Shown here: one piece after another, positions 1 to 64,000 of the stretch
Numbering within the stretch: position 1 is the first letter of the stretch
Layout of the letters: the number at the start of each line of letters is the position of its first letter
Assembly (NCBI GenBank): GCA_040755455.1
Contig: JBFMAY010000015.1
Location: 15,890 to 79,889 of the forward strand
Direction of reading: 5' to 3'
DNA length: 64,000 nt
Origin: Thermodesulfobacteriota bacterium
Lineage (GTDB): Bacteria; Desulfobacterota; Desulfobulbia; Desulfobulbales; SURF-16
Translations under genes and position numbers: made by a program
Notes under the pieces: model-generated
What the model saw: the letters and a program-made list of their open reading frames with translations, nothing else
Told to the model about the DNA's origin: nothing
The model's database searches: none

Positions 1-840
1 GATGAAGGAGTTCCAGGCATTGATGCCGGTCAGGGTTGCCGTGCGCAGTTCCTGGCGGGGAGTGGTGGCGAGATTGGTGCCGGGGGCAACGGGCAGGTAC
101 TCCATGGCGCCGCCGCCGACATGGCATTCGCCGCAGTCGCGCATCTGGCCGGCCACGGACAGATCCACCTGTTTCTTAAAGGCGGCTTCGGTGCCGAAAT
201 CAAGAGGAGCGGTGAAGTTGACCGGGGCCTGGGTGCGGGGTTTGACGGCCGCGGTCGCCTTGATGTAAGTGGCGACGCCGTTGGCGTCAAGTCTGTTGTT
301 GGAGGAATCGACGAGGATGTCGGTGCCGGCGGTGTAGACGCTGTCATTATCCACATCCTCGTAATATTGTCCTTTCAGGGCCGCGTTGAACCCTGTCATG
401 TCATTGGGGAACAGTTTCGCCAACTGGCGAGAGGAAGGGGGTCACCATTTGCCGACGTGGCCGGGTGACTGCACCCAGGGTTTGCCCTGGGTGGCCTCGG
501 AGTTCCAGTTGCCCATGGCCCAGGCGTTCCAGCCGAGAATCTGGTTGGCGCCGAGCTGGGCATGGTAGGAATGCCGCTCGATGGCTTTGTAATCGTGGCA
601 GGCGCCGCAGCTTTTATTGCTGCTGTATGCCGGCAACGGGCCGGCGGGAAGTTCATAGGTGTCATCCGCGTTGCCGGGGGTCCCGTCTGCGCCGGCATCG
701 ACGAACACCGGTCTCACGTATTGATCGTTGGCGTCTTTGATATAGACCGACGGGTGTGACCAGGCCTGGCTGCCGCCCATCACCACGGCCGCGGCTGTTA
801 TGGCGCTGATCACGAGTCCGCTTTTATAACTCTTTTTCAT
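1..840 (-). CDS. Secreted multihaem c-type cytochrome whose 3' end runs off the window. The frame is interrupted by one in-frame TGA at 442-444 (candidate selenocysteine or readthrough, or a nonsense pseudogene).
   Basis: ORF 442..840 has a signal peptide (MKKSYKSGLVISAITAAAVVMGGSQAWS), a CGACH haem motif and an AAGGAG RBS before the ATG at 840. The same frame stays open from 441 to base 1 (147 codons, checked triplet by triplet) and encodes a second haem site, MRDCGECH (121-144). Confidence 0.6.
417..430 (-). other. Small hairpin UCGCC-AGUU-GGCGA starting 11 nt 3' of the in-frame UGA; SECIS-like candidate
   Basis: Plus strand tcgccaactggcga is a 5-bp inverted repeat with a 4-nt loop containing GU. 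The spacing to the UGA was counted by hand. Confidence 0.3.
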
Positions 841-889
841 TTTCCACTCCTTAGCCGACGGTTGTCAGCTTCTTCATTGTTTCTTTTTG

Positions 890-943
890 GCCGGCCGTTC
901 AACCCGGCTTGGGGGAGCCGCTGATCTCACGTGAACGGCCGGC
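890..943 (-). other. Nested hairpin in the 5' leader of the cytochrome gene
   Basis: Perfect 12-bp arms GCCGGCCGTTCA (890-901) and TGAACGGCCGGC (932-943) enclose an inner CGGCT/AGCCG hairpin. It lies 49 nt upstream of the ATG at 840. The T-run and A-run flank it in the wrong polarity for a terminator. Confidence 0.35.
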
Positions 944-1165
944 AAAAAATTCATGCCTGTAACACGCTGTATGAAAAGTTGGGGAACTTTGCCAAGGGGG
1001 TTGAGCAAACTGTGTGCCCGGCGGGGAAAGCCGTGGGTATTTTTACCCTAAAAAAGGGAGAAGGGCTGAAATAGGATTTGCAGATCAACGAGTTAAATAA
1101 AGGGATTTTTTTTATTGAGCCTCAGGAGGGATACGCTGTGGTACCGCTTGGAGCGCTGGTGAGGT

Positions 1166-1217
1166 GGGTGTTATGCCCCATACTTATTAGGGCATAATAC
1201 CCAATGGTGTTTTTTTA
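1166..1217 (+). other. Orphan terminator-like or attenuator-like hairpin in the divergent intergenic region
   Basis: 13-bp stem GGGTGTTATGCCC (1166-1178) / GGGCATAATACCC (1190-1202) with one G-U pair and an 11-nt loop. A T7 run follows at 1210-1216. No plus-strand gene lies upstream of it. Confidence 0.3.
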
Positions 1218-1511
1218 GGGTGTCCTGCCCAATTGTTTGCCTGGAGGGAGGCTTGAAATTGCATGCCGGCCAGAAGAAAACAATGGCTGCGGCATGTCCA
1301 TGATCACTGCCGCCGGGAAAAGGGCAAAAACTGCGGGTTGAAAGACGTGGGGATATTTTCTTTGCATTTATTTCAGCTCATTTTGAAAAAACTGGATGAA
1401 ATAAAATGAGCTTGCGTATAGGTTAGACGGAAACTATCTAAGTTGCCAGGTTTGTTTTTTGTGAAACCCGGACCGGCAACTTGTTCATTCATTTTACAGA
1501 GGGGACAATTC

Positions 1512-2516
1512 ATGAAGATTTCTCTTAATAATGTGTGCAGAATTGCATTTGTTTTTCTTTGCCTGTGCATCGCCTCAACGGCAATGGCGGCAGAAGAGAA
1601 AAAGGAAGGGGGTGTAGTCGCCCAGGTCAATGGCCAACCGATTACCAGCAGGGATTTCGATACAGCAATGAAGGCGGCCAAACAGCAGTTTGCCGGCCTC
1701 GGCTGGCAGGAGGGTGACCAGGAGCAGCTCAAGCAAATGCAGACCCTCACCCTTGACCGGCTCATTGATTTTGAGCTGCTTTACCAGGCCAGCCAGAAGG
1801 AGAAAGTCAACGTTGATGACAATGCCATTAAAGAGAAGATGTCCGCCTTTAAAAAACAGTTTCCCTCTGATGCGGAATTTCAGAGTTTCCTGACCACCAA
1901 TGAGTTGACCGAGGAAGTCATGCAGACCCAGCTGCGCCGTAAAATGGCCATTGAGGGTCTGCAGGAGAAGCTGTATGACCAGTTTGTCGGCGGGACCAAG
2001 GTAACGGATGAAGAACTTCGCCAGTTTTATGATGCCAACAAGGACAGCATCAAGCAGCCGGAAAAGGTGAGGGCAAGCCATATCCTCGTTGCGGTGGAAG
2101 CCAATGCCGATGAAGCGGCAAAAAAAGCGGCAATGGAAAAAATCAAAGGCATTCAGAAAAAATTAAAGGATGGCGGGGACTTTGCCAAACTGGCCCAGGA
2201 GAGTTCCGATTGCCCCAGCAAGGCCAACGGCGGCGACCTGGATTTCTTTGTTAGACAGCAGATGGTTAAACCCTTTGCCGATGTGGCCTTCAGTACCCCG
2301 GTCGGCCAGACCAGCGATATCGTAACCACCGAGTTCGGTTATCACCTGATTAAGGTAACGGACAAACAGCCGGAAAAGATGCTGAACTTTGATGAGGTGA
2401 AGGAGAAAATCAGCACATACCTGAGCCAGCAGAAAATCGACAGCCAATTTGAGGTATATATGAAAGGACTGCGTGATCAGGCGGATATCAAACGGATGCT
2501 GCCGGCAAACTCATAA
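1512..2516 (+). CDS. Periplasmic PpiC/parvulin-type peptidyl-prolyl cis-trans isomerase (SurA/PrsA-like)
   Basis: ATG at 1512 with a GAGGGGA RBS. Signal peptide MKISLNNVCRIAFVFLCLCIASTAMA. Parvulin core: ASHILV...GGDLDFF...FGYHLIKV. Confidence 0.85.
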   Translation: MKISLNNVCRIAFVFLCLCIASTAMAAEEKKEGGVVAQVNGQPITSRDFDTAMKAAKQQFAGLGWQEGDQEQLKQMQTLTLDRLIDFELLYQASQKEKVNVDDNAIKEKMSAFKKQFPSDAEFQSFLTTNELTEEVMQTQLRRKMAIEGLQEKLYDQFVGGTKVTDEELRQFYDANKDSIKQPEKVRASHILVAVEANADEAAKKAAMEKIKGIQKKLKDGGDFAKLAQESSDCPSKANGGDLDFFVRQQMVKPFADVAFSTPVGQTSDIVTTEFGYHLIKVTDKQPEKMLNFDEVKEKISTYLSQQKIDSQFEVYMKGLRDQADIKRMLPANS

Positions 2517-2531
2517 GGTCCGGCTTTTTTT
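2501..2531 (+). terminator. Weak intrinsic terminator after the PPIase gene
   Basis: GCCGG (2501-2505) pairs with CCGGC (2520-2524) and is followed by T7 (2525-2531). It overlaps the stop codon at 2514-2516. Confidence 0.45.
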
Positions 2532-2721
2532 CTCAGGAAAGGTCATTTCCAGTCAGGAACCGGCGCGTCAGGCGGATGCCCGCGCGTTACGCCTTTGTCG
2601 CAACCGGTTCCTCCGTTCTTGCTGCACCGCGCACCTGCGGGCCTGGCTGTCTCTCCCAGGCCCGCAACCTCTGCAGCCCGTCGCAGGATTTTCAATAAAA
2701 CAGCAGTAAGGAAGTTGTCAG

Positions 2722-3399
2722 ATGAAAAAAATCAGAGTCATGCTTGTTGATGATCATGATGTTGTTCGCTCCGGCTTAAAATCGTTGTTGGGCATGGACC
2801 CGCAGATTGAAATCGTCGGCGAGGCGGCAAACGGCGTCGAGGCCCTGGCCAGAATACCGGAATTTGCCCCTGAGGTGGTGGTGATGGATATTTCCATGCC
2901 GGCCATGGACGGCCTGGAGGCGACCAGAAGGATCAGCGCCGGATTTCCCGATTGTCTTGTCCTCGCTCTCACCGTGCACGCGGACAAGCAGTATTTTTTC
3001 GAGATGCTCGCCGCCGGGGCCAAGGGATATATCACCAAGCAGGCGGCCGCCGAGGAGCTGGTTTCCGCCATCAAGGCGGTGGCGTCGGGCAATGTTTATC
3101 TGCAGCCGGCCCTGGCCCGCTGGCTGCTGGAGGATTATCAGCGGATCAACAGGAGCGGGATCGGCAATGGCGAGCAGAACCTGACCTCCGCTGACCTGGC
3201 CACCCTCAGTAAGCGGGAACAGGAGATTCTGGAACTGGTGGCTGAAGGACTCACCACCCCGGAAATAGGCCGGAAACTTGATCTCAGCCCGAAGACCGTT
3301 TCCCGGCACCGGGAGCGCATCATGAACAAACTGAACATGCACTCGGCCACCGAACTGGTCAAGTTTGCCATCCGGACCGGGCTGATAGATGTTCGCTGA
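2722..3399 (+). CDS. NarL/LuxR-family response regulator (REC + HTH_LuxR)
   Basis: Receiver motifs MLVDDHDVV and VVVMDISMP. C-terminal LuxR HTH: LSKREQEILELVAEGLTTPEIGRKLDLSPKTVSRHRERIMNKL. Confidence 0.9.
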   Translation: MKKIRVMLVDDHDVVRSGLKSLLGMDPQIEIVGEAANGVEALARIPEFAPEVVVMDISMPAMDGLEATRRISAGFPDCLVLALTVHADKQYFFEMLAAGAKGYITKQAAAEELVSAIKAVASGNVYLQPALARWLLEDYQRINRSGIGNGEQNLTSADLATLSKREQEILELVAEGLTTPEIGRKLDLSPKTVSRHRERIMNKLNMHSATELVKFAIRTGLIDVR

Positions 3400-3487
3400 G
3401 CGGAAAAACAAGCGGCGGCAATGCCGCGGGGCAGGTCACGGCAATGGGCGTTTATCCATTCCTGCCGGATCATAAACAGGAGGACGT

Positions 3488-5023
3488 ATGCAGAGTAAGG
3501 AAACAGCGAGGTGTGGTCTCTTTCCTTCCACCTTTTTTCGCGGCCTGGTATTTATTTCGCTTATTGCCGTGCTGATCCTGCCGCTCTATACGATTTTCAT
3601 TCTTTCCCCTTCTTTTGTCGATTTTGTCATCAAATCCCAGGAAGAGCTGGCCGCGGAAGTGGCCGTGCACATGGAATCAAAGCTCATTCCGGACAAGAGC
3701 CAGCAGCTGACCAGGGATATTCTCACCCCTGATGTCCTGAAAAGAATCACCGGCACCGCAACCGATTTTAATCTCATGAAGGTGCGCATCATGTTTCCGG
3801 ACGGAGAGATATTCTATTCAACGGAAGAGCATGAGCTTGGCCGGATCATCTCCTTTGCTGAGTTCAAGCGGACGGTGAGCTCGGGCGCGCCATACGCTCA
3901 GCTGCGCAAAAAAGGGGAGAAATCGCTGGAAGGCGCGGTGATGCCGGGCGATATTGTGGAAACCTACGTGCCCATTCTCCGGGACGGCAAGACCATCGGC
4001 GTGTTTGAAATCTATTACGACATCAGCGCCCGGAAGGAGGCCCTGAGCAGGCTGCTGCGCATGCTCTACTTCACCCTGTTTCCCATCGCCTTTATTCTGT
4101 TTGCCGCAGTCATCTTCAGTTGCCGCCGGGCAAACAGCAGTATTGCCCGCCGGGTGGAGGCGGAAGAGAAACTGATGGAGCAGCGGGAAGAGCTCAAGGC
4201 GAAAAACGAGGAGTTGACGGAGCTCATCATTATCTGCCGGGAACGCCAGCGCAGGCTGGAAGAGGAGCAGAAGGCCCGCCAGCAGGCCCAGGAGCAGGTG
4301 CAGCAGGAAATGCTCAAGCGGGAAAAAATGCGCATTGACCTGCTGCGCCACATGGTGCGGTCCCAGGAGGAGGAGCGGGCGCGCATTGCCCGGGAGCTCC
4401 ATGATGAGACGGCCCAGACCCTGACCGCCGCCTCGCTGAATTTCGCCACCCTGCAGAATCAGCTTGCCGCCAATCCGGAGATGGCGGGGGTGGTGGGCCG
4501 TCTGCAGGGGCTGTGCAAGCAGATGCACCAGGATCTCTATCGGCTGGTCCATGATCTGCGCCCGGCCCAGCTTGATGATCTGGGCCTGGTGCCAGCCCTG
4601 CGCTTTCTTGCCGACGAGGGGCAGAAGAGCAGCGGGCTTGCGGTCACTCTGACCATCAGCGGCAGCCAGCACAAACTTGAACCGTTCGTGGAAACCATTA
4701 TCTACCGCTTCGTGCAGGAGGGGCTTACCAATGTGACCCGCCATGCCGGAACCGGCCAGGCCTCTGTTGCCCTGATTTATGAGGAGGATCAGATCGTCGC
4801 CCGGGTGGCGGACCAGGGCAAGGGGTTTGATCCCGAGCAGCACCGGCAGGCCGGCTCCGGCTGGGGCCTGGTGGGCATCGCCGAGCGGATCCAGTCGTTG
4901 AAAGGCTCTTTCCGCATCGAATCGGCCCCGGGCAAAGGGACCCTGCTGGAAATTGCCGTTCCCCTGACCCTCGGCTCCTGTCCTTTTGACGGCATGACCG
5001 GGGAGCGGCCGGGACAAGCCTGA
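3488..5023 (+). CDS. Membrane sensor histidine kinase, NarX/DegS type (HisKA_3 + HATPase_c)
   Basis: AGGAGG RBS. Two hydrophobic segments flank a periplasmic domain, followed by a coiled coil. H-box ARELHDETAQTL. ATPase motifs DQGKGF and GWGLVGIAERI. Adjacent to the NarL-type regulator. Confidence 0.9.
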   Translation: MQSKETARCGLFPSTFFRGLVFISLIAVLILPLYTIFILSPSFVDFVIKSQEELAAEVAVHMESKLIPDKSQQLTRDILTPDVLKRITGTATDFNLMKVRIMFPDGEIFYSTEEHELGRIISFAEFKRTVSSGAPYAQLRKKGEKSLEGAVMPGDIVETYVPILRDGKTIGVFEIYYDISARKEALSRLLRMLYFTLFPIAFILFAAVIFSCRRANSSIARRVEAEEKLMEQREELKAKNEELTELIIICRERQRRLEEEQKARQQAQEQVQQEMLKREKMRIDLLRHMVRSQEEERARIARELHDETAQTLTAASLNFATLQNQLAANPEMAGVVGRLQGLCKQMHQDLYRLVHDLRPAQLDDLGLVPALRFLADEGQKSSGLAVTLTISGSQHKLEPFVETIIYRFVQEGLTNVTRHAGTGQASVALIYEEDQIVARVADQGKGFDPEQHRQAGSGWGLVGIAERIQSLKGSFRIESAPGKGTLLEIAVPLTLGSCPFDGMTGERPGQA

Positions 5024-5098
5024 CAAGAGACGTTTGCCCCGGGCTTTGATCTGCTTGGTTGACTTGCCCTGCATGATCGCCGCGCCTGGAACGGGCAC

Positions 5099-5117
5099 AA
5101 GGCCCCGGCCTTCTTTT
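5099..5117 (+). terminator. Possible weak terminator after the kinase gene
   Basis: AAGGCC-CC-GGCCTT followed by CTTTT. Short stem and short T-run. Confidence 0.3.
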
Positions 5118-5244
5118 CCGCAAATATCACTGTTGTCTCATTGCCTCTGTCCGGCTATACTTTGACGAGCCGGTTCCGGTTGCCGGCCGGGCAGTGAATG
5201 ACCATCCCGATCATCCAAATTCTGTTAAACGTGTCGCGCGGTGC

Positions 5245-8200
5245 ATGAAAACTCTTCTCGCCAAAAAACATCTTTTTGCTCTGCTGGCCGGGCTGCTGGC
5301 CTTGGTCCTGTTGTTTAGCACGCTTCCTTACCTGGGCAGGACAGTGCTGGCCCAGGTAAGTGGCCGGCTGGGCATGGAGATTGAAATCGGGGAGATCGGC
5401 GGCAATATTTTCAACCATCTCACCGTGGCCAGCATAAAGGGGGTGCGCACGGACAAGGCGCAGCCGGTGTCCGGGTTCACCGCGGCCGATGTGCGCCTTG
5501 ATTATTCCCTGGCGAGTCTCTTCGGCGGGGTTGATGCCTTTCTGGCCCGGCTGCGGATCGAAGCGAGCCGGGCCAAGATGGTCCTTGACCTGGCTGGCGG
5601 GCAGGATAGCCGGCCCGCGGCGGAAAACGGCCGGGGAGTTGTGCCGCCTGCGGTGTTGCCGGCCCTTGCCGTAGGCGGTATTGAGCTGGCCGTCCACGCA
5701 ACGGATTATGACCTCGCCATTGCCGATACCTCTCTGCGGGTTGAGCCGGCCGCCGCGGGCCGGTCCGGGCAGCCGGTGCAAGTGGACATGCCGGTGCTGC
5801 GGCTCCATGTGGACGGCCGGGAAAAACTGGCGACCTCCTGCCGGCTCAGGCTGCTTTATGGCGCCGGGCAGATCCGCATTGAAGAGATGACCATGGCGGA
5901 CAAAATCGTCTCCCTGCAAGGGCTGCTGGTCCGGGACCAGGCCGGCCGGCCGGCGAGCTTTACCCTGCAGGCCGAGGTCAGCGGCGGGCGGCTGCAGGGG
6001 GCCGGCACTTTTGCGGCGGCCGGGCAGACGAACCTGGGCCTGCAATTGACAAACATCGATATCGCCGAGCTTGCCCGCCTGCTGCATTGGGAGGATTTCG
6101 CCGTGGCAGGCAGGCTTTCCGGCAGTATCAGCTGGCAGTTTGCTGCCGGGCAAAGCGGCTCCCAGATCGCTGACATCAGCCTTGGGCTGGCCCAGGGCCG
6201 GCTGTTCGGAGAAAAAACAGAGGCCTCTTTCCAGGGCGGCATTAACCACGACAAGGTTATAGTCAAGGAATTTGCGGCAACCCATGGACAAAACAGGGTG
6301 GCCATGACTGGGGCAACCGCGCCGCTCACCGTCTTCACCGATTGGGACCCGGCCCGGCTGGCCGGCCTGGAGAGCAAGTCCATCAAGCTCCAGCTGCGCA
6401 ACATCCCGGCCTTTATGGCCGTCTTTGGCATGGCCGCGCCCCTGCAGGCTTTTCCCGATCACCTGCTTGAGGCCCGGGGCAGCATGGCGGACCGGGTGCT
6501 CACCATCGACCAGGCGGATCTCAAAACAGGCAGCAATTCCGCGGGGCTGACCGCGGCGCGCCTGCGCTTCACCCCTGCCGGGCAATCCATGCTTGATTCC
6601 CCTGTGGCCGGCGCCCTGCAGCTGGACATCAGCGACCTGCGGGAACTGTCGTCGCTCTTTGCCTTGCCGGTGATGGCGGGGCAGCTGCGGGGGGATGCCG
6701 TTATCAGCGGCACGCTGCGCAGTCCTGCCGGGGCCATCACCCTTGCGGGGGAAAGGCTGGCCTATGGGAACAGCGCTCTGGGGGAGGTGAAAGTCGAGGC
6801 CCGGGCGGACAGCAGGCAGCTGCACATTGCCTCCCTGAGGCTGGGCAATGGTGCCGACACCCTGGAGGCCGCCGGCAGTTATTCTTTCCAGACTGGCCGC
6901 TCTGAGGATATCACCGGCAGGGTCCTGGTGGAGGATGTCGGCCGTTACGCCGGCTTGTGGGCCATGGAGGGCAAAGCCAGCGGCCGCTTGGAGGCCGCCC
7001 TCACGCCCACGGAGGCAGGAGAACTGCGGCTGGATATGACGATGGGCGGGGCGGCCTTTGCCGGTCTGCATGATGCGGCGCTGCGCGGGGTGATGACCAC
7101 CGACTGGCGCAGCTACCGCATCACGGATGCCGAACTCAAAACCGGGAAGGGTTCGCTGCGTTTTTCCGCGCACATTACCCCGCAGCCGGCGGACAAGCTG
7201 GTGCGGGCCGAACTTGGCGCTTTGACGGTTGCAGGCCAAGGCGACGAATTTACTCTGGAGCGGCCGGCCCAACTCGTTTTGTCTTACGGAGAGAAGGGGA
7301 CGAGCCTTGAGCTGGGCGAGATGCTGCTCAGGAGCGCGGCAGGGGATATCAGCCTGCGGGGTTCTCTGGCCATGCAGGCGGAGAGCTGGCTGCAGGTGCA
7401 GGCGCAAAGACTGACCGGCCGGGGCTGGCTTGATGGCTTGACCGGCGGCGGGTATCAGTTCAGCGGCGCGGATGTGCTGTTCTCCCTGCAGGGGCCCCTT
7501 GCCGTGCCGCGGGCCTCCCTGACCGCCCGTATTGCCGAAATCAACTGCCCGCAGTTGACCGTGCCCCTGTCAGGGGATATTGCCGTTGATTATGACGGCG
7601 CTGCAGGTCTCACCATCCGCCGGTTTCTGCTAACGACTGACCAGGGACAGCAGATTTCCCTGGCCGGCCTGCTCCCTTATGACCCCCTGGCGGACAATCC
7701 GTTTCTGCCGGCCGCCCTGGACCTCAGGGGAAAAGCCGTGCTGCCCGGCCTGCGGGGAATTGCCGACAACACGGCGGTCAACGCCGTGCAGGAGGGACAG
7801 TTTTCCGGCGACTTGCAACTGACGGGTTCCTGGGAGCAGCCGACCGGCGCGCTGCATTTCACGGGCAGCAATCTTTACCTGCACCGTTTCCTCAACAATG
7901 CCCCCAGGGAGCCTTTGACCGTGGCCGGCCATATCGCTATTCTGCCGGGCGCCCTTCAGCTGCGGCAGCTGACCGTGCAGGGCTCTCCCTTATCCTTCAG
8001 CATGGACGGCACCTGGTCTGATATCCCGACCCTGGCCGGGCTCATCCGTCAGCCGCCGGAAGGACTGCCCGGCACGGTGGCCTTTGACGGCCGGCTGGAA
8101 ATGACCGAGGTCGGCTGGCTGGCGGCCTACGCTGGAGGATTGCGCCGGCTGACCGGACATCTGGCGGCGACCATGAGCGCCCGCGGGCCGGCCGCCCGGC

Positions 8201-9330
8201 CGCAGTTTTCCGGCGCCACCACCCTCACCGGCGGCGGCGTTCGTCTGGAAAACGCCAACCTGCCCGCCATCGAGCAGCTCGAGCTGCAGGCCGGTCTTGA
8301 CCAGAATGTCGTCAACCTGCACAGGCTCTCCGGAGTGTTCGGCGGCGCCCCTTTTCAGGCCAGCGGCAGCGTAGCGCTTACCGGCCCGGATGCCCCGGTG
8401 GTTGACTGCCGGCTGCAGGGGAAGAATCTTCTTTTTTATCGTGATGCGTCGATGAAGATCCGCGCCGATGCGGATCTGACCGTCAAAGGACCATGGCGCC
8501 GGCTCGAACTGGGGGGCAAGGTCGTGATCGTTGACGGGCGGTATATGAAAAACGTCGATTTCCTGACCATGTTCCGGGGCTCGGCCAGACCGAAAAGCGA
8601 TCTCGGCATGCAGCTCTTTTCCCTCACCGAAACTCCCTGGCGTGACATGGCTTTTGATGTGCTGATCACCTCTGACACGCCATTGACGATTTATAACAAT
8701 ATGGCCAGGGGCGGGGTGCGGCCGAACCTGCACCTGACCGGCACCGGCGAAATTCCCGTGCTGGCCGGCCGGATTTTTGTCGACCAGACCAGAATCAGTG
8801 TGCCGGCCGGCAAGATTGTCATCGAATCCGGCGTGGTCAGCTTTCCGGAAAATGATCCGGACCGGCCCACCTTTGACCTCAGCGGTAAATCCAGGCTGGC
8901 CGGCTATGATATCACCCTGATTTTTCAGGGGACTTCTGACGAACCGGTCATCACCCTGACCTCCGATCCGCCCCTGGCCGAGGATGAACTGCTGCTGCTC
9001 GTCCTCACCGGCAGTCCGCCCCAGTTATCCCAGGAAAAGGAAAAGGAAAAGCGGGCCATGGCCAACATGAATACCGCGGTTTATCTCGGCCGGGGCTTGC
9101 TGAGCAGATGGTTCGTGGGAGAATCCATTGAAAGCGAGGAATCGATGCTGGACCGGTTTGAGTTTGACTTCGGCCGGCAGCTCAGCAAAAGCGGCGAGGA
9201 GACGGTTGAGGCGCAATTCCGCCTGATTGAAGGGTTGTTTCTGCCGGGTGACCGTCTTTTCCTTACCAGTGAAAAGGATATTTATGATAACTTCAATGTC
9301 GGCGTTAAGGTCGTCTTCCGGTTTAAATAA
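5245..9330 (+). CDS. tamB: Translocation and assembly module protein TamB (AsmA-like, DUF490 C-terminus)
   Basis: About 1360 aa with an N-terminal membrane anchor (MKTLLAKKHLFALLAGLLALVLLF). Long beta-rich G/L/A/D sequence and a TamB-like C-terminal segment (..DITLIFQGTSDEPVITLTSDPP..NVGVKVVFRFK). An Omp85 gene follows 11 nt later. Confidence 0.75.
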   Translation: MKTLLAKKHLFALLAGLLALVLLFSTLPYLGRTVLAQVSGRLGMEIEIGEIGGNIFNHLTVASIKGVRTDKAQPVSGFTAADVRLDYSLASLFGGVDAFLARLRIEASRAKMVLDLAGGQDSRPAAENGRGVVPPAVLPALAVGGIELAVHATDYDLAIADTSLRVEPAAAGRSGQPVQVDMPVLRLHVDGREKLATSCRLRLLYGAGQIRIEEMTMADKIVSLQGLLVRDQAGRPASFTLQAEVSGGRLQGAGTFAAAGQTNLGLQLTNIDIAELARLLHWEDFAVAGRLSGSISWQFAAGQSGSQIADISLGLAQGRLFGEKTEASFQGGINHDKVIVKEFAATHGQNRVAMTGATAPLTVFTDWDPARLAGLESKSIKLQLRNIPAFMAVFGMAAPLQAFPDHLLEARGSMADRVLTIDQADLKTGSNSAGLTAARLRFTPAGQSMLDSPVAGALQLDISDLRELSSLFALPVMAGQLRGDAVISGTLRSPAGAITLAGERLAYGNSALGEVKVEARADSRQLHIASLRLGNGADTLEAAGSYSFQTGRSEDITGRVLVEDVGRYAGLWAMEGKASGRLEAALTPTEAGELRLDMTMGGAAFAGLHDAALRGVMTTDWRSYRITDAELKTGKGSLRFSAHITPQPADKLVRAELGALTVAGQGDEFTLERPAQLVLSYGEKGTSLELGEMLLRSAAGDISLRGSLAMQAESWLQVQAQRLTGRGWLDGLTGGGYQFSGADVLFSLQGPLAVPRASLTARIAEINCPQLTVPLSGDIAVDYDGAAGLTIRRFLLTTDQGQQISLAGLLPYDPLADNPFLPAALDLRGKAVLPGLRGIADNTAVNAVQEGQFSGDLQLTGSWEQPTGALHFTGSNLYLHRFLNNAPREPLTVAGHIAILPGALQLRQLTVQGSPLSFSMDGTWSDIPTLAGLIRQPPEGLPGTVAFDGRLEMTEVGWLAAYAGGLRRLTGHLAATMSARGPAARPQFSGATTLTGGGVRLENANLPAIEQLELQAGLDQNVVNLHRLSGVFGGAPFQASGSVALTGPDAPVVDCRLQGKNLLFYRDASMKIRADADLTVKGPWRRLELGGKVVIVDGRYMKNVDFLTMFRGSARPKSDLGMQLFSLTETPWRDMAFDVLITSDTPLTIYNNMARGGVRPNLHLTGTGEIPVLAGRIFVDQTRISVPAGKIVIESGVVSFPENDPDRPTFDLSGKSRLAGYDITLIFQGTSDEPVITLTSDPPLAEDELLLLVLTGSPPQLSQEKEKEKRAMANMNTAVYLGRGLLSRWFVGESIESEESMLDRFEFDFGRQLSKSGEETVEAQFRLIEGLFLPGDRLFLTSEKDIYDNFNVGVKVVFRFK

Positions 9331-9341
9331 GGTATGATCCC

Positions 9342-11492
9342 ATGAAGCACGTATCGCCGCGCGACACGATAGTGACCCTCTTTGCTCTGCTGCTGTTGCT
9401 GTTTAATCCCCTGTTGGCCGGGGCCGGAGACAACGCTGCAGAAGCGGCTGCCGGGGCAGCGGGGGGAAATGGTGATTTTCCCGTGGTTTTCCAGGGCAAT
9501 GACCACCTGACCGAGGATGATCTGCGGGCAGCGGCGGCTGAAGAGCTGGCCGGTTTTGCCGGGTCGGACTTTCCCGAGGCAAAGGCTGATGATGCGGCGT
9601 TCATGATCGAAACCGCCTATAAGCAGGCTGGCTATGCCTTTGTCAAGGTGGCGTATCACCTGGCGCCGGCAAAGGATGGCATGCAGCTCGGGTTCACGAT
9701 TACCGAAGGCCCCCAGGTGGTGGTGAGCGGTATTGTCATCAGCGGCAACAGCACCTTTACCACCAAGGAGCTGCTCGCTTTTTTCGAGGAAAAAGACAGC
9801 GGCCTGCCGGGGCTGGGCCGCCTTGTCTTTGTCGAAGGGGCAATCCGGGATGCCGTCGCCGCCATCCGGGATCACTATACCGGTGAAGGCTTTCTGCAGG
9901 TGAAAATCGATGCGCCGGTATTTGCCTTCAGCGCGGACCGCAGCGGGGTTGAGGTGCGGCTCGCCGTGCATGAGGGACAGCGCATTACGGTCGGTGCCAT
10001 CCATTTCCAGGGGGACATCCTGGCGGATGCCGGCGCGGAGCTGGATAAGCTTGCCGCCGACTTGACCGGCAAGCCATTTCTCGGCCGGCGCAAACTGATG
10101 CTGCGCAGCGGGGTGCAGGAAATCTACGGCAACCTGGGATACCCGGATGTGCAGGTGGAAATTGCCGAGAACCGGGCTGATTCCTCCTCGCAGGTGGGTC
10201 TCACCTGCGCCATCAGGAGCGGGCCGCAGGTGGTCATTACCGGCATAGAGGTTGCCGGCAACACCCGGACCGAAAGCGAATTCATCCTGAGCCGGTTGGC
10301 CCTCCGGCAGGGTGATACCTTCAACAGCCGTAAAAAACGGGAAAGCTTCCAGCGCCTGTATCAGACCGGTTTGTTCAGCAGGGTCAACCTTGATCTGGCG
10401 GCAGGGGCCAATGCCAATGAGCGGGTGCTGAACGTGCAAGTTGAAGAAACCATGGCCAGGGAGATCTTTTTCCAGGGCGGCTGGGGCTCCTATGAGCTGC
10501 TGCGGGGCAGCGCCGGGTTTCTGGACAAGAATATCCTCGGCAGCGGCCGGGTGTTCCGCGCCGAGGTTGGCGGCTCCTTCAAGAGCGCCAATGTCGAGGC
10601 GGCGGTGCGGGACCCGTGGATCTTCGGCACCGGCATCAGCGCCGATCTCCCCGTGTTTTACCGTTACCTGGAAGAACCGTCCTTTACCAGCGAGGAACTC
10701 GGCATGTCCGTGCTTTTTACCAAGGACCTGCGCAAGGACCTGTCCGTCTCCCTGGCCTACCTGTACAGCAGCAACAAGATCACGGATATTGTCGAAACCG
10801 ATGATGTCGAGCCGGAGAGCGATTATACCACCGCCAGTCTCAAGCTGCAGACCACGCTGGATACCAGAAACGACATCTTTTTCCCAAGCCGGGGCAGGAA
10901 AATTCTTGCCGCGGCGGAGATTGCCGAACCCGCCCTGGGCAGCGGCCTGTCCTTTTACCGTTTCAATTTCGGGGTTAGGGAGTTTTACCCGCTCGGCAAA
11001 AAAAATACCCTGGCGCTGCGCTATGCCACCGGGGTCATTTTCCCGGGCCGGGACCAGATCATCATCCCCATCGGCGAGCGGTTCTTTAACGGCGGCGAAA
11101 ACACGGTGCGGAGTTTCAGCGAGTCCGAGCTCGGCCCCAAGAATGAGGATGGCGATCCCCTGGGCGGCATGGCCTTTAATGTGTTCACCGTGGAGCTGCG
11201 CCGCCTGCTGACCGACCGCCTGGCCGCCTCCCTGTTCATGGATTACGGCAATGTTTCGCCGAATCTGTCACCTGAAGAGGACAGCGACGGGCCGTTCACC
11301 GGCCGCCAGGAGGTGATCGACAGCACCTTGCGTGATTATTTCAGTGATTTCCGGCCGGGGCTGGGCGCGGGTGTGCAGTATCTCCTGCCGGTGGGCCCGG
11401 CCCGGCTCGATTTTGCCTGGAATCCCGATCAGGACACGGACAGAGACGAGGACAGCTTCACCGTGCACTTCAGCATCGGCATGGCCTTTTAG
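9342..11492 (+). CDS. Omp85/BamA-family outer-membrane protein with POTRA repeats (TamA-like partner of TamB)
   Basis: Signal peptide, POTRA-like repeats (ISGN..F, IEVAGNTRT), and a C-terminal bacterial surface antigen barrel ending FSIGMAF. Genetically coupled to tamB. Confidence 0.8.
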   Translation: MKHVSPRDTIVTLFALLLLLFNPLLAGAGDNAAEAAAGAAGGNGDFPVVFQGNDHLTEDDLRAAAAEELAGFAGSDFPEAKADDAAFMIETAYKQAGYAFVKVAYHLAPAKDGMQLGFTITEGPQVVVSGIVISGNSTFTTKELLAFFEEKDSGLPGLGRLVFVEGAIRDAVAAIRDHYTGEGFLQVKIDAPVFAFSADRSGVEVRLAVHEGQRITVGAIHFQGDILADAGAELDKLAADLTGKPFLGRRKLMLRSGVQEIYGNLGYPDVQVEIAENRADSSSQVGLTCAIRSGPQVVITGIEVAGNTRTESEFILSRLALRQGDTFNSRKKRESFQRLYQTGLFSRVNLDLAAGANANERVLNVQVEETMAREIFFQGGWGSYELLRGSAGFLDKNILGSGRVFRAEVGGSFKSANVEAAVRDPWIFGTGISADLPVFYRYLEEPSFTSEELGMSVLFTKDLRKDLSVSLAYLYSSNKITDIVETDDVEPESDYTTASLKLQTTLDTRNDIFFPSRGRKILAAAEIAEPALGSGLSFYRFNFGVREFYPLGKKNTLALRYATGVIFPGRDQIIIPIGERFFNGGENTVRSFSESELGPKNEDGDPLGGMAFNVFTVELRRLLTDRLAASLFMDYGNVSPNLSPEEDSDGPFTGRQEVIDSTLRDYFSDFRPGLGAGVQYLLPVGPARLDFAWNPDQDTDRDEDSFTVHFSIGMAF

Positions 11493-11566
11493 GGGCCGTT
11501 ACCCCATAACCCGTGATTTCATCTTCCGCCAACCGACCCATGGAGTTTTTTTTCAGGAGAAGCGTT

Positions 11567-13123
11567 ATGAAACATAAGATTGCCCTCTTCGTGCTGGTCA
11601 TTGCCATGCTGTTTCCCCCATTGGCCATGGGCGGCTCGGATCTTCCGCAAAACGAAAAAACCACTGGCCGGTTCTTTACATCCATCCACGACAGTCCTGC
11701 CCTGCTCAGAGGCTTCCTGGGCAGGATGCCCAAGGGCGCTGACCTGCACACCCACCTCTCGGGCGCGGTGTACGCTGAGGACTTCCTGCAATGGGCCGTG
11801 GAAGACGGCCGCTGCCTTGACACGGCGTCCTTTACTATCGTCAGGGCAAGCGGGCAAACCGGCAGCAGCCAGCCCCTGTGTCCGCCGGGGACGGTTGCCG
11901 CCACGGAGCTGGAGAAGGATAACGCCCTGTACGCGGCGGCGGTGAACGCCCTGTCCACCCGCAACCTGGAAACCACCACCCACATGTGGGGGCACGACCA
12001 GTTTTTCAGCACCTTCGGCAGGTTCGGCGCGGCAAAAGAGGGCAGGGAGGCTGACATGCTTGCCTCGGTGCTGCGGCGCGCCGCAGGCCAGGGCATTCTC
12101 TACGTTGAGGTGATGGATTCCCTCTATCCGCAAAACCTCAAAACCATTGCGGAAAAAGTCGGCTGGCCCGGCGACGCCGCAGCCGCCCTGGCGGCCCTGC
12201 GCCAGGAGGGGCTTTTCGACGGCATTGGGCAATCCGGCGCGGCCCGCAGTGAGACCCTGGCCAGGATGCGCGCATTGCTCGGCTCCGGCCCCGGCGGCAA
12301 CACGGCGGTGCGCTTCATCCAGCAGGTAACCCGCACTGCGGCTCCGGCCCAGGTGTTCGCCCAGCTTGCCTACAGCTTTGAACTGGTGCGGCAGGACCCC
12401 AATGTGGTTGCCGTCAATCTGGTCGCCCCGGAAGACCACCCGGTCGCCCTGCGGGACTATTCCCTGCAGATGGCGATGATCGACGCCCTCAGCGCCATGC
12501 CGGAGTATGCAGACACCCCCATCACCCTGCATGCGGGGGAACTGAGTCTGGGGCTGGTGCCGCCGCGCCATCTGCGCTTCCACATCCGCGAGGCCGTGGA
12601 AAAAGGCCACGCCCGCCGCATCGGCCATGGGGTGGATATCATGTACGAGGAAAATCCCTTTGCTCTGCTCCGCGCCATGCGGGATAAAAAGATAGCCGTG
12701 GAAATCTGTCTCTCCAGCAATGACCGGATTCTTCATGTTGCCGGCCCGGAGCATCCGTTCCCGGTATACCGCCGGTACGGGGTGCCTGTTGTGCTCAACA
12801 CGGATGACGAGGGCGTTGCCCGCATTGATCTGACCAACGAGTACGTCCGCGCCACCCGCACCTACAATCTGGGATATGAAGATGTCAAGGCCCTGTCGCG
12901 CAACAGCCTTGAATACAGCTTTCTGCCCGGCAGGAGCCTGTGGGCCAACCCGGCCACCTTTGCCATGGACAGCGCCTGCAAGGACTCCCGCGCAGGGCAG
13001 CGCGAAACGCCGCAATGCGGCAAACTGTTGGATGAAAGCGAAAAGGCCCGGCTGCAATGGGCGCTGGAAATGGCCTTCATTGCCTTTGAGCGGGAGGTTG
13101 GGCAGACAATGGCCAACCGTTGA
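11567..13123 (+). CDS. Secreted adenosine/adenine deaminase-family metallohydrolase
   Basis: AGGAGA RBS. Signal peptide MKHKIALFVLVIAMLFPPLAMGG. Deaminase motifs DLHTHLSGAVY, ITLHAGE, IGHGVD and VLNTDDEGV. Confidence 0.75.
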   Translation: MKHKIALFVLVIAMLFPPLAMGGSDLPQNEKTTGRFFTSIHDSPALLRGFLGRMPKGADLHTHLSGAVYAEDFLQWAVEDGRCLDTASFTIVRASGQTGSSQPLCPPGTVAATELEKDNALYAAAVNALSTRNLETTTHMWGHDQFFSTFGRFGAAKEGREADMLASVLRRAAGQGILYVEVMDSLYPQNLKTIAEKVGWPGDAAAALAALRQEGLFDGIGQSGAARSETLARMRALLGSGPGGNTAVRFIQQVTRTAAPAQVFAQLAYSFELVRQDPNVVAVNLVAPEDHPVALRDYSLQMAMIDALSAMPEYADTPITLHAGELSLGLVPPRHLRFHIREAVEKGHARRIGHGVDIMYEENPFALLRAMRDKKIAVEICLSSNDRILHVAGPEHPFPVYRRYGVPVVLNTDDEGVARIDLTNEYVRATRTYNLGYEDVKALSRNSLEYSFLPGRSLWANPATFAMDSACKDSRAGQRETPQCGKLLDESEKARLQWALEMAFIAFEREVGQTMANR

Positions 13124-13313
13124 TTCTGTAGTGAGGACACCAGGCGTTATCAGTTCGAAAACGGCCATGGCTTTGCAAAATGAGATGGGCTCTCTATAAA
13201 GCTTGGCGTCAGGTTTTCCTGTTGCTAAGATAGGGAGCCAACAAGCACTTTCCTGGTGGGCGAACCGCTTATGGCGCGGTCGCCTTCCCAAACTTTTTTT
13301 TAGGAGATAACCG

Positions 13314-13808
13314 ATGAAAAGATTTTACCTGTGTCTGGGCGTTTTACTGCTCCTCTTGAACGGCTGCGGCAATTCCGTGGAGGAAAAGGCCATTGAAAAA
13401 AAGATTGAGAAGGAAACCGGCGCCAAGACGGATGTGGATCTTTCCGACAAAGGCATGAAGATAACCGGGGCATCGGAGGGGGAAAAATACTCCGTCACCA
13501 CCGGTGATGCCACGGAGATCCCGAAAGACTTTCCTGCCGATGTGCCCCTGTACCAGCCCTCCAAGGCCGTGGGCGCGGTAACGGTCACCGGCGGGTATTC
13601 CGTTTCGTTGACCACCGGCGACGATGCGGCCAAGGTCGCGGCAAGCTACAAGGAGCAGATGACCTCCCAGGGCTGGTCCGAACAGGCATCCATGAACGTG
13701 GGGGGACAGACCGTGCTCGTCTATGAAAAAGAGGGGCGGGCCACCAATATTGCCGTCATGCCGGCTGACGGCCAGACAAGCATAACCGTGACCGTGGCAA
13801 CGGAGTAG
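13314..13808 (+). CDS. Lipoprotein of unknown function
   Basis: AGGAGA RBS and lipobox LLLLNGC in MKRFYLCLGVLLLLLNGCG. Confidence 0.7.
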   Translation: MKRFYLCLGVLLLLLNGCGNSVEEKAIEKKIEKETGAKTDVDLSDKGMKITGASEGEKYSVTTGDATEIPKDFPADVPLYQPSKAVGAVTVTGGYSVSLTTGDDAAKVAASYKEQMTSQGWSEQASMNVGGQTVLVYEKEGRATNIAVMPADGQTSITVTVATE

Positions 13809-13898
13809 TTCCTTTCCGGCAGTTGCGCGAGCCACTGCCGTCTGATAAGCGCCGGCCTGGCATCAGCCGTGGCAGGCCGGCGCAAGGATGGATTTCGC

Positions 13899-14093
13899 AT
13901 GGCGCAACTCGGCGAAAAAGAAAAAACCCGCAGGATTATAGGAGCGGTTCTGCTCAGCATCGGCGCTCTCTGCACGATCTGGGGAGACAAGACCGATCAT
14001 TTGGCTGTCCTCAGGTTTGGCAAAACCACCGCCGTTGCCGGCATTGTTCTTTATTTCCTGGGCAGAATAGGGAAGCTGCTGCGCAAGGGTTAG
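13899..14093 (+). CDS. Small two-TM membrane protein (hypothetical)
   Basis: Two hydrophobic helices (IIGAVLLSIGALCTIW and AVAGIVLYFLGRIG). The start is uncertain (GTG at 13869 or ATG at 13899). Confidence 0.35.
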   Translation: MAQLGEKEKTRRIIGAVLLSIGALCTIWGDKTDHLAVLRFGKTTAVAGIVLYFLGRIGKLLRKG

Positions 14094-14204
14094 CTGATGC
14101 CTGGGCGGACCTGGGCGTTGCGGACTGCATGCGGTGTGGACCCTGCCGCCAGGGGACGCGGTGGCGGCTTTTATGATTTCTGATTGCATGAATTGTATCT
14201 CTGA

Positions 14205-14233
14205 TTGACAATTTATGCAAGACCCGCTACCAT
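14205..14233 (+). promoter_or_regulatory. Sigma-70-like promoter candidate immediately upstream of the ATPase gene
   Basis: TTGACA (14205-14210), 17-nt spacer, TACCAT (14228-14233). The ATG at 14241 is only 8 nt away, so the mRNA would be nearly leaderless. Confidence 0.3.
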
Positions 14234-14240
14234 TGATTCC

Positions 14241-15425
14241 ATGATTGCCAGAAAACTCACAGACAGGCTGTTGCAACTCGCCTCATATTATCCCGTGGTG
14301 GCAGTGACCGGCCCCAGACAGGCGGGAAAAACCACGCTGTGCCGGGCCACCTTTCCGGATAAGCCCTATGTATCGCTGGAATCCCTGGATTTCCGCGAGT
14401 TTGCCGAGAGCGATCCGCGGGGATTTCTGATGGAATACCGGCAGGGTGCCGTCCTCGACGAGATCCAGCAGGCGCCTGGACTGGTAAGTTATCTGCAAGC
14501 CGAAGTTGATGAACTTCCAGAGCCTGGCCGTTTTATTCTCACCGGCTCGCAGCATTTCGGCATATCGCAGATCATTTCCCAGTCCCTGGCCGGACGTTGT
14601 GGCCTGCTGACCCTGTTGCCCCCTGATTTTGATGAGCTGCAGGGCTTCTCCCAGGTGCCGGATGATCTTTTTACCCTGCTCTGGCAAGGCGCTTATCCGA
14701 GAATCTATGACCATAACATTCCGGCCCACCAGTGGCTGGCCGACTATATCGCCACCTATGTGCAGCGTGATGTCCGTCAGGTCATGAATGTCGGTGACCT
14801 GCTCACTTTTTCCAGCTTTCTCAAGCTCTGCGCCGGGCGCACGGCGCAGGAGATCAATCTTTCGTCCCTGGGCAGTGATGCCGGGGTTTCCCATAATACG
14901 GCAAAATCCTGGTTGTCTATTCTGGAGGCCAGTTATATCATTCACCGGATACCAGCCTGGCATGTCAACATCCGCAAGCAGATAGTGAAGGCGCCCAAGC
15001 TTCATTTCCTGGATGCCGGGCTGGTCTGCTATCTTCTGCAGATCAGAGAGCCTGGACAACTCCGGTTACATCCTCTCCGAGGGGCTATTTTTGAAAGCTG
15101 GGTGGTGTCGGAGCTGTATAAAGCTCTAGCCCACCAGGGCGAGCAGCCGATTCTGCACCACTATCGTGAAACCCGCGGGTTGGAAATGGATGTGCTGATC
15201 CAGCGTGGTGATTGTCTGCATGCCGTCGAGGTCAAATCCGCGGCCACGGCAGCTCCTGATTTTTTCAAGGGATTTGAACAGATTGCCGGGAGAATACAGA
15301 CAGCCGGCCTGTCCCTGCGTCTGGATAATGTGGTGGTCTATGGAGGCGAGACATCGCATCAGCGTTCAACGGCACGGCTGCTCGGCTGGCGGGACGTGGG
15401 CAAGATTTTGCGTCAGGCGTTATAG
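14241..15425 (+). CDS. AAA+ ATPase with a C-terminal DUF4143 / PD-(D/E)xK-like domain
   Basis: Walker A GPRQAGKTT. C-terminal nuclease-like motif EMDVLIQ...HAVEVKS. Confidence 0.8.
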   Translation: MIARKLTDRLLQLASYYPVVAVTGPRQAGKTTLCRATFPDKPYVSLESLDFREFAESDPRGFLMEYRQGAVLDEIQQAPGLVSYLQAEVDELPEPGRFILTGSQHFGISQIISQSLAGRCGLLTLLPPDFDELQGFSQVPDDLFTLLWQGAYPRIYDHNIPAHQWLADYIATYVQRDVRQVMNVGDLLTFSSFLKLCAGRTAQEINLSSLGSDAGVSHNTAKSWLSILEASYIIHRIPAWHVNIRKQIVKAPKLHFLDAGLVCYLLQIREPGQLRLHPLRGAIFESWVVSELYKALAHQGEQPILHHYRETRGLEMDVLIQRGDCLHAVEVKSAATAAPDFFKGFEQIAGRIQTAGLSLRLDNVVVYGGETSHQRSTARLLGWRDVGKILRQAL

Positions 15426-15669
15426 CAGCAGCCGGGCAGGGGCATTTTTGCTCATGAATGCTGAGCAATTCAGAAAGTTAAGTTTTGGTATGTCGCCCTG
15501 GCAATGTATCGAGAACATGTGTTGACTCTGCCCCCAAAGGGATATGTTGATTTTGAGACACATCTATTGGATGGGCAATAAAACCAAAACTCCTCCCCTG
15601 AAATTTTAGGGTAAAGTTGTAATTCTGTTAAGACACATCACCGAGATTTGGAGTACAGCGCCTCTAAAA

Positions 15670-15740
15670 TGTGTGTGTGCCCTGCTGGGGCGCACACATA
15701 AAAACGCGCGTTATGAGTATTCATAACGCGCGTTTTTTGT
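15670..15740. terminator. Tandem hairpins, the second a bidirectional intrinsic terminator
   Basis: Hairpin 1: 15671-15682 pairs with 15688-15699. Hairpin 2: perfect 16-bp stem AAAACGCGCGTTATGA (15701-15716) / TCATAACGCGCGTTTT (15721-15736) with an A-run before and a T-run after. It sits between convergent genes. Confidence 0.75.
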
Positions 15741-15759
15741 TTCCCTTGCCTCCCCAAAC

Positions 15760-15793
15760 CTGCAGCATTGTCTTTTACCAGACAATGCTGCAG
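15760..15793 (-). other. 14-bp perfect hairpin just 3' of the decahaem cytochrome stop codon
   Basis: CTGCAGCATTGTCT (15760-15773) / AGACAATGCTGCAG (15780-15793) with a 6-nt loop. No adjacent U-run. Confidence 0.5.
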
Positions 15794-15817
15794 AAAGCAG
15801 AAGAGGTCTGCGTGCCT

Positions 15818-17866
15818 TTACTGGCACTGATGCGGGTAGGGCACGTTGTCAACAAATTCGCTCACACAAGCCGGATTGCACGGAGAACAAAGTGCGCGTT
15901 CAGGTCTGGTGAAGTTGTGGCAGAAGAGACAATCAATACCGCTGCCTTTGTTGAGGTGGCCGTGCATGGATTCATGGGTCCTCGGGCTTTTGATCCTGTG
16001 ACACTGCACGCAAATCTTGTCCTGGCTGTCCTTGAGGGCATAGCCCTTCTTGTCAAGCATTGACTGGGTTGTTAGGTCAAGATAGGCGCTGGTGTCGCCG
16101 TGACACTGTGAGCAGGAGGCCGCGCTCGTCGCCGGACTGACCCCGTGGTTGATGGCCATCTCCGCCTCAACCCATGTCCAGGTGTAGGGACCGCTCAGGC
16201 CGGCATAGGACTCGCCTCTTTGCGCCGCCTCATCGTATTTGCCGGTCATAAACTGCCAGACGACATCAAAAGGAATGACCTGACTGGTGGCGTTATGCAC
16301 CGCCATTCTGGACTGATGACGCTTGATCGGCACCAGTTTGGTCGTGCCGGCGGCATCGTTGATCCCGCCATTGGCATCGGCCATCATCGGGTAGCCGCTG
16401 ATCGGATCAACGCGGTTCATGGTCTGTCCCAGTTCATAAATATAGCTGGTGCCATCAAAGAAGGTGTAATCAGGAACGACATTGGCCACCTTGTGTTCTT
16501 CGCCAGCCCAGGCGCCCTGACCGTTGCACAGGGCCGCATTCCAGGTTGGGGTCGTCCAGTCACGCCACATCTCAGTAGCGCCGCCCTTGGCGAAGGTAGG
16601 GATGTGGCAGGATTGGCAGGCGACCCGTGCCACATGCCGATCCGGTTCAGTGCGGCGACCGGACGACGCATGGCCACTGCCGCTGTCCATGCCGGCATGG
16701 CAATCAACACAGGCCTTCACCGTACCGCCTTCCGTTGGACGCAGATCAATGCCGCGGCCCGGTATTTCATGAGATGTGGCCACATGGCAGGAAGAGCAGC
16801 TCAAGCCGGCGCCGCCATTGGCGACGGAGGCCAAATGGATATCTTGCGTCGCAGTGGCGTTTGCCGAATTCAAACCGATATCGCCGCGTTTCACCCAGTC
16901 GCCGCCGCCCGCCTTGGCATGGCAGGAGAGACAGGTAGTGGTGGTCGGACGATGGACGCCGCGCACCAGATCAAGAGCCGTCAGACCAGGCATGGCCCCC
17001 CAGTTAAACTCGACATGAAATTCACCGTTGGCATCCTTGTCAGAAGGAATATAGGTCTTTTGGGTGCCCTGCCAGTCGGTGACATAATAGAAATTGGCCG
17101 GATCCGTTTCGGCGGCAAACCGGGATTTGTATTGGTCGTTGTGGCAGCGCAGACAGTCGATATCCGCCGCGGCCAGATTTTCATATTTGCCCAGGGTGGG
17201 ATGACAGGTCAAACAGGCCGCCCCTGCCATGTCAGGATTGGGATAGCTGCAAAACGTGTTGATCTCGCTTAGTTTCTGGCTCAGGTCTGTTGCATTGGTA
17301 ACCTTGGGTGAGGGGGTGGGCATCATGCCATGTAGGGCGTTGACCACATCATTACCTTCGAAGGGATGACACTCCAGACATTTGGCCGTTACCTGGGCCG
17401 GAGTACTGAAGGTTCCGGTAATGCCCGCGTGGGGGTTAGTGGTGCACAAATCCGCTCCAGAGCAATCCTGGTCAATTCCGTCACACTGAATTTCCGTGGC
17501 ACCAGGGAATATGCCGCTGTCGCTGTTGTTGCAGTCCTTTTGACTACCAGCCGGGCAACTGGCGTCGCCGGGGTTGCCGTAGCCATCGCCGTCGGTATCG
17601 ATGCAAGTAGCGCAGGGCAGGTCAGCTCCGGAGCAGTCCTGGTCAATTCCGTCACCGCAGATCTCCGGTGCCCCGGGATAAATACTGCTATTGGTGTTGT
17701 TGCAGTCCGTGGCGCTGCCTTTGGGACATACGGAGACACCCGGATTGCCGTAGCCGTCACCATCAGTGTCCTTACAGGTCACCGGTTTCCCGGCAAAGGA
17801 TTGTTCTGCCGCAAGGGGCAAGGCAAGCATGCCCAGAGCAATCATCGACAAAATAGATTTTCGCAT
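15818..17866 (-). CDS. Secreted decahaem c-type cytochrome with two N-terminal MopE-like Cys/Asp metal-binding repeats
   Basis: GAGGAG RBS. Signal peptide MRKSILSMIALGMLALPLAAEQSFA. Ten CXXCH motifs: CLECH, CLTCH, CLRCH, CLSCH, CSSCH, CVDCH, CQSCH, CSQCH, CVQCH, CLFCH. Confidence 0.9.
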   Translation of the reverse strand: MRKSILSMIALGMLALPLAAEQSFAGKPVTCKDTDGDGYGNPGVSVCPKGSATDCNNTNSSIYPGAPEICGDGIDQDCSGADLPCATCIDTDGDGYGNPGDASCPAGSQKDCNNSDSGIFPGATEIQCDGIDQDCSGADLCTTNPHAGITGTFSTPAQVTAKCLECHPFEGNDVVNALHGMMPTPSPKVTNATDLSQKLSEINTFCSYPNPDMAGAACLTCHPTLGKYENLAAADIDCLRCHNDQYKSRFAAETDPANFYYVTDWQGTQKTYIPSDKDANGEFHVEFNWGAMPGLTALDLVRGVHRPTTTTCLSCHAKAGGGDWVKRGDIGLNSANATATQDIHLASVANGGAGLSCSSCHVATSHEIPGRGIDLRPTEGGTVKACVDCHAGMDSGSGHASSGRRTEPDRHVARVACQSCHIPTFAKGGATEMWRDWTTPTWNAALCNGQGAWAGEEHKVANVVPDYTFFDGTSYIYELGQTMNRVDPISGYPMMADANGGINDAAGTTKLVPIKRHQSRMAVHNATSQVIPFDVVWQFMTGKYDEAAQRGESYAGLSGPYTWTWVEAEMAINHGVSPATSAASCSQCHGDTSAYLDLTTQSMLDKKGYALKDSQDKICVQCHRIKSPRTHESMHGHLNKGSGIDCLFCHNFTRPERALCSPCNPACVSEFVDNVPYPHQCQ
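17444..17776 (-). repeat. Intragenic tandem duplication of two ~55-codon units
   Basis: aa 31-84 CKDTDGDGYGNPGVSVCPKGSATDCNNTNSSIYPGAPEICGDGIDQDCSGADL versus aa 88-140 CIDTDGDGYGNPGDASCPAGSQKDCNNSDSGIFPGATEIQCDGIDQDCSGADL. Confidence 0.85.
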
Positions 17867-17974
17867 AATTTTTCTCCTCGAAATTTGATAAAACTTTGAC
17901 CACCTGATCGACGCATGCTTATTCTTCAACAGGGCCCCTCCTCTTCCCCTATGATCCATCATGCGGTGACACAT

Positions 17975-19054
17975 GTCGAAAAAGCCATTTTGGCTTCCAA
18001 CTCCGAATTCTCACGAAATCGCGTGCAGGGAGAAATAACAGGCTATGATTTCCTCCATTCAGTTTGGGCAGCAAATAAACTTCCATGGGGAGGTCGGAAG
18101 GTAACTGACGAAGATGAAACCTGAATGAAGAAAAATGAAAAAATTCCCCGCTCATCGCTCTTTTTGCAGACAGTTTGAATTTTTTTGTTACCCAACTAAG
18201 CAAAATTAATACCACAATGTATATATTTTAATTTTGCAAACTATATCAAAATGTTATATTGCAGAGTGGTTATTTCTACCCAAAGCTTGCTTGGGTAGGT
18301 GTCTGCAATATTTTTTCAGCAAATTACCTGTTTAGCGGGTGTTTTGACCACTTAAGAGGGAAAATATGTTGGGGAATCAAAGCCTCGTGAGATAAAAATG
18401 TGTAGGCATGTGGCGGCAGGACTGTCATATTTCAAGAAGATTTTAATGGCGCTTCCTGCCGAATGGCTCAGGAAATATTGTAACTGCGGTTTTGGGCTGA
18501 AATGATTCATGTTGCCGGTGGATCGCAAAGGTGATGTTATCTGGTTTGCGCTTATCATTCCAAGTGGAGGACAGCGGGATAGAAATCTCGCAGAATACTA
18601 GATATTTAGTTGTCAAGAATATCAGGTTGGAGTAGATATCCGGAAACCAAATACTAGCTTGTTCGGCGGGCAACATAAATAGCAGGAGGAGGCAAAATGG
18701 CGCGTGAGCATTTACTTCGCCAGCTATATTACCTGACCGATACGCCCGTCTCATTGAGAAAGCAATAAGTCCATCCGTCGTTGACGTCATGAGTCAAATT
18801 TAGGCAGACGAGATTTTTAACAGTCAGCTGAACAGCTGGGGCCGGACCAAGGTAATTGGTTGATATGTTACGATATCGTGTAAGGGCAATAGTTGAATTC
18901 AGGGTTGTAAAGAGTCTTTTTGCGGGAAAACGTGCTCTGTAAGTGAGGGCTGGGATGGCAATGGAAGCTTATGTTGCTGAATTTCATATTCAAAATACCG
19001 CTACCTTTGTCTGTATGGCAAACATAGGGTAGGGTCTCTCTCAGAAGGTTCCCC
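17975..19054. other. AT-rich gene-free island between the cytochrome and the MFS gene
   Basis: About 1.1 kb with no convincing ORF. Composition is visibly AT-rich (roughly one-third to 40% G+C by eye) against ~60% flanks. Contains the hairpin CTACCCAA-agcttgc-TTGGGTAG near 18277-18299. Confidence 0.6.
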
Positions 19055-20296
19055 TTGGAGCATAAACCCATTTCCTCTCGCCGCATGATCTTCAGCCTGC
19101 CGGTCATCGTGGCCGCGCTCGGCTACTTCGTCGATATCTACGACCTGGTGCTCTTCAGCATCGTCCGGGTGCCGAGCCTCAAGTCGCTCGGCCTTTCCGG
19201 CCAGGAACTGATCGACAACGGTGTGTTCCTGCTGAACATGCAGATGGCGGGCATGCTCCTGGGCGGGATCCTCTGGGGCGTGTTGGGCGACCGGAAGGGA
19301 AGGCTCAAGATCATGTTCGGCTCGATCTTCCTCTACTCCGTCGCCAACATCGCCAATGGCATGGTTTCGTCCCTCGGCGCTTACGCCGCCCTGCGCTTTA
19401 TCGCCGGCATCGGCCTGGCCGGCGAACTCGGGGCCGGCATCACGCTCGTGTCCGAGGTGCTGCATCGAAGCGTCCGGGGCTACGGCACCATGCTCGTGGC
19501 ATCGGTTGGCGTCTCGGGGGCCATACTCGCGAACATCGTTGCCAGCACATATGATTGGCGGAGCGCCTTTTATATCGGCGGGGCACTGGGCCTCATCCTG
19601 CTCATTGCCCGGATCAGCGTGGCAGAGTCCGGCATGTTCCGCGCCATGGCGGAAAGGACCGGCGTCAGGCGGGGGAACATGCTCGCCCTGTTCACCGACC
19701 GGAAGCGCTTCCTGCGCTACCTCAACTCGATCCTGATCGGCGTGCCGATCTGGTTTGTCGTCGGGATCCTGATCACCTTCTCGCCTGAGTTTGCCAAGGC
19801 GCTCGGCACGACCGGCCCGGTCTCTGCCGGAAACGCGGTTATGTACTGCTACCTGGGGCTGGTCTTTGGAGACATGACCAGCGGCCTTTTGAGCCAGGCC
19901 CTGCAGAGCAGAAAAAAGGTGGTCCTCCTGTACATGCTTTTGACCATCGCAGGCATTGCCGTCTACTTTCTCCAGGGCAGCAGAAGCCCGGGCTTTTTCT
20001 ACGGCGTATGCCTTGCCCTCGGATTCAGCGCCGGCTACTGGGCCATCTTTGTAACCGTTGCCGCGGAGCAGTTCGGGACGAACCTGCGCGCCACGGTCGC
20101 CACGACAGTGCCCAACTTCGTGCGCGGCATGGTGGTGCCGATCACTCTTTTGTTTCAGTTCTTCCGCCGCTCCTTCGGCCTTGAGGCAAGCGCGCTCATG
20201 GTCGGCGGGATCTGCCTGGTGGCGGGTTTTGCGGCACTCGCCTTTTTGGAGGAAACGTTCCACAAGGATCTGGACTACTTCGAGGAGTTTCTGTGA
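19055..20296 (+). CDS. MFS transporter
   Basis: 12-TM-like hydrophobic profile. MFS motif-A-like loop GVLGDRKGRLKIM. The start is either TTG at 19055 or ATG at 19085. Confidence 0.8.
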   Translation: MEHKPISSRRMIFSLPVIVAALGYFVDIYDLVLFSIVRVPSLKSLGLSGQELIDNGVFLLNMQMAGMLLGGILWGVLGDRKGRLKIMFGSIFLYSVANIANGMVSSLGAYAALRFIAGIGLAGELGAGITLVSEVLHRSVRGYGTMLVASVGVSGAILANIVASTYDWRSAFYIGGALGLILLIARISVAESGMFRAMAERTGVRRGNMLALFTDRKRFLRYLNSILIGVPIWFVVGILITFSPEFAKALGTTGPVSAGNAVMYCYLGLVFGDMTSGLLSQALQSRKKVVLLYMLLTIAGIAVYFLQGSRSPGFFYGVCLALGFSAGYWAIFVTVAAEQFGTNLRATVATTVPNFVRGMVVPITLLFQFFRRSFGLEASALMVGGICLVAGFAALAFLEETFHKDLDYFEEFL

Positions 20297-20444
20297 TGCG
20301 CGAGACGGGGTAGGAGCCAGCCGAACCATAATCAGACTTGCCCTTCGTTTGCGCTTTTTCCATTTGAACCGTACTATCGCCATTGCATGGCGATCCCCCA
20401 CCCCTGTCGAAATCCAGCTGACTGTAACCTGCTTGCCTTTGCAC

Positions 20445-21674
20445 CTACCTGCCGCTGAACACCATGGCGTACAGGGCCAGGACCAGCAGGGAAAAGAGCG
20501 TCACCGGCAACCCGGTCCGGGCATGTTCCCGGAAGGTGATGGACACGCCGAGTTTTTTCGCCTGTTCAATGACAATGAGGTTGGCGATGCTGCCGATGAC
20601 AAGCAGGTTGCCGGCAAAGGTGCTTGACAGGGCCAGCACGTACCACTGCAGCGGCTGGGCCGGGTCGAGAAAGCGGATGAGCAGCATGACGGCCGGCACG
20701 TTGCTGACCAGGTTGCTCATGATGGTGGAGACCGCAGCCAGGCTGGTGAGGCCGGTGAGGTCGTAACCCCGGCTGCCGATGGCCTCGATGATGAGGCCGG
20801 GAATATTTTCGGCGACAATGCCCTGCACCACGATGAAAAGCGCGCAGAACAGGGTGATGAGGTGCCAGTCCACCAGTTCCATGATCCGCCGGGAGCGCAT
20901 TTTCCTGCTGCAGAGCAGAAAGCCCGCCACGGTGATGGCCGACAGTTCCCTGGGGATGCCGGTGAAAAAGAGGGCGAGCAGCACGCAGGCGGCGACCAGC
21001 CCTTTGCCGGTCTGCCACAGGTTAAAGGCCGGCCAGTCCGGCGCCGGCATTGCTGGCCGCGGCCCGGCGGCGGTAAAGCGGTTGCGGTAGATGGCGCAGA
21101 TGATGCCATAGGCGCCGGCCAGGGCGATGAGCGAAGGCGGGGAACACCAGTAGAGGAAGCGGTCGAAGGGCAGCCGGCCGATCTGGCCGATGAGCATGTT
21201 CTGGGGATTGCCGATAATGGTCGCCGCCGAGCCGATGTTGCTTGCCGTGGCAAGTCCGAGCAGAAACGGCAGCGGGTTGAGCCCGGCGCGGACGAGCGCC
21301 ATGGTCAGCACCGGGGTAAAGGCCAGACAGATGATGTCATTGGCCAGCAGGGCGGAAAGCAGGGCGGCAAGCAGCATGCTGATGAGCAGAAAACGCCGGG
21401 GCCGGTCAAGCAGGGCGGTGCTTTTGCCGGCGACCCAGGTGTAGAAGCCGCCAAGGCGGAGCTGGGCCGAGAGGATCATCAGGGCGTAGAGCAGGACAAT
21501 GGTCGGCATATCGATGGCCGCCAGGGCGGACTCGAGGGGCACTGCCCCGCTGATGATCATGCCGATGGCCCCGAGCAGGGCAATGCCGGTCCGATCAAGG
21601 GTCAGGCCGGGGATGCGGCCCAGGGCGACCCCCAGGTAGGTGGCGATGAAGATGATGATGGTGGGTGAGGGCAT
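20445..21674 (-). CDS. ArsB/NhaD-superfamily anion permease
   Basis: 409-aa polytopic membrane protein. N-terminus IIIFIATYLGVALGRIPGLTLDRTGIALLGA is typical of this permease family. Confidence 0.7.
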   Translation of the reverse strand: MPSPTIIIFIATYLGVALGRIPGLTLDRTGIALLGAIGMIISGAVPLESALAAIDMPTIVLLYALMILSAQLRLGGFYTWVAGKSTALLDRPRRFLLISMLLAALLSALLANDIICLAFTPVLTMALVRAGLNPLPFLLGLATASNIGSAATIIGNPQNMLIGQIGRLPFDRFLYWCSPPSLIALAGAYGIICAIYRNRFTAAGPRPAMPAPDWPAFNLWQTGKGLVAACVLLALFFTGIPRELSAITVAGFLLCSRKMRSRRIMELVDWHLITLFCALFIVVQGIVAENIPGLIIEAIGSRGYDLTGLTSLAAVSTIMSNLVSNVPAVMLLIRFLDPAQPLQWYVLALSSTFAGNLLVIGSIANLIVIEQAKKLGVSITFREHARTGLPVTLFSLLVLALYAMVFSGR

Positions 21675-21723
21675 CGGGTGTTCCTGGTGGCGGGATCAGC
21701 GGGGGCGTGTCATGAGGCAAAGC

Positions 21724-22857
21724 CTAGAGCCAGTCGGTCAGCAGCACGCCCACGCCGATGCGGTTGACCGAGGTGTTGTAGTCGATCAATGATTCGCCGT
21801 AGCCGTTGAAATACTGGAGATAGCCTTTCAGCGGCAGCCCGTCGCCCAGGGGGAAGCTCCAGCCGAGTTCGACCGCGCCCCGGTTGTGGTTGCGGCGCAG
21901 GTTGTTGCGCAGCATGACGCTCAGGGTATGGCCCTCTTTCGACCAGGCCCCGGTTAATTCCCCATAGCCCATGTAGGAGGAGATATCGGGATTGTCGTCA
22001 CCGTCCGGATCACCAAGGAAAGATTTACTTTCCTCCGGCAGCCGGTACCAAGGTTTGATGCTCAGGAGAAAATCGCCCCGCTCGAAGATAAAGTCAAGAT
22101 AGAGCCGGTTCCAGCTGCGGGAGCGGTCGCCGCCCCGGCCGTTTGACTGGTGGGAGAAGCCGGCCAGGATGTACGGGTTATTCACGCCGAACATCTCCCA
22201 GTCGTTGCGCAGGGAAACAAAGAGTTCCGGCTCATGGTTGGTCTCGCGAAAGGGGCTGGAGATGTCGTCGTTGTAAGCCTGCCAGAGTGACTTCATGGTG
22301 TAGGCGGCAAAAAGCCGGCCTTTTTCATAGCCGAACAGGTCCTTGGTCAGGGGCACCTTGAAGCTCAGCTGGAATTTGACCTCGGTGTGGTCAAGCTCGC
22401 TGTCGTCGAGTTGCAGCCCCTCGCCGCTCAGGTGGTCATTGTAGCTGGCCAGCAGGATATAATTGGGCTTGTGCGGGATGATGGTGAAACGATTACCCTG
22501 GTTTTTCGACTCATAGCTGACCCGGCGGCTTAGGGCGGACAATTCCTCTTGCCCCGCGTCCGGCGCAGCAGCGGAAACCGCAGGCGCCTCGGCCGGGGCT
22601 GCAGGCGTCAGATAAGTGCTGCAGGCCTGCCTCACCTGGCTGGCGGTCATGGAATCAGCCGCTGTTTTCAGGGTCTCCGCCAGGCATTCTTCGTAGTTGA
22701 TGAAATCCCCGGCTGCGCAAGTCCCAGGGGCCGCAAGGTGAGACAGGAGCAGGGCAGCGGGAGCGCAGGCGAGAATCTTTTGCACGGCGCGTTGCGCGGG
22801 CAGGGGTAGCGGATGATGTGGCCGGCCGCAACAGGCTCCGCCAGGGTTATTGCTCAT
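21724..22857 (-). CDS. pldA: Outer-membrane phospholipase A1
   Basis: OMPLA active-site block GFSHQSNGRGGDRSRSWNRLY plus SSPFRETNHEPELF. N-terminal signal region. The ATG at 22857 overlaps the upstream gene's stop by 11 nt. Confidence 0.8.
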   Translation of the reverse strand: MSNNPGGACCGRPHHPLPLPAQRAVQKILACAPAALLLSHLAAPGTCAAGDFINYEECLAETLKTAADSMTASQVRQACSTYLTPAAPAEAPAVSAAAPDAGQEELSALSRRVSYESKNQGNRFTIIPHKPNYILLASYNDHLSGEGLQLDDSELDHTEVKFQLSFKVPLTKDLFGYEKGRLFAAYTMKSLWQAYNDDISSPFRETNHEPELFVSLRNDWEMFGVNNPYILAGFSHQSNGRGGDRSRSWNRLYLDFIFERGDFLLSIKPWYRLPEESKSFLGDPDGDDNPDISSYMGYGELTGAWSKEGHTLSVMLRNNLRRNHNRGAVELGWSFPLGDGLPLKGYLQYFNGYGESLIDYNTSVNRIGVGVLLTDWL

Positions 22858-25144
22858 GGGTGGCAACTCCTTTGTCCCGCAGAATTCTTATATTGAGCGG
22901 CTGGGTGGTGTCAAAATGGATATCCCGCTGGGGAAAGGGGATGCTGATGCCGCTGTCGCGGAGATATTTTTCGATGAGAAAGCGCACATCGCTTTCGATG
23001 ATCATTTTTTCCATGCGGTTATCATTAAGTCGTATCCAGTAATAGACGTCAAAGATCAGGGCGTTGTCGCCGAAATCGTTGAAGATGACAATCGGTTCCG
23101 GTTTTTTCAGGATCTTCCCATGCTCGGCAACGGCCTGGTAAAGCAGCCTGGCCACCTCCCGCACCTGCGAACCATAGGCAACGCCGGCCCTTACCTGGCA
23201 GCGGATCACCTGATCGGACAGGGTCCAGTTGACGATATTTTTCTCCAGCAGGCTGCTGTTGGGCACCAGGATGTGCACGTTGCCGGCCGTGCGTATCTTG
23301 GTGCAGCGGATGCCGATTTCCTCGATGGCGCCGATGGTGCTTTCAAATTCAATGGTGTCGCCGATTTTCACGGGACGCTCCAGCATGATGATAAAGCCGC
23401 TGATGAAATTGTTCAGCAGGTTCTGGGTGCCGAAACCGACGCCGATGGCAAAGGCGCCGCCGAGAAAGGTGAGGGCGGTGAGGGGGATATTGACCGTGTT
23501 CAGGGCGAAGAGAACGATCATGACCAGCATCAGGATATAGAGGATGCGGTCGAAGATGGCCCGGTCGCTTTCATCGAGCTTGGTGCGCAGCAGAATCCGG
23601 TCGGTGGTGAAACGGGAGATGAATTTGGCGAGCAGCAGGCCGATGGAGAGAATCAGCACGGCGACAATGACTTTCTTGACCGTGACGGATTGATCGTCAA
23701 TAACCCACAGTTCATATTCAAGGGTGTTGAGGAAATTAGCGGCCAGTTTACGCAGGATGTCGGTCACTTTGATGTTTGTCTGTCTGGCGTTGATTTCCGC
23801 GAGAAAACGGTTTTCAAAACGGGCCATGGTTTGCAGCCGGGAGAGATATTCAACCGTGTGTTCCAGTAATTTATCGAGGGCTTCCAGCATGGTGCGCTGG
23901 TTTCTGGCGATAACCGGATCAATCCCCTGCATGGAAAGCTGCATTTTCACGGAGCTGATCTGCGGTTGCAGGCTGTTCTGGGCGTTTTGCGCCATGGCGA
24001 TGAGTCTGTTTATGTTGTCCAAAGACTCGTAGGTTTCCTTCTCCCACTGGTCGAATTCGTCGTAATTCACCTCTCCCTTGATCATCGCATAGCGTCGCTG
24101 CCAGGTCTCTTCGCTTCGGGAGATGAGGCGCAGTGAATTTTCGCTCTGCTCCAGGAGCTGCTGATAGGTGTCGCGCCATGACTGACGGGCATCCAGCCAG
24201 GATTTGCTTCTTTCTTTTTTGAGTTCGTCAGCAATGGCCGTGTCGCTGTATTCCTGTTGCGCCTTGAGCCAGCTATCCTCCACTTCCTGCTGTTTTGCGG
24301 CCAGGGAGGCCATGAGCGTCTTGAGTTTCTGGCGCAGGCCGTCAAGCAGTTTCAGTCTTTCCTGCAGGTCCTGTTCATCAAAGGCAAGATGAGATCTGAC
24401 CCAGTCAACCTGCTGCCGGGTGATGTTTTTTTGCTGCTGGGCAATCTGCAGTTCAAGTTTGCTGTTTTCCTGAATAAAACGGTTGAGGTCCAGGGTTGCT
24501 TCAGCCAGCTCATTTTCCAGTCTGGCAATGGTAATTTGCAGGTTCTGGCCAGGGGAGTCAGAGGTTCCTTCCTGTTCGACTTTTTCCAGTACCTGCCGCA
24601 GCCGCTGGGATGCCGCGTTCACATTGGCGTGGGCGTCTTCGAGATTTTTCTTGTCGTTCTGCTGGGCCGCGGATGCCGCATCCTCCCTTTGCTGCATCTT
24701 GTCAAGTTGATCAAGATACAGGTCATAGGCACTGAGGGAATAGGGCGGAAGTTGCGACACCAGGACCCCCTGATTGGACTCGATCTGATCGCTCAGGTTT
24801 TTCTGCTCCTGTCCCAGGGACGACTGCTTGCCCAGGGCGGTGAGCTGCCGCTGGTAGGTCGCCTCGATTTCCTGCAGGACGGCGATTTTTTCCTGAAACT
24901 TCTCGGCGGGAATGCTTAACTGCCGGGCAAGGTCCTCTATTTTTTCCGTCCTGCTTTCAGCCAGTATCTGCTGAATTTTTCTCAGCTTTTCTTCGATGCT
25001 GCTCTGGGACGATGCGGCAACGGTGTCTTCAGTGGTTTGTTCCGTGGCAACGGGGTCCGTGGCCCCTGTCGGCTGCGAGAAAAAAGTGTTGGCAAATAGC
25101 AACAGCCCGAAAAACAGGGCAATGAAAACAGTTTTTTTCAGCAT
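22847..25144 (-). CDS. MscK/KefA-like mechanosensitive channel (MscS core with a long periplasmic coiled-coil N-terminal domain)
   Basis: Signal peptide MLKKTVFIALFFGLLLFA. About 450 aa of Q/E/L-rich coiled coil, then TM helices and the MscS core GVGFGTQNLLNNFISGFIIMLERPVKIGD. Confidence 0.85.
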   Translation of the reverse strand: MLKKTVFIALFFGLLLFANTFFSQPTGATDPVATEQTTEDTVAASSQSSIEEKLRKIQQILAESRTEKIEDLARQLSIPAEKFQEKIAVLQEIEATYQRQLTALGKQSSLGQEQKNLSDQIESNQGVLVSQLPPYSLSAYDLYLDQLDKMQQREDAASAAQQNDKKNLEDAHANVNAASQRLRQVLEKVEQEGTSDSPGQNLQITIARLENELAEATLDLNRFIQENSKLELQIAQQQKNITRQQVDWVRSHLAFDEQDLQERLKLLDGLRQKLKTLMASLAAKQQEVEDSWLKAQQEYSDTAIADELKKERSKSWLDARQSWRDTYQQLLEQSENSLRLISRSEETWQRRYAMIKGEVNYDEFDQWEKETYESLDNINRLIAMAQNAQNSLQPQISSVKMQLSMQGIDPVIARNQRTMLEALDKLLEHTVEYLSRLQTMARFENRFLAEINARQTNIKVTDILRKLAANFLNTLEYELWVIDDQSVTVKKVIVAVLILSIGLLLAKFISRFTTDRILLRTKLDESDRAIFDRILYILMLVMIVLFALNTVNIPLTALTFLGGAFAIGVGFGTQNLLNNFISGFIIMLERPVKIGDTIEFESTIGAIEEIGIRCTKIRTAGNVHILVPNSSLLEKNIVNWTLSDQVIRCQVRAGVAYGSQVREVARLLYQAVAEHGKILKKPEPIVIFNDFGDNALIFDVYYWIRLNDNRMEKMIIESDVRFLIEKYLRDSGISIPFPQRDIHFDTTQPLNIRILRDKGVATHEQ

Positions 25145-25636
25145 GGCAATTTTACTGGGCAAGCGAAGGCTCTTTGTCTGATTTGATGGCATGGTGTTAT
25201 GGTAAAAATGTTTTTTGGCAACAGTGCTGGAGGATTATTCCCCTGGTCCCTTTTCTCTCAACGCGATAATGGCGAAAATGGTTTGGGAATTAGCAAAATT
25301 GGTGCCGTCTCTGACATTTTTCTTTTTTTGTTACTGCAGGCAGGAAGTTAGCGGCTGTATGAGCCGTCAGGCGATTTCCTGCATATTTTATTCGGACCGG
25401 AAAATCGGCGCCTATCTTACCATGTTCCCGCCATCCATGATATGGCAAAAAAATCGGTTGTTTTGTGGGCGGCAGGGCAAGTTGTGGGCGTCATCAAGCA
25501 ACTCTCTCTGATCCGGAAAAACGGGGTAGCGCAATAGCATAAACTGACTTGCCAACGGCTGTTGCCCTGTTGTGCGCAAAAAACCGTTGGTTGGCGGGCT
25601 GCGGGGAAATTGATTTGAAATTCGGCGCGACTGGTT

Positions 25637-25654
25637 GCAATATTCTCGCAATAT
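25637..25654 (+). promoter_or_regulatory. Direct repeat GCAATAT-N4-GCAATAT in leader copy 1
   Basis: GCAATAT at 25637-25643 and 25648-25654, 11 bp start to start. A related GCATAATATGC lies at 25729-25739. The same arrangement is conserved in copy 2. Confidence 0.4.
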
Positions 25655-25794
25655 GCTCTTGGTGGGGGGAGATAATTGGGGTAAGATGCCGGGGCTGAGA
25701 GGGGAGGGCATGATGATATGGCGGTTGTGCATAATATGCGGGCCTCTTGCCGCCCCTTGTAAATCAAGAAGAAATTTCAACTGAATGCGGAAAA

Positions 25795-26238
25795 ATGTTT
25801 GGAAGATATCCTATCCTGTTGTTTTGTCTGTTGTTTGTCCTTGTGCCGGTCGCCGGTTGGGCGAAAATGGTCAGCATTGCCGAAAATGAGGCCAATTTGC
25901 GCTCAGGCCCTTCCGAGGAAAATGAGGTCATGTGGGTGCTGGGCAAGGGTTTTCCCCTGCAGGTGATCAAGTCACAGGGGGAGTGGCTCAAGGTCAGGGA
26001 TTTTGAAAATGATGAGGGCTGGGTTTACGCCCCGCTGACCGGTGCCACCCCGCATATGATTGTGAAATCAAAACTGGCCAACATCCGCAGCGGGCCGGGG
26101 GAGAATTACAAGTTAACGGGCCAGGCTCGTTACGGGGTGGTTTTTCGCATCCTTGAAAGCACCAAGCATTGGATCAAGGTTCAACACGAAAGCGGCAAGA
26201 CGGGCTGGGTGGCCCGCAAGCTGCTCTGGGGATGGTAG
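25795..26238 (+). CDS. Secreted tandem-SH3b-domain protein (paralogue 1)
   Basis: Signal peptide MFGRYPILLFCLLFVLVPVAGWA. Two SH3b-like units (ANLRSGPS...WLKV..GWVY and ANIRSGPG...WIKVQ..GWV). Confidence 0.8.
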   Translation: MFGRYPILLFCLLFVLVPVAGWAKMVSIAENEANLRSGPSEENEVMWVLGKGFPLQVIKSQGEWLKVRDFENDEGWVYAPLTGATPHMIVKSKLANIRSGPGENYKLTGQARYGVVFRILESTKHWIKVQHESGKTGWVARKLLWGW

Positions 26239-26469
26239 ACCATTATGCATGGGTAGGATCCAGAAAATCCATGTATTCCTGCTCTGGCTGGGCTTGCCCT
26301 ATATGAACATGGTTGCATGTTCGAATAAGTACGCCGTCACGGGAAGTTCGACTACGGCAAATGTCCTCCACGCCGTATTTTTTGTGCCGCGTAAGATCAC
26401 CCGGGCTGGCTGCCGGACAGGACGGCCATTGCCTGCTGGCTGCCCATGGCGCAGGCTTATCGGCCCATG

Positions 26470-26512
26470 CCCTGCTGCTGCGGAACCCGGCAGAAGCAGG
26501 GCGGGTTTTCTT
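26470..26512 (+). terminator. Hairpin with a U-rich tail between SH3b paralogue 1 and the convergent PEP-CTERM gene
   Basis: CCCTGCTGCTGC (26470-26481) / GCAGAAGCAGGG (26490-26501) with one mismatch, followed by CGGGTTTTCTT. Confidence 0.4.
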
Positions 26513-26546
26513 GGTAAACTGTTTTTTTACGGTAACGCAGGGACAA

Positions 26547-27554
26547 TCATTTCTGATTTCTGGCCTTCCTCCGGCGCAGCCCGAGCAGCCCGAGCAGTCC
26601 GGAGCCGAGCAGCGGCAGAGCGCCGGGCAGGGGCACGGCCTGGGGAGCAACCTCCCAGTTGATCTGCGCCCCGTCCGCAGAGGTCACCCCAAAGTCGAAG
26701 GTATTGGCGAAATCGGCCCAGGCCTCCCCGTCCTGGTTGGCGTTGACATAGGTATAAATGTAAGCTTCAATGTCCAGGGGGTTGCCGACAATCGCCTGGA
26801 ATTGGAGGGTCAGCGTGCCGGTATCAAAGGCATGGTCGGCCTCGTAATGCATGGCATCGCCATTCTGGGTTTCCCCCCATGAATCGCTGTGGGACTCATA
26901 GTCGCTGATGTTGCTGGAGGTGCTCCACCTTTCCTCCCAGTTAGCTGCGTAGGAGTAAGGCCAGTAGCTGGCGTTAACATCATAGGCCTCGAGTTCACTG
27001 GCGGCGCCGAATGAGGCCTGGGCAGGCGACGAGCAGCCTTCCCCGCATTCCACGATGCTGTAGTCATAGATTTTAAGGCCGGCTCTCATCTCGGCATGGG
27101 ACCAGCCTGCTCCGGGGTAGGAAGTCGCCTCGCCGTGCAGTGTCCCGTCCAGCCTGATATTGAGCTGCAGGGTGGTGACATCGCCGATCGAAAGTCCAGA
27201 GGTTCCCGGCAAAACCATAAAGTGGTTCGCGGCCTCAGTGTACATCCAGGAGTCGGTGAAATCAGTGTTTGTCGGGGTGGAAAGGGCACGGCCTTGGGCG
27301 CGTAGATTCAGATTGGCGGCATCGGCGCTGCCGGAGGACCAGGCAAAGGACTTCCCGTTTTCTATAACAAAATAATCCCCCGCCACGTTGGACTGGTAGT
27401 GTACGTAAGCATCGGCTTCGTCGTCCGAACTGTAATCTCCATCGTTGTAATTGCCCCACGCATTGTATGCCGCATACCCGAAAACCTGGGAGCTCTGGCC
27501 CAACAGCATGGCCAGCGCTGCCGCGCCCGTCACTAAACGGTATCTTTTCATCAT
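26547..27554 (-). CDS. PEP-CTERM-sorted secreted protein of unknown function
   Basis: Signal peptide MMKRYRLVTGAAALAMLLGQSSQVFG. C-terminal sorting signal VPLPGALPLLGSGLLGLLGLRRRKARNQK. The mature part is rich in D/S/Y/W/N. Confidence 0.85.
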   Translation of the reverse strand: MMKRYRLVTGAAALAMLLGQSSQVFGYAAYNAWGNYNDGDYSSDDEADAYVHYQSNVAGDYFVIENGKSFAWSSGSADAANLNLRAQGRALSTPTNTDFTDSWMYTEAANHFMVLPGTSGLSIGDVTTLQLNIRLDGTLHGEATSYPGAGWSHAEMRAGLKIYDYSIVECGEGCSSPAQASFGAASELEAYDVNASYWPYSYAANWEERWSTSSNISDYESHSDSWGETQNGDAMHYEADHAFDTGTLTLQFQAIVGNPLDIEAYIYTYVNANQDGEAWADFANTFDFGVTSADGAQINWEVAPQAVPLPGALPLLGSGLLGLLGLRRRKARNQK

Positions 27555-27722
27555 TTTTTTCTCCCCAAGTAAATGAAATAAGCAAATTGCCCTGTTTCCG
27601 GCAGATGGCGCCGATAATGGTCATGACAGACTGGGTCCTCTCCCTCCCGGTGTTTCCAATCGCCGTCATTACGGAGTCTCCGGTTCTGACGCATGGGCTT
27701 AAAATTTCTCGGCCTTTTCTTT

Positions 27723-27738
27723 GGCAATTCCTGTGCCA
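27723..27738 (-). promoter_or_regulatory. Sigma-54 (-24/-12) promoter for the PEP-CTERM gene
   Basis: The minus strand reads TGGCACAGGAATTGCC, matching TGGCAC-N5-TTGC exactly, about 170 nt upstream of the ATG at 27554. Palindromes TTTCCGGAAA (27811-27820) and GATTC-CC-GAATC (27829-27840) lie further upstream as possible enhancer sites. Confidence 0.65.
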
Positions 27739-28030
27739 TCATCTTGTCATGGCTTAAAGAAACGATAATTCAAAAAGTTATGTTATGTTTTGCTGTGAGG
27801 AGATATTAATTTTCCGGAAATCTTTTCGGATTCCCGAATCGTTTTGTCCGGGATTCTGGATTTGCCGATTGCGGCTGCGTCAATGCGCATTGGGCCGATA
27901 CTGTTTTAATCCTTTTTTCCAAAGGAATCGAAAAAAACGGGGTAGTGAAATAGCATAAACTGATATGCCAAGACCTGTTGCCGTTGGTGTGCCGCGCGTA
28001 AGACTGACTTGCATAGCGGCGCGGCAGGTT

Positions 28031-28048
28031 GCAATATTTTTGCAATAT
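28031..28048 (+). promoter_or_regulatory. Direct repeat GCAATAT-N4-GCAATAT in leader copy 2
   Basis: GCAATAT at 28031-28037 and 28042-28048, 11 bp start to start. GCACAATATGC lies at 28104-28114. Confidence 0.4.
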
Positions 28049-28259
28049 GTTATTGGGTAAATATGTCTGGGCTGAGAGGGGAGTATGATATTATGGTAGT
28101 TATGCACAATATGCCGCCTGAGCCCGGGATGGGGTGATGAAAATAAGCCGCGGTGGTTTTTTTCAGGTGGTTCTCGACAATTTGCGCATCATCTCCAGGT
28201 CGGTCAGAGCTTTCACGTCTTCTGTAAAGCAAGAAGGAATTTCAACTGAATGCGGGAAA

Positions 28260-28703
28260 ATGCCTGGAAGATATCGTATCCTGTTGTTTTGTCTGTTTTT
28301 TGTCCTTATGCCGGTCGCCGGTTTGGCGAAAATGGTCAGTATCGCCGGAAATGAGGTCAATTTGCGCTCAGGCCCTTCCGAGCGGGATGAGGTCATGTGG
28401 GTGCTGGGCAAGGGCTTTCCCCTGCAGGTGATCAAGTCCCAGGGCAAATGGCTCAAGGTCAGCGATTTTGAAAATGATGAGGGCTGGGTTTACGCCCCGC
28501 TGACCTGTTCCACCCCGCATATGATTGTCCAGGCAAAAATGGTGGACATCCGCAGCGGGCCGGGGGAGAGTTACAAGGTGATCGGTCAGGCCAGTTACGG
28601 GGTGGTTTTCCGCACCCTGGCGCAAACCAAGGGGTGGATCAAGGTCAAACACCAAAACGGCAAGACAGGCTGGGTGGGCCGCGGGATGCTCTGGGGGTGG
28701 TAG
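28260..28703 (+). CDS. Secreted tandem-SH3b-domain protein (paralogue 2)
   Basis: MPGRYRILLFCLFFVLMPVAGLA signal peptide. My manual alignment gives 115 of 147 residues identical to paralogue 1. Confidence 0.8.
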   Translation: MPGRYRILLFCLFFVLMPVAGLAKMVSIAGNEVNLRSGPSERDEVMWVLGKGFPLQVIKSQGKWLKVSDFENDEGWVYAPLTCSTPHMIVQAKMVDIRSGPGESYKVIGQASYGVVFRTLAQTKGWIKVKHQNGKTGWVGRGMLWGW

Positions 28704-28830
28704 CAAAGAATCCGCCGGAAATTTTGACAATGAAATAGAAGACGCCCAGCTAAAGGCCCCGCATCCTGCTCCTGCAGCACGATATGTCAGGAAAAAATAA
28801 AATACCAACTTGTTTGTTATAAAGAATTCC

Positions 28831-30132
28831 ATGAATTCAATCTTGATTGAGATATTGCTGATCCTGTTCCTGATTATCTGCAACGGCATATTCGCTTTAT
28901 CTGAGCTTGCCCTTGTTTCAGCCAGGAAGGCGCGACTGGAGCAGTGGTCGGAAGAAGGCGATGCCAGGGCGCGCATCGCCCTGGAACTCGCTGAGTCGCC
29001 GAACAGCTTTTTATCCACTATCCAAATCGGTATTACCTTTATCGGCATTCTGGCGGGCGCTTTCGGCGGTGCAACCCTGGCGGAACTGCTCGTCCCCTAC
29101 ATTGACGGTTTCCCCCTCCTTGCCCCATACAGCGAGGCGGTCTGCATCACCATCGTGGTTGTCGGCATAACGTATCTGTCCCTCATCATCGGCGAACTGC
29201 TCCCCAAACGGCTGGCGCTCAATAATCCGGAAAGGCTGGCCCGTCTTGTCGCGCCCCCGATAAAGCGCCTTTCACGGCTGGCCCATCCGCTGGTGGTTCT
29301 GCTGGGCGGTTCAACCAACATCCTGCTCCGCATTTTGCGCGTGAAACCATCCTCTGAGCCGGGCGTATCGGAAGAAGAGATAAAGTTGCTGATCCACCAA
29401 GGAACGCGGGCGGGGGTATTTCAGGAATTTGAGCAGGATACCATTGAGCGGGTATTCCGTATGGCCGACCGCCCGGTGGCGGTTTTGATGACACCCAGGG
29501 CAAACGTCATATGGCTCGATCTGAACGAAAGCGAGGAGGAAACAAAAAATAAAATCGCGCGCCATAAGTTTTCTTTCTTCCCGGTCGCGCGGGATGTCCT
29601 GGATGAGGTTGTGGGAGTGATCAGGGCCAAGGAGCTGCTTTCCCTGACCTTGGAAGGGAAACCGTTTAATCTGCAGGCCATCTGTCATAAGCCGCTTTTT
29701 GTCTGGGAGTCAACGCCGACGGTAAAGGTTCTGGAACTGTTCAAGAAATCGGGAATACACATTGCGCTGGTTGTCGATGAATACGGGGCAATTCATGGTC
29801 TGGTCACCTTCGACGATATTTTGCGTTCCATTTTTGAGGACGTCGAAGACGCGGCGGAAGGAGAAAAGGAAATAGTGGAGCGGGAAGACGGCTCCTGGCT
29901 GATATCCGGCAGTGTTCCGCTGGATGAGTTCATGGATTTCATTGAAGCGGGGAAACTGAGCGAGGCAGAGCGCACGGGGATGCACACAGTGGGCGGTTTC
30001 GTCATGGAAAAGATCGGCGCCGTGCCCTCGGAAGGACAGTATTTCGAATGGAAGGGGATGCGATTTGAGGTTGTGGATATGGACGGCAGGAGAGTCGACA
30101 AGATTTTAATGTCGCGGCTAAGAGGCGAATAG
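28831..30132 (+). CDS. CNNM/CorC/TlyC-family protein (DUF21 + CBS pair + CorC_HlyC)
   Basis: N-terminal DUF21 helices (NGIFALSELALVSARKARLE), a CBS region, and a C-terminal transporter-associated domain (GGFVMEKIGAVPSEGQYFEWKGMRFEVVDMDGRRVDKI). Confidence 0.85.
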   Translation: MNSILIEILLILFLIICNGIFALSELALVSARKARLEQWSEEGDARARIALELAESPNSFLSTIQIGITFIGILAGAFGGATLAELLVPYIDGFPLLAPYSEAVCITIVVVGITYLSLIIGELLPKRLALNNPERLARLVAPPIKRLSRLAHPLVVLLGGSTNILLRILRVKPSSEPGVSEEEIKLLIHQGTRAGVFQEFEQDTIERVFRMADRPVAVLMTPRANVIWLDLNESEEETKNKIARHKFSFFPVARDVLDEVVGVIRAKELLSLTLEGKPFNLQAICHKPLFVWESTPTVKVLELFKKSGIHIALVVDEYGAIHGLVTFDDILRSIFEDVEDAAEGEKEIVEREDGSWLISGSVPLDEFMDFIEAGKLSEAERTGMHTVGGFVMEKIGAVPSEGQYFEWKGMRFEVVDMDGRRVDKILMSRLRGE

Positions 30133-30174
30133 CGGGCAGGGTTGAAAAAACCTCAGGCCAAAAGTTCATGCAAC

Positions 30175-30612
30175 CTAATCAAAACATTGAGACTTGGCGT
30201 TCTTTATCCGGGTAATCCGGTCAACCGCCAGGTCTGAAATTGTTGGCGCAGGCTTTGTTGCCGGATACCTGACCGTATAGCGAAAGCTTTCCGGAACGAG
30301 CCGTTCGTTGCCGGCATAGAGACGGATGTGCTCGACGATGCGACGGACCTCAACACAGTTGTCGGCCGGTCTGGACTGGCCATAGAGAGCCTGCACCGCC
30401 TCATAGTCCTCCAAGGCGCGCCGCAGGGATTCCGCCGGCGGTTCGGTTGACGGCGTCTCCACGGAAATTGCCGGACTATCCCCTGTTTCCCTGTTGAAGA
30501 CCTCCTTGAGTTCGCTCCACCACCAAGGCGCGGTGCCGCCGGCAAGAAGGGCGATTACCACCGCTGCTAAGATCTGCGTAAGCAGACTGTCCTGCTTTTT
30601 CTTTTCCGCCAT
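30175..30612 (-). CDS. Membrane-anchored hypothetical protein
   Basis: MAEKKKQDSLLTQILAAVVIALLAGGTAPWWW forms a single TM anchor. I recognise no domain. Confidence 0.5.
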   Translation of the reverse strand: MAEKKKQDSLLTQILAAVVIALLAGGTAPWWWSELKEVFNRETGDSPAISVETPSTEPPAESLRRALEDYEAVQALYGQSRPADNCVEVRRIVEHIRLYAGNERLVPESFRYTVRYPATKPAPTISDLAVDRITRIKNAKSQCFD

Positions 30613-30669
30613 CAGCTTTACCTCCGCCCTCAGTTCCCGGTGCGCCGAAGGCCTGCCGGAAACTAACAA

Positions 30670-31113
30670 TTAAATAATTTTTCGATAATTATCATTTGCG
30701 AAAGAGATTGCCAAACGATATTTGCGGCCCATGATTTTTCCCTCTTTCTTTACCGCGATACCCAGCCCGGTGGTATAGAAGGGATGGGTGAAATCAAAGA
30801 GCTTTTCCCGTTCTGCGGTGATTGTCAGGGCGAAAAATCCCACATCAAGGGATTTGTCGCTCAAGCCGTCGAGAATACCCTGCAGTGGCAGCTCCTGGTA
30901 TTCATAGGATAAACTGAGTTCCTCGGCTATGGACTCCCTGAGCTTGACGTTGACGCCTTACCAGTGACCGTCAGCTCCCTTCATGGAAAATGGGGGTGTC
31001 TCCTTGATACCGACAATGAGTTTGGCGGAAGGAATCGGTGTTTTGCCTGCCATGACCAAGGAGCAAAAAAAATAAAAAAAACAACATAACAGCAGTATGG
31101 ATTTGTTTTGCAT
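30670..31113 (-). pseudogene. Remnant of a family-3 (amino-acid type) ABC substrate-binding protein, with an internal TAA and a truncated C-terminus
   Basis: Signal peptide MQNKSILLLCCFFYFFCSLVMA, then KLIVGIKETPPFSMKGADGHW, an in-frame TAA (30958-30960), and GVNVKLRESIAEEL..DVGFFALTITAEREKLFDFTHPFYTTGLGIAVKK. It ends after ~148 codons where ~250 are expected. Confidence 0.65.
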
Positions 31114-31259
31114 TTTTCGTTATCCAGGGAGTACATTCAACAATGCATTATGCTTGCTGAATTCAAGTATGCGTAGGATTTCTGATTTGCAGAAAAATAA
31201 AACATTTCTCGTATCATGATGACTGCGCGGTGCGGAAGATGTAAAGTTGTAATTATTGC

Positions 31260-31284
31260 ATATTTGTCTTATTTTTACAAATAT
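31260..31284 (+). promoter_or_regulatory. Inverted repeat upstream of the efflux operon (operator candidate)
   Basis: ATATTTGT (31260-31267), 9-nt spacer, ACAAATAT (31277-31284), about 80 nt upstream of the TolC start in an AT-rich stretch. Confidence 0.3.
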
Positions 31285-31364
31285 CTGTCAGCTTGGGGGC
31301 CGGACGGATGAAGGGGGATGTTATCAGTTCCCTGTCCCTGCAGGCAATTCCGGAGAGAGGGAGA

Positions 31365-32711
31365 ATGAAAGCGGTTATTTTTCTGCTGGTGGTAGTTTTC
31401 TGCACTGCATCATTTCTGCAACCGGCTGCCGGCAGCGAGCAAGTTATCAGTCTGCGGGAAGCTATTTTGACAAGCTTTGCGGGTAACCATGAGCTGAAGG
31501 GCCGGCAAAGCCAGCTTGAGGCCAACCGGGCCGATATCGGCATTGCCAGAAGTTCTTTGCTGCCCACGCTGGCCATCGAGGAGAAGTTCCAGCGCACCGC
31601 CAATCCCACCTATTCCTTCATGTCCAAGCTTAATCAGGAGCGTTTCACCGCCCAGGATTTTGCCATCGACTCCCTTAACAATCCCGACGCGATCAGCGAC
31701 TTCCAGACCCTGTTCTCCATCGAGCAGCCGCTTTTTGTCAGACAGGCGACTATCGGCCTGGACATGGCGAAAAAACAGCATGAGATAGCAAGCCGGGAGT
31801 ATCTGCGTAAAAAGGAAGAGATTGCCCTGGAAGTGGTGAAAACCTTTCTTATGGTGCGCACCAGCCGGGAATATGTGGATGTCGCGGCAAAGGGGGTCGA
31901 TGATGCCAGGGAGCATGTCCGGCTGAGCGAGTTGCGCTTCAACAACGGGCTTGGCCTGTACTCCGATACCCTGCGGGCGCGCACCGCCCTGGCCGAGGCG
32001 GAGCAGAAGCTGGTGAGCGCCGGGAAAAATCATGATGTGGCCAAGAAGGGACTGGGGCTGCTTCTCGGCCTTGAGGAGTCGGTGGATGCAGGGCAGGAGA
32101 AAGTGGATCTGCCGCTCATGGCGATGGACTACTACACCAAGGCCAGCCTGCGGCGGGAGGACGTCAAGGCCCTTGAGGGACAGCAGGAAAATGCCAGGAA
32201 AAACCTGGCGCTGGCCACCGCCGGCTATCTGCCCACCGTCGGCCTGGCCGGCTCCTATATGCTGAACGACCATGATGTGCCGCTGGGCTCCGAAGGGGAA
32301 AGCTGGCTGGTGGCGGCTGTTCTGCGCTGGCAGCTCTTTGACGGCAGCAGGAGGGAATACGAGCGGATAAAGGCCAGGCATCGCATCACCGAAACGGAAC
32401 AGTATCTGCAGGGTCTGAAAAAGGCGGTGGAATTCAAGGTCTACGAGGCATACCGGTCAGTGGAGGAAACCCGGAAAAATCTTGAACTGGCCCAATCCGC
32501 CCGGCTCATGGCCGAGGAAGGGCAACGGCTGGTGCAGGTCCGCTATGAAAATTCACTGTCGCCGCTCATTGATCTGCTCGATGCCCAGGTGGCCCTTGAC
32601 CATGCCCGGGCCGTGGTCGTTGCCCGGGAGAATGACCACGAACTGGTCAAGGCCAGACTCAGCTTTGAAAGCGGCACCATTCTGCATGATTTGCAGGTTG
32701 AGACCCAATAA
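31365..32711 (+). CDS. TolC-family outer-membrane efflux protein
   Basis: GGAGAGAGGGAG RBS. Signal peptide MKAVIFLLVVVFCTASFLQPAAG. Two OEP repeats (LPTLAIEEKFQR.. and LPTVGLAGSYML..). Confidence 0.85.
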   Translation: MKAVIFLLVVVFCTASFLQPAAGSEQVISLREAILTSFAGNHELKGRQSQLEANRADIGIARSSLLPTLAIEEKFQRTANPTYSFMSKLNQERFTAQDFAIDSLNNPDAISDFQTLFSIEQPLFVRQATIGLDMAKKQHEIASREYLRKKEEIALEVVKTFLMVRTSREYVDVAAKGVDDAREHVRLSELRFNNGLGLYSDTLRARTALAEAEQKLVSAGKNHDVAKKGLGLLLGLEESVDAGQEKVDLPLMAMDYYTKASLRREDVKALEGQQENARKNLALATAGYLPTVGLAGSYMLNDHDVPLGSEGESWLVAAVLRWQLFDGSRREYERIKARHRITETEQYLQGLKKAVEFKVYEAYRSVEETRKNLELAQSARLMAEEGQRLVQVRYENSLSPLIDLLDAQVALDHARAVVVARENDHELVKARLSFESGTILHDLQVETQ

Positions 32712-32727
32712 CAGGGAGTTCTATAGG

Positions 32728-33852
32728 ATGAAAGGGAAATTAGTCAAGATGCTGGTCATTGCCGCACTGGCTCTGTTGCCGGCCGGCTGCCGGGACAAAA
32801 CAGGGCCGGGGTCTGTCGAGGTCAACCGGCCGCCGGTGTCCGGGGTGCGGTCTGGGGAGGTGGTGAGCGCGGAGGTTGACGATTATTATGAATCTGCGGC
32901 AACGGTCAAGGCGAAAACCGCAAGCGTGGTGGCGGCGCGCATGATGGGCACGGTGACCATGCTTGCGGTCAAGGAGGGGGACAGGGTAAAGGCCGGACAG
33001 CTCCTGCTGACCCTGGACGACCGCGATGTGAAGCAGAAGATCAATGCCGCCCAGGCCGCCTTGGCCGAGGCGGGAAATGCCGGGGCCGCCGCCGCCAAAC
33101 AGCATGAGCTGGCCCGGATCACTTACGAGCGCTTCAGCAATCTTTACGACGGCAAGGCCCTGACCCGGCAGGAACTGGACGAGGCGCAGACCCGCATGCA
33201 GGTGGCCGAGCTTGAAGCCGAGCGGTTTGGCGAGATGGTGAAAAGGGCCCGGGCCGGACTGGCTGAGGCCGAGGTCTATCAGGATTTTACCAGGGTGAGC
33301 TCCCCGGTTGACGGCGTGGTGAGCAGCAAGCAGATCGAACTGGGCACCATGGTCATGCCGGGGGTGCCGCTGTTTACCATTGAAGACAATTCCTCTTTCC
33401 GGCTGGAGATTGGGGTGAATGAAACCCTGGCCGGCCGCCTTGCCCCGGGGCTGCCGGTCGCCGCCACCATCCCGGCCAGCGGCATGGCGCTGACGGGTAT
33501 GATTTCCGACGTGGTGCCGGCTGTTGACCCCGGAACGCGCAATTTCCTGGTCAAGATCGACCTGGCGGGTCCGGGCCTGCAGAGCGGCATGTACGCCCAT
33601 GTGCGCATGCCGGTGGGCAAGCGGTCAGCCATCCTGCTGCCCCAAGACATTATTGTCGAAAAAGGGCAGTTAACCGGGGTGTATGCCGTGGACGCCGGCA
33701 ATGTCATCACCTATCGCCTGGTCCGTCTCGGCAGGCTTTACGGCGACAAACAGGAGATCCTTGCCGGGCTGCAGCCGGGCGACAAGGTGATAACCGGCGG
33801 GGTGGACAGGGCGGTGGACGGGGGGGTGCTGCAAGAGGATAAAGGGCAATGA
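32728..33852 (+). CDS. RND efflux periplasmic adaptor (membrane fusion protein), lipoprotein
   Basis: Lipobox LALLPAGC. Biotinyl-lipoyl-like/hairpin/beta-barrel pattern ([14 protein letters not shown].., [15 protein letters not shown]). Its stop overlaps the RND gene start (ATGA). Confidence 0.85.
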
Positions 33853-36800
33853 AAGGAATCGGCATTTCAGGCCACATCGCCAAGGCGTTCATCAAATCAA
33901 AGCTGACGCCGCTCATCGTGCTCGCCTCCCTGCTGCTCGGCGTGTTTGCCGTGGTGATCACCTCCCGGGAAGAGGAGCCGCAGATCGTCGTGCCCATGAT
34001 TGATGTCATCGTCAGCTATCCCGGGGCCACGGCCAAGGAGGTGGAAGAGCGGGTCACCAAGCCCATGGAGAAGTTTCTGTGGGAGATCAAGGGGGTGGAA
34101 TATATCTATTCCATCGTCAAGCCCGGCATGAACCTGACCATTGTCCGTTTCTATGTGGGCGAGGACATGGAGAAGAGCCTCGTCAATCTGCACACCAAGC
34201 TCATGTCCCACTATGACCGGATTCCCGCCGGCGTGTCCCAGCCCCTGGTCAAGCCCAAGTCCATTGACGATGTGCCGATCCTGACCCTGACCCTGTGGAG
34301 TCAAGGGGCACAGTATTCCGGCTATGAATTGCGGCGCGTTGCCGTGGAGGTGGCCGACGAGCTGAAGAAGGACATGGACGTCTCGGAGTTCTCGGTGATC
34401 GGCGGACAAAAACGGCAGGTGCGGGTTGCCCTTGATCCGGCCCGGCTCCGGGCTTACCACATCCCAGCCATCCAGATCATGCAGACCCTGCAGCAGGCCA
34501 ATTTCGTCCTGCCTGCCGGCTCCTTTCCGGCCAGTAACGGGGAGTTCCTGGTTGAAACCGGGGGATTTCTGGAAAATATCGAGGATGTGGGCCGGGTGGT
34601 GGTGGCGGTGGCCGATAATCGTCCCGTCTATCTGCGGGATGTGGCCGATTTGTCCGACGGGCCGGAGGAGCCGGCTGACTATGTGTTCATGGGCAGCGGT
34701 CCGGCGGCCGCCGCCAAGGCGCTGCCGTTGCTTACCGGTCCGCGGGAGGCGGTGACCATCGCCGTGTCCAAGAAAAAAGGGGCCAACGCCAGCACAGTGG
34801 CCAGCGCGGCCCTGGCCAAGATCGAGCAGCTGCGCGGCGGCACCCTGCCCAGCGACATCCAGGTGACGGTTACCCGCAATTACGGCGATACGGCAAAGGA
34901 GAAGTCCAACGAGCTGCTGGACCATATGCTCATCGCCACCATCTCGGTCATCATCCTCATGGCGCTGACCCTGGGCTGGCGCGAGTCCCTGGTGGTCGCC
35001 GTGGCGGTGCCGGTGACCCTGGCCCTGACCCTGTTGATCAACTATCTCTATGGCTACACCTTAAACCGGGTCACCCTGTTCGCGCTGATCTTCTCCATCG
35101 GTATTCTGGTGGATGACGCCATCGTGGTGGTGGAGAATATCCACCGCCATTTCAAGCTGCATGGGGTCAGCGCGCAGACCGCGGTGCTGGCGGTGGATGA
35201 GGTGGGCAGTCCCACCATACTCGCCACCTTTGCCGTCATCTTCGCCCTGCTGCCCATGGCCTTTGTCCGGGGCCTGATGGGACCCTATATGCGGCCCATC
35301 CCGGTGGGGGCCTCGGCCGCCATGCTTTTTTCCCTGCTGGTGGCCTTTATCGTCAGTCCCTGGCTCAGCTACAAGGTGCTCAGAAATGTGCAAAGCGACG
35401 GGCCGGGAGAACAAGAAACCGGCTGGCTGCATGATCTCTATGAGCGCATCCTCGGCCCGCTGCTTGATAACCGCGTTAAACGCCTGCTCGTGCTGGTCGT
35501 GGTCGCAGGCCTGCTCTTCCTGGCCATGCTGTTGGTGCCCTTCAAGGGGGTAACCGTCAAGATGCTGCCCTTTGACAACAAGAGCGAACTGCAGGTGATC
35601 ATCGACATGCCGGAAGGGGTGAGCCTGGAGCGGACGGCCGCCCTGGCGCGGGAGATGGGCGATTATCTGCAGACCGTGCCGGAGGTGACTGATTTCCAGA
35701 CATACGTCGGCACGGCCGCGCCCTACAACTTCAACGGCCTGGTGCGTCATTATTTTCTGCGCAACGCCGGCAACATGGCGGACATCCAGGTGAATTTCGT
35801 GGGTAAAAGCCAGCGCAAGCTGCAGAGCCATGACCTGGCCAAACGGCTGCGGCCCTCGCTCAAGGAGATCGGCGACCGCTATGGCGCCCGCATCAAGGTG
35901 GCGGAAATCCCGCCCGGCCCGCCGGTGCTCAGCACCTTGGTGGCCGAGGTCTATGGCCCGGACACGGAGCGGCAGGTCGAGATAGCCAGGGAGATCAGGA
36001 ATATCTTCGAGACCACCGACGGGGTGGTTGATATCGACTGGTTCGTGGAGGATGACCAGCCCAAGATCATCTTTACCGTGGACAAGGAAAAGGCGGCATA
36101 CCATGGCATCAGCACGGCGGTGGTGGCCCAGACCCTGCGCATGGCTTTGGGCGGCACGGCGGCCGGGCTGGTGCATTATGAAAAGGAGAAGGAGGCGGTG
36201 GAGCTGCTGCTGCGCGCCGCCCTGCCTGACCGGGCCAGCCTCGCCGGGCTGCAGGAGATGACCGTGCCGGCCGCCGACGGCTCGCTCATCCCCCTTGCCG
36301 CCCTGGTGCGCATCAGCCAGGGGACGGAAAACAAGACCATCTATCATAAGAATCTCAAAAGGGTGACCTATGTCACCGGCGATGTGGCGGGCACCATCGA
36401 AAGTCCGGTCTACGCCATCCTGGAGATGAAGGAGCGGATCCGGCAGCTCCCCTTGAAGGAGGGCTATGAACTGCACCAGTATTCGGCCGTGCAGCCGTGG
36501 CTGGAGACCCGGTACGCCATGAAGTGGGACGGCGAGTGGCACATCACCTATGAGGTCTTCCGTGATCTGGGCATTGCCTTTGCCGCAGTGCTGGTGCTGA
36601 TCTATATCCTGGTGGTGGCCTGGTTTCGCAGCTTTGTCACCCCCCTGGTGATCATGGCCCCCATTCCGTTGACCCTGGTGGGCATTCTGCCGGGCCACTG
36701 GCTGTTCGGCGCCTTTTTCACCGCCACCTCCATGATCGGTTTTATCGCCCTGTCCGGCATCATCGTCCGCAACTCCATCCTGCTGGTGGATTTTGTTCAG

Positions 36801-37085
36801 ATGGAATGGCAGAGCCGGGGTTCGCTGCGCACGGCCCTGATCACCGCCGGCGCGGTGCGGCTGCGGCCCATCGTGCTCACGGCCCTGGCTGTGGTGGTCG
36901 GCTCGTTTGTCATGATTTTTGATCCGATCTTCCAGGGATTGGCCATTGCCATGATGTTCGGAGCGGTGGCCGCCACAGCCCTGACGCTGATTGCCGTGCC
37001 CCTGCTCTATTTCGAGTTCTTCCGCAACCGGCCGTGTCCGCTGGCAGGGGAAGAGGAGGCGCAGCAGGAAACAAACGGCAAGTGA
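33849..37085 (+). CDS. RND-family efflux transporter permease (AcrB/CzcA superfamily)
   Basis: 1078 aa with 12-TM architecture and two large periplasmic loops. Typical N-terminus: [36 protein letters not shown]. Confidence 0.9.
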
Positions 37086-37179
37086 AATTTGTGAAGTTTT
37101 CTCAATTCAACGAGATACAGGAAATCGGCAAGTTGAGCTGTCAGAAAAAGTTCTTTACTGAAGAAAGGAGGGTAGGTGA

Positions 37180-37599
37180 ATGATGAGATCCGGCGGGAAA
37201 TTTGCCATGCTGCTCGCGCTGGCGGCTCTGGTTTTGATGGGTGCTTATCCGTTGCACGCCGTGGAGGTGGTCCATTATAAATTCCTGGTGGACTCGGAGG
37301 ATGCGCAAAAATGTGTCGACTGCCATTACGGGCAGGAGAATGATTCCAAGACCAGTCGCTGTCCGAAAAGTTGCATGGTTGATCCGGGATCGTCCCATCC
37401 GGTTGCCAAGAAATATCCGCCGCGCGGCAAGGAAAAGGAATATATCTCCCTCAAGGAGCTCAGGGAGACCGGTCTTATCAAACTGCAGGATGGCAAGATA
37501 ACCTGTATCTCCTGTCATGATGTGGCCAACAATATCCCTTATCATACGGTGGTGGAAGACAGGGGCACCCAGCTGTGCAGGCTGTGTCATATCCGCTGA
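37180..37599 (+). CDS. Small periplasmic trihaem c-type cytochrome
   Basis: AAAGGAGGG RBS and a signal peptide. Three CXXCH motifs: CVDCH, CISCH, CRLCH. Confidence 0.8.
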   Translation: MMRSGGKFAMLLALAALVLMGAYPLHAVEVVHYKFLVDSEDAQKCVDCHYGQENDSKTSRCPKSCMVDPGSSHPVAKKYPPRGKEKEYISLKELRETGLIKLQDGKITCISCHDVANNIPYHTVVEDRGTQLCRLCHIR

Positions 37600-37643
37600 A
37601 GTGATGAATGTGCCAGGAGAATTCGTGACTGGCGAGGTGCCGG

Positions 37644-38078
37644 TTACTTGACTGAAAGAAATGTGTCGTCAATGTTGGCCACATATTTACTGTATTTCAT
37701 GTCCGACGTGAGGATATGGTCCATGAGCCAATCCTTGAGGAATTGGCCGATTTCCGGCAGGGCCTCCCTGCCGTAACTGCTCCAGTTTTCACAGTGGCGG
37801 AAGATGTCTTCCGTGAGCTTTTCATGCTGCCTGATATGGGAATTGAGCTGTTCGGCGGGAAATCGTGCTATCTCCATCAGTTTTTCTTCATCCCGGAAGT
37901 GTATTTCCGCGTACTGGACCAGCCGGTTCAGGATAGTATAGGCCACCTTTGGGCCCTCTCTTCTGGCAACGGCCTGGTTGAAGTCATTGATGATTTTTAT
38001 CAGATGCTGATGCTGATGATCAAGGTAGCTCGAGCGTACGCTGAAATCGCTGTTCCATATGATCTTATCCATTTTCAT
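37644..38078 (-). CDS. Hemerythrin-like (bacteriohemerythrin) protein
   Basis: HHE cation-binding histidines: YLDHQHQHL, EIHFRDEE, HIRQHEKL, DWLMDHI. 144 aa. Confidence 0.85.
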   Translation of the reverse strand: MKMDKIIWNSDFSVRSSYLDHQHQHLIKIINDFNQAVARREGPKVAYTILNRLVQYAEIHFRDEEKLMEIARFPAEQLNSHIRQHEKLTEDIFRHCENWSSYGREALPEIGQFLKDWLMDHILTSDMKYSKYVANIDDTFLSVK

Positions 38079-38264
38079 TGCCTGCCTTCAGGCTTTTGCC
38101 GCGCCGCCGCCATCGCCGCCGCAGGGCAACCCGTTTGTTGTATTAGTGCTCAGCGCTTGTTAAGCGCTTGCCCGTCAATGGCAGAGGCGCGGTTTGCTTT
38201 CTTCCGGACTGCAGGAGATTCACTCTGTTTCCCGGAAAGAAAAGGGGGGAGAAAAGGCCGATGG

Positions 38265-40340
38265 TCACATTGCCTTGCCGGGTCCCAGGGCAAGGCGAAG
38301 CTGGCGGGCCAGTTCGCTGGGCTGAAAAGGTTTCTGCAGGACGGTCACTCCCTGCTGTTGGGACTGGGCGTGAAATTCCTGATCAGATGCATAGCCGGTT
38401 ATGAATATGACAGGCAGTTCCGGCCGTATTTCCTTGATGAGCGCTGACATGGCCGGCCCTCCCATTCCCGGCATGACAATATCGGTGAGCACCAGGTCGA
38501 TAGCCGTTGTGTTTTCCTTGAACAGAGCCAGGCCCTCATTGCCATTGGCCGCAACCACCACCGTGTAGCCCAGGTCGGTCAAGGATGCCCGGATCATATC
38601 CCGCACCGCCAGGTCGTCTTCCACCAGCAGAATCGTTTCCTGGCCGCCGACCATCTCGTCAACAGGTTTATCGGGCTCCTCGATATCAACAAGAACCCGC
38701 CTTGCCTTGGGCAGATAGATATGAAAAGAGCTTCCCGTGCCCTGCTGGGTTTCCACCCTGATATGGCCGTTGTGCTGCCTGACGATACCATGAACGGTCG
38801 CCAGGCCCATACCCGTGCCTTTCCCCTGTTCCTTGGTGGTGAAAAACGGGTCAAAAATCATCTTCAGTGTTTCCTGGTCAATCCCCTGTCCATTATCGAT
38901 TACGGACAGCACAATATACGAACCACTGAAAGGGAGATGGTCAATATTGTTTATGGGAGAAGCAAGCTCCGCATGGCTGGTCCTGATGATGACCCGGCCG
39001 TTCTTCCGCAGCGCGTCCCTGGCGTTGACCACTAAATTCAACAGCACCTGTTCCATCTGGCCGATGTCTGCCTCAACGGCGCAGACTTCGGAGCACAGAT
39101 CAAAGCGCAGCTCCACATCTTCCCGGATAAGCCGCATCAGCATTTTGGCGAAATCCTTGATAACCGTGTTCAGATTGATAATCCGGGTTTCCATAACCTG
39201 TTTGCGGCTGAAGGCCAGAATCTGGCGGATGAGGTTCGCCGCGCGCCGGGCGCTTTTATCGATCTCCTCCAGACAGGACTGCAGAGGATGGTCCGGCCCG
39301 ATACAGGAATGGGCAAGCTCGCTATAACCCATGATGGGCGTGAGAATATTGTTCATGTCATGGGCCAGACCGCCAGCCAGGGTTCCCAGGGCCTCAAGCT
39401 TCTGAGTGTGGCGTATCTGGGCCTCAAGCACCTTTTTCTCCTTCTCGCCTTGAATGCGGGCCGTGATATCCCGGTCGATACCCCTGAAGCCTGTCACCTG
39501 GCCGTCCTCATCAAGAACCGGCCTGCCGCTGGATTCAATGACCACAATCCCGCCATCCTTGTGCAGGCACCGGTGTTCAATAGTCTCAAAACTGACGGCC
39601 GCTTTGGCGCTGTTGGAGAAAATCTGCTCATAATCGCAGCTGTCTTGTTCCTCAGCGCGGAGAGCGGCAAACATGTTTTTCCCCAGCAGTTCCTCGGGCG
39701 TAAAACCGAAAAGCCGCTCGGAAACCGGCGAGCAGTAAATCAATGTGCCCTGCCGGTCCGCTTCCCATACCCAGTCGCTGGTGGTTTCCACCAGGGAACG
39801 GAAGCGGGCCTCGGATTGGCTCAGGGCATTGCGCTGCCTGGCTTCCCGGCAGCCGATATTCCATTTTTCCGTGAGCGACAGGGCCAGTTGTCTGAGTTCT
39901 TCGGCGTCAAAGGGTTTACGGATAAAAAGAAATTTTGACGGCGTGCCCAGAGCCTGGGCGATCTCGGACCGTGAACGATCGGAGAAGGCCGTGACGATTA
40001 CGATTTCAACCAGAGGATCAACACGACGGATATGGGCGGCAGTCTCCACCCCATCCCAGCCGGGCGGCATGCGGATATCAAGAAAGATAACAGCAAAGGG
40101 CGCGCGCCGTTTGTTGGCTTCCAGAACCAGTCGGTACCCTTCCTGCCCCTGGCTGGCAAAAGAGAGGGTAAAGCGTTTTTCCTCGCCGGTTGATTTCCCG
40201 CCATGCTGTTCAATCAGGCTCGTGATCTGACCCAGCGGAGAATCTGAAGAAAGCGGTTTCGGCGCCAGCACCTCCTGATAGGCTTGCCAGATCTGCCGAT
40301 CATCATCTATAACAAGTATTCTGTCGTTATCCGTCAGCAT
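38265..40340 (-). CDS. Hybrid sensor kinase/response regulator (REC-PAS-HisKA-HATPase-REC)
   Basis: N-terminal REC (ILVIDDD..FLDIRMP), PAS region, H-box [12 protein letters not shown], ATPase motifs DNGQGI..GTGMGLA, C-terminal REC ([19 protein letters not shown]). Confidence 0.9.
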
Positions 40341-42120
40341 GATTTTCTTCTTTCAATCCAGGGGCGAGCGGCAGCCGGATGACAAATTCGGCTCCCTGCC
40401 CTGGGCCGTCACTGTTTGCCGTAATGGTGCCTTGATTGGCGATAATATAATTGGCGCAGGAATGCAGCCCAAAGCCTGATCCCGTGCGTTTGGTAGAGTA
40501 GCCGAAGGTGAAGAGTTTTTCCCGGTCCTCCGCTTTGAACCCGCAACCTGAGTCCTTGATGCGGCAGACCACCTGGCCCGGCTCTCCCGGCTGAAAAGCA
40601 GTGGCTATGGCCAGCCGTCTGCTTTCCGGCGCCGTCTCTTCCATGGCCTCAAAGGCGTTTTTGATGATATTGATCAGAATCTGCAGCAGTTTGGGCTCCT
40701 CGGCCCGTATCAGCGGCAACTGACCCAACTCGGTCGTTACCTTTATCTGCCGCTTCAGCAGGGAGTCTTCCAGCATCTCCAGGGCATCGGTCACCAGCTG
40801 ATTGAAGCTGATATCGGCAAAATTGCCCACCAGCCGGGCATAGCGCATCTGCAGGGCAATAATGGCTTCCACATGCTCATGCTTGTCCTTCACCTTTTTG
40901 ATTTCATCAATGCATTGATCGTACTCCTGCCGGATACTCTCCGGCAGGAGAGAAATAATGCCGCCAAATCGTTTTTTATCATCGGCGGACAACGCGCCGT
41001 CGCGGTCAATCACCTGGCCAAGGGGCGCCAGCGCGGCAGTCAAACCGGTGCGCAGCGGACTTTCCTCAAGTTTTTTTATAAGCAGAGAGAGGCCGATGTG
41101 GGCCGGAGTGATGGCATTGCCGATATTGTGCAGCACCCCCACCGCCATTTCCGCCATTCCCGCCTCATGGGCCTGTTGCACCAGGGAAGCCTGAGCCTGC
41201 TCAAGATCCCTGGTGCGCGCCGCCACCTTATCCTCAAGGGATCGGCTGTATTCCTGCAGTTGATGGTACGAATCCCGCAATTGGCGGGTCATGCTGTTAA
41301 ATGACCGGGAAAGGGTGAAGAACTCATCGCAGGCTATTCTGTTAACATGAATTTCGTGTTCCAGATCACCTTCCGCCACCTGTTTGACCCCGGCATTCAG
41401 GACATCGATGGAGCGGACAATGGATCGGGTGGCAAAAAGCGCCACCCCGGTGCCAAGCATGAAAAACAGGGCCATGGTGGAATAGAGATAGAGCTTGAAC
41501 TGCTGCAATCTTGCCGCCCATTCCTGACGGACAAAGCCGATTTCCTGGTCAAGTTTGGCCAGGGAATGGCCGCAGCGCATGCTTCCCCAAAGCTGGCCTC
41601 CGCTATAGACCGGCACAATCACCTCCAGAACTTTCGCGCTCTTCCGGACGTGGTATGAAACAGGCTGATCCTTGGGCAGATAATCAGGAAATTTTTCATC
41701 AGGCGGCTCTGCGGTGATCTTTTTTTCCTCGGCGGGCAACTGGTCAAGGTGTTTACTCTCCTCGCGCACCACAATATGCCGATCCCGGTCGGCGATGAGA
41801 CAATAGAGGATTTCCGGATCATTTTCCACCATCTGGCCGGCCATGTTGGACAGCAGGCTGAAGTCGAAACCCGCCACGGCCTCGCCTGCGCTCAGGCTGA
41901 GATTGCGGGCCAGGGTAACGGCCCGGCTTTCCTGGGCATCGTTCATCTGATTGATGGTGCGTTGCAGCTGCGTGTCACGGAAGCGGGCCGACTCCTGCAT
42001 AAAACGAAAGCCGGCCGCTGGAAAAAGTAGACAGAGGATGATCACATTCATCATAATGAGATAAACCCGGATCGATAACCTGCGGCTCTTTATTTTTGTC
42101 ATGGTTTCGAGAGGTTCCAT
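40327..42120 (-). CDS. Membrane sensor histidine kinase with a periplasmic sensor domain and HAMP
   Basis: Two TM segments flank a ~170-aa periplasmic domain, followed by HAMP, H-box VLHNIGNAITPA and ATPase motifs DSGCGF..GSGFGLH. It overlaps the next kinase gene by 14 nt. Confidence 0.85.
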   Translation of the reverse strand: MEPLETMTKIKSRRLSIRVYLIMMNVIILCLLFPAAGFRFMQESARFRDTQLQRTINQMNDAQESRAVTLARNLSLSAGEAVAGFDFSLLSNMAGQMVENDPEILYCLIADRDRHIVVREESKHLDQLPAEEKKITAEPPDEKFPDYLPKDQPVSYHVRKSAKVLEVIVPVYSGGQLWGSMRCGHSLAKLDQEIGFVRQEWAARLQQFKLYLYSTMALFFMLGTGVALFATRSIVRSIDVLNAGVKQVAEGDLEHEIHVNRIACDEFFTLSRSFNSMTRQLRDSYHQLQEYSRSLEDKVAARTRDLEQAQASLVQQAHEAGMAEMAVGVLHNIGNAITPAHIGLSLLIKKLEESPLRTGLTAALAPLGQVIDRDGALSADDKKRFGGIISLLPESIRQEYDQCIDEIKKVKDKHEHVEAIIALQMRYARLVGNFADISFNQLVTDALEMLEDSLLKRQIKVTTELGQLPLIRAEEPKLLQILINIIKNAFEAMEETAPESRRLAIATAFQPGEPGQVVCRIKDSGCGFKAEDREKLFTFGYSTKRTGSGFGLHSCANYIIANQGTITANSDGPGQGAEFVIRLPLAPGLKEENHADG

Positions 42121-42279
42121 TCATTAAGCATACAGGGATTTGAGCAGGGAAAGCAAATAAAACTCAATGGTCAGACAAAAAATGCGGAGCGTCCAGGTTT
42201 GCCGGCATTCTCTGCTGAACCGTTTATTGCCACGGGATTATTTTTTTCACGGGAAAAGTGTATGTTTTCACATGGGGAA

Positions 42280-42325
42280 TTGACAATTTATCTCAGGGAG
42301 TTCATGATAAAATAATTCATTTTAT
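42280..42325 (+). promoter_or_regulatory. Sigma-70-like promoter overlapped by an AT-rich palindrome (Fur-box-like operator candidate)
   Basis: TTGACA (42280-42285), 17-nt spacer, CATGAT (42303-42308). Palindrome ATAAAAT-N5-ATTTTAT at 42307-42325. GATAAAATAATTCATTTTA matches the 19-bp Fur consensus at about 12 of 19 positions by my count. Confidence 0.4.
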
Positions 42326-42342
42326 ATTATTAGGAGAAATAA

Positions 42343-44532
42343 TTGGAGAGAGGGAAAATTTTGAAAAAAGGTTGTACGACCGGCATTTTGGCCATGCTGC
42401 TGATGGTTCCGGCCACGCTGCGGGCCGCAGACCCTGATGAAGCAAACATCACGGCTTTTGAAGAGATGTTCGGGGAGCATCTCCAGGAAGAGGATGTCTA
42501 CCGGGCTGACCGTCTGCTGATAACAGCCACCGGCAGCCTCAAGCCGGTTCATCTGGCGCCCTCGGTGGCGTCGGTGATCACCAAAGAGGACATTGAAGAA
42601 ATGGGTGCCACTACTCTTGACGAGGTGCTGGAAACGGTACCCGGGCTGCATGTGGGAATAGGGACCACAGGTCTGGCCGGCTCACCAATCTATTCAATCC
42701 GCGGCATCCATACCGTTTTTAATCCACAGCTTCTCCTGCTGATTGACGGTATTCCCCATACCCTGGCGCAAACCGGCTCACGGCCATATCAATTCCGGAT
42801 GCCCGTGGCCAATATCTCGCGCATCGAGGTGGTGCGGGGACCGGGCTCCGCGGTACACGGGGCGGATGCCTTTGCCGGCACCATCAATATCATCACCAAG
42901 GATGGCCAGGAGATTGGCGGCACGCAAACGGGGGTAAGGGGGGGATCCTTCGACACCTATGATGCCTGGCTGCAGCATGGCGGCAACTATGGCGGTTGGG
43001 ATCTTGCGGGGAGCCTTGAATATGTTACCTCCCAGGGAGATGATGACCGGATTGTCGGGGAGGATCTGCAGACCATATTTGATAATGCCTTCAGAACCGC
43101 CGCCTCCTTGGCACCCGGCCCCATGGATACGGATAAAAGGATCTTCGACGGTCATATCAGCGCACGAAAGGACAACTGGACGGCCCGGTTCTGGACCTAT
43201 GCCCATGACGATACCGGACTAGGGACAGGGGTTTCCCAGACTTTGTCACCGGACAGCTATGCGGATGGAGAATGGTACCAGGGTGAAATTAATTATCATA
43301 ACGACAAGTTGCGCCGTGACTGGGCACTTGATCTCCGCTTCTATTATATTTACAGTTACAATTATTCCTATCTGACGATTCTGCCCCCGGGAACGGTATT
43401 GCCTATCGGGGCGGACGGTAACCTGGACACGCTTAATCCCGTCGGACTGACTACTTTTACAAACGGGTACATCGGTAGTCCGTACCAGATTGATCAACAT
43501 CTCGCCGGGGAAACCGCGCTTTTTTATTCCGGTTTCAACCAGCATCTCGTCCGTTTTGGAACCGGCTATAAATATATCAAGGAAGATACGGAAGAATATA
43601 AGAATTTCGGTCCCGGCGTCATCAATGGCACTGAGAGTGTGGTGGACGGCACTCTCACCAATGTAACGGACACCGCCTATGTCTATCAGCCTGAGGAAGA
43701 TCGTAAAATCACCTTTCTCTCTCTGCAGGATGAGTGGGCCTTTGTTCGCAACTGGGAGCTTACGGCGGGGGTAAGGTATGACAATTATTCCGATTTCGGC
43801 AATACCGTTAACCCTCGTCTGGCCCTGGTCTGGCAGACCCGTGCTGATCTAACCAGCAAACTGCTTTATGGGCGCGCCTTCCGGCCTCCTTCCTTTGCCG
43901 AGTTATATGCGCAGAATAACCCGACGGCGACTGGTAACCCTGATCTTGATCCTGAAACCATTGACACCCTGGAGCTGGCCTTTGACTATCAGCCTCTCGT
44001 GAATTTGCGGACAATAGTCAATGTTTTTGCCTATGAGATAAATGATCTCATCGATTATGTCCGTCCGCCAGGCGAGGTGAATAGTATCGCCCAGAATGCC
44101 AAGGACCAGAAAGGGCATGGTTTTGAACTGGAAGCGGATTGGCAGGCGACCAAGACCATTCGTTTGCGCGGCAATTTTGCCTACCAGAGAGCCAAAGACA
44201 AGGAGACAGACCAGCTCATCCATGACGCGCCCGGCATGCAGTTCTATGTCAATGCCCACTGGCAGTTCCAGTCGGACTGGTCCCTGGATGGCCAGTATTT
44301 CTGGATTGCTGACCGCCACCGTGCGGCAGGGGACCTGCGAGAGGATATCGATGACTACGACCTGGTCAATATGACTCTCAGGAGAAAGAATATCTTCATG
44401 AACCTGGATGCCGCCCTGGCCGTGCGCAACCTCTTTGACGAGGACGCGCGGGAGCCGGGCCTTGCCACCCAGCCGAATGACTATCCGTTGGAAGGCCGAA
44501 GTTTCTGGGCTGAGCTACGTTACTCTTTCTAG
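42343..44532 (+). CDS. TonB-dependent outer-membrane receptor
   Basis: Signal peptide ending TLRAAD. Plug motifs VITKEDIEEMGATTLDEVLETVPGLHV and IEVVRGPGSAVHGADAFAGTINIITK. C-terminal barrel ending WAELRYSF. TTG start at 42343 or 42361. Confidence 0.9.
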   Translation: MERGKILKKGCTTGILAMLLMVPATLRAADPDEANITAFEEMFGEHLQEEDVYRADRLLITATGSLKPVHLAPSVASVITKEDIEEMGATTLDEVLETVPGLHVGIGTTGLAGSPIYSIRGIHTVFNPQLLLLIDGIPHTLAQTGSRPYQFRMPVANISRIEVVRGPGSAVHGADAFAGTINIITKDGQEIGGTQTGVRGGSFDTYDAWLQHGGNYGGWDLAGSLEYVTSQGDDDRIVGEDLQTIFDNAFRTAASLAPGPMDTDKRIFDGHISARKDNWTARFWTYAHDDTGLGTGVSQTLSPDSYADGEWYQGEINYHNDKLRRDWALDLRFYYIYSYNYSYLTILPPGTVLPIGADGNLDTLNPVGLTTFTNGYIGSPYQIDQHLAGETALFYSGFNQHLVRFGTGYKYIKEDTEEYKNFGPGVINGTESVVDGTLTNVTDTAYVYQPEEDRKITFLSLQDEWAFVRNWELTAGVRYDNYSDFGNTVNPRLALVWQTRADLTSKLLYGRAFRPPSFAELYAQNNPTATGNPDLDPETIDTLELAFDYQPLVNLRTIVNVFAYEINDLIDYVRPPGEVNSIAQNAKDQKGHGFELEADWQATKTIRLRGNFAYQRAKDKETDQLIHDAPGMQFYVNAHWQFQSDWSLDGQYFWIADRHRAAGDLREDIDDYDLVNMTLRRKNIFMNLDAALAVRNLFDEDAREPGLATQPNDYPLEGRSFWAELRYSF

Positions 44533-44571
44533 TGATAAGAGGATGCGAAGCGATACTGTGTTCGATCCGGG

Positions 44572-45435
44572 GTGTCGATGGGGGACTATTTCATGCCGAA
44601 GATGAAAGACAAGGTCCAAAAACGCCAGGTGAAATTCGTCAGCCGCAGCGTCACCAGAATATGGGATGAGCAGGCCTCTGAGCACAATCCTTTTCTGGCC
44701 GAGCACTGTCGCTGTTATGGTTATGACCTGTTGGAGCTCATGCGAAAGTGTAGTTTCCCCGAGGTATTGTATCTTCTTTTCCGTGGCGAGTTGCCCACAG
44801 GGGAGCAGGCGCGATTACTTGAGACATTGATGATCGCCTTTATCAACCCCGGGCCTCGACATCCGGCCACCAGGGCGGCCATGTATGCCGGGGTCGGTAA
44901 AACCAATACCTCCCGCATCCTGCCTATTGCTTCCTCTGTTTTAGGGGGCGCACATCTCGGTAGCGAGGAGGTGGAAGCTGCAATGCTCTTTATCAAGCGC
45001 CATTACAGATTCGCTCCATCACGCATTACCGGTGATCTCATAGACGGATTAGCAGAAGGAGAAGAAAGGCAAGGGGATTTTCATGTCGCCCCGGGATTTG
45101 GCAGCCGGTTCGGCGGGATTGATCCCCTCCCTCAGAAGATTGCGGCCATGCTGGCTGGTATGTCTGCAGGCGCATCCGCTTTGCAATGGGGATGTTCTCT
45201 GGTTGAAAAATTAACCCCTTATAAAATGGGCTGGCTGGTTCCGGGTGTTGCCGCAGCGGTATTAGTCGACCTGGGCTTTCTCCCTCAGGCAGGCGCGGGG
45301 TTATTCCAGCTGATATGTTCTCCGGGCTTGTTGGCGCATGGTCTTGAGCTGGCCGGTCCCTATACCCCCATTACCGCTATGCCTTTTCTGGATGAGGACC
45401 ATTATATCATTGAACCGGAAGCACGAAAAAGATGA
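44572..45435 (+). CDS. Divergent citrate-synthase-fold protein A (citryl-CoA-lyase-like size)
   Basis: CS-like blocks YGYDLLELMRKCSFPEVLYLLFRGELPTGEQ, LGGAHLGSEEVEAAMLFI, PGFGSRFGGIDP and LFQLICSPGLLAHGLE. The GFGHRVY histidine appears replaced (GFGS). Confidence 0.6.
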   Translation: MSMGDYFMPKMKDKVQKRQVKFVSRSVTRIWDEQASEHNPFLAEHCRCYGYDLLELMRKCSFPEVLYLLFRGELPTGEQARLLETLMIAFINPGPRHPATRAAMYAGVGKTNTSRILPIASSVLGGAHLGSEEVEAAMLFIKRHYRFAPSRITGDLIDGLAEGEERQGDFHVAPGFGSRFGGIDPLPQKIAAMLAGMSAGASALQWGCSLVEKLTPYKMGWLVPGVAAAVLVDLGFLPQAGAGLFQLICSPGLLAHGLELAGPYTPITAMPFLDEDHYIIEPEARKR

Positions 45436-46246
45436 TGTCGCCTTTTGGCAGGAAAGGCGGGGAATAATCCGTACCCGTAAAGGTGGCTGGATTCCCGGGG
45501 GAATCGTGCATAATCACGGTTATTCCCTGGTTGACGATCTGATCGGCAAGGCCTCTTATTTCCAGGTGTTAATATTGAATGTGACAGGCCGTTTTCCTGA
45601 GCGTCGGCTGGCGGACTGGCTGGAGGCCCATTTTATTTGCCACAGCTATCCGGACGCCCGTATATGGTGCAACCACATCGGCAGTTTGGCCGGCACCATG
45701 CAAGCCAGCCCCGTCGCTGCCTCCTCTGCCGGTGTCTTGGCCTCTGACTCACGGATGTACGGGCCGGGAACGATACTTGCCTTTATTGATTTTATCACGG
45801 ATGCAGTTGTGAAAAAGAGGAATGGGACATCGGCTGAGGAAATTGTGCGTCTCTGCCAGCGACGACCTGCGGCCAAGCCGACGATTTTGGGGTATGCCAG
45901 GCCTGTGGCGAACGGTGATGAACGTATCCCGGCCATGGAACGTGTTACCCGGGAACTTGGTTTTGCCCGGGGAAAACATCTTGCCCTGGCCTTTGAAATT
46001 GATGAGGTAATGCACCGGCAACATAACGAGAGAATGAATCTGTTAGCCTACAGTATTCCGTTTCTGTGTGATCAAGGTTTTTCCGCCAAAGAAATATACC
46101 GGCTATTAAGCGTTCTGGTATGTTCCGGAGTGCTTGCCTGTTATTCGGAGGCCGCCGACAATCCCCCCGAGTCTTTCTTTGCTCTGCAATGCTGCGATAT
46201 CGACTACCAGGGGCCAAAGCCGCGTGAGGTTCCTTCCCTTGAATAA
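45392..46246 (+). CDS. Divergent citrate-synthase-fold protein B
   Basis: CS-like blocks HGYSLVDDLIGKASYFQVLILNVTGRFPE, ILGYARPVANGDERIPAMERV and LLSVLVCSGVLACYSEA. Both canonical catalytic His positions look substituted. Start uncertain (ATG 45392 or TTG 45410); it overlaps gene A. Confidence 0.55.
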   Translation: MRTIISLNRKHEKDDVAFWQERRGIIRTRKGGWIPGGIVHNHGYSLVDDLIGKASYFQVLILNVTGRFPERRLADWLEAHFICHSYPDARIWCNHIGSLAGTMQASPVAASSAGVLASDSRMYGPGTILAFIDFITDAVVKKRNGTSAEEIVRLCQRRPAAKPTILGYARPVANGDERIPAMERVTRELGFARGKHLALAFEIDEVMHRQHNERMNLLAYSIPFLCDQGFSAKEIYRLLSVLVCSGVLACYSEAADNPPESFFALQCCDIDYQGPKPREVPSLE

Positions 46247-46352
46247 TTTTTTATAAGTCTCCCTCGTTAACTGTATTGTAAGCAAGTCGGGTGTTATATC
46301 AAAAAACGCGCTGGAGGATTTATTTTAACCAGCAGCGTAGGAGTATGTCCAT

Positions 46353-48056
46353 ATGAACACGGCGGAATTAATTGTCACTGCCCTGAGGCGCATGGGGATC
46401 AAATATATCTTCGGCATTCCCGGCGGGGCCATCGAAGATCTGAACACCGCTATCTTCAATGAGCCGGCAATTGTTTCCATCGTCACCAAGCATGAGGAAG
46501 GGGCAGCCTTCATGGCTGACGGCTACGCCAGGGTGTCAGGAGAGCTGGGAGTCTGCTGCGCCACCTCCGGCCCCGGCGCTTCCAACCTGATCACCGGCCT
46601 GGCTTCGGCCTGCGCCGATTGCATTCCTGTGCTGGCTCTCACCGGCCAGGTGGCCACCTCGGTTTTCGGCAAGGGGGCTCTGCAAGAATCAGGGGATGAG
46701 GGGATGAATATCGTTTCCGTCTTCAAAAACTTTACAAAATATTCGGGCATGCTGATCAGTGAACAGCGAGCCGAGTACATGCTCCGCAAGGCCATCCGGT
46801 CCGCCCTGTCCGGGCCGACCGGCCCGGTGCACTTGAATCTCCCCATCAATATGATGAATAAAAAAGTCGTCGAACAGGGCGAATGTTTTCTGCAGCGCGA
46901 TATCCGCATGTTTGATGCGCAGGGCATCAAAGAGGCGGTCAAAAAACTGGTGGCGGCCACCCATCCGGTTATTGTCGCCGGCTGGGGGGTCAGCTTGTCA
47001 AAGGCCGCGTATGAATTGCGGGAACTGGCCCAGCTTCTGCAGGTGCCGGTTGCCACCTCGCCCAAGGGCAAGGGGGTCTTTCCGGAAAATCATCCGCTTT
47101 CCCTCGGTGTGCTCGGCTTTGCCGGCAATCCCGCGGCCAAACAGTATATCATTGAAGAAGAGGTGGATGTGCTGCTGGCAGTGGGCACATCCTTCAATGA
47201 GATGATGACAGGCGGCTGGGATCAGAAACTGAAACCGACAGACAGTCTGATTCATATTGATATCAATCCCTGCACCATCGGCAAGAACTATTGCACGACC
47301 ATCGGCCTTGAGGGTGATGCCCGCATGACTCTCAAGGAGTTGAGTAAGGCGGTGTTGGAAGAGCGCTCATGTCTGGGGATAAGGCCCCGCACCCGCCTGG
47401 CTGTCAAGGTGGCGGAATTAAAGAGCAAGGCTGCAACGACGGATGAGGTTCCGGTGTCCAGCAACGGATTATACCACCCCAGATGCCTGGTTGAAGACCT
47501 GCAGAAAAGCTGCCCGGAGGACACGATTTTTTTCGCCGACATGGGCTCCATCATGGCCTGGGCCACTCGCTATATGCGCTTTAAGATCCCCTACTGTTTC
47601 TACATGGGCATGGGATTCGGTTCCATGGGGTACGCGGTGGCCGCGCCGGTCGGCGCGAAGCTGGCCAGACCGGATAGGCCGGTGGTGACCATGGTGGGAG
47701 ACGGCAGTTTTCAGATGAACGGCTTTGAGGTGGCGACAGCGGTCAATTATGATATTCCCGTGGTCTGGGTGGTATTCAACAATGCCATGCTGGGCATGGT
47801 CTACCATGGCCGCCGTCTCTTCAGCACCCCGGTGCCGGACGGGCTGACCCCGCGCTTCAAGCGGATCGATTTCGCCCAGGTAGCTGAAGGATTGGGGGCC
47901 CGGGGGATCAGAGTGGAACAGCCCGGTGCCATTACCCCGGATTTCATGGCTGATGTGCTGCGGGCTGGCAGACCGACGGTGATTGATGTCTTGATCGACG
48001 AGGAGGCGGTGCCGCCCATTCATTCCAGGATCAAGACAGTGGCTCAGCAGGGTTGA
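46353..48056 (+). CDS. Thiamine-diphosphate-dependent enzyme of the acetolactate-synthase large-subunit family
   Basis: AGGAG RBS. N-terminal Pyr domain (IFGIPGGAIEDL..HEEGAAFMADGYARVSG..ATSGPGASNLITGL). ThDP motif VGDGSFQMNG...VVFNNAMLGMV. Confidence 0.85.
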   Translation: MNTAELIVTALRRMGIKYIFGIPGGAIEDLNTAIFNEPAIVSIVTKHEEGAAFMADGYARVSGELGVCCATSGPGASNLITGLASACADCIPVLALTGQVATSVFGKGALQESGDEGMNIVSVFKNFTKYSGMLISEQRAEYMLRKAIRSALSGPTGPVHLNLPINMMNKKVVEQGECFLQRDIRMFDAQGIKEAVKKLVAATHPVIVAGWGVSLSKAAYELRELAQLLQVPVATSPKGKGVFPENHPLSLGVLGFAGNPAAKQYIIEEEVDVLLAVGTSFNEMMTGGWDQKLKPTDSLIHIDINPCTIGKNYCTTIGLEGDARMTLKELSKAVLEERSCLGIRPRTRLAVKVAELKSKAATTDEVPVSSNGLYHPRCLVEDLQKSCPEDTIFFADMGSIMAWATRYMRFKIPYCFYMGMGFGSMGYAVAAPVGAKLARPDRPVVTMVGDGSFQMNGFEVATAVNYDIPVVWVVFNNAMLGMVYHGRRLFSTPVPDGLTPRFKRIDFAQVAEGLGARGIRVEQPGAITPDFMADVLRAGRPTVIDVLIDEEAVPPIHSRIKTVAQQG

Positions 48057-48101
48057 CGGCTGTGGCGGGAGTTGCCGGTTCCCGCGTTGCGTATCAGGCG
48101 T

Positions 48102-49052
48102 TTACTCCACTACTTCGCTGGCCATGCCCAGAGCCTGGGTGCTGAGAGGGATGCCGATACGTTCCGCGGTGCGCTGATTGAGCAGGATGCGGGTGCCGAG
48201 CGGCTCCATTACCCCGATGGCTTTGGGCAACTGGCCCCGCTGCATGATGTTTCTGGCCATGGAGGCCGCCTGGGTGCCGATATTGTCCATGTCGGGCAGG
48301 ACCGACAGCAATATGCCGATCTCCGCCAGATTGGCACCCTGACCGATGCAGACCAAGCGGTCCTTGATGCACCGCTCCTTTACCCAGTCCATGTTCTCCA
48401 CCGTGTAGGTAAGAGGATCATTAAGCAGCCAGAAACCGTCAACCTGGCCGGAGAGCTGGCGATAGGCGCCCTTGAACTCTGCCGGGGAGCTGATCCGGCG
48501 CTCCGGCAGATCCAGGCCGAGCATGGCGGCCGCTTCCCTGGCTTGGGTCACAATCTCCTTCGAGTGGTCCTGACTGTAAATTACTCCTATCCGGTGGGCT
48601 GTCGGGACCAGCATGCTCAGGGTGAGAAACTGAATGCCCGGAGTTACCTCCGAGGCAATGCCTGCCATATTATCCTGGCCATCGAGGAGGTTATACTTCT
48701 GCCAGTTGAAGACCATGGCGAAGATAACCGGAATTTCCTGGTGCTGTCTGGTCCAGAGTTTGGCGGCATAGGCGGCCTTGGCGCCCAGGGCGAAAATCAG
48801 ACCAGGACGGCTGGCCAGCAGCCGATCCATCAGCTGCGGATCGCGGCGAATATCGCCCTGGAGATTATAAATCTGCACCTCCATGCCGATGTCATTGCTG
48901 AAGGCGCTGACGGGTCTCAGGTAGGCCTGTTCGCTATCGCTGAGCAACACAGCCACCTGCTGCTCCGCCTGCTGGGCCGATAGTGCCGGAGGAAAAGGCA
49001 GAATCAGCGTCAGGACAATCAATATCTTAATGGGAAACAGTTTGCCAGCCAT
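48102..49052 (-). CDS. Periplasmic ABC-type substrate-binding-like protein (ABC_sub_bind family), orphan
   Basis: Signal peptide MAGKLFPIKILIVLTLILPFPPALSAQQ. Periplasmic-binding-fold pattern (VAVLLSDSEQAY.., IGVIYSQDHSKE..). No permease or ATPase gene is adjacent. Confidence 0.65.
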   Translation of the reverse strand: MAGKLFPIKILIVLTLILPFPPALSAQQAEQQVAVLLSDSEQAYLRPVSAFSNDIGMEVQIYNLQGDIRRDPQLMDRLLASRPGLIFALGAKAAYAAKLWTRQHQEIPVIFAMVFNWQKYNLLDGQDNMAGIASEVTPGIQFLTLSMLVPTAHRIGVIYSQDHSKEIVTQAREAAAMLGLDLPERRISSPAEFKGAYRQLSGQVDGFWLLNDPLTYTVENMDWVKERCIKDRLVCIGQGANLAEIGILLSVLPDMDNIGTQAASMARNIMQRGQLPKAIGVMEPLGTRILLNQRTAERIGIPLSTQALGMASEVVE

Positions 49053-49818
49053 CGATATGCAGCATCTCCATAATAGCGGGAGAGGGGGATCTCCCATTCT
49101 GCGCCATAAATATTTTTTTTACCAGCTCGATATCCGCCGGATCAAGTCTGCCAGCCATCATGCAAAGCAGAGGCATGGGTATGGGATTCGATTCGATCAG
49201 GGGCTCCAGCATTTCCACAAGCTTTGTGTCCAGTTTGTCAACGGCCGACAGGGTATCCCTGCCCACCACCGCGGCATCAACATGGCCAAGGGATACTGCG
49301 AAGAATGCGTCGGCATCTTTGGAAATATTGACGATATGATTTTGCAGGAGATCAACATTCCTGCGGTCGAACAATTCCCGGCTCACAGACTCGCCGCTGT
49401 CAGGTCCCATGGTGGTCATGGCCACGGTGCGCCCGGAAAAGTCGGCAAGTTTCAACGATGAAGACTTGCGCACCAGCAGAAGTTTGGTGTAATACGGCCG
49501 GCCGTGGCGCAGCGGGGTTAATAACGGGATGAGACCCAACTCCTTGCCATGGCATCGATAGTACCATTCTGGCAGAAAAACCAGGGCAGGGGGGCTGCTT
49601 TTCAGCTTGTTGTCAAAATCGACTTTATGGGCAAAGGGCTGGAAACGGGCGGGTAAGCCTTCCTGGGCAAGGAATCTGTCCATCTCGCGCTTGAGATGGG
49701 AAAGGTTGATCTGAGACGAGTCTGGATAGTAAAAATAGAAATCAACCGATTCCGCGGCCGGGCAGAAACCAGCTTGCAGCAAAACAAAAAACAGGATGAT
49801 GCACAAAATGCGTATCAT
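49027..49818 (-). CDS. PhnD-like (phosphonate-binding-fold) periplasmic binding protein, orphan
   Basis: Signal peptide MIRILCIILFFVLLQAGFCPAAES. Type-2 binding-protein-like sequence (YYTKLLLVRKSSSLKLADFSGRTVAM). Overlaps the downstream binding-protein gene by 26 nt. Confidence 0.6.
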   Translation of the reverse strand: MIRILCIILFFVLLQAGFCPAAESVDFYFYYPDSSQINLSHLKREMDRFLAQEGLPARFQPFAHKVDFDNKLKSSPPALVFLPEWYYRCHGKELGLIPLLTPLRHGRPYYTKLLLVRKSSSLKLADFSGRTVAMTTMGPDSGESVSRELFDRRNVDLLQNHIVNISKDADAFFAVSLGHVDAAVVGRDTLSAVDKLDTKLVEMLEPLIESNPIPMPLLCMMAGRLDPADIELVKKIFMAQNGRSPSPAIMEMLHIDGWQTVSH

Positions 49819-50286
49819 GCGCCGACACACATCAGCAGGATGCGTCCTATGGATTTTACCGGCAAAAAACTTCATTGTAATTATTTATACACCATTTCAT
49901 CAGGCATCACAAAAAAGAATAGTTGTTTAATAAATATTGCTAGTGTTGGCGGAAATCTGAATTTCAGTATTATGGTGCTTGCGACCGCAGTTTTTGCATG
50001 ATCAACGGGGTGTTGTCCGAAAATATGGTTCAGCCGCGGGGCGGTTGCCAGCCGTCATGATGAGTTTTGCCGGTGACATGCCCCATTGTCTCTTGCTGAA
50101 AAAATTGGAGAGCAGTAAATTCGCCGACAGCAGGATTGTATTATCCCATGAAAAATGATGGCTTCAAAAAAAATCCTGGCGCAGGATTTCCGTGACGATA
50201 AATCGTGAAGTTGTCATGCACTGTATGGCTGTCGAGAGGTTTTTTTACGAGACAGTCAAAAGAGAGAATGGTTGCAGCGGGGTGTT

Positions 50287-51123
50287 ATGAAAAGAATCGA
50301 AGCATGTCTGGCGCTGGGCGGCAGCGATCACATGGCGGGAATTTCCCGGACAGCGGTTCAGGCGGCGCTCACGGCAGGCCATGTTCTGGCCGGATTATAT
50401 CACAAACCGCACCAGGTCAGGTACAAGGGGGAAATCGATCTGGTGACGGAAGCGGATGTGGCGGCCGAGAAGTGTATTCTTGATATCCTTGCCGCGCAGT
50501 GCCCTGCCAGCAAAATTTTATCCGAGGAGTCGCATGCCGTTTACCGTGCAGCGCCGCAGGAGCCGGTGTGGATTATCGATCCCTTGGACGGCACCACCAA
50601 TTTTGCCCATGGCTTTCCCTGGTTTGCCGTGTCCATCGCCTATGCGGAAAAGGGTAAGAGCCTGATCGGTGTCATCTATGCGCCGATGCGGGATGAGCTG
50701 TTCTTTGCCTGCCGTGGGGGCGGGGCATGGCTGAACGGAGCAAAGATTAAGGTGTCTGCCACCACGGAGTTGCTGAAGTCTCTTTTGGCCACCGGCTTTC
50801 CCTATAATGTCAGGGAGAAGCCTGATGCGGTGCTGGCAGCGCTCAGAAAATTGCTGACCCGCTCCCAGGGGGTGCGAAGGGCCGGGGCCGCGGCCCTGGA
50901 TCTGGCCTATGTGGCCTGTGGCAGGCTCGATGGCTTCTGGGAGATCAACCTCAAGCCCTGGGACACCGCCGCCGGCCTCCTGCTGGTGGAGGAGGCCGGC
51001 GGCATGGTCACTGATTTCAAGGGGGGAAACTATACTCCCTTTGTGCCGGAGCTTGCCTCGTCAAATGGCTTGATTCATGCTGAGCTGACTGCCCTGCTGC
51101 AGGAATTTTCCGCGAACCGTTAG
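50287..51123 (+). CDS. Inositol monophosphatase family protein (SuhB-like)
   Basis: Motifs EADVAAEK, WIIDPLDGTTNFAHG and WDTAAG. Confidence 0.85.
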   Translation: MKRIEACLALGGSDHMAGISRTAVQAALTAGHVLAGLYHKPHQVRYKGEIDLVTEADVAAEKCILDILAAQCPASKILSEESHAVYRAAPQEPVWIIDPLDGTTNFAHGFPWFAVSIAYAEKGKSLIGVIYAPMRDELFFACRGGGAWLNGAKIKVSATTELLKSLLATGFPYNVREKPDAVLAALRKLLTRSQGVRRAGAAALDLAYVACGRLDGFWEINLKPWDTAAGLLLVEEAGGMVTDFKGGNYTPFVPELASSNGLIHAELTALLQEFSANR

Positions 51124-51180
51124 CCGATTGCCAGGGACTCACCGCTTCATGACCGATCAGCAGGGTAAGGAAAAATAATC

Positions 51181-51831
51181 ATGCTCAAGCTTCTCCTGAA
51201 GATGCTTTTTTTCATGCTGGTGCTGGCTGCCCTATTTCTCCTTGAGTTTCACCTTTTCGGCCAGGATTTTGAGCTGCTGTTCAGCCAGCAGCGCTGCATC
51301 GAGTGGTTCAACCGGATAAGGCCTTACGGCTGGGCCATCGGCATCGGCCTGCTGATGGGCGATCTCGTCCTGCCTGTCCCGGCCACCGGCATTATGGCGG
51401 CATTGGGCAATGTCTACGGCGTTATTGCCGGCACCCTGTTTGGTGTCATCGGTTCGGCCGGGGCTGGTTTTATCGGTTACGGAGTGGCGCGTTTCCTGGG
51501 CAGCAAGGGCAGCCGTTTTCTTGCCTCGAAGGAAGAGCTGGATCGGTTTCAGGGTCTGTTTGACAAATGGGGCGGCATGGCCATCATCATCAGCCGCATC
51601 ATGCCTGTTCTGCCGGAGGTGTTGACGATCCTGGCCGGTATCGCCCGCATGGATCCGGTCAGGTTCAGTGTCTCTCTGCTGCTGGGCAGCTTTTTCACCT
51701 CCCTGCTTTTTTCCTGGATCGGCTATGCCTCCAGGTCGCTGCCCGGTTATGGCATGCTGGCCGCTGTCCTTATTCCCCTGCTCATCTGGCCCGTTTTTCT
51801 CAAGTTGGTCCGCCTGCGCCAAAAAGACTAG
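51181..51831 (+). CDS. DedA/TVP38 (SNARE-associated) family membrane protein
   Basis: Polytopic membrane protein with VLPVPATGIMAALG and IIISRIMPVLPEVLTILAGIARM. Confidence 0.75.
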   Translation: MLKLLLKMLFFMLVLAALFLLEFHLFGQDFELLFSQQRCIEWFNRIRPYGWAIGIGLLMGDLVLPVPATGIMAALGNVYGVIAGTLFGVIGSAGAGFIGYGVARFLGSKGSRFLASKEELDRFQGLFDKWGGMAIIISRIMPVLPEVLTILAGIARMDPVRFSVSLLLGSFFTSLLFSWIGYASRSLPGYGMLAAVLIPLLIWPVFLKLVRLRQKD

Positions 51832-51990
51832 ATTTTTGTCCCGGGTATACCCCCGCCTGACCGTTTTATTATTTTCATCTGCCGGCAGCAGCGGGTCCGC
51901 CGTTTCGGCAGTCACCACTGTCCTAATGAGATTATCCTTTTTTTTCAACCTATTCTCTGTTCGGCATTAAATTAAATCGGCAATAAAAAA

Positions 51991-52020
51991 TTGACTTTTT
52001 GTTGGGCTTGGCCATAAAAT
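51991..52020 (+). promoter_or_regulatory. Sigma-70-like promoter candidate for the Cache-like/MCP pair
   Basis: TTGACT (51991-51996), 18-nt spacer, TAAAAT (52015-52020), 77 nt upstream of the ATG at 52097. Confidence 0.4.
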
Positions 52021-52096
52021 TTTCCATAACATTTGGCCTGGTTCGGCTGAGTCCTATCAGCTTTATACAAATTAACGACATGCGGGGGGAGAAAAG

Positions 52097-52657
52097 ATGA
52101 AGAGGACATTGACTTTTGTTATTACCGGTTTGTTTTTACTGGCAGGTGCATTTGCAGCTGGCGCAGGGGAGAAGGCGCCGCAGAAGGTCATTGATCTGGC
52201 CAATACAACCCTTGCCGCCATTGGCTCGGATCCGGTCATTATCCAAGCGGTCAAGGATGAAAATGCCAAAGGCAAGACCCTGGCCCAGATCCAGGAGAAA
52301 GACACGGCATGGAAGGCCTTTGCCGGCCTGGCCGACTACATGAAAGCCATCATGGATTCGGAATGCGGCAAACATGTTCGCAAAATTCAGGAGAGCGCCC
52401 CGTATTATGCTGAAATTTTTGTCATGGACAACCAGGGCGCCAATGTGGCCATGACCGACAAGACTTCGGATTACTGGCAGGGGGATGAGGATAAATTCCA
52501 GAAATCCTTTGCCGGCGGCGCAGGCGCCATCTTTGTTGATGAGGTCAAGTTTGATGACAGCACCCAGGCCTACCAGGTGCAGGTGTCCGTACCGGTGAAG
52601 GATGGCAGCCAGGCCATCGGCGCCATTACCTTTGGGATTGATGTGGATAAGATCTGA
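52097..52657 (+). CDS. Stand-alone periplasmic Cache/PDC-like sensor-domain protein
   Basis: Signal peptide. YAEIFVMDNQGANVAMTDKTSDYWQGDEDKF...QVQVSVPVKDGSQAIGAITFGI resembles single-Cache ligand-binding domains. Confidence 0.6.
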   Translation: MKRTLTFVITGLFLLAGAFAAGAGEKAPQKVIDLANTTLAAIGSDPVIIQAVKDENAKGKTLAQIQEKDTAWKAFAGLADYMKAIMDSECGKHVRKIQESAPYYAEIFVMDNQGANVAMTDKTSDYWQGDEDKFQKSFAGGAGAIFVDEVKFDDSTQAYQVQVSVPVKDGSQAIGAITFGIDVDKI

Positions 52658-52737
52658 TCCAACCGCATGGAGGTTGCCGGTTCATTATGCAGCCGTATTG
52701 ACTGGCATTAAGTAAAATCACAAGGGGGGCGGTTGGC

Positions 52738-54384
52738 GTGAAATGGTTAAAAAATATCAAGGTGGGGGCGAAGCTCTCTATCAGCTTTACGGTCATGATT
52801 GTCTTTATGGCCGTGATCGGCGCAGTCGGTTACCGGAGCATCAACGTCATCTACAGTCATCTCGAAGGGATTTTTGCCGTCAACCTGCCCGGCATTGATT
52901 ACCTGCTCGAAACGGACCGGGACCTGCAGCAGCTGCTGGTGGCGGAACGTTCCATGATCTATGCCAATGCCCAGTCGGAAGAATTCAAGGGAATGGTAAA
53001 TGAATATGAAACGAACCTGAAGCAGGCCGGCGAGCGTTGGGAAAAGTATAAGGCCCTTGCCGCAACGCCTGAGGAAAAGGCGGTGATTGCCGAGTACGAA
53101 AAGGCGCGGGAGGAGTGGCAGGCTGTTTCCAGAAGGGTGGTTGCCGGCCGCATTGCCGATACCAGGGAGGGACGGCGGGAAGCCCTTGATCTCTCGTTGG
53201 GAGTGGCCAAGCAGAAGTTTGAAGCGATGCGGGAATATCTTGACCAGCTTACCGGCATCAACTTGAAAATGGTCGACAGGGCGCATGGAGAATCAGGGAA
53301 GACCTATCGCGCTACGGTGATTTTTTTGCTGGCCACGCTAGGCCTGGGCCTGTTGGCAGCTGTTCTGCTGGTGTTGGCTTTGAGCCACGGCGTAACCAGG
53401 CCGTTAAAAATCATGATTGACGAGCTCTCCGCTGCCGCCAAGAAGGTGAATGCCGGATCGGCCCAGTTGGCCGCCGGCAGCCAGTCATTGGCCGAGGGGG
53501 CTTCCGAGCAGGCCGCCTCCATTGAGGAGACGTCCGCCTCCATTGAAGAACTTTCTTCCATGACCAAGGCCAATGCCGGCAATGCCGACGCGGCGCGGAG
53601 CATGATAGGGACTGCCTCGGGGATCGTGGACAAGGTCAACCGGCACATGGGCGACATGGCTGCCGCCATAGCCGAGGTCAATAAGTCAAGCGAGGAGACG
53701 GGCAAGATCATCAAGACCATTGATGAGATTGCCTTTCAGACCAATCTTCTGGCACTCAATGCCGCGGTTGAGGCGGCCAGGGCAGGTGAGGCCGGGGCTG
53801 GATTCGCCGTCGTGGCCGATGAGGTTCGCAACCTGGCCTTGCGGGCGGCCGAAGCGGCAAAAGACACGGCACGTCTGATTGAAGATACCATCAGGGCCGT
53901 GCAGAATGGCAGCAACCTCACCCGTCTGACCCAGGCTGCCTTTGCCGAGAACATGGAAATTTCCAGAAAAGTGGCCGAATTGGTTGAGGAAATTGCCAGC
54001 GCTTCCAGCGAACAGGCCCAGGGCATCGAACAGTTGAACAAGGCGATTTCGGAAATGGATAGTGTGGTGCAGCGGGTGGCGGCCAATGCCGAGGAATCCG
54101 CCTCGACATCGGAAGAAATGAATGCCCAGTCGGAACAGCTGCAAGGCATGGTTCACGAGTTGACCGCCCTGGTAGGTCGGGCGGCAGAGGGCAAGGGCAG
54201 CCATCGTATTGCCAAAGACAGGGAGCGTCAACTTAAAAAAGAACCGGTGCAGGTGCAGGGCAGACCTGTTCTTGCCGCCCCTGCCCGCAAGGAGGCGAGG
54301 AGGCAGAGCAAGGCCGGGCAGGCAAAAGAGATGAAACCCGAGCAGATCATCCCGTTGGATGATGAGGATTTTAAGGACTTTTAG
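52738..54384 (+). CDS. Methyl-accepting chemotaxis protein (4HB sensor + HAMP + MCP signalling domain)
   Basis: GTG start. Two TM segments and the conserved signalling hairpin [38 protein letters not shown]. Confidence 0.9.
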
Positions 54385-54410
54385 AAAGTTGCCGACAAAA
54401 AAAGCAGGCA

Positions 54411-54443
54411 TAAAAAAAGGGGCGGATAAAGCCCCTTTTTTTT
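54411..54443. terminator. Bidirectional intrinsic terminator between convergent genes
   Basis: A7, then GGGGC (54419-54423), loop GGATAAA, GCCCC (54431-54435), then T8. Confidence 0.7.
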
Positions 54444-54462
54444 ATGTGGTGCAGAGATATGG

Positions 54463-55209
54463 TCAGCTGGCGCTGTATTTTTTTCTGGCAAATCCTGCCA
54501 GTCCCGCCAGGCCGGTGCCAAACAGCAGCATGGTGGCGGGTTCGGGAACGGGTTCCGTAGTCGTTCCTGTGCTGACATCATGGGAAAAGGGGGCAAATTC
54601 CATGCTTTTTATAACTGGATTTCCTGCGGCGTCAAGGGTATAGCCATAGAGGTCGAAATGAATGCCGTAATTCGGATCAAGATTTGAAATGTCAACGGAG
54701 AAGGATGCGTAATACAACAGGTCTCCGGTGGTAGAAAGTGTTGGAATTCCTTCTTGAGTCTGGACATCATATGCCTGTGCGGTATTATTTGGGTTAAAAG
54801 TAAAGGCGAATTCCTTGTAGAAGGTGTCGAAAATGTCGTGGCTCTGCAGGTCGTCACTGTCGGCTATGATGGCCACAGGTGGTGTGCCCCATGCCATGTC
54901 AGAGGTGACATTGACTGTTGTCCTGTTGAAAATTATAGATCCATAACTGCCGCTCTCATCAACTTCCGCTTGCGGGGTTAATGCCGCAGAGATAAAAAAA
55001 TGGTAATCGGCAAAATTGTATTTTTTATCAATCTTAGATGGATCAAGCAGGGCATAGAGGGTAAATTGATCTCTCGTTGTTACCGTTGACTCCTCCGTAC
55101 CCCCCACATAGATGCCCGGGTCTGCGTCAAGTTGCAGCAAGGGGAGGGCCTGCGCAAGGGGAGCGGCACTGAAAAGCAGAACAGCACTGAGCGCGATAAG
55201 TTTTTTCAT
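54463..55209 (-). CDS. PEP-CTERM-sorted secreted protein of unknown function
   Basis: Signal peptide MKKLIALSAVLLFSAAPLAQA. C-terminal sorting signal VPEPATMLLFGTGLAGLAGFARKK. Confidence 0.85.
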   Translation of the reverse strand: MKKLIALSAVLLFSAAPLAQALPLLQLDADPGIYVGGTEESTVTTRDQFTLYALLDPSKIDKKYNFADYHFFISAALTPQAEVDESGSYGSIIFNRTTVNVTSDMAWGTPPVAIIADSDDLQSHDIFDTFYKEFAFTFNPNNTAQAYDVQTQEGIPTLSTTGDLLYYASFSVDISNLDPNYGIHFDLYGYTLDAAGNPVIKSMEFAPFSHDVSTGTTTEPVPEPATMLLFGTGLAGLAGFARKKYSAS

Positions 55210-55253
55210 TTCCCTGACTCTAATTTATTTTTTTAATATGAATTGGCCATGGT

Positions 55254-55269
55254 TGCAGTATATTAGCCA
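55254..55269 (-). promoter_or_regulatory. Sigma-54-like promoter candidate for the second PEP-CTERM gene
   Basis: The minus strand reads TGGCTAATATACTGCA, with correct GG-N10-GC spacing, 45-60 nt upstream of the ATG at 55209. Confidence 0.45.
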
Positions 55270-55489
55270 TTTGGACTTTGCTAAATAATAGGCAAATTTT
55301 GGGCCGCATTGTGGTATTCTGTATAACATTTTGTTTATGTTGTATTTTTTGGAATTATCTGCAGGGAGGTAGGCAAGAGAAGGAAATTCATTTTCCGGAT
55401 TTCCGGTCCGTTTCCCTGGAAATGCCTATCGTTTTTTTTTTGCTTTTTTTCGCTCATCATATCATTTCATGCCGGCATAACAGCTTTTC

Positions 55490-56212
55490 ATGTCACATTT
55501 CTATTTCATTGCCCTCATCTTCCTGGCCGCGGGCTTTACCCAAGGGGTATCCGGCTTCGGCTCGGCCCTGGTGGCCATGCCTCTGTTGCTTCTTTTTCTG
55601 GATGCCAAAACCGCGGTGCCGCTCTGCATGCTGAACGGTCTGATCATCACCGCCTTCCTCTCGCTGCAGCTGCGTAAGAATGTTGACTGGCGGAAGATAA
55701 GGCCGCTGCTCATCGGCTGTTTGCCGGGTATCTACGTGGGAGCGCGTTTTCTCAAGGAGGCCGACAGCGACCTGATCAAGCTTCTGCTGGGGGTGATGCT
55801 GGTCGGCTATGCCCTGCACAACATGTTTGTTAAGCCCAGGCCAAGGACCATAGCGCCTTTCTGGTCCTATATCGCCGGGTTCTTCACCGGGGTGATCGGC
55901 AGCGCCTTCAGCGCCGGCGGGCCGCCGACCATCATTTACACCACGCAGCACGGCTGGGACAAGGATGATATCAAGGCCACGCTATCCGTGTTCTTCTTTA
56001 CCACCGGTATCTTCATGGTCGGCGCCTATTCCCTGGCCGGACTGATAACCACGGCCGTGCTGCGTTCTTTTTCCGGGTCCGCTGCCTTTGTCCTGCTGGG
56101 GGTCATGGCCGGCTCGTTTTGCTATGGCAAGGTGAGAACGGAAACCTATCTGAAGATCATTCTTAACTTGTTGGTAGTGATGGGGGGAATGTTGATTTTT
56201 TCGGCCCTGTAA
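55490..56212 (+). CDS. TauE/SafE-family (DUF81) anion exporter
   Basis: Polytopic membrane protein. Typical of the family: FIALIFLAAGFTQGVSGFGSALVAMPLL and GVIGSAFSAGGPP. Confidence 0.8.
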   Translation: MSHFYFIALIFLAAGFTQGVSGFGSALVAMPLLLLFLDAKTAVPLCMLNGLIITAFLSLQLRKNVDWRKIRPLLIGCLPGIYVGARFLKEADSDLIKLLLGVMLVGYALHNMFVKPRPRTIAPFWSYIAGFFTGVIGSAFSAGGPPTIIYTTQHGWDKDDIKATLSVFFFTTGIFMVGAYSLAGLITTAVLRSFSGSAAFVLLGVMAGSFCYGKVRTETYLKIILNLLVVMGGMLIFSAL

Positions 56213-56220
56213 GGCGTTGA

Positions 56221-57105
56221 TCAGCGCTGCACCACGGCATAGCCTTTGCGGCGCAGGAGATCCACCACGCTGCTCGGACCCACCAGGTGGCCAGCTCCCA
56301 CCACAACCAGGGTCACCGGTTCGCGTTTTAAGATTTTTTCCAGTACCGGCAGCCAGTTTTTATTGCGTTGCAGCACCAGCCGTTCATACTGTTTCGGGTA
56401 GCCGGCAAAGCTTTTGGCGATAAGGTTAAACAGCTGCTGCCCGTCGCCGTTTTTCCAGGCGTTTTCCATCTCTGCGGACAAGGCGTCGGCGCACTGCAGG
56501 TCATTTAGGGTCTGCAGGAGAAATTCCTCCTGCTCCTGCCGGGACTGGCTGTAAAAAAGGCTCAGCTGAAACTCAACCGATTCCAGCGGGATTATTTTCT
56601 TTTTGTCCTGTTTGGCCTTGGTGTAGAAATGTTCATCCAGGCCGTACTGCGCCAGAAAGCCCAGTCTCTCAAGATCTGTCACCGTAAGCGTCAGGGCGCA
56701 GAGCCATGGTTTCATCTGCGTAACCTTTTCTTCCGGGATTTTCAGATCAGCCATCTTCTGCTGCAGCCGCTGCCAGGTTTTCGGGCTGAGCTGCTGCTGC
56801 AGGGTCTGGCCGGCCGGCAGCCGGCCGTAGGTGACGATTTTCCGCTGCATGGCCGGGGTGTCCATCTGGTCCATATCCGTTTCAAAAACCACGGCGCGGC
56901 TGGCGGCGTAGATCTCTTCCATGAGCGGCGGCAGGGGATAGGAGTCCTTTTTCAGCACATGGAGCGAGCCCAGCAGATAGAGGGTATTTTCCCCTGAGCT
57001 TATCTGCCAGAGGGTGTTTTTTGCCTGGACAGGAACAGCCAGCAGCAGGATGAGGAGCAGCCACAAATTGATGACGGATAAGCGGCGGCGCGGGGTTATT
57101 TTCAC
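56221..57105 (-). CDS. TraB/GumN family protein
   Basis: Signal peptide. LWQISSGENTLYLLGSLHVL near the N-terminus and LVVVGAGHLVG near the C-terminus. Confidence 0.8.
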   Translation of the reverse strand: MKITPRRRLSVINLWLLLILLLAVPVQAKNTLWQISSGENTLYLLGSLHVLKKDSYPLPPLMEEIYAASRAVVFETDMDQMDTPAMQRKIVTYGRLPAGQTLQQQLSPKTWQRLQQKMADLKIPEEKVTQMKPWLCALTLTVTDLERLGFLAQYGLDEHFYTKAKQDKKKIIPLESVEFQLSLFYSQSRQEQEEFLLQTLNDLQCADALSAEMENAWKNGDGQQLFNLIAKSFAGYPKQYERLVLQRNKNWLPVLEKILKREPVTLVVVGAGHLVGPSSVVDLLRRKGYAVVQR

Positions 57106-58073
57106 GGCTTTTCTCCTTGTTGATCCGGTTGCCAGCTAGCGTTCCGGAAAATTTCCCCGGTGATTTCCCTGTAGGCTTCGAGCTTTTTTGTTTTCTGGAT
57201 TTTTTTCAGGATTTTCGCCCCATCGGCAAAAGAGCCGGCCAGATAGAACCAGAGCCCTTTCATGCGGCCCAGCACCGGGGAAGGACCGGAAAGCATTGCC
57301 TGGTAGCAGGCCAGCAGTTCATCATGGAAAGCGGCCAGGGTCCGCAACGGCTCAGCCGGCAGGGCCATGTGCTTGATGCGGGCGGCGAGAAAGGGATCAG
57401 TCAAGGCGCCCCGGCCGATCATCCAGCTTTGCACCGCGGGAAAGCGCCCTGCCAGCTTCATATAGACGGCATGACTGGTGATGTCGCCGTTGTAAACAAC
57501 CGGATGGCGGCAGAGTTCCAGGCAGCGGGCAAAGGTGTCGAGATCAACCGTGCCTTCATACATCTGGATGCCGGTGCGGGGATGGATGATCACCTCTTTT
57601 AAGGGAAACCTGTTGAAAACGGGCAGCAGGGCAAAGATCTCTTCGGGATCCCGGCGGCCCAGTCGTGTTTTGACGGAGATGGCCAGCGGCAGGCCCTGGT
57701 GGACTTTGTCGAGAAAGGCCTCGATCTGGTCAGGGAAAGGCAGCAGGCCTGAGCCGCGCATCTTATTGGCCACCATGGGGTAGGGGCAGCCCAGGTTCCA
57801 GTTGACCTCGGTATAGCCCAGCTCAGCCAGGAGGCGGGCCGTGGCGATGAAATGCTCGGCATTTTTGGCGAGAATCTGCGGCACCACGGGCAGCTGTCTG
57901 TTGTTTTCAGGCAGCAGGTCCCTGAATTTGGCGGGTTTGATCCTGCAGCCCTGGCAGGTGGAGATGAAGGGGGCCACCGCCCGGTCAAAACCCGGAAAGA
58001 AGCGGATGAAGATATCCCGGAAGGCCGCCTCGGTGATGCCCCGCATGGGGGCCAGGATGAGGGCGGGGCTCAT
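57102..58073 (-). CDS. tRNA-dihydrouridine synthase (Dus family)
   Basis: LAPMRGITEAAFR N-terminus with TIM-barrel flavoenzyme pattern (EVNWNLGCP, IHPRT). 4-nt overlaps with both neighbouring genes. Confidence 0.8.
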   Translation of the reverse strand: MSPALILAPMRGITEAAFRDIFIRFFPGFDRAVAPFISTCQGCRIKPAKFRDLLPENNRQLPVVPQILAKNAEHFIATARLLAELGYTEVNWNLGCPYPMVANKMRGSGLLPFPDQIEAFLDKVHQGLPLAISVKTRLGRRDPEEIFALLPVFNRFPLKEVIIHPRTGIQMYEGTVDLDTFARCLELCRHPVVYNGDITSHAVYMKLAGRFPAVQSWMIGRGALTDPFLAARIKHMALPAEPLRTLAAFHDELLACYQAMLSGPSPVLGRMKGLWFYLAGSFADGAKILKKIQKTKKLEAYREITGEIFRNASWQPDQQGEKP

Positions 58074-58753
58074 GGCGCCTGCTGCAGGGCGGCCTGGCGG
58101 TCATACTCCCTGATGATGTCATTGGTGATGTCAAAGCTTGCGTCATTGTAGAAAACACTGCCGGAATTTTTGTTGAGGACATGGGTGAAGCCCTTGTTCG
58201 TGGCATATTTTTCCACGATGGACTGGATTTCGGCAATGACGTGGCTGATCATTTCTTTCTCCAGCTGGTCAAGCTGCCCGGTCTGGCCGGCCCCGCGCAT
58301 CTCCTCGAATCTCTCCCGTGCCTGCCTGCCGCGCAGGGATTGATTGATGACCTGCTGGATATCAATCACACCGATGATCGGTATGGGCCGGTCGGGCTGT
58401 TGCGCTTGCGGGGTATTTTTCCTGGTGATCTTCTGCTGGTCTGCCGCGATGATTTTTTTTTCATCCGTCTGCGCCAATTGCCCATCCGGCTTCTCCTTGA
58501 TCAGAGAGCTGTGGACCCAGCCGGGTTCGGCGCGGCCGGGCACCTCCACCTTGACCCATTCTTTATGACGGACTAGTATCATCACTTCCGTGCCCCTGCG
58601 CAGCGGGGTGATGATCGGTGCGGTTTCGGTGGGAGCGGTGCGCAGATTGGCGTCTTCAGCGATAACCGCCCCGTCCGACGGGGCCGCCCAGGTAACGGTC
58701 GCTGACAGGAGCAGCAGCGCCAGTGAGAGGAGGAAACGTGTTGGGGTGCTCAT
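58070..58753 (-). CDS. Periplasmic SH3b-OmpH/Skp-like fusion protein
   Basis: Signal peptide. SH3b unit ANLRTAPTETAPIITPLRRGTEVMILVRHKEWVKVEV..GWVH. C-terminal OmpH-like region IGVIDIQQVINQSLRGRQARERFE...VFYNDASFDITNDIIREYD. Confidence 0.7.
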   Translation of the reverse strand: MSTPTRFLLSLALLLLSATVTWAAPSDGAVIAEDANLRTAPTETAPIITPLRRGTEVMILVRHKEWVKVEVPGRAEPGWVHSSLIKEKPDGQLAQTDEKKIIAADQQKITRKNTPQAQQPDRPIPIIGVIDIQQVINQSLRGRQARERFEEMRGAGQTGQLDQLEKEMISHVIAEIQSIVEKYATNKGFTHVLNKNSGSVFYNDASFDITNDIIREYDRQAALQQAP

Positions 58754-58785
58754 TGCTATCTCTGTGAAAGTATGCGGATAAGTCG

Positions 58786-60177
58786 TTACCCTGCGGTCGA
58801 GCCGGGGGTGCGGGGAAAGGCGATGACGTCGCGTATATTGCCCATGCCGGTGACAAACTGGATGATCCGCTCGAAACCGAGTCCGAAACCGGCATGGGGC
58901 ACGGTACCGTATCGCCGCAGATCAAGATACCACTGGTAATTTTCCAGAGGGATCCCGGCCTCCTGCATTCTGCCCAGGAGCTGTTCGAAGCGCTCCTCGC
59001 GCTGGCTGCCGCCGATGATTTCGCCGATGCCCGGGAAGAGGATGTCCATGGCCGCCACCGTTTTGTTGTCGTCGTTGACCCTCATGTAAAAGGGTTTGAT
59101 CGTTTTCGGGTAATCGGTGACAATGACCGGCCGCTGAAACAGCGTTTCAGCCAGATAACGCTCGTGCTCGGATTGCAGATCAATGCCCCAGGCAACCGGG
59201 AAACTGAAGCTCAGGCCCGATTTTTCAAGCTGTTGCACCGCATCGCTGTAGGAAATGCGGACAAATTCATGCTGCAGGACGTTGTCGAGTCTGGACAGGA
59301 GGTCTTTGTCGATAAAACGGGCGAAAAGGTCCATGTCCTCGCCGCAGTTTTCCAGGCAGTTCCTGATGAGAAATTTCAACAGCTCCTCGGCCAGGTCCAT
59401 ATCACTCGTCAGATCGCAGAAGGCCATTTCCGGTTCCAGCATCCAGAATTCGGCCAGATGGCGGCTGGTGTTGGAGTTTTCCGCCCGGAAGGTGGGGCCG
59501 AAGGTGTAGACGTTGCCCAGGGCCAGGGCATAGGCCTCCGCCTCCAACTGGCCGCTGACCGTCAGGCTGGCCGGCCGGCCGAAGAAGTCCCGGCTGAAAT
59601 CCACCGCCCCATCGGCTACGGGCAGCTGCTGCAGGTCAAGGGAGGTGACGGTGAACATCTCGCCCGCCCCCTCACAGTCGCTGGTGGTGATCACCGGCGT
59701 GTGGATCTGGAAAAAACCGCGCTGCTGGAAGAATTGATGGATGGCCCAGGAGAGCCTGCTGCGGATTCTGGCCACCGCCCCCAGGCTGTTGGTGCGGCCG
59801 CGGAGATGGGCCACGGAACGGAGAAACTCGAAAGAGTGGCGTTTTTTCTGCAGGGGATAGCTTTCCGGCGGAGCCCAGCCATAGACGCTGATTTCCCGGG
59901 CGTGCAGTTCCACCTCCTGGCCCTTGGCCGGCGAGGCGACCAGCAGGCCCCGGGCGGCAATGGAGCAGCCGGTGGTGAGCCGGACAACGTCTGCATGGTA
60001 ATTGGCCAGGGATTCATCGGCAACGACCTGCAGGCCGGCCAGGCAGGAGCCGTCGGTCACGTCAAGAAACGACAGGCCCTTGGAGTCGCGTTTTGATTTC
60101 AGCCAGCCCTGAACGAGAATTTCTCGGTTGAGCGGCTTTTCCGTGAGGATCGTCTTGATGCGCAATGTTTTTTCCAT
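58786..60177 (-). CDS. asnS: Asparaginyl-tRNA synthetase
   Basis: 463 aa from [12 protein letters not shown]-fold N-terminus and class IIb motifs ([21 protein letters not shown] and [30 protein letters not shown]). Confidence 0.9.
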
Positions 60178-60299
60178 GTCGGCAAAGGGTAAAAATTCTT
60201 TGATCTGGGTGAAGTTAACGGGTAGTTTGTTTGGACAATGACCGTTTGCGAATGACCTATAGTAAACATTTTTATCGGTTTTTAACAGGAGAATAGAAA

Positions 60300-60857
60300 A
60301 TGGCAATAGCGAAAAGACTCGTACCGGCAAATTCCGGTCTGCTCGTCGTCGATATTCAGGAGAGAATGATGCGGGTGATCCCTGAAAAAGATGAGGTGGT
60401 GAAAAACAGCGTGCTGCTGCTCAAGGCGGCGCAGATTCTCAGGATGCCCATTGTCGCCACCACCCAGTATGCCGCCAGAATCGGTGAGCTGCTCCCGGAA
60501 ATCACGGCGGAAATGGGTGATATCCGGCCGCTGGACAAACTTGAGTTCGGCTGTTTCGACAATAAGGATGCGCTGGCAAAGATCCGCTCCTACCCGGCCG
60601 TTGAGAGCTGGATTGCCTGCGGGGTGGAAACCCATATCTGCATCTACCAGACCGTGCTGGGCGGCCTGCGGGAAGGCTATGCCATGTGGGTCCCGGCTGA
60701 CGCCGTCAATTCCCGGGCGGAAAAAAACTACCAGACCGGCCTGGAAAGAATCCGGCAGATCGGCGGCGTGGTGGGCAATACGGAAATGATCATCTACGAG
60801 CTGCTGCATCAGGCCGGCACCGCGGAGTTTAAGGCCATGCTGCCGTTTATCAAGTGA
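60300..60857 (+). CDS. Isochorismatase-family cysteine hydrolase
   Basis: GLLVVDIQE near the N-terminus and [14 protein letters not shown] (catalytic Cys context). Confidence 0.8.
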
Positions 60858-61012
60858 TACGTAAGTAAATTTTAACTTTTCGAGATCATTATATTGTCAG
60901 AGGCGCGTATTTTTTTTAGCGGAAGGCGAGATTTTATTTGAGAAAAATAAATGAGTTCCGATAGGTATGAATGACCTTTTTTATTTTTTTGCCGAGACCT
61001 TGAAGGAGACAG

Positions 61013-61909
61013 ATGCCAGAGCGCCCAAATCAGCCGCCAGACAATGATACCGGCCGGAAGAAAAAGGCAGAGCCTGCCGCCGCCGGGCAGGAGCAGGGGA
61101 CGGTGCAGCCGCTCAGGATGGTGCGGCCCAAAAGGGCCAGGGGGCGGAGGATTGCCGCCTTCCAGGACGAAGTGCAATGGCAGAGCGGCATGAGGGTTTA
61201 TGATGAATCCTCCTTTGAAAGACTGCGCATGCCCCGTTCGCCCCAGTGGTCGGTGGTATGGTCTGATCTGATGATGACCATGTTCATCCTCTTTGCCGTT
61301 CTTTATATCTATCAGTTAAGCCAGCGGGAGGTGCTTTTCGAAAAAGTTCCTGCCGTTGATAGCGGCACCGGGGGGAGGTTGAACGACAGGGGGCCTGTTG
61401 AGCCTTTCAGCGAGTCCGCTGACAACCGCCTGGCAAGAATCTATGATCTGAGCCGCCAGGCGGTCGATGCCGACAGTATAAGAGACATTGCCCGGGTGGA
61501 TCTTGCGCCGGATAAAACGGTAAGGATCATCCTCACCGGCGACCTGCTCTTTGACAGCGGCAGGGCCGAGCTGAAGGACAGCGCCCGGCAGGCCCTGATG
61601 AGGATCATCCCCCTGGTTGCCCAGACGCCGTATATGATCAACGTTGTCGGCCATACGGATGATCTGCCGATCCGCACCCCGGAGTTTCCCTCCAACTGGG
61701 AGTTGTCCCTTTTCCGGGCAAGCAGGGTCGCCCACTTCCTGATGCAGGAAACCCGTCTTGACGAGAACAGGTTTTATGTGAGCGGCTATGGCTCCACCCT
61801 GCCGGTGGCGGCCAACGATACCCCGGAGCACAGGGCGGCAAACCGCAGGGTGGAGATCATCCTGACCAAAGAAAAACCCTCTGCCGCCACAGCTGAAGGT
61901 GGTCCATGA
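61013..61909 (+). CDS. MotB-like stator protein with OmpA-like peptidoglycan-binding domain
   Basis: GAAGGAG RBS. TM helix with WSDLMMTMFILFAVLYIY. OmpA-like VVGHTDDLP..NWELSLFRA..NRRVEIIL. Confidence 0.8.
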   Translation: MPERPNQPPDNDTGRKKKAEPAAAGQEQGTVQPLRMVRPKRARGRRIAAFQDEVQWQSGMRVYDESSFERLRMPRSPQWSVVWSDLMMTMFILFAVLYIYQLSQREVLFEKVPAVDSGTGGRLNDRGPVEPFSESADNRLARIYDLSRQAVDADSIRDIARVDLAPDKTVRIILTGDLLFDSGRAELKDSARQALMRIIPLVAQTPYMINVVGHTDDLPIRTPEFPSNWELSLFRASRVAHFLMQETRLDENRFYVSGYGSTLPVAANDTPEHRAANRRVEIILTKEKPSAATAEGGP

Positions 61910-62736
61910 AAAATCAGAACATCATCGGCCTCATCTGCTGCACCATCCTCTTTCTGGCGGGATTTATTTTTCCCGGCAATATGGCCCTTTATTTCAATCT
62001 GTCCGGTGCACTGGTGGTCTTTGGCGGCACCTTGGGCGCCACCCTGATAACCTACCGGCTGGAACGGCTGAAGATCGTCTACAAGGTGCTGCTTTCCTCC
62101 TACCGGACGAAAACAAAGACCCCGGAGGATATTGTCGAGATTCTGGTGGATCTGTCGGTGAAATCAAAGTTCAAGGGGATTCTCTCCCTGCAGGAGGATG
62201 AGGAGGAGACCAGCATTCTCTTTCTGCGCCGGGCCCTGGGGCTGCTGGTTGACGGCTATCGGGGCAAGGTGATCCGCGATATCCTCAACACCGAGATGTA
62301 TTTTTTCAAACTGCGCCGGGAGGACTGCGAACGGGTGATCCGCACCATGGGAGAACTGTTTCCGTCTTTCGGGCTGGTGGGCAGCGTGGTGGGGTTGATC
62401 GGCATGCTGGCCGGGGTGGGGGACAGCAAGGTTATTCTCGCCACCGTGCCTATCGCGCTGACTTCCACCCTCTACGGGGTGGTGCTGGCCAACTTCTTCT
62501 GCGTGCCCTTTGCCGGCAATCTTCGGGAAAGAACCGACCACGAGCTGCTGCTGCAGAAGATCATCATGGAGGGGGTCATCGCCATTGAAAGCGAAATGGA
62601 CCCCCGCAGTCTTGAACGCAAACTGCATTCATTTATCACCCCGTCCTCCCGTAACGTGCAGCTTGTTTCTTTAAAGAGGATCCAGGAGCGTTTCCACATC
62701 ATCGGCGACAGGGAAGAGAAAAGCAATTTTTTGTGA
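61906..62736 (+). CDS. MotA/PomA-like proton-channel stator protein (MotA/TolQ/ExbB family)
   Basis: Four TM helices. Conserved C-terminal channel region FGLVGSVVGLIGML..ALTSTLYGVVLANFFCVPFAGNL. ATGA overlap with the motB-like gene. Confidence 0.8.
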   Translation: MKNQNIIGLICCTILFLAGFIFPGNMALYFNLSGALVVFGGTLGATLITYRLERLKIVYKVLLSSYRTKTKTPEDIVEILVDLSVKSKFKGILSLQEDEEETSILFLRRALGLLVDGYRGKVIRDILNTEMYFFKLRREDCERVIRTMGELFPSFGLVGSVVGLIGMLAGVGDSKVILATVPIALTSTLYGVVLANFFCVPFAGNLRERTDHELLLQKIIMEGVIAIESEMDPRSLERKLHSFITPSSRNVQLVSLKRIQERFHIIGDREEKSNFL

Positions 62737-62956
62737 TGGCTGGGCCCCGCGTTTTTTTCCGTTTTCCTTTTTTCCCCTCTTTCTTAAATAATGTTGTCAA
62801 AACATAATGTTAGGCGTGAAGGGCGCTTGCCGTTCCCCGGCAAATCCTGGCCGCTGGATTTTTTTGCCAAGAAACCTGCAGGTAATTGCTTGATTTTTTA
62901 AATGAAATTTTCGTAACATTATTGTGATTGCCTCATGAAAGCTGCAACAGTGGAGG

Positions 62957-63334
62957 ATGACGGTGAAAGAGGAAGGGACAGTCGCGGAACGGCGCAGATA
63001 CGACAGGCTGGAGAAGGAGTTTGCTTTCCGGTATACGGTTTTTGACGATCTGGCCCATGCCTCCCTTGAGGAAAAGGGGCTGATCCTTGATATCGGCGGC
63101 GGCGGTCTTCGTTTTCTCTCCTCGCGGCGCTGGGTGAAAAATGACCAGCTGCTGATGCAGCTCGATTTCGCCGGATGGCGGATCGATGATGCCGGCTGTA
63201 TCACCATCCAGGGCAGCAACGAGTGCACCAGCATGCTGGTCATCGGCTCCGTGATGTGGTCCGCGGAAACGGCTCAGGAGGATCAGTATGAGGTAGGGAT
63301 CAGGTTCACTGCGCGAATGCATACGGATAAATAA
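62957..63334 (+). CDS. PilZ-domain (c-di-GMP-binding) protein
   Basis: RRxxxR-type motif ERRRYDR followed by LILDIGGGGLRF. Confidence 0.75.
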   Translation: MTVKEEGTVAERRRYDRLEKEFAFRYTVFDDLAHASLEEKGLILDIGGGGLRFLSSRRWVKNDQLLMQLDFAGWRIDDAGCITIQGSNECTSMLVIGSVMWSAETAQEDQYEVGIRFTARMHTDK

Positions 63335-63359
63335 GGATGTTGACAACAGAGACAGGGCT

Positions 63360-64000
63360 ATGAGCAATAAACCGGAGATTTACCTAGAAATCGGCGCCAG
63401 TTTTTTCAGAATTCCCACCCCTGAGGCAAATTATAACATCACCATACTTGGCAGCCAGGAGACCTCTGTCACCAGGGTGGTGGAAAAGATAGTTGAAAAG
63501 GAGAAGCAAGCGGCGCCCGCCTATGACGCAAGCGCCATGGCGGCAGTTTCCGCCGGCCTTTCCGCCGCGGAGACGGATGACTTTTACCGGGAGGTTTCCA
63601 GCGAAATCTACCGGGACATCGGCCAGCTGGCCAAAAATCTCAGCGTCACCATCATGGATATCCCGGCCGAGGACCGCCAGAAAAAGCGGGTAGCGCTTGA
63701 TGAGGCCGGCGATAAGATTGAAGATGCCAAGAACCAGTTGAAAGATATAGTTGAGATGACCGAGAGGGCGGCCATGCAGATCATGGACAAAGTGGAGGAT
63801 GTCCAGGGGGAAACCGATAATGTCAAGAATCTGCTCTCGGCCCTGAAGAATCACCCAGCCTTTTCCATAACCGAACCTGTCGCCGCCATTGATGATCCGG
63901 AGGACGGATGCCCGATTGCCGAGGAAACAAAGGCCCTGCAGCAGCAGATCAACCAGGCCCTTGACCTGCTCACCGCCGTGCAGGAGCAGGGCGGGGCTGC
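63360..64000 (+). CDS. CheZ-like protein, 5' partial (runs off the window; absent from the ORF track because there is no stop)
   Basis: My own translation from the ATG at 63360 is open to base 64000. IEDAKNQLKDIVEMTERAAMQIMDKVE resembles the E. coli CheZ block [27 protein letters not shown]. Confidence 0.6.
   Translation, partial: MSNKPEIYLEIGASFFRIPTPEANYNITILGSQETSVTRVVEKIVEKEKQAAPAYDASAMAAVSAGLSAAETDDFYREVSSEIYRDIGQLAKNLSVTIMDIPAEDRQKKRVALDEAGDKIEDAKNQLKDIVEMTERAAMQIMDKVEDVQGETDNVKNLLSALKNHPAFSITEPVAAIDDPEDGCPIAEETKALQQQINQALDLLTAVQEQGGA

Follow-up and report, generated by a model that had tools for sequence, protein, structure and literature searches.

A conserved in-frame UGA in a multihaem cytochrome gene of a Thermodesulfobacteriota bacterium almost certainly encodes selenocysteine

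A gene for an exported multihaem cytochrome at the edge of the window (the whole stretch of 64,000 nucleotides analysed here) is interrupted by what looks like a stop codon but, as judged from the comparison of this locus with its relatives, almost certainly specifies selenocysteine (Sec). The comparison demonstrates one open reading frame, a conserved UGA, the alternation of predicted Sec with Cys at the UGA column and a covarying hairpin that fits the bacterial SECIS (bSECIS) consensus. The best joint explanation, which we consider very probable, is a single exported nine-haem cytochrome gene whose UGA codon 133 is read as Sec by means of the stem-loop, the Sec residue having a putative role at the side of a haem.

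A cytochrome reading frame interrupted by TGA

The gene lies on the minus strand and is accompanied by a regulatory pair on the plus strand. The features referred to below are the following.

1..840, minus strand: partial gene for a predicted exported nine-haem c-type cytochrome, the 5' 280 of 1121 codons, leaving the window at base 1
847..852, minus strand: putative ribosome-binding site AAGGAG (GGAG at 850..847), read from the sequence, 6 nt upstream of the ATG at 840
442..840, minus strand: open reading frame 840..442 of 132 aa, with a signal-peptide-like N-terminus (MKKSYKSGLVISAITAAAVVMGGSQA, followed by W) and CGACH at 609..595
763..840, minus strand: predicted signal peptide MKKSYKSGLVISAITAAAVVMGGSQA, with a basic n-region, a hydrophobic core and an AxA-like site, predicted cleavage after SQA
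595..609, minus strand: haem-binding motif 1, CGACH, codons 78-82, its C, C and H invariant in 39 full-length relatives
445..477, minus strand: conserved peptide WVQSPGHVGKW directly before the predicted Sec codon, with His128 5 residues before Sec
442..444, minus strand: UGA codon 133, predicted to be read as selenocysteine, TGA being conserved across relatives
417..430, minus strand: candidate SECIS apical stem-loop UCGCC-AGUU-GGCGA, inside the coding sequence S-R-Q-L-A-K, 11 nt after the UGA
121..135, minus strand: haem-binding motif 2, CGECH, codons 236-240, within the conserved block GQMRDCxECHVGGG
2722..5023, plus strand: divergent two-component system, with a Response_reg and GerE regulator (2722-3399) and a HisKA_3 kinase (3488-5023)

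The TGA at 444..442 closes the 132-aa reading frame, and the same frame is then free of stops for 147 codons down to base 1, so that the gene extends beyond the window. Downstream of the TGA, an ATG first occurs at position 399 on the minus strand. What the first-pass annotation had read at this site was reproduced throughout, i.e. the coordinates of an open reading frame with a signal peptide and CGACH that ends at TGA, the 147 codons without a further in-frame stop, a second haem motif MRDCGECH (found at 144..121, minus strand), a downstream part with its first Met at 399 and without a signal peptide of its own, and a UCGCC-AGUU-GGCGA hairpin 11 nt after the UGA (430..417, minus strand). The signal peptide was predicted from features read directly in the sequence; one is present in the N-terminal pieces of all homologues and none was found on the downstream piece, which carries seven to eight haem motifs (8 of the 9 in the window's gene).

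The identical 132-aa product is encoded on 13 contigs, three of which (L012-L014, from three independent metagenome assemblies) provided the complete gene. It has 1121 codons with a final TAA, a single TGA, at codon 133, and nine CxxCH motifs, eight of them invariant in 39 relatives, which identifies the product as a multihaem c-type cytochrome. The spacing of haem motif 1 varies among relatives (CX2CH, CX4CH or CX5CH). Members of the family have 8-9 haems and 900-1600 aa, with the predicted Sec at residue 120-170, after the first haem motif, and with PKD/Ig-like domains at the C-terminus; Pfam Cytochrome_C7 scored above cut-off in one relative.

A nonsense pseudogene or an assembly or sequencing error typically shows up as a single in-frame stop close to a window's edge, and the first-pass annotation had considered such an origin plausible. 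The comparative data refute it, leaving it a negligible probability. Sequencing error is excluded because the three assemblies, which represent one species-level population and differ by 3 to 13 nt over 840 nt, all keep the TGA. Moreover, more than 40 diverged loci have this codon in a frame that is otherwise intact, and the substitutions relative to two 90%-identical loci (L015 and L016) are biased to third codon positions both before and after the TGA.

The regulator and kinase genes adjoin the homologues in L001-L006, L009-L011 and L012-L014 and may regulate the cytochrome. A screen of the window for other in-frame TGAs with a long open frame on both sides returned only antisense artefacts and overlapping start/stop sites.

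The UGA column and the downstream stem-loop

At the column of codon 133, TGA is present in 35 of 37 species-level loci, TGT (Cys) in one and GAT (Asp) in one, while TAA or TAG occurs in none of the 37 although neighbouring third positions vary freely. The first-pass annotation had named an unconserved sense codon at this column in orthologues as a refuting outcome, and these counts run against it. More than 40 distinct loci share the TGA, its frame and the placement of the hairpin, and the species-representative TGA loci span Desulfobulbaceae, Desulfurivibrio, Desulfocapsa, Desulfuromusa, Geotalea, Geomonas and Geobacter. Cys is found at the column in the TGT locus (L032), in the full-length proteins P0012, P0147, P0152 and P0164 and also in P0172 and P0190, and Asp in L011/P0011 and L038/P0140; the Cys and Asp homologues are continuous open reading frames. 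Past the TGA, the frame remains open for about 750 to 1070 codons in each locus with enough downstream DNA, and up to the contig ends in the short contigs L007, L008, L030 and L043. None of the orthologues genuinely ends at the TGA, another outcome that the first-pass annotation had named as refuting, and the PPSxRQ that follows it is conserved.

The peptide WVQSPG(H/M)xGKW-U-PPSxRQ is kept on both sides of the UGA. Residues K120, W122, Q124, G130 and W132 are invariant in one alignment (A2), and W122-G130 and W132 in another (A4). The residue at position -5 to the UGA is Met or His in 71 of 71 stop-terminated pieces and mostly Met in the Cys forms. The first-pass annotation had also raised the concern that HVGKW-U-PPSS is not a CxxU or UxxC redox motif; the answer is that the family has a different, conserved Sec motif. 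A conserved UGA column, Cys homologues and a coding signature on both sides, by which a bacterial selenoprotein gene is recognized, are all found here.

The same data bear on the possibility of two genes, i.e. a 132-aa monohaem cytochrome that ends at the UGA and a large cytochrome that starts at the ATG at 399 or at a TTG, the Leu codon of RQLAK. All gene callers and all public annotations split the members in this way. Because Sec tends to be inserted with low efficiency, a truncated product should arise to some extent in any case, which would be compatible with two genes as well. However, inspection of the sequence before the downstream TTG or ATG used by gene callers revealed nothing comparable to the ribosome-binding site of the upstream frame, and the downstream piece has no signal peptide, yet it bears haem motifs that require export. 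From the UGA to the putative start there are six codons, always in frame and conserved as protein; all 35 species loci that bear a stop have TGA, and the uninterrupted Cys and Asp homologues point in the same direction. Two separate genes, which the first-pass annotation had ranked as the least likely reading, are considered highly improbable.

The second line of evidence for Sec insertion within a single gene is the stem-loop. The window's hairpin taken alone is no better than chance: its 71-nt region gave z = +1.57 against shuffled sequences, 196 of 200 shuffles folding at least as well, and a search of the window with Rfam at gathering thresholds gave no match. The comparison with relatives settles the question. 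The 37 unique TGA-bearing sequences almost all fold a hairpin at this register; in the stem alignment 93.2% of the cells are paired, with compensatory double changes at 3 of 6 pairs (15 cells). The covariation score was reached by none of 500 shuffles, and controls slid along the alignment fell to 28-64% paired. Examples of compensation are GCU..AGA versus GCG..CAC and CGA..UCG versus CGC..GCG, with the involvement of synonymous third positions. The latter point is essential, since RQLAKK is also conserved in a UGA-free sister family and the conservation of the hairpin is thus partly at the protein level, so that the RNA argument rests on synonymous-site covariation. The idea that the Leu codon of the loop (UUG) is held by an RNA constraint only was dropped for the same reason.

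The Zhang and Gladyshev model was used as the bSECIS consensus in the form given in PMC13188914, Fig. 2A, which specifies a loop of 3-9 nt, an upper stem of 4-16 bp, 16-37 nt from UGA to loop, and a minimum free energy not above -7.5 kcal/mol, together with a G within the first two loop positions, after which G or U is usual. The window's element lies within all four constraints, its 4-nt AGUU loop having G at position 2 and then U. It is the weakest of the family, with a stem of 5 bp, an energy of -7.9 kcal/mol and a spacing at the lower limit of the consensus. The relatives range from -8.7 to -21.7 kcal/mol, and the distance from UGA to loop is 16 nt (an 11-nt spacer plus a 5-nt stem arm) in all loci. 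The short stem had been listed as counter-evidence in the first-pass annotation; this doubt is answered by the 6-7 bp present in most relatives and by the covariation. Loop positions 1 and 2 (A and G) are invariant in the 37 sequences and position 3 is U in more than 90% of them and G in the others, whereas the loop GU is gone in the three loci with a sense codon at the column (AGCU, CAGUCA or no in-register hairpin).

The element resembles the E. coli fdhF-type SECIS in being a stem-loop within the coding sequence right after the UGA, with a small apical loop bearing G at position 2 and then U or G. In the minimal fdhF element the stem also starts 11 nt after the UGA, as in the window. It differs from that type in its AGUU tetraloop without a bulged U and in its stem of just 5 bp, with spacing and energy at the limits of the model; SelB binding is predicted here.

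A downstream hairpin can also stimulate plain read-through, and a further possibility is that a near-cognate tRNA (Trp, Cys or Arg) reads the UGA, aided by the UGA-C context and by the hairpin, giving a full-length protein devoid of selenium. The codon indeed always has UGG before it and C or A after it. On the other hand, the alternation of UGA and Cys codons at one column is a classic mark of Sec, the hairpin matches the SelB-type bSECIS consensus (loop G, then U or G) and the gene is confined to lineages shown or reported to use Sec. It would also be hard to explain why a costly leaky stop has been kept for so long where a sense codon would serve. Read-through without Sec is thus regarded as improbable, and the first-pass proposal of one continuous exported cytochrome with UGA read as Sec through the hairpin is supported by the TGA column, the covariation and the flanking conservation.

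Comparison with known multihaem cytochromes

A search of NCBIfam with the protein assigned no family, leaving the ExtKL, GSU2204 family and octahaem tetrathionate reductase (OTR) models unmatched. The cytochrome family is not among the haem-protein families in the 2026 catalogue of 119 and is absent from the current selenoprotein catalogue.

Among the closest known systems is MccSep/ExtKL of Geobacter sulfurreducens (GSU2937-2936, NF040886, PDB 9wt8 and 9wt9), a pentahaem selenoprotein polysulfide reductase. Both are periplasmic multihaem c-type cytochromes with one Sec encoded by UGA and a downstream stem-loop, both were long annotated as two open reading frames, and they share Geobacter, Desulfuromonas and Desulfurivibrio as organisms. 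In both, Pro follows Sec and Arg is at +5 (U-PTPNR in MccSep, U-PPSSR in the window, U-PPSAR in most of its relatives). However, MccSep is a protein of 5 haems and 450 aa whose Sec, residue 325, belongs to an Ig-like domain at the C-terminus, while in the window's family it lies in an N-terminal module. This position, the lack of an NCBIfam match and the lack of similarity to 9wt8/9wt9 led us to reject membership in NF040886; the PDB database contains the MccSep chains, and neither the full-length query (E up to 1) nor a profile of the N-terminal domain (E up to 10) matched them. Membership in the GSU2204 family (NF041027), which is included in the 2026 catalogue, was rejected as well. That family shares with the window's family a Geobacter member, a CXXCH motif and a predicted Sec, and differs in its description as an MtrB/PioB-type outer-membrane beta-barrel; the window's protein does not match the NF041027 model.

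A remote fold match to OTR emerged from structure prediction. AlphaFold modelling of the full-length Asp form (P0011) returned good haem core and C-terminal beta-sandwich domains but not a good N-terminal domain; with residues 1-740 and a deeper alignment the haem-1 region was rescued, the loop equivalent to the Sec position having pLDDT <50. The only significant Foldseek neighbour of the predicted haem core was 1SP3, Shewanella oneidensis OTR (E = 3.7e-5, probability 1.00), in a superposition that is geometrically weak (target TM 0.35, rmsd 14.7 A). The stretch between the first two haem motifs of OTR contains a Lys that ligates a haem and an active-site Cys. The invariant K120 and U133 of the window's family are presumably in the corresponding stretch. 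The likeness is in the eight-haem core, whereas the window's family is two to three times larger and has C-terminal PKD/Ig-like domains. Membership in TIGR04315 was rejected, no match being found at E up to 0.1 (the curated cut-off is 375 bits); the weakly related octahaem proteins P0172, P0190 and P0192 share the N-terminal motif and have sub-threshold similarity to TIGR04315/TIGR04314. Some members of the OTR family are annotated as selenoproteins in GenBank (PMC13188914).

A sequence search of the PDB detected no homologue of the window's protein. A profile of the sister family left 1SP3 unmatched and gave only weak matches to the haem-packing regions of NrfB, NrfA and octahaem nitrite reductase. 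The sister family consists of proteins of ~850 aa from Zixibacteria, Gemmatimonadota and Methylomirabilota, annotated as 'formate dehydrogenase subunit gamma', in which an octahaem cytochrome is fused to a PF01292 cytochrome b domain. Its N-terminal module is the same, comprising haem motif 1, YHFQ and PWxxSxGxxGKW-x-PxxxRQLAKK; the blocks of haem 2 and haem 3 come next. In contrast with the window's family, it has a membrane-anchoring cytochrome b domain in place of the PKD domains and no UGA among the members listed, the column being Tyr (84), Cys (20) or Ser (5), with Phe or Leu at -5 where it is Tyr. The occurrence of Asp, Tyr and Ser at this column in relatives indicates that the residue is not always a redox-active chalcogen.

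Proposed function and selenium use

In the mechanism that we propose, bases 840..1 would be the first quarter of a single gene for a c-type cytochrome of ~120 kDa with nine haem motifs. The stem-loop at 430..417 (loop AGUU), 11 nt downstream of the UGA, would recruit SelB carrying Sec-tRNA(Sec); SelB would insert Sec at codon 133 and the ribosome would go on for 988 codons. Export of the entire chain by the N-terminal signal peptide would allow haem to be attached to each of the nine CxxCH motifs in the periplasm.

Sec would thus be found in the N-terminal module PWxQSxG(H/M)xGKW-U-PPSxRQ. The His or Met at -5 could be an axial haem ligand and, as Sec follows it by five residues, we infer that Sec is positioned beside the haem. 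The N-terminal domain has four conserved His residues versus one haem motif, which is suggestive of a role in donating distal ligands to downstream haems; the count is not conclusive, because three more semi-conserved His also occur downstream. In MccSep, Sec sits beside a haem with an unusual distal ligand and offers a model for the function proposed here, in which Sec next to haem may serve catalysis or redox tuning in a terminal oxidoreductase. By analogy with MccSep and the OTR class, the substrate would probably be a sulfur or selenium species.

The use of Sec by the source organism, including its dependence on SelB, is deduced from relatives. None of selA, selB, selD and tRNA-Sec was found within the 64-kb window (ARAGORN; Pfam over about 40 window ORFs). 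The insertion of Sec in MccSep by G. sulfurreducens is documented by mass spectrometry and selenium content, and this organism has two paralogues of the window's gene, each with TGA and hairpin. Desulfurivibrio alkaliphilus has a Sec-type MccSep, and the two named relatives nearest to the window, the Desulfobulbaceae MAG JALNXE01 and the Desulfurivibrio sp. SURF_16 MAG QZKJ01, include one of its genus; several Geobacter, Desulfuromonas and MLMS-1 genomes are also reported to use Sec. Sec use in these carriers speaks against a lack of Sec machinery, the remaining refuting outcome that the first-pass annotation had named. A literature search found no experimental selenium data (75Se, mass spectrometry) on the cytochrome family. 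The predicted tryptic peptide across the UGA in G. sulfurreducens (AAR36618.1 plus AAR36619.1) is NWVQSPGHVGSW-U-PPSAR, and in the second paralogue (AAR36623.2 plus the gene after it) the site reads AMYGKW-U-SPSLR. Both G. sulfurreducens copies, which judging by gene order are presumably the split genes GSU3227/3228 and GSU3232/3233, sit in a cytochrome-rich cluster beside rpmA/rplU. The cluster is presumably GSU3218-3233, which is reportedly induced by iron oxide minerals.

A more far-reaching reading, which we put forward tentatively and consider rather doubtful as a whole, is that these proteins are a widespread and uncatalogued group of selenium-dependent multihaem enzymes in which Sec and the Met or His at -5 are on or over the haem iron. 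Sec might then be a selenolate axial ligand, and Sec-haem catalysis would have been invented independently a second time, after MccSep. The G. sulfurreducens copies would act as terminal reductases that depend on selenium and reduce sulfur, selenium or mineral-bound substrates.

Public records split all members of the family, G. sulfurreducens included, into a small 'cytochrome c, 1 heme-binding site' (AAR36618.1) and a large product (AAR36619.1 in G. sulfurreducens), labelled 'PKD domain-containing protein' in RefSeq. As a result, proteomics, Tn-seq, transcriptomics and cytochrome inventories count one protein as two, and the predicted selenium requirement is hidden. To our knowledge, no haem-selenium enzyme had been characterized before 2026. 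In MccSep, Sec beside haem drives sulfur respiration, and a second, unrelated and much larger family of multihaem selenoproteins in the same sulfur- and metal-respiring lineages suggests that Sec-haem chemistry is a recurring solution. One of the carriers of the family is amenable to genetics. The availability of selenium may constrain extracellular or sulfur respiration more broadly than has been assumed.

One reading frame across the TGA

Re-reading of the minus strand returned the features below, and all the coordinates given by the first-pass annotation (ORF, TGA, open frame, haem motifs and hairpin) proved right.

852..847 (-): ribosome-binding site AAGGAG, ahead of the ATG at 840
840 (-): ATG start of the ORF
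609..595 (-): haem motif CGACH, from the translation
444..442 (-): in-frame TGA, end of the called ORF
430..417 (-): hairpin UCGCC-AGUU-GGCGA, 11 nt after the TGA
144..121 (-): MRDCGECH, in the read-through frame

The N-terminus encoded from 840 is signal-peptide-like, and 147 further codons follow the TGA in the same frame without a stop, to base 1. The exact 132-aa N-terminal product is on record in 13 metagenome contigs, three of which (L012-L014, from different samples and differing by 3 to 13 nt across 840 nt) reach past the window and carry the full gene as one 1121-codon frame with nine CxxCH motifs, ended by TAA and interrupted only by the TGA at codon 133. Since all three show this same frame, a sequencing error at the TGA is ruled out. 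Comparison with two homologous loci of 90% protein identity (L015 and L016) gave substitutions by codon position of 11/5/17 and 11/4/27 before the TGA and of 8/6/19 and 10/4/19 after it, with a third-position bias on both sides, indicating that, in the read-through frame, the downstream stretch is evolving as a coding region.

The exported cytochrome gene adjoins outer-membrane biogenesis machinery, the upstream region 1443-11492 (+) encoding a SurA-like chaperone, a two-component pair, TamB (1378 aa) and an Omp85/BamA-family protein (716 aa). Directly downstream on the opposite strand, just past base 1 of the window, L012 encodes a TauE/SafE-family (sulfite exporter type) membrane protein (13588-14379); a second TauE gene lies within the window at 55490-56212 (+). 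A 718-aa protein at 15818-17974 (-) combines two putative copper-binding MopE-type motifs (PF11617) with multihaem domains (PF11783, PF14537, PF14522), and bacterial SH3 domains (PF06347, PF08239) occur in three small proteins at 25747-26238 (+), 28134-28703 (+) and 58070-58753 (-), one of them joined to an OmpH-like domain. The products of 11519-13291 (-), 19001-20401 (-) and 26547-27554 (-) (590, 466 and 335 aa) matched no Pfam family at E up to 1e-5, and no tRNA or Rfam family matched anywhere in the 64-kb window.

The TGA codon and its hairpin among relatives

The first protein search gave two downstream pieces and four N-terminal pieces (32-51% identity), the latter all ending ...WVQSPGHVG(K/N)W; in the DNA of these relatives the TGA is followed in frame by PPSARQLA... 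and at least 750 open codons. A profile search added about 110 downstream pieces of 700-1400 aa, called from a Leu codon six codons past the TGA, most of the longer ones starting MARLF, LARLF or MAHLF. Two separate genes, split at the TGA, would be the alternative reading. However, the downstream piece lacks a signal peptide of its own, as the first-pass annotation had pointed out, and a ribosome-binding site as well, yet it holds eight of the nine haem motifs; moreover, the six-codon stretch from the TGA to the putative downstream start is conserved at the protein level, and Cys and Asp homologues have continuous ORFs. We therefore favour a single gene read through the UGA.

One genome per species was scanned, and 37 loci came up, in Desulfobulbaceae, Desulfurivibrio, Desulfocapsa, Desulfuromusa, Malonomonas, Geotalea, Geomonas and Geobacter, the closest being a Desulfobulbaceae MAG and Desulfurivibrio sp. 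SURF_16 (each 90% identity). The orthologues' codon at the alignment column of the TGA, which the first pass had proposed to check, is TGA in 35 of the 37, TGT (Cys) in one (Desulfocapsa, L032) and GAT (Asp) in one (Malonomonas rubra, L038), with neither TAA nor TAG in any of them. Searching 1.84 billion representative proteins exhaustively with a profile of the N-terminal module yielded 81 relatives, most of them ending right at the motif. Cys occupies the column in four large full-length proteins of 1245-1596 aa (P0012, P0147, P0152, P0164), and Asp in one full-length protein (P0140). This combination of a UGA kept across species, homologues with Cys at its column and conservation on either side is the signature by which comparative analysis normally recognises a selenoprotein.

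One subfamily (P0155-P0195) has 250-480 extra residues with more CxxCH ahead of the motif (4-6 in the whole piece); its called proteins, of 353-571 aa, all end ...KPWxQSTAMVGKW, so that it presumably also stops at UGA. The N-terminal module is shared by a sister family of about 850 aa (P0214-P0331) from Zixibacteria, Gemmatimonadota and Methylomirabilota, in which an octahaem cytochrome is fused to a PF01292 cytochrome b domain and the Sec column holds Tyr (84), Cys (20) or Ser (5). Its common name, 'formate dehydrogenase subunit gamma', looks like one carried over from the C-terminal domain only.

Taken alone, the 71-nt region of the window folds worse than most of its own shuffles (z = +1.57), and its hairpin is not significant. 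When the 45 nt starting from the UGA are folded to minimum energy, nearly all of 37 unique TGA-bearing sequences form this apical hairpin in an unchanged register, usually with 6-7 bp and often with an extra lower stem. In the ungapped alignment of the TGA and hairpin region, 93.2% of cells hold a base pair, compensatory double changes occur at three of the six pairs (15 cells), the covariation score was reached by 0 of 500 shuffles, and pairing fell to 28-64% in a control with the 3' arm slid. The covariation touches synonymous sites: the third base of an Ala/Ser codon (GCU, GCG, UCU) covaries with the first base of an Arg/His/Lys codon (AGA, CAC/CGN, AAA), and the third base of an Arg codon with an Ala/Ser first base (CGC-GCG, CGA-UCG, CGU-GCG). 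As the RQLAKK peptide is conserved also in the UGA-free sister family, conservation of this region is partly at the protein level and the RNA case rests on covariation.

The apical loop reads A-G-(U/G)-N with invariant A and G, and its GU is gone in all three sense-codon loci. The bSECIS consensus (PMC13188914) comprises a loop of 3-9 nt with G within the first two positions followed by G or U, a stem of 4-16 bp, 16-37 nt from UGA to loop and an MFE no higher than -7.5 kcal/mol; the window's element falls just inside all four limits (4 nt, 5 bp, 16 nt, -7.9 kcal/mol). In L038 (NZ_FQZT01000002.1, around 4220), where the change from TGA to GAT involves all three codon positions, a GCGCC/GGCGC hairpin is kept with the loop AGCU and looks like what remains of a SECIS once Sec had been lost.

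The carriers of the gene are Sec users. Geobacter sulfurreducens PCA puts Sec into its pentahaem polysulfide reductase MccSep (shown by ESI-MS and by a content of 0.96 Se per subunit; PMC13510729), a Sec-type MccSep is reported in Desulfurivibrio alkaliphilus, and Sec machinery has been reported in several Geobacter, Desulfuromonas and MLMS-1 genomes (PMC1914089). Within the 64-kb window, a Pfam search over about 40 ORFs found no selA, selB or selD, and no further candidate selenoprotein gene was present. The observation made at first pass is confirmed, its reading as one Sec-containing exported cytochrome being supported by the comparative data: the UGA is very likely decoded as Sec, and the feature itself is of a known kind, a standard Sec-decoding unit of bacteria.

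Haem motifs and a possible role for Sec

Eight invariant CxxCH motifs are common to 39 full-length read-through sequences, whose 130-residue N-terminal module also has H29, H90, H93, K120 and H128 (the last being His or Met) in common. The spacing of haem motif 1 varies from CGACH in the window (CX2CH, 595-609 (-)) to CAAGTCH (CX4CH) in locus L007 and CFGTAGCH or CFGTVGCH (CX5CH) in Geobacter (L009) and L008; unusual spacing is often the sign of a special haem.

Counted over all fetched proteins, the residue five positions ahead of the stop is Met in 43 and His in 28 of the 71 pieces that end at the motif; in Cys forms the equivalent residue is mostly Met, and in the sister family's Tyr forms it is Phe or Leu. 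These raw counts are biased by the search lists and ignore phylogeny. That a potential axial haem ligand goes together with the Sec/Cys residue suggests a position of Sec beside a haem.

AlphaFold modelled the haem core and C-terminal beta-sandwich domains of an Asp-form homologue well (pLDDT above 80-90), leaving the loop with the Sec-equivalent site unmodelled. The sole significant PDB structural neighbour of the predicted core was octahaem tetrathionate reductase (OTR, 1SP3; E = 3.7e-5), a likeness with a target TM of only 0.35, and octahaem proteins sharing the motif gave sub-threshold matches to OTR and MmcA models. In MccSep, a Sec adjoining a His/Cys haem cleaves polysulfide. Taking this feature of MccSep as the model, together with OTR, we hypothesize, tentatively, that a haem-proximal catalytic Sec might act here on a sulfur or selenium substrate.

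Catalogues and the Geobacter sulfurreducens paralogues

The May 2026 prokaryotic selenoproteome review (PMC13188914) tabulates 119 families, of which only three proved haem-related when its text was searched for cytochrome, haem, CXXCH and PKD: ExtKL (NF040886), the GSU2204 family (NF041027) and OTR-type octahaem cytochromes (TIGR04315). At E up to 0.1 the present protein matched neither these three models nor anything else in NCBIfam, and neither its full-length sequence nor the N-domain profile matched the MccSep chains present in the PDB copy. Full-text searches found no paper tying these genes to selenocysteine, although supplementary tables or other journals may hold a mention; the family is very probably uncatalogued as a selenoprotein.

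G. sulfurreducens has two paralogues, either side of a HisKA_3 kinase and a GerE response regulator and adjoining rpmA and rplU:

7569-10976 (L009/L010; CP010430, CP074693): first paralogue, GHVGSW-U-PPSARQLARLY, 1135 codons
13876-17463 (same loci): second paralogue, AMYGKW-U-SPSLRQVANLM, 1195 codons

Both have the TGA and hairpin and each is one ORF, annotated as split into a small monohaem cytochrome and a large 'PKD domain-containing protein', the latter being the RefSeq name of the 991-aa Geobacter piece; AAR36618.1 and AAR36623.2 are named 'Cytochrome c, 1 heme-binding site' in public records. A gene cluster upstream encodes Paired_CXXCH cytochromes, NHL-repeat proteins and a 677-aa product that matched no Pfam family.

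We take the paralogues to correspond to locus tags within GSU3218-3233, including GSU3228, GSU3232 and GSU3233. Hematite and magnetite induce the GSU3218-3233 cytochromes (PMC4070692), and an ihfA-1 mutant shows a joint rise of GSU3228, GSU3232 and GSU3233 with GSU2937 (PMC7962754). Given that assumed matching, the expression data hint at a respiratory role for what appears to be a selenoprotein family new to the catalogues and occurring in a model organism.

Follow-up and report, generated by a model that had tools for sequence, protein, structure and literature searches.

Benzaldehyde lyase and 2-hydroxyacyl-CoA lyase are examples of lyases within the ThDP superfamily. Alpha-hydroxyketones (CAI-1/LAI-1) are well known to act as autoinducers, and LuxP/LuxQ is a precedent for sensing by a binding protein plus a kinase. 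In carbazole biosynthesis, a ThDP enzyme and a KAS-III form an established pair for acyloin-type C-C chemistry (PMC7466098). The cntOLMI/pseudopaline operon begins with the gene for a TonB-dependent receptor, also encodes two biosynthetic enzymes and contains no ABC importer (PMC5719457), which is a precedent for the receptor-first layout described here. In addition, several TonB-dependent transporters of cable bacteria are unassigned (PMC11247825). Similar to the earlier note, which had recognized no known pathway, we found no described pathway that matches the combination of a TonB-dependent receptor (TBDR), two citrate synthase (CS)-like proteins and a ThDP enzyme encoded in the window, i.e., the whole stretch of 64,000 nucleotides analysed. 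The explanation that we prefer, to which we give an even chance, is that an acyloin-derived secreted metabolite is produced, recaptured via the TBDR and sensed in the periplasm.

All four ORFs of this quartet were present on the + strand, as the earlier note had described. The gap between the receptor and A genes was 39 nt, the A and B genes overlapped by 44 nt and the gap between the B and ThDP genes was 106 nt. For A, the start can be placed only to within a few codons (GTG at 44572 or in-frame ATG at 44578, 44593 or 44602). The longest ORF of B opens at 45338, and the homologue alignments begin at residue 1–2 of the 45392 start. The quartet was nevertheless too small as a unit, as two periplasmic binding proteins and two sensor kinases encoded at its flanks belong to the same conserved module, which spans 38265–49875 (Table 1). 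Translations revealed signal peptides for the receptor and both binding proteins and none for A, B and the ThDP enzyme.

Table 1. Features of the module (positions in the window)
Feature	Position	Strand	Basis or remarks
Hybrid sensor kinase HK2	38265..40340	-	REC-like N-terminus, PAS, HisKA, HATPase_c, REC (Pfam)
Membrane sensor kinase HK1	40327..42120	-	HAMP + HATPase_c (Pfam)
Divergent intergenic region	42121..42342	.	Promoter-like element, palindrome, AGGAG
TonB-dependent outer-membrane receptor (TBDR)	42343..44532	+	Pfam Plug + TonB_dep_Rec_b-barrel
CS-like subunit A, 287 aa	44572..45435	+	Citryl-CoA-lyase fold
CS-like subunit B, 284 aa	45392..46246	+	Citryl-CoA-lyase fold; matches no Pfam model
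BbmA/CsmA-type ThDP-dependent carboligase (predicted), 567 aa	46353..48056	+	Pfam TPP_enzyme N/M/C
Periplasmic binding protein, PF04392 (ABC_sub_bind)	48102..49097	-	Pfam 6e-20; signal peptide
Periplasmic binding protein, PhnD-like PF12974	49027..49875	-	Pfam 2.5e-16; signal peptide

A matched the Pfam model Citrate_synt only as a fragment (25.4 bits, cut-off 27), and the Pfam search of B returned no relevant domain. The NCBIfam models of citryl-CoA lyase covered A and B nearly in full, with scores far under their cut-offs (82 vs 261 bits for A and 52 vs 245 bits for B). The citryl-CoA lyase structure 6hxp matched A at 3.6e-16 and B at 1.2e-07, and it was also the best structural match of the AlphaFold2 model of B (pLDDT 92.3; TM 0.71/0.78). 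The more than 1,300 homologues of A are named citrate synthase or hypothetical in their sources. Between A and B, no recognizable similarity was seen (BLASTP E 0.27). Since both are related to citryl-CoA lyase alone, the term paralogues used in the earlier note holds at the fold level only.

The motifs YLLFRGELP, GGAHLGS and GFGSRF were found in A, and YGPGT and GYARPV in B. Alignment placed them at the catalytic positions that the earlier note had proposed, and the predicted alteration of the catalytic residues was borne out, as the HMM searches and alignments found the canonical residues intact in neither protein. A retained the equivalent of His274 (in GGAHLGS) and the PGFG loop, and carried Ser, Pro, Leu and Cys at the positions of His320, Asp375, Arg329 and Arg401, respectively. 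In B, the equivalent of His274 was hydrophobic, that of His320 was deleted, that of Asp375 was absent and that of Arg329 was invariant in a DER motif. The triad was absent throughout both families: no member of the A family had His at H320 or Asp at D375 (0/125 each), and in the B family H320 was deleted in 90/91 members, Asp at D375 was found in 0/91 and Arg at R329 in 91/91. The losses are thus complementary, A retaining only the His274 and B only the Arg329 equivalent. These two residues cannot simply combine into one canonical site, because both are contributed by the same subunit in CS structures. Given that the triad and the oxaloacetate-binding arginines are lost, A and B would neither make nor cleave citrate or citryl-CoA. 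The same losses mean that A/B might not be catalytic, which counts against the preferred explanation. At pocket positions, the elements NPGPRHP, PGFG and AH of A and a polar cluster of B (R90, W92, N94, R170, D176, E177, R178, N216 and D227) were near-invariant. As each family retains near-invariant polar residues of its own, both appear to be under selection.

A heterodimer of A and B had also been suggested earlier, and sequence comparison and modelling support a predicted A/B heteromer well and make it nearly certain. The A gene lay directly upstream of the B gene in 62/62 loci, and the two genes overlapped in 76/79 unique loci, with a median distance of −29 nt between A stop and B start. 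Moreover, natural A-B fusions with variable linkers and 27–61% identity were found in five protein clusters (P0258, P0391, P0292, P0294 and P0325). The AlphaFold2 model of an A-B fusion reached a pTM of 0.78 despite a disordered linker and termini. Fusions of B with an SDR also occur.

The earlier note had called the ThDP enzyme acetolactate synthase (ALS)-like. Functionally, its assignment is different: the enzyme is of the BbmA/CsmA type, scoring 467 bits to BbmA vs 248 bits to the best ALS. Its PDB matches were BbmA (8.9e-139), CsmA (3.4e-90) and the best ALS (1.5e-72), and BbmA, at about 50% identity, is its nearest solved relative. With TIGR00118 it scored 415 bits (cut-off 538); this shortfall and the scores for BbmA over ALS rejected a bona fide IlvB, i.e., a true acetolactate synthase. 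The enzyme is thus predicted from its sequence to be an acyloin or alpha-hydroxy-beta-keto-acid synthase. Elsewhere, BbmA-like genes adjoin KAS-III or O-methyltransferase genes. For instance, a KAS-III gene follows bbmA in Brevibacillus migulae and the BbmA-like gene in Thermosporothrix hazakensis, a known acyloin producer. BbmA-like genes of Elusimicrobia were near hybrid kinases. Our literature search for the product of BbmA found none, which counts against the preferred explanation.

In the phylogenetic tree, the ThDP enzyme of the window was sister to enzymes linked to KAS-III and TBDR genes. Its closest relatives outside the Desulfobulbales (56% identity; loci L065 and L084) were found with a TBDR, a KAS-III, a PF04392 binding protein and a hybrid histidine kinase. 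Different from the window, KAS-III holds in these clusters the slot that A/B hold here. The A/B-linked ThDP enzymes split into two distant clades, so the partnership of A/B and ThDP enzyme is not one simple co-inherited unit, which is also a point against the preferred explanation.

The quartet was strongly syntenic. Among the 18 fully flanked A/B loci, for which linkage was counted within 9 kb, a TBDR was found in 18/18 and a ThDP gene, of variable position and strand, in 15/18. The remaining 3/18 had no ThDP gene in this range, HK2-like kinases occurred in 7/18 and PF04392 in 4/18; these counts weigh against the preferred explanation. ThDP, A and B genes together with a periplasmic binding protein and/or a kinase were found in L087, L090, L173 and L174, at 29–40% identity and in varying order, and the TBDR was also part of the set in L087, L173 and L174. 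In Ca. Electrothrix, O-methyltransferase, SDR and condensation-domain genes were inserted between B and ThDP, and an aconitase gene adjoined the cluster. These inserts and the B::SDR fusions have a biosynthetic flavour, which is in favour of the preferred explanation. In L174, three acyl-CoA dehydrogenase genes, which would also suit catabolism, adjoined the module, and the output was a REC-SpoIIE protein. L173 had an adjacent ABC importer and a REC-PAS-GGDEF-EAL protein. In L089, the end of the fusion gene overlapped the start of a dCache-GAF-PAS kinase gene. In L092, the A/B pair was accompanied by an AsnB-like gene but by no ThDP gene, which is at odds with the preferred explanation, as is the conserved set having no exporter and, except in L173, no inner-membrane importer.

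The PF04392 protein was TrpX-like (53.6 bits, under the cut-off), its nearest PDB entries were 3lft and 3lkv, and no cognate ABC permease or ATPase was found in the window. Its orthologues were within the module in L001–L006, L084, L065 and L174. The PF12974 gene overlapped the PF04392 gene by 71 nt, and PF12974 orthologues (38–39% identity) were encoded directly upstream of PF04392 in L001, L003 and L005. The translation of HK1 showed two transmembrane segments around a periplasmic domain of ~190 aa, and its gene overlapped that of HK2 by 14 nt. The HK1 homologues of L003 and L005 were 46% identical to it and gave weak or faint sCache_3_2 matches. The clusters of L003 and L005/L006 also encoded HK2 homologues (44–50% identity), and HK2 is predicted to be the cytoplasmic relay component of the module.

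The receptor possessed a signal peptide, a plug (residues 72–180) and a 22-strand-type barrel, without an N-terminal STN signalling extension. It was under every NCBIfam subfamily cut-off, and its nearest PDB matches, Cir and BtuB, covered mainly the plug. Across loci, a median of 20 nt separated the receptor stop from the A start. Upstream, a promoter-like TTGACA-17-CATGAT (42280–42308) was followed by an AT-rich palindrome, ATAAAAT-AATTC-ATTTTAT (~42306–42324), that overlapped its −10, and AGGAG preceded the TTG start of the receptor by 8 nt. The palindrome was not conserved at the other loci, no conserved operator word was found across loci, and the riboswitch search, which included metal riboswitches, found none. 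Matches to the Fur consensus upstream of 42 receptor genes were not in excess of shuffles (11.2 vs 10.8 of 19). Thus, a link to metals has no regulatory support.

The preferred explanation includes two more specific forms, which are special cases of it and not exclusive rivals. In the first, the metabolite would be a small chelator of the hydroxy- or keto-carboxylate type, secreted to capture a trace metal of low availability in sulfidic sediment and taken up again as a metal complex via the receptor, with the binding proteins and kinases reporting its periplasmic level. This form is somewhat unlikely. It is in line with the receptor being the tightest A/B partner, the precedent of the pseudopaline operon, the unassigned transporters of cable bacteria, the importer of L173 and the palindrome over the −10, a frequent placement of Fur-family boxes. 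The regulatory results above, the absence of NIS/NRPS or opine-type enzymes, outputs unusual for metal uptake (GGDEF-EAL and REC-SpoIIE) and an O-methylation in Electrothrix that would cap a potential ligand atom, however, all speak against it. The carboxylate metallophore of the earlier note was hence neither confirmed nor excluded, and the hybrid kinases and GGDEF-EAL favour a signal at least equally. Such an acyloin-type, alpha-hydroxyketone-like autoinducer or cue, which the receptor and binding proteins would deliver to HK1/HK2 for control of lifestyle, is unlikely in its own right. The module included kinases and binding proteins in five or more divergent lineages (the window, L003/L005, L087, L090, L173 and L174), and the L173 output, the Elusimicrobia kinases, CAI-1/LAI-1 and LuxP/LuxQ fit a signal. 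A small signal, however, can normally do without a TonB-dependent receptor, and yet the receptor is the most constant partner; no kinase was within 9 kb in 11/18 fully flanked loci, and homologues of known autoinducer synthases were absent.

A catabolic locus is rather improbable. An exogenous compound would here enter via the receptor and be detected by the binding proteins and kinases; in the cytoplasm, it would be degraded by the ThDP enzyme, acting as a lyase or decarboxylase, and by A/B, which would cleave a CoA ester in the manner of a retro-Claisen lyase. The layout of receptor, sensor and enzymes is common in nutrient utilization, the nearest characterized relative of A/B is a lyase, the ThDP superfamily contains others and the module of L174 has acyl-CoA dehydrogenase genes beside it. 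However, the catalytic Asp and His of the lyase are missing, the conserved set lacks a CoA ligase or transferase as well as an inner-membrane importer, and the closest ThDP relatives are in two-gene ThDP and KAS-III clusters typical of biosynthesis. Moreover, the O-methyltransferase and condensation-domain genes within the Electrothrix cluster are of biosynthetic types. It is more doubtful still that A/B are non-catalytic descendants of citryl-CoA lyase that bind a ligand or serve the ThDP enzyme or the kinases as a scaffold or regulator. The family-wide loss of canonical residues save one His and one Arg and the kinase overlap in L089 would fit such a role, whereas the near-invariant polar clusters, the ties of B to an oxidoreductase step through SDR fusions and the enzyme slot that A/B occupy would not. 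Ordinary citryl-CoA lyase or CS paralogues of central carbon metabolism, to which the source annotation, the fold and the aconitase gene of Ca. Electrothrix point, were effectively refuted by the residue analysis and retain hardly any probability, given also the low model scores, the absence of a citryl-CoA synthetase partner and the constant linkage to the receptor and ThDP enzyme.

Under the preferred explanation of a secreted and recaptured metabolite, family and context suggest that the cytoplasmic BbmA-type enzyme would join a 2-oxoacid to a second one or to an aldehyde, giving an acyloin or alpha-hydroxy-beta-keto acid. The obligate A/B heteromer would act on this product, probably with an acyl-CoA, and take the position and role of KAS-III in the nearest related clusters. 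Tailoring may follow in many relatives, through an O-methyltransferase, a condensation-domain protein or an SDR, the last of which is sometimes fused to B. The product would then leave the cell and re-enter the periplasm, free or metal-bound, via the dedicated receptor, where the two binding proteins would present it to HK1, which would signal through HK2. The module, without earlier description, is conserved in sediment bacteria, including cable bacteria.

All four plus-strand open reading frames described in the earlier note, which encode a TonB-dependent receptor (TBDR), two citrate synthase (CS)-like subunits (A and B) and a ThDP enzyme, were found where that note had placed them. The conserved module, however, was larger than this quartet and also included two genes for periplasmic binding proteins and two for sensor kinases (HK1 and HK2). 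The TBDR and A genes were 39 nt apart, the A and B genes overlapped by 44 nt and the B and ThDP genes were separated by 106 nt. The longest open reading frame of B began at 45338, and the alignments of its homologs began at residue 1–2 of the ATG at 45392; the start codons of A, and those of B in other loci, were assigned heuristically. Judged by the absence or presence of signal peptides in the translations, A, B and the ThDP enzyme are probably cytoplasmic and the two binding proteins probably periplasmic.

Genes of the module and their coordinates in the window
Gene	Coordinates	Strand	Features
HK2, PAS hybrid kinase	38265-40340	-	upstream of TBDR
HK1, HAMP kinase	40327-42120	-	upstream of TBDR
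TBDR	42343-44532	+	729 aa; Plug and barrel (Pfam)
CS-like A	44572-45435	+	287 aa; Citrate_synt fragment below threshold (Pfam)
CS-like B	45392-46246	+	284 aa; no relevant Pfam match
ThDP enzyme	46353-48056	+	567 aa; complete TPP_enzyme N/M/C (Pfam)
PF04392 periplasmic binding protein	48102-49097	-	signal peptide; downstream of ThDP
PhnD-like PF12974 periplasmic binding protein	49027-49875	-	signal peptide; downstream of ThDP

In TBDR, the signal peptide and the TonB-box region led straight into the plug, which began at residue 72. The receptor matched no STN domain and no sigma/anti-sigma gene was found nearby, which argues against a transducer of the FecA/FpvA type. The PDB matches of TBDR were Cir and BtuB, mainly in the plug, and gave no clue to the ligand. 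The PDB relatives of the PF04392 protein were 3lft and 3lkv, which we take to have aromatic ligands, and a PDB search with the PhnD-like protein returned no match.

Several other genes of the window lie around the module. A complete RND efflux system, consisting of an outer-membrane factor, a membrane-fusion protein and an AcrB-type pump, was located just upstream (31293-37085). This operon (31.3–37.1 kb) was rejected as part of the module, because it was not conserved beside the module elsewhere, and a role as exporter is unsupported. Between the pump and HK2 (37180-38078) were genes for a 139-aa periplasmic multihaem cytochrome c with paired CXXCH motifs and a divergently oriented hemerythrin-domain protein. 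A 718-aa protein with putative MopE-type metal-binding motifs and several multihaem cytochrome c domains was encoded on the minus strand at 15818-17974. A CitMHS-family (citrate/metal-citrate type) transporter gene was also found on the minus strand (20445-21674), ~21 kb upstream, with no link to the cluster seen. On the downstream side, a few kb from the module, a gene for a lone periplasmic dCache-like protein was followed by one for a methyl-accepting chemotaxis protein (52097-54384). Long antisense open reading frames opposite the PF04392 (48072-48983, plus strand), AcrB (35061-36698, minus strand) and ThDP (46523-47071, minus strand) genes are probably not genes but a side effect of coding sequence rich in G+C.

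A and B share a CS-type fold, as revealed by sequence for A and by both sequence and an AlphaFold2 model for B. The closest solved relative of both was the citryl-CoA lyase of Hydrogenobacter thermophilus (6hxp), which was matched over nearly the full length (E-values of 3.6e-16 for A and 1.2e-07 for B). The model of B, built from a 46-sequence family alignment, had a pLDDT of 92.3 and a pTM of 0.87, and its top Foldseek match was also 6hxp (TM 0.71/0.78, probability 1.00), followed by the citryl-CoA-lyase modules of ATP-citrate lyase and then by methylcitrate and citrate synthases. The family scores were low. PF00285 scored 25.4 bits in A against a threshold of 27, covering residues 45-85 only, and was not detected in B. 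The best NCBIfam citryl-CoA lyase models (PRK06224 models) scored 82 against 261 for A and 52 against 245 for B; despite scores far under the cut-offs, their alignments spanned nearly the whole of both proteins. The description of A and B as paralogues thus held in part: each matched the citryl-CoA lyase fold, but BLASTP detected no similarity between the two.

The motifs first quoted for A and B were present and aligned at the positions claimed for them. In a survey of 125 A-type and 91 B-type sequences aligned to 6hxp, of which the B set consisted of representatives of 50%-identity clusters reaching ~25% identity, the CS catalytic triad was missing throughout both families. The proposed alteration of the catalytic histidines was not a peculiarity of the window, and it is very unlikely that either family acts in the known way as citrate synthase or citryl-CoA lyase. 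By the cut-offs, the triad and the arginines, both fall outside the citryl-CoA lyase family.

Residues at the CS catalytic positions (pig CS numbering)
Position	A-type (n=125)	B-type (n=91)
His274 equivalent	His in 102	Ile/Leu/Met/Ala/Val, never His
His320 equivalent	Ser in 102, never His	deleted in 90
Arg329 equivalent	hydrophobic	Arg in 91/91
Asp375 equivalent	Thr/Pro/Ser, never Asp	Ala/Gly, never Asp
Arg401 equivalent	Cys in 79, Ser in 29	Phe/Val etc.

Residues R90, W92, N94, R170-P171, D176-E177-R178, N216 and D227 of B were invariant or nearly so, and the A family retained the NPGPRHPATRA, PGFG and AH motifs. Retention of near-invariant polar residues in both families indicates that A and B are not decaying copies. 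A single composite site assembled from the A histidine and the B arginine was dropped as a simple reading, because H274 and R329 come from one subunit in CS structures.

A and B almost certainly form a heteromer, as indicated by gene adjacency, gene overlap, natural fusions and a model of one fusion. The A gene was directly upstream of the B gene in 62 of the 62 loci having sufficient upstream sequence, and in 76 of 79 unique loci the two genes overlapped, with the stop of A beyond the start of B (median -29 nt). Single-chain A-B fusions were found in five clusters (P0258, P0391, P0292, P0294 and P0325) with identities of 27–61%; their linkers were of differing length and composition, which speaks against artefacts of frameshifting. 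The frequency of such fusions is poorly estimated, and a homolog search with P0258 gave at least 7 proteins. P0258 was modelled in place of an A+B concatenation, after the placement of the alignment rows had been checked. An alignment of the fusions with all A-only and B-only rows (A2), in which MAFFT set the A rows on the B half, was discarded, and the reduced alignment (A4) was correct. The AlphaFold2 model of P0258 had a pTM of 0.78, with residues 1-16, 260-301 and 556-574 disordered. Given that each half makes up less than half of the chain, this overall pTM suggests that the two halves are confidently packed together. In addition, B was fused to an SDR in P0393-P0395 (~530 aa each, in clusters with 15, 18 and 1 members) and P0241 was a B-B tandem, which shows the CS-like subunits to be modular.

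The ThDP enzyme had been described as acetolactate synthase (ALS)-like, a description that the comparisons did not bear out. It scored 414.9 bits against TIGR00118 (IlvB), whose cut-off is 538.35, and was also far under the cut-offs of all other ALS equivalogs. BbmA (8x3x; 466.7 bits, 8.9e-139) and CsmA (8x3z; 306.3 bits, 3.4e-90) both outranked the best ALS (248.1 bits, 1.5e-72). Residues 3-555 aligned with BbmA at ~50% identity, including HEEGAAFMA of the catalytic Glu region and the region of the GDG/NN ThDP motif. A ThDP enzyme with 66% identity is encoded by Thiovibrio sp. JS02. Neither an IlvN/IlvH small subunit nor an ilv context was found beside the ThDP gene, whether in the window or across the related loci; its neighbors were instead A/B, receptor, SDR, O-methyltransferase and kinase genes. 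By these measures the enzyme falls outside IlvB and, except for its partner, fits the BbmA/CsmA group, which is defined here by similarity and context.

BbmA is a protein of Brevibacillus migulae, and a KAS-III gene directly follows its gene. The same ThDP and KAS-III pair was found, together with prephenate dehydratase and MFS transporter genes, in Thermosporothrix hazakensis, for which acyloin production is documented (Park et al., 2014, cited in PMC6497799). The pairing of a ThDP enzyme with a KAS-III-like enzyme is established for NzsH/CqsB3 in the biosynthesis of carbazoles (PMC7466098), and the function of BbmA may be read from this chemistry and from its own ThDP and KAS-III locus. Among 86 loci with BbmA-like genes, KAS-III adjoined in 24 (including that of BbmA itself) and an O-methyltransferase in 22. 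Hybrid kinases were often close to these genes, mostly in Elusimicrobia, and none of the three kinds of neighbor was beside the archaeal and Dehalococcoidia copies. In Elusimicrobia loci L009-L053 (e.g., L013, 10001-17759), a PF00891-type O-methyltransferase gene was ~1.4 kb downstream of the BbmA-like ThDP gene, and a hybrid histidine kinase gene was often 4–6 kb away, which is another recurrent pairing of ThDP, tailoring and sensor genes.

Scanning metagenomes with the B-family alignment yielded 80 loci, 18 of which had 8 kb or more on each side. Within 9 kb of A/B in these 18 loci, TBDR was found in 18, the ThDP gene in 15, an HK2-like kinase in 7, an SDR in 6 and PF04392 in 4; the census was by tblastn with queries from the window, so divergent kinases and binding proteins may be undercounted. 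No KAS-III gene was found in the window or at any of the 80 loci, including the 18 fully flanked ones. Where the ThDP gene lay, and on which strand, differed between loci, and all eight genes could be on one strand, as in L003 and L005. In Ca. Electrothrix aarhusensis, genes for an O-methyltransferase, an SDR and a condensation-domain protein were located between B and the ThDP gene. The linkage of A/B and the ThDP enzyme with the receptor, binding proteins and kinases is conserved, and the more divergent loci (L087, L090/L089, L173 and L174) retain the set with its genes rearranged.

Gene order in related loci
Locus	A/B identity to window	Genes
L003		PhnD-like, PF04392, TBDR, A, B, ThDP, HK1, HK2
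L005		PhnD-like, PF04392, HK1, RR, HK2, TBDR, A, B, SDR, ThDP
L087	~40%	ThDP, A-B fusion, TBDR, SDR, HK
L090/L089	~30-37%	ThDP, SBP_bac_5, small ORF, A-B fusion, dCache-GAF-PAS kinase cascade
L173	~46% (B)	DUF4154 hybrid HK, TBDR, A, B::SDR (9001-10590), REC-PAS-GGDEF-EAL, ThDP, ABC importer
L174	29% (B)	three acyl-CoA dehydrogenases, ThDP, A, B, TBDR, PF04392, sCache hybrid HK
L065/L084 (e.g., L084, 6754-14827)		TBDR, KAS-III, ThDP, PF04392, sCache/HAMP/PAS hybrid HK

In a quick neighbor-joining tree, the A/B-linked ThDP enzymes formed two distant clades, both BbmA/CsmA-like rather than ALS-like. The clade of the window was sister to the enzymes of L065/L084 from Nitrospirota/Thermodesulfovibrionales (56% identity). 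The layout of these loci indicates that the A/B pair occupies the KAS-III position of its nearest relatives; they appear to carry the same module with KAS-III for the CS-like pair, and no description of it is apparent. TBDR, KAS-III and BbmA-like ThDP genes were also found together in L057, and such loci span Nitrospirota/Thermodesulfovibrionales and Nitrospinota. In L174, the three acyl-CoA dehydrogenase genes (1195-4857) were consecutive and abutted the most divergent version of the module on its upstream side. In L092 (5321-8801), an A/B pair with 30–33% identity was directly behind an AsnB-like asparagine-synthase-family gene, with neither a ThDP enzyme nor a receptor within 8 kb of A/B. 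Thus, the A/B pair has at least one other context. In L001 of Ca. Electrothrix aarhusensis (16931-20840), a minus-strand aconitase gene and the thiamine-biosynthesis genes thiS/thiG followed the cluster; their proximity to ThDP and 'citrate synthase' genes was noted, and it may be a coincidence.

Similar to A and B, the citryl-CoA lyase 6hxp, the citryl-CoA-lyase module of ATP-citrate lyase (ACLY) and the PF00285 family have the same fold, ~260–290 aa and no CS N-terminal extension. The CS/citryl-CoA lyase family is oligomeric, with active sites near the subunit interfaces. In A, the His274 equivalent is kept together with the PGFG loop, and in B the Arg329 equivalent is kept, while the equivalents of His320, Asp375 and Arg401 are missing from both; the missing Asp is the residue mutated in the PDB entries titled ACLY-D1026A. 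Different from the homo-oligomeric citryl-CoA lyase, A and B are two non-identical and mutually unrecognizable subunits, without a citryl-CoA synthetase partner and in a receptor/ThDP operon instead of a carbon-fixation context. The window ThDP enzyme belongs to the same group as BbmA and CsmA, in which a single gene for an accessory enzyme is the usual partner. For BbmA this partner is KAS-III, which has a thiolase fold, whereas here it is a CS-fold heteromer; and, unlike the window cluster, BbmA's own locus contains no TonB-dependent receptor, binding proteins or kinases.

The butanediol pathway of budABC/alsSD consists of a catabolic ALS, an acetolactate decarboxylase and an SDR acetoin reductase. 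A similar order is predicted here, with a ThDP carboligase, then an enzyme that would process an acid of the alpha-hydroxy-beta-keto type and then an SDR, the gene of which adjoins in many relatives. However, the middle enzyme is a CS-fold heteromer rather than acetolactate decarboxylase, the window ThDP enzyme is nearer to BbmA than to catabolic ALS (467 vs. ~182–190 bits), and the bud/als operons are without receptor or sensors. CqsA/CqsS and LqsA/LqsS are alpha-hydroxyketone quorum-sensing systems, and LuxP/LuxQ senses by a binding protein plus a kinase. Similar to these, as they are generally described, the module has a predicted acyloin-type product, a membrane kinase with hybrid relay and binding proteins without transporter partners. 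Different from Cqs/Lqs, its synthase would be ThDP- rather than PLP-dependent and a TonB-dependent receptor would be required, and there is no sequence relationship between the module and Cqs, Lqs or LuxPQ. The product of cntOLMI (pseudopaline) of Pseudomonas aeruginosa is secreted and re-imported, and the operon has no ABC importer (PMC5719457). Like the module, cntOLMI starts with a TonB-dependent receptor gene followed by two overlapping biosynthetic genes. Its enzymes, the nicotianamine-synthase-like CntL and the opine dehydrogenase CntM, are unrelated, and cnt includes an EamA exporter along with a Zur box, whereas for the module no exporter was conserved and the Fur-consensus, word and palindrome searches detected no metalloregulator box; an EamA-like fragment followed the fusion gene in L091 only.

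A literature search found no paper describing the cassette, in agreement with the earlier note, in which the quartet was matched to no described pathway. The cassette was classified as a receptor-linked small-molecule cluster in which a new heteromeric CS-fold branch replaces KAS-III. In the mechanism that we propose, the ThDP enzyme would form an acyloin-type intermediate and the A.B heteromer would process it, probably together with an acyl-CoA. The use of an acyl-CoA is suggested by the use of acyl thioesters in both the CS family and KAS-III, by the His and PGFG loop retained in A and by the carboxylate-type Arg cluster retained in B. Tailoring enzymes would differ by lineage, and the product would be released, taken back through TBDR and sensed by a binding protein and a kinase. 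That the module serves such production, recapture and sensing has about an even chance of being correct. Slightly less probable is the full proposal that A and B are a new heteromeric CS-fold branch with novel chemistry, lacking the His/His/Asp triad and an oxaloacetate site, which with a BbmA-type ThDP carboligase would make an unknown class of acyloin-derived extracellular compounds, recaptured by a dedicated TBDR and read by binding-protein/kinase relays in anaerobic sediment bacteria, including cable bacteria.

Within the production, recapture and sensing reading, a metallophore and a signal are both candidate products. For a metallophore, the receptor was the most constant partner of A/B, the spacing of its gene and those of A and B suggests a dedicated receptor co-transcribed with them, and cntOLMI provides a precedent (PMC5719457). 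However, Fur-consensus matches were not enriched upstream of 42 receptor genes, an unbiased search of 27 AT-rich upstream regions for enriched 7-/8-mers and palindromes returned generic A-tract words only, and an Rfam scan of the whole window matched no family. A perfect AT-rich inverted repeat (ATAAAAT-AATTC-ATTTTAT, 42306-42324) overlaps a promoter-like -10 before TBDR and agrees with 12 of 19 Fur-consensus positions, and it was not conserved in related loci. The Pfam survey of the window module confirmed the noted absence of NRPS and NIS (IucA/IucC) siderophore genes and also matched no CntL/CntM-type enzyme; a lone condensation-domain gene occurred only in some Electrothrix-type variants. 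A signal as the product of the same pathway, to which the kinase relays and c-di-GMP outputs point, is about as probable as a metallophore. Alternatively, the locus could be catabolic, as A/B's descent from a lyase and the L174 acyl-CoA dehydrogenases would allow, but a CoA ligase and an importer are absent and the tailoring genes are of biosynthetic type, and this reading is considerably less probable than that of production, recapture and sensing.

Public data contain more than 1,300 proteins of the A type and, at 50% identity, 347 clusters of the B type. In the sources, A goes under 'citrate synthase' or 'hypothetical protein', and 'acetolactate synthase' is the name given to the ThDP enzyme; from the sequences, we judge these names functionally wrong. 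Such misleading names could distort the metabolic reconstruction of Desulfobulbales/cable bacteria, for instance the inference of the TCA or reverse-TCA cycle. A CS-fold heteromer that lacks the catalytic residues of its family, is under strong selection, occurs in some lineages as a fusion of its subunits or with an SDR and occupies the KAS-III slot is a lead to new acyl-CoA/2-oxoacid chemistry, and the gene set is small enough for heterologous expression. If the proposal is true, the module would be a new metallophore or signal system that is widely spread in the environment. A small-molecule pathway tied to a receptor and to sensors, and common in sulfidic sediments, could be an unrecognized system for trace-metal acquisition or communication.
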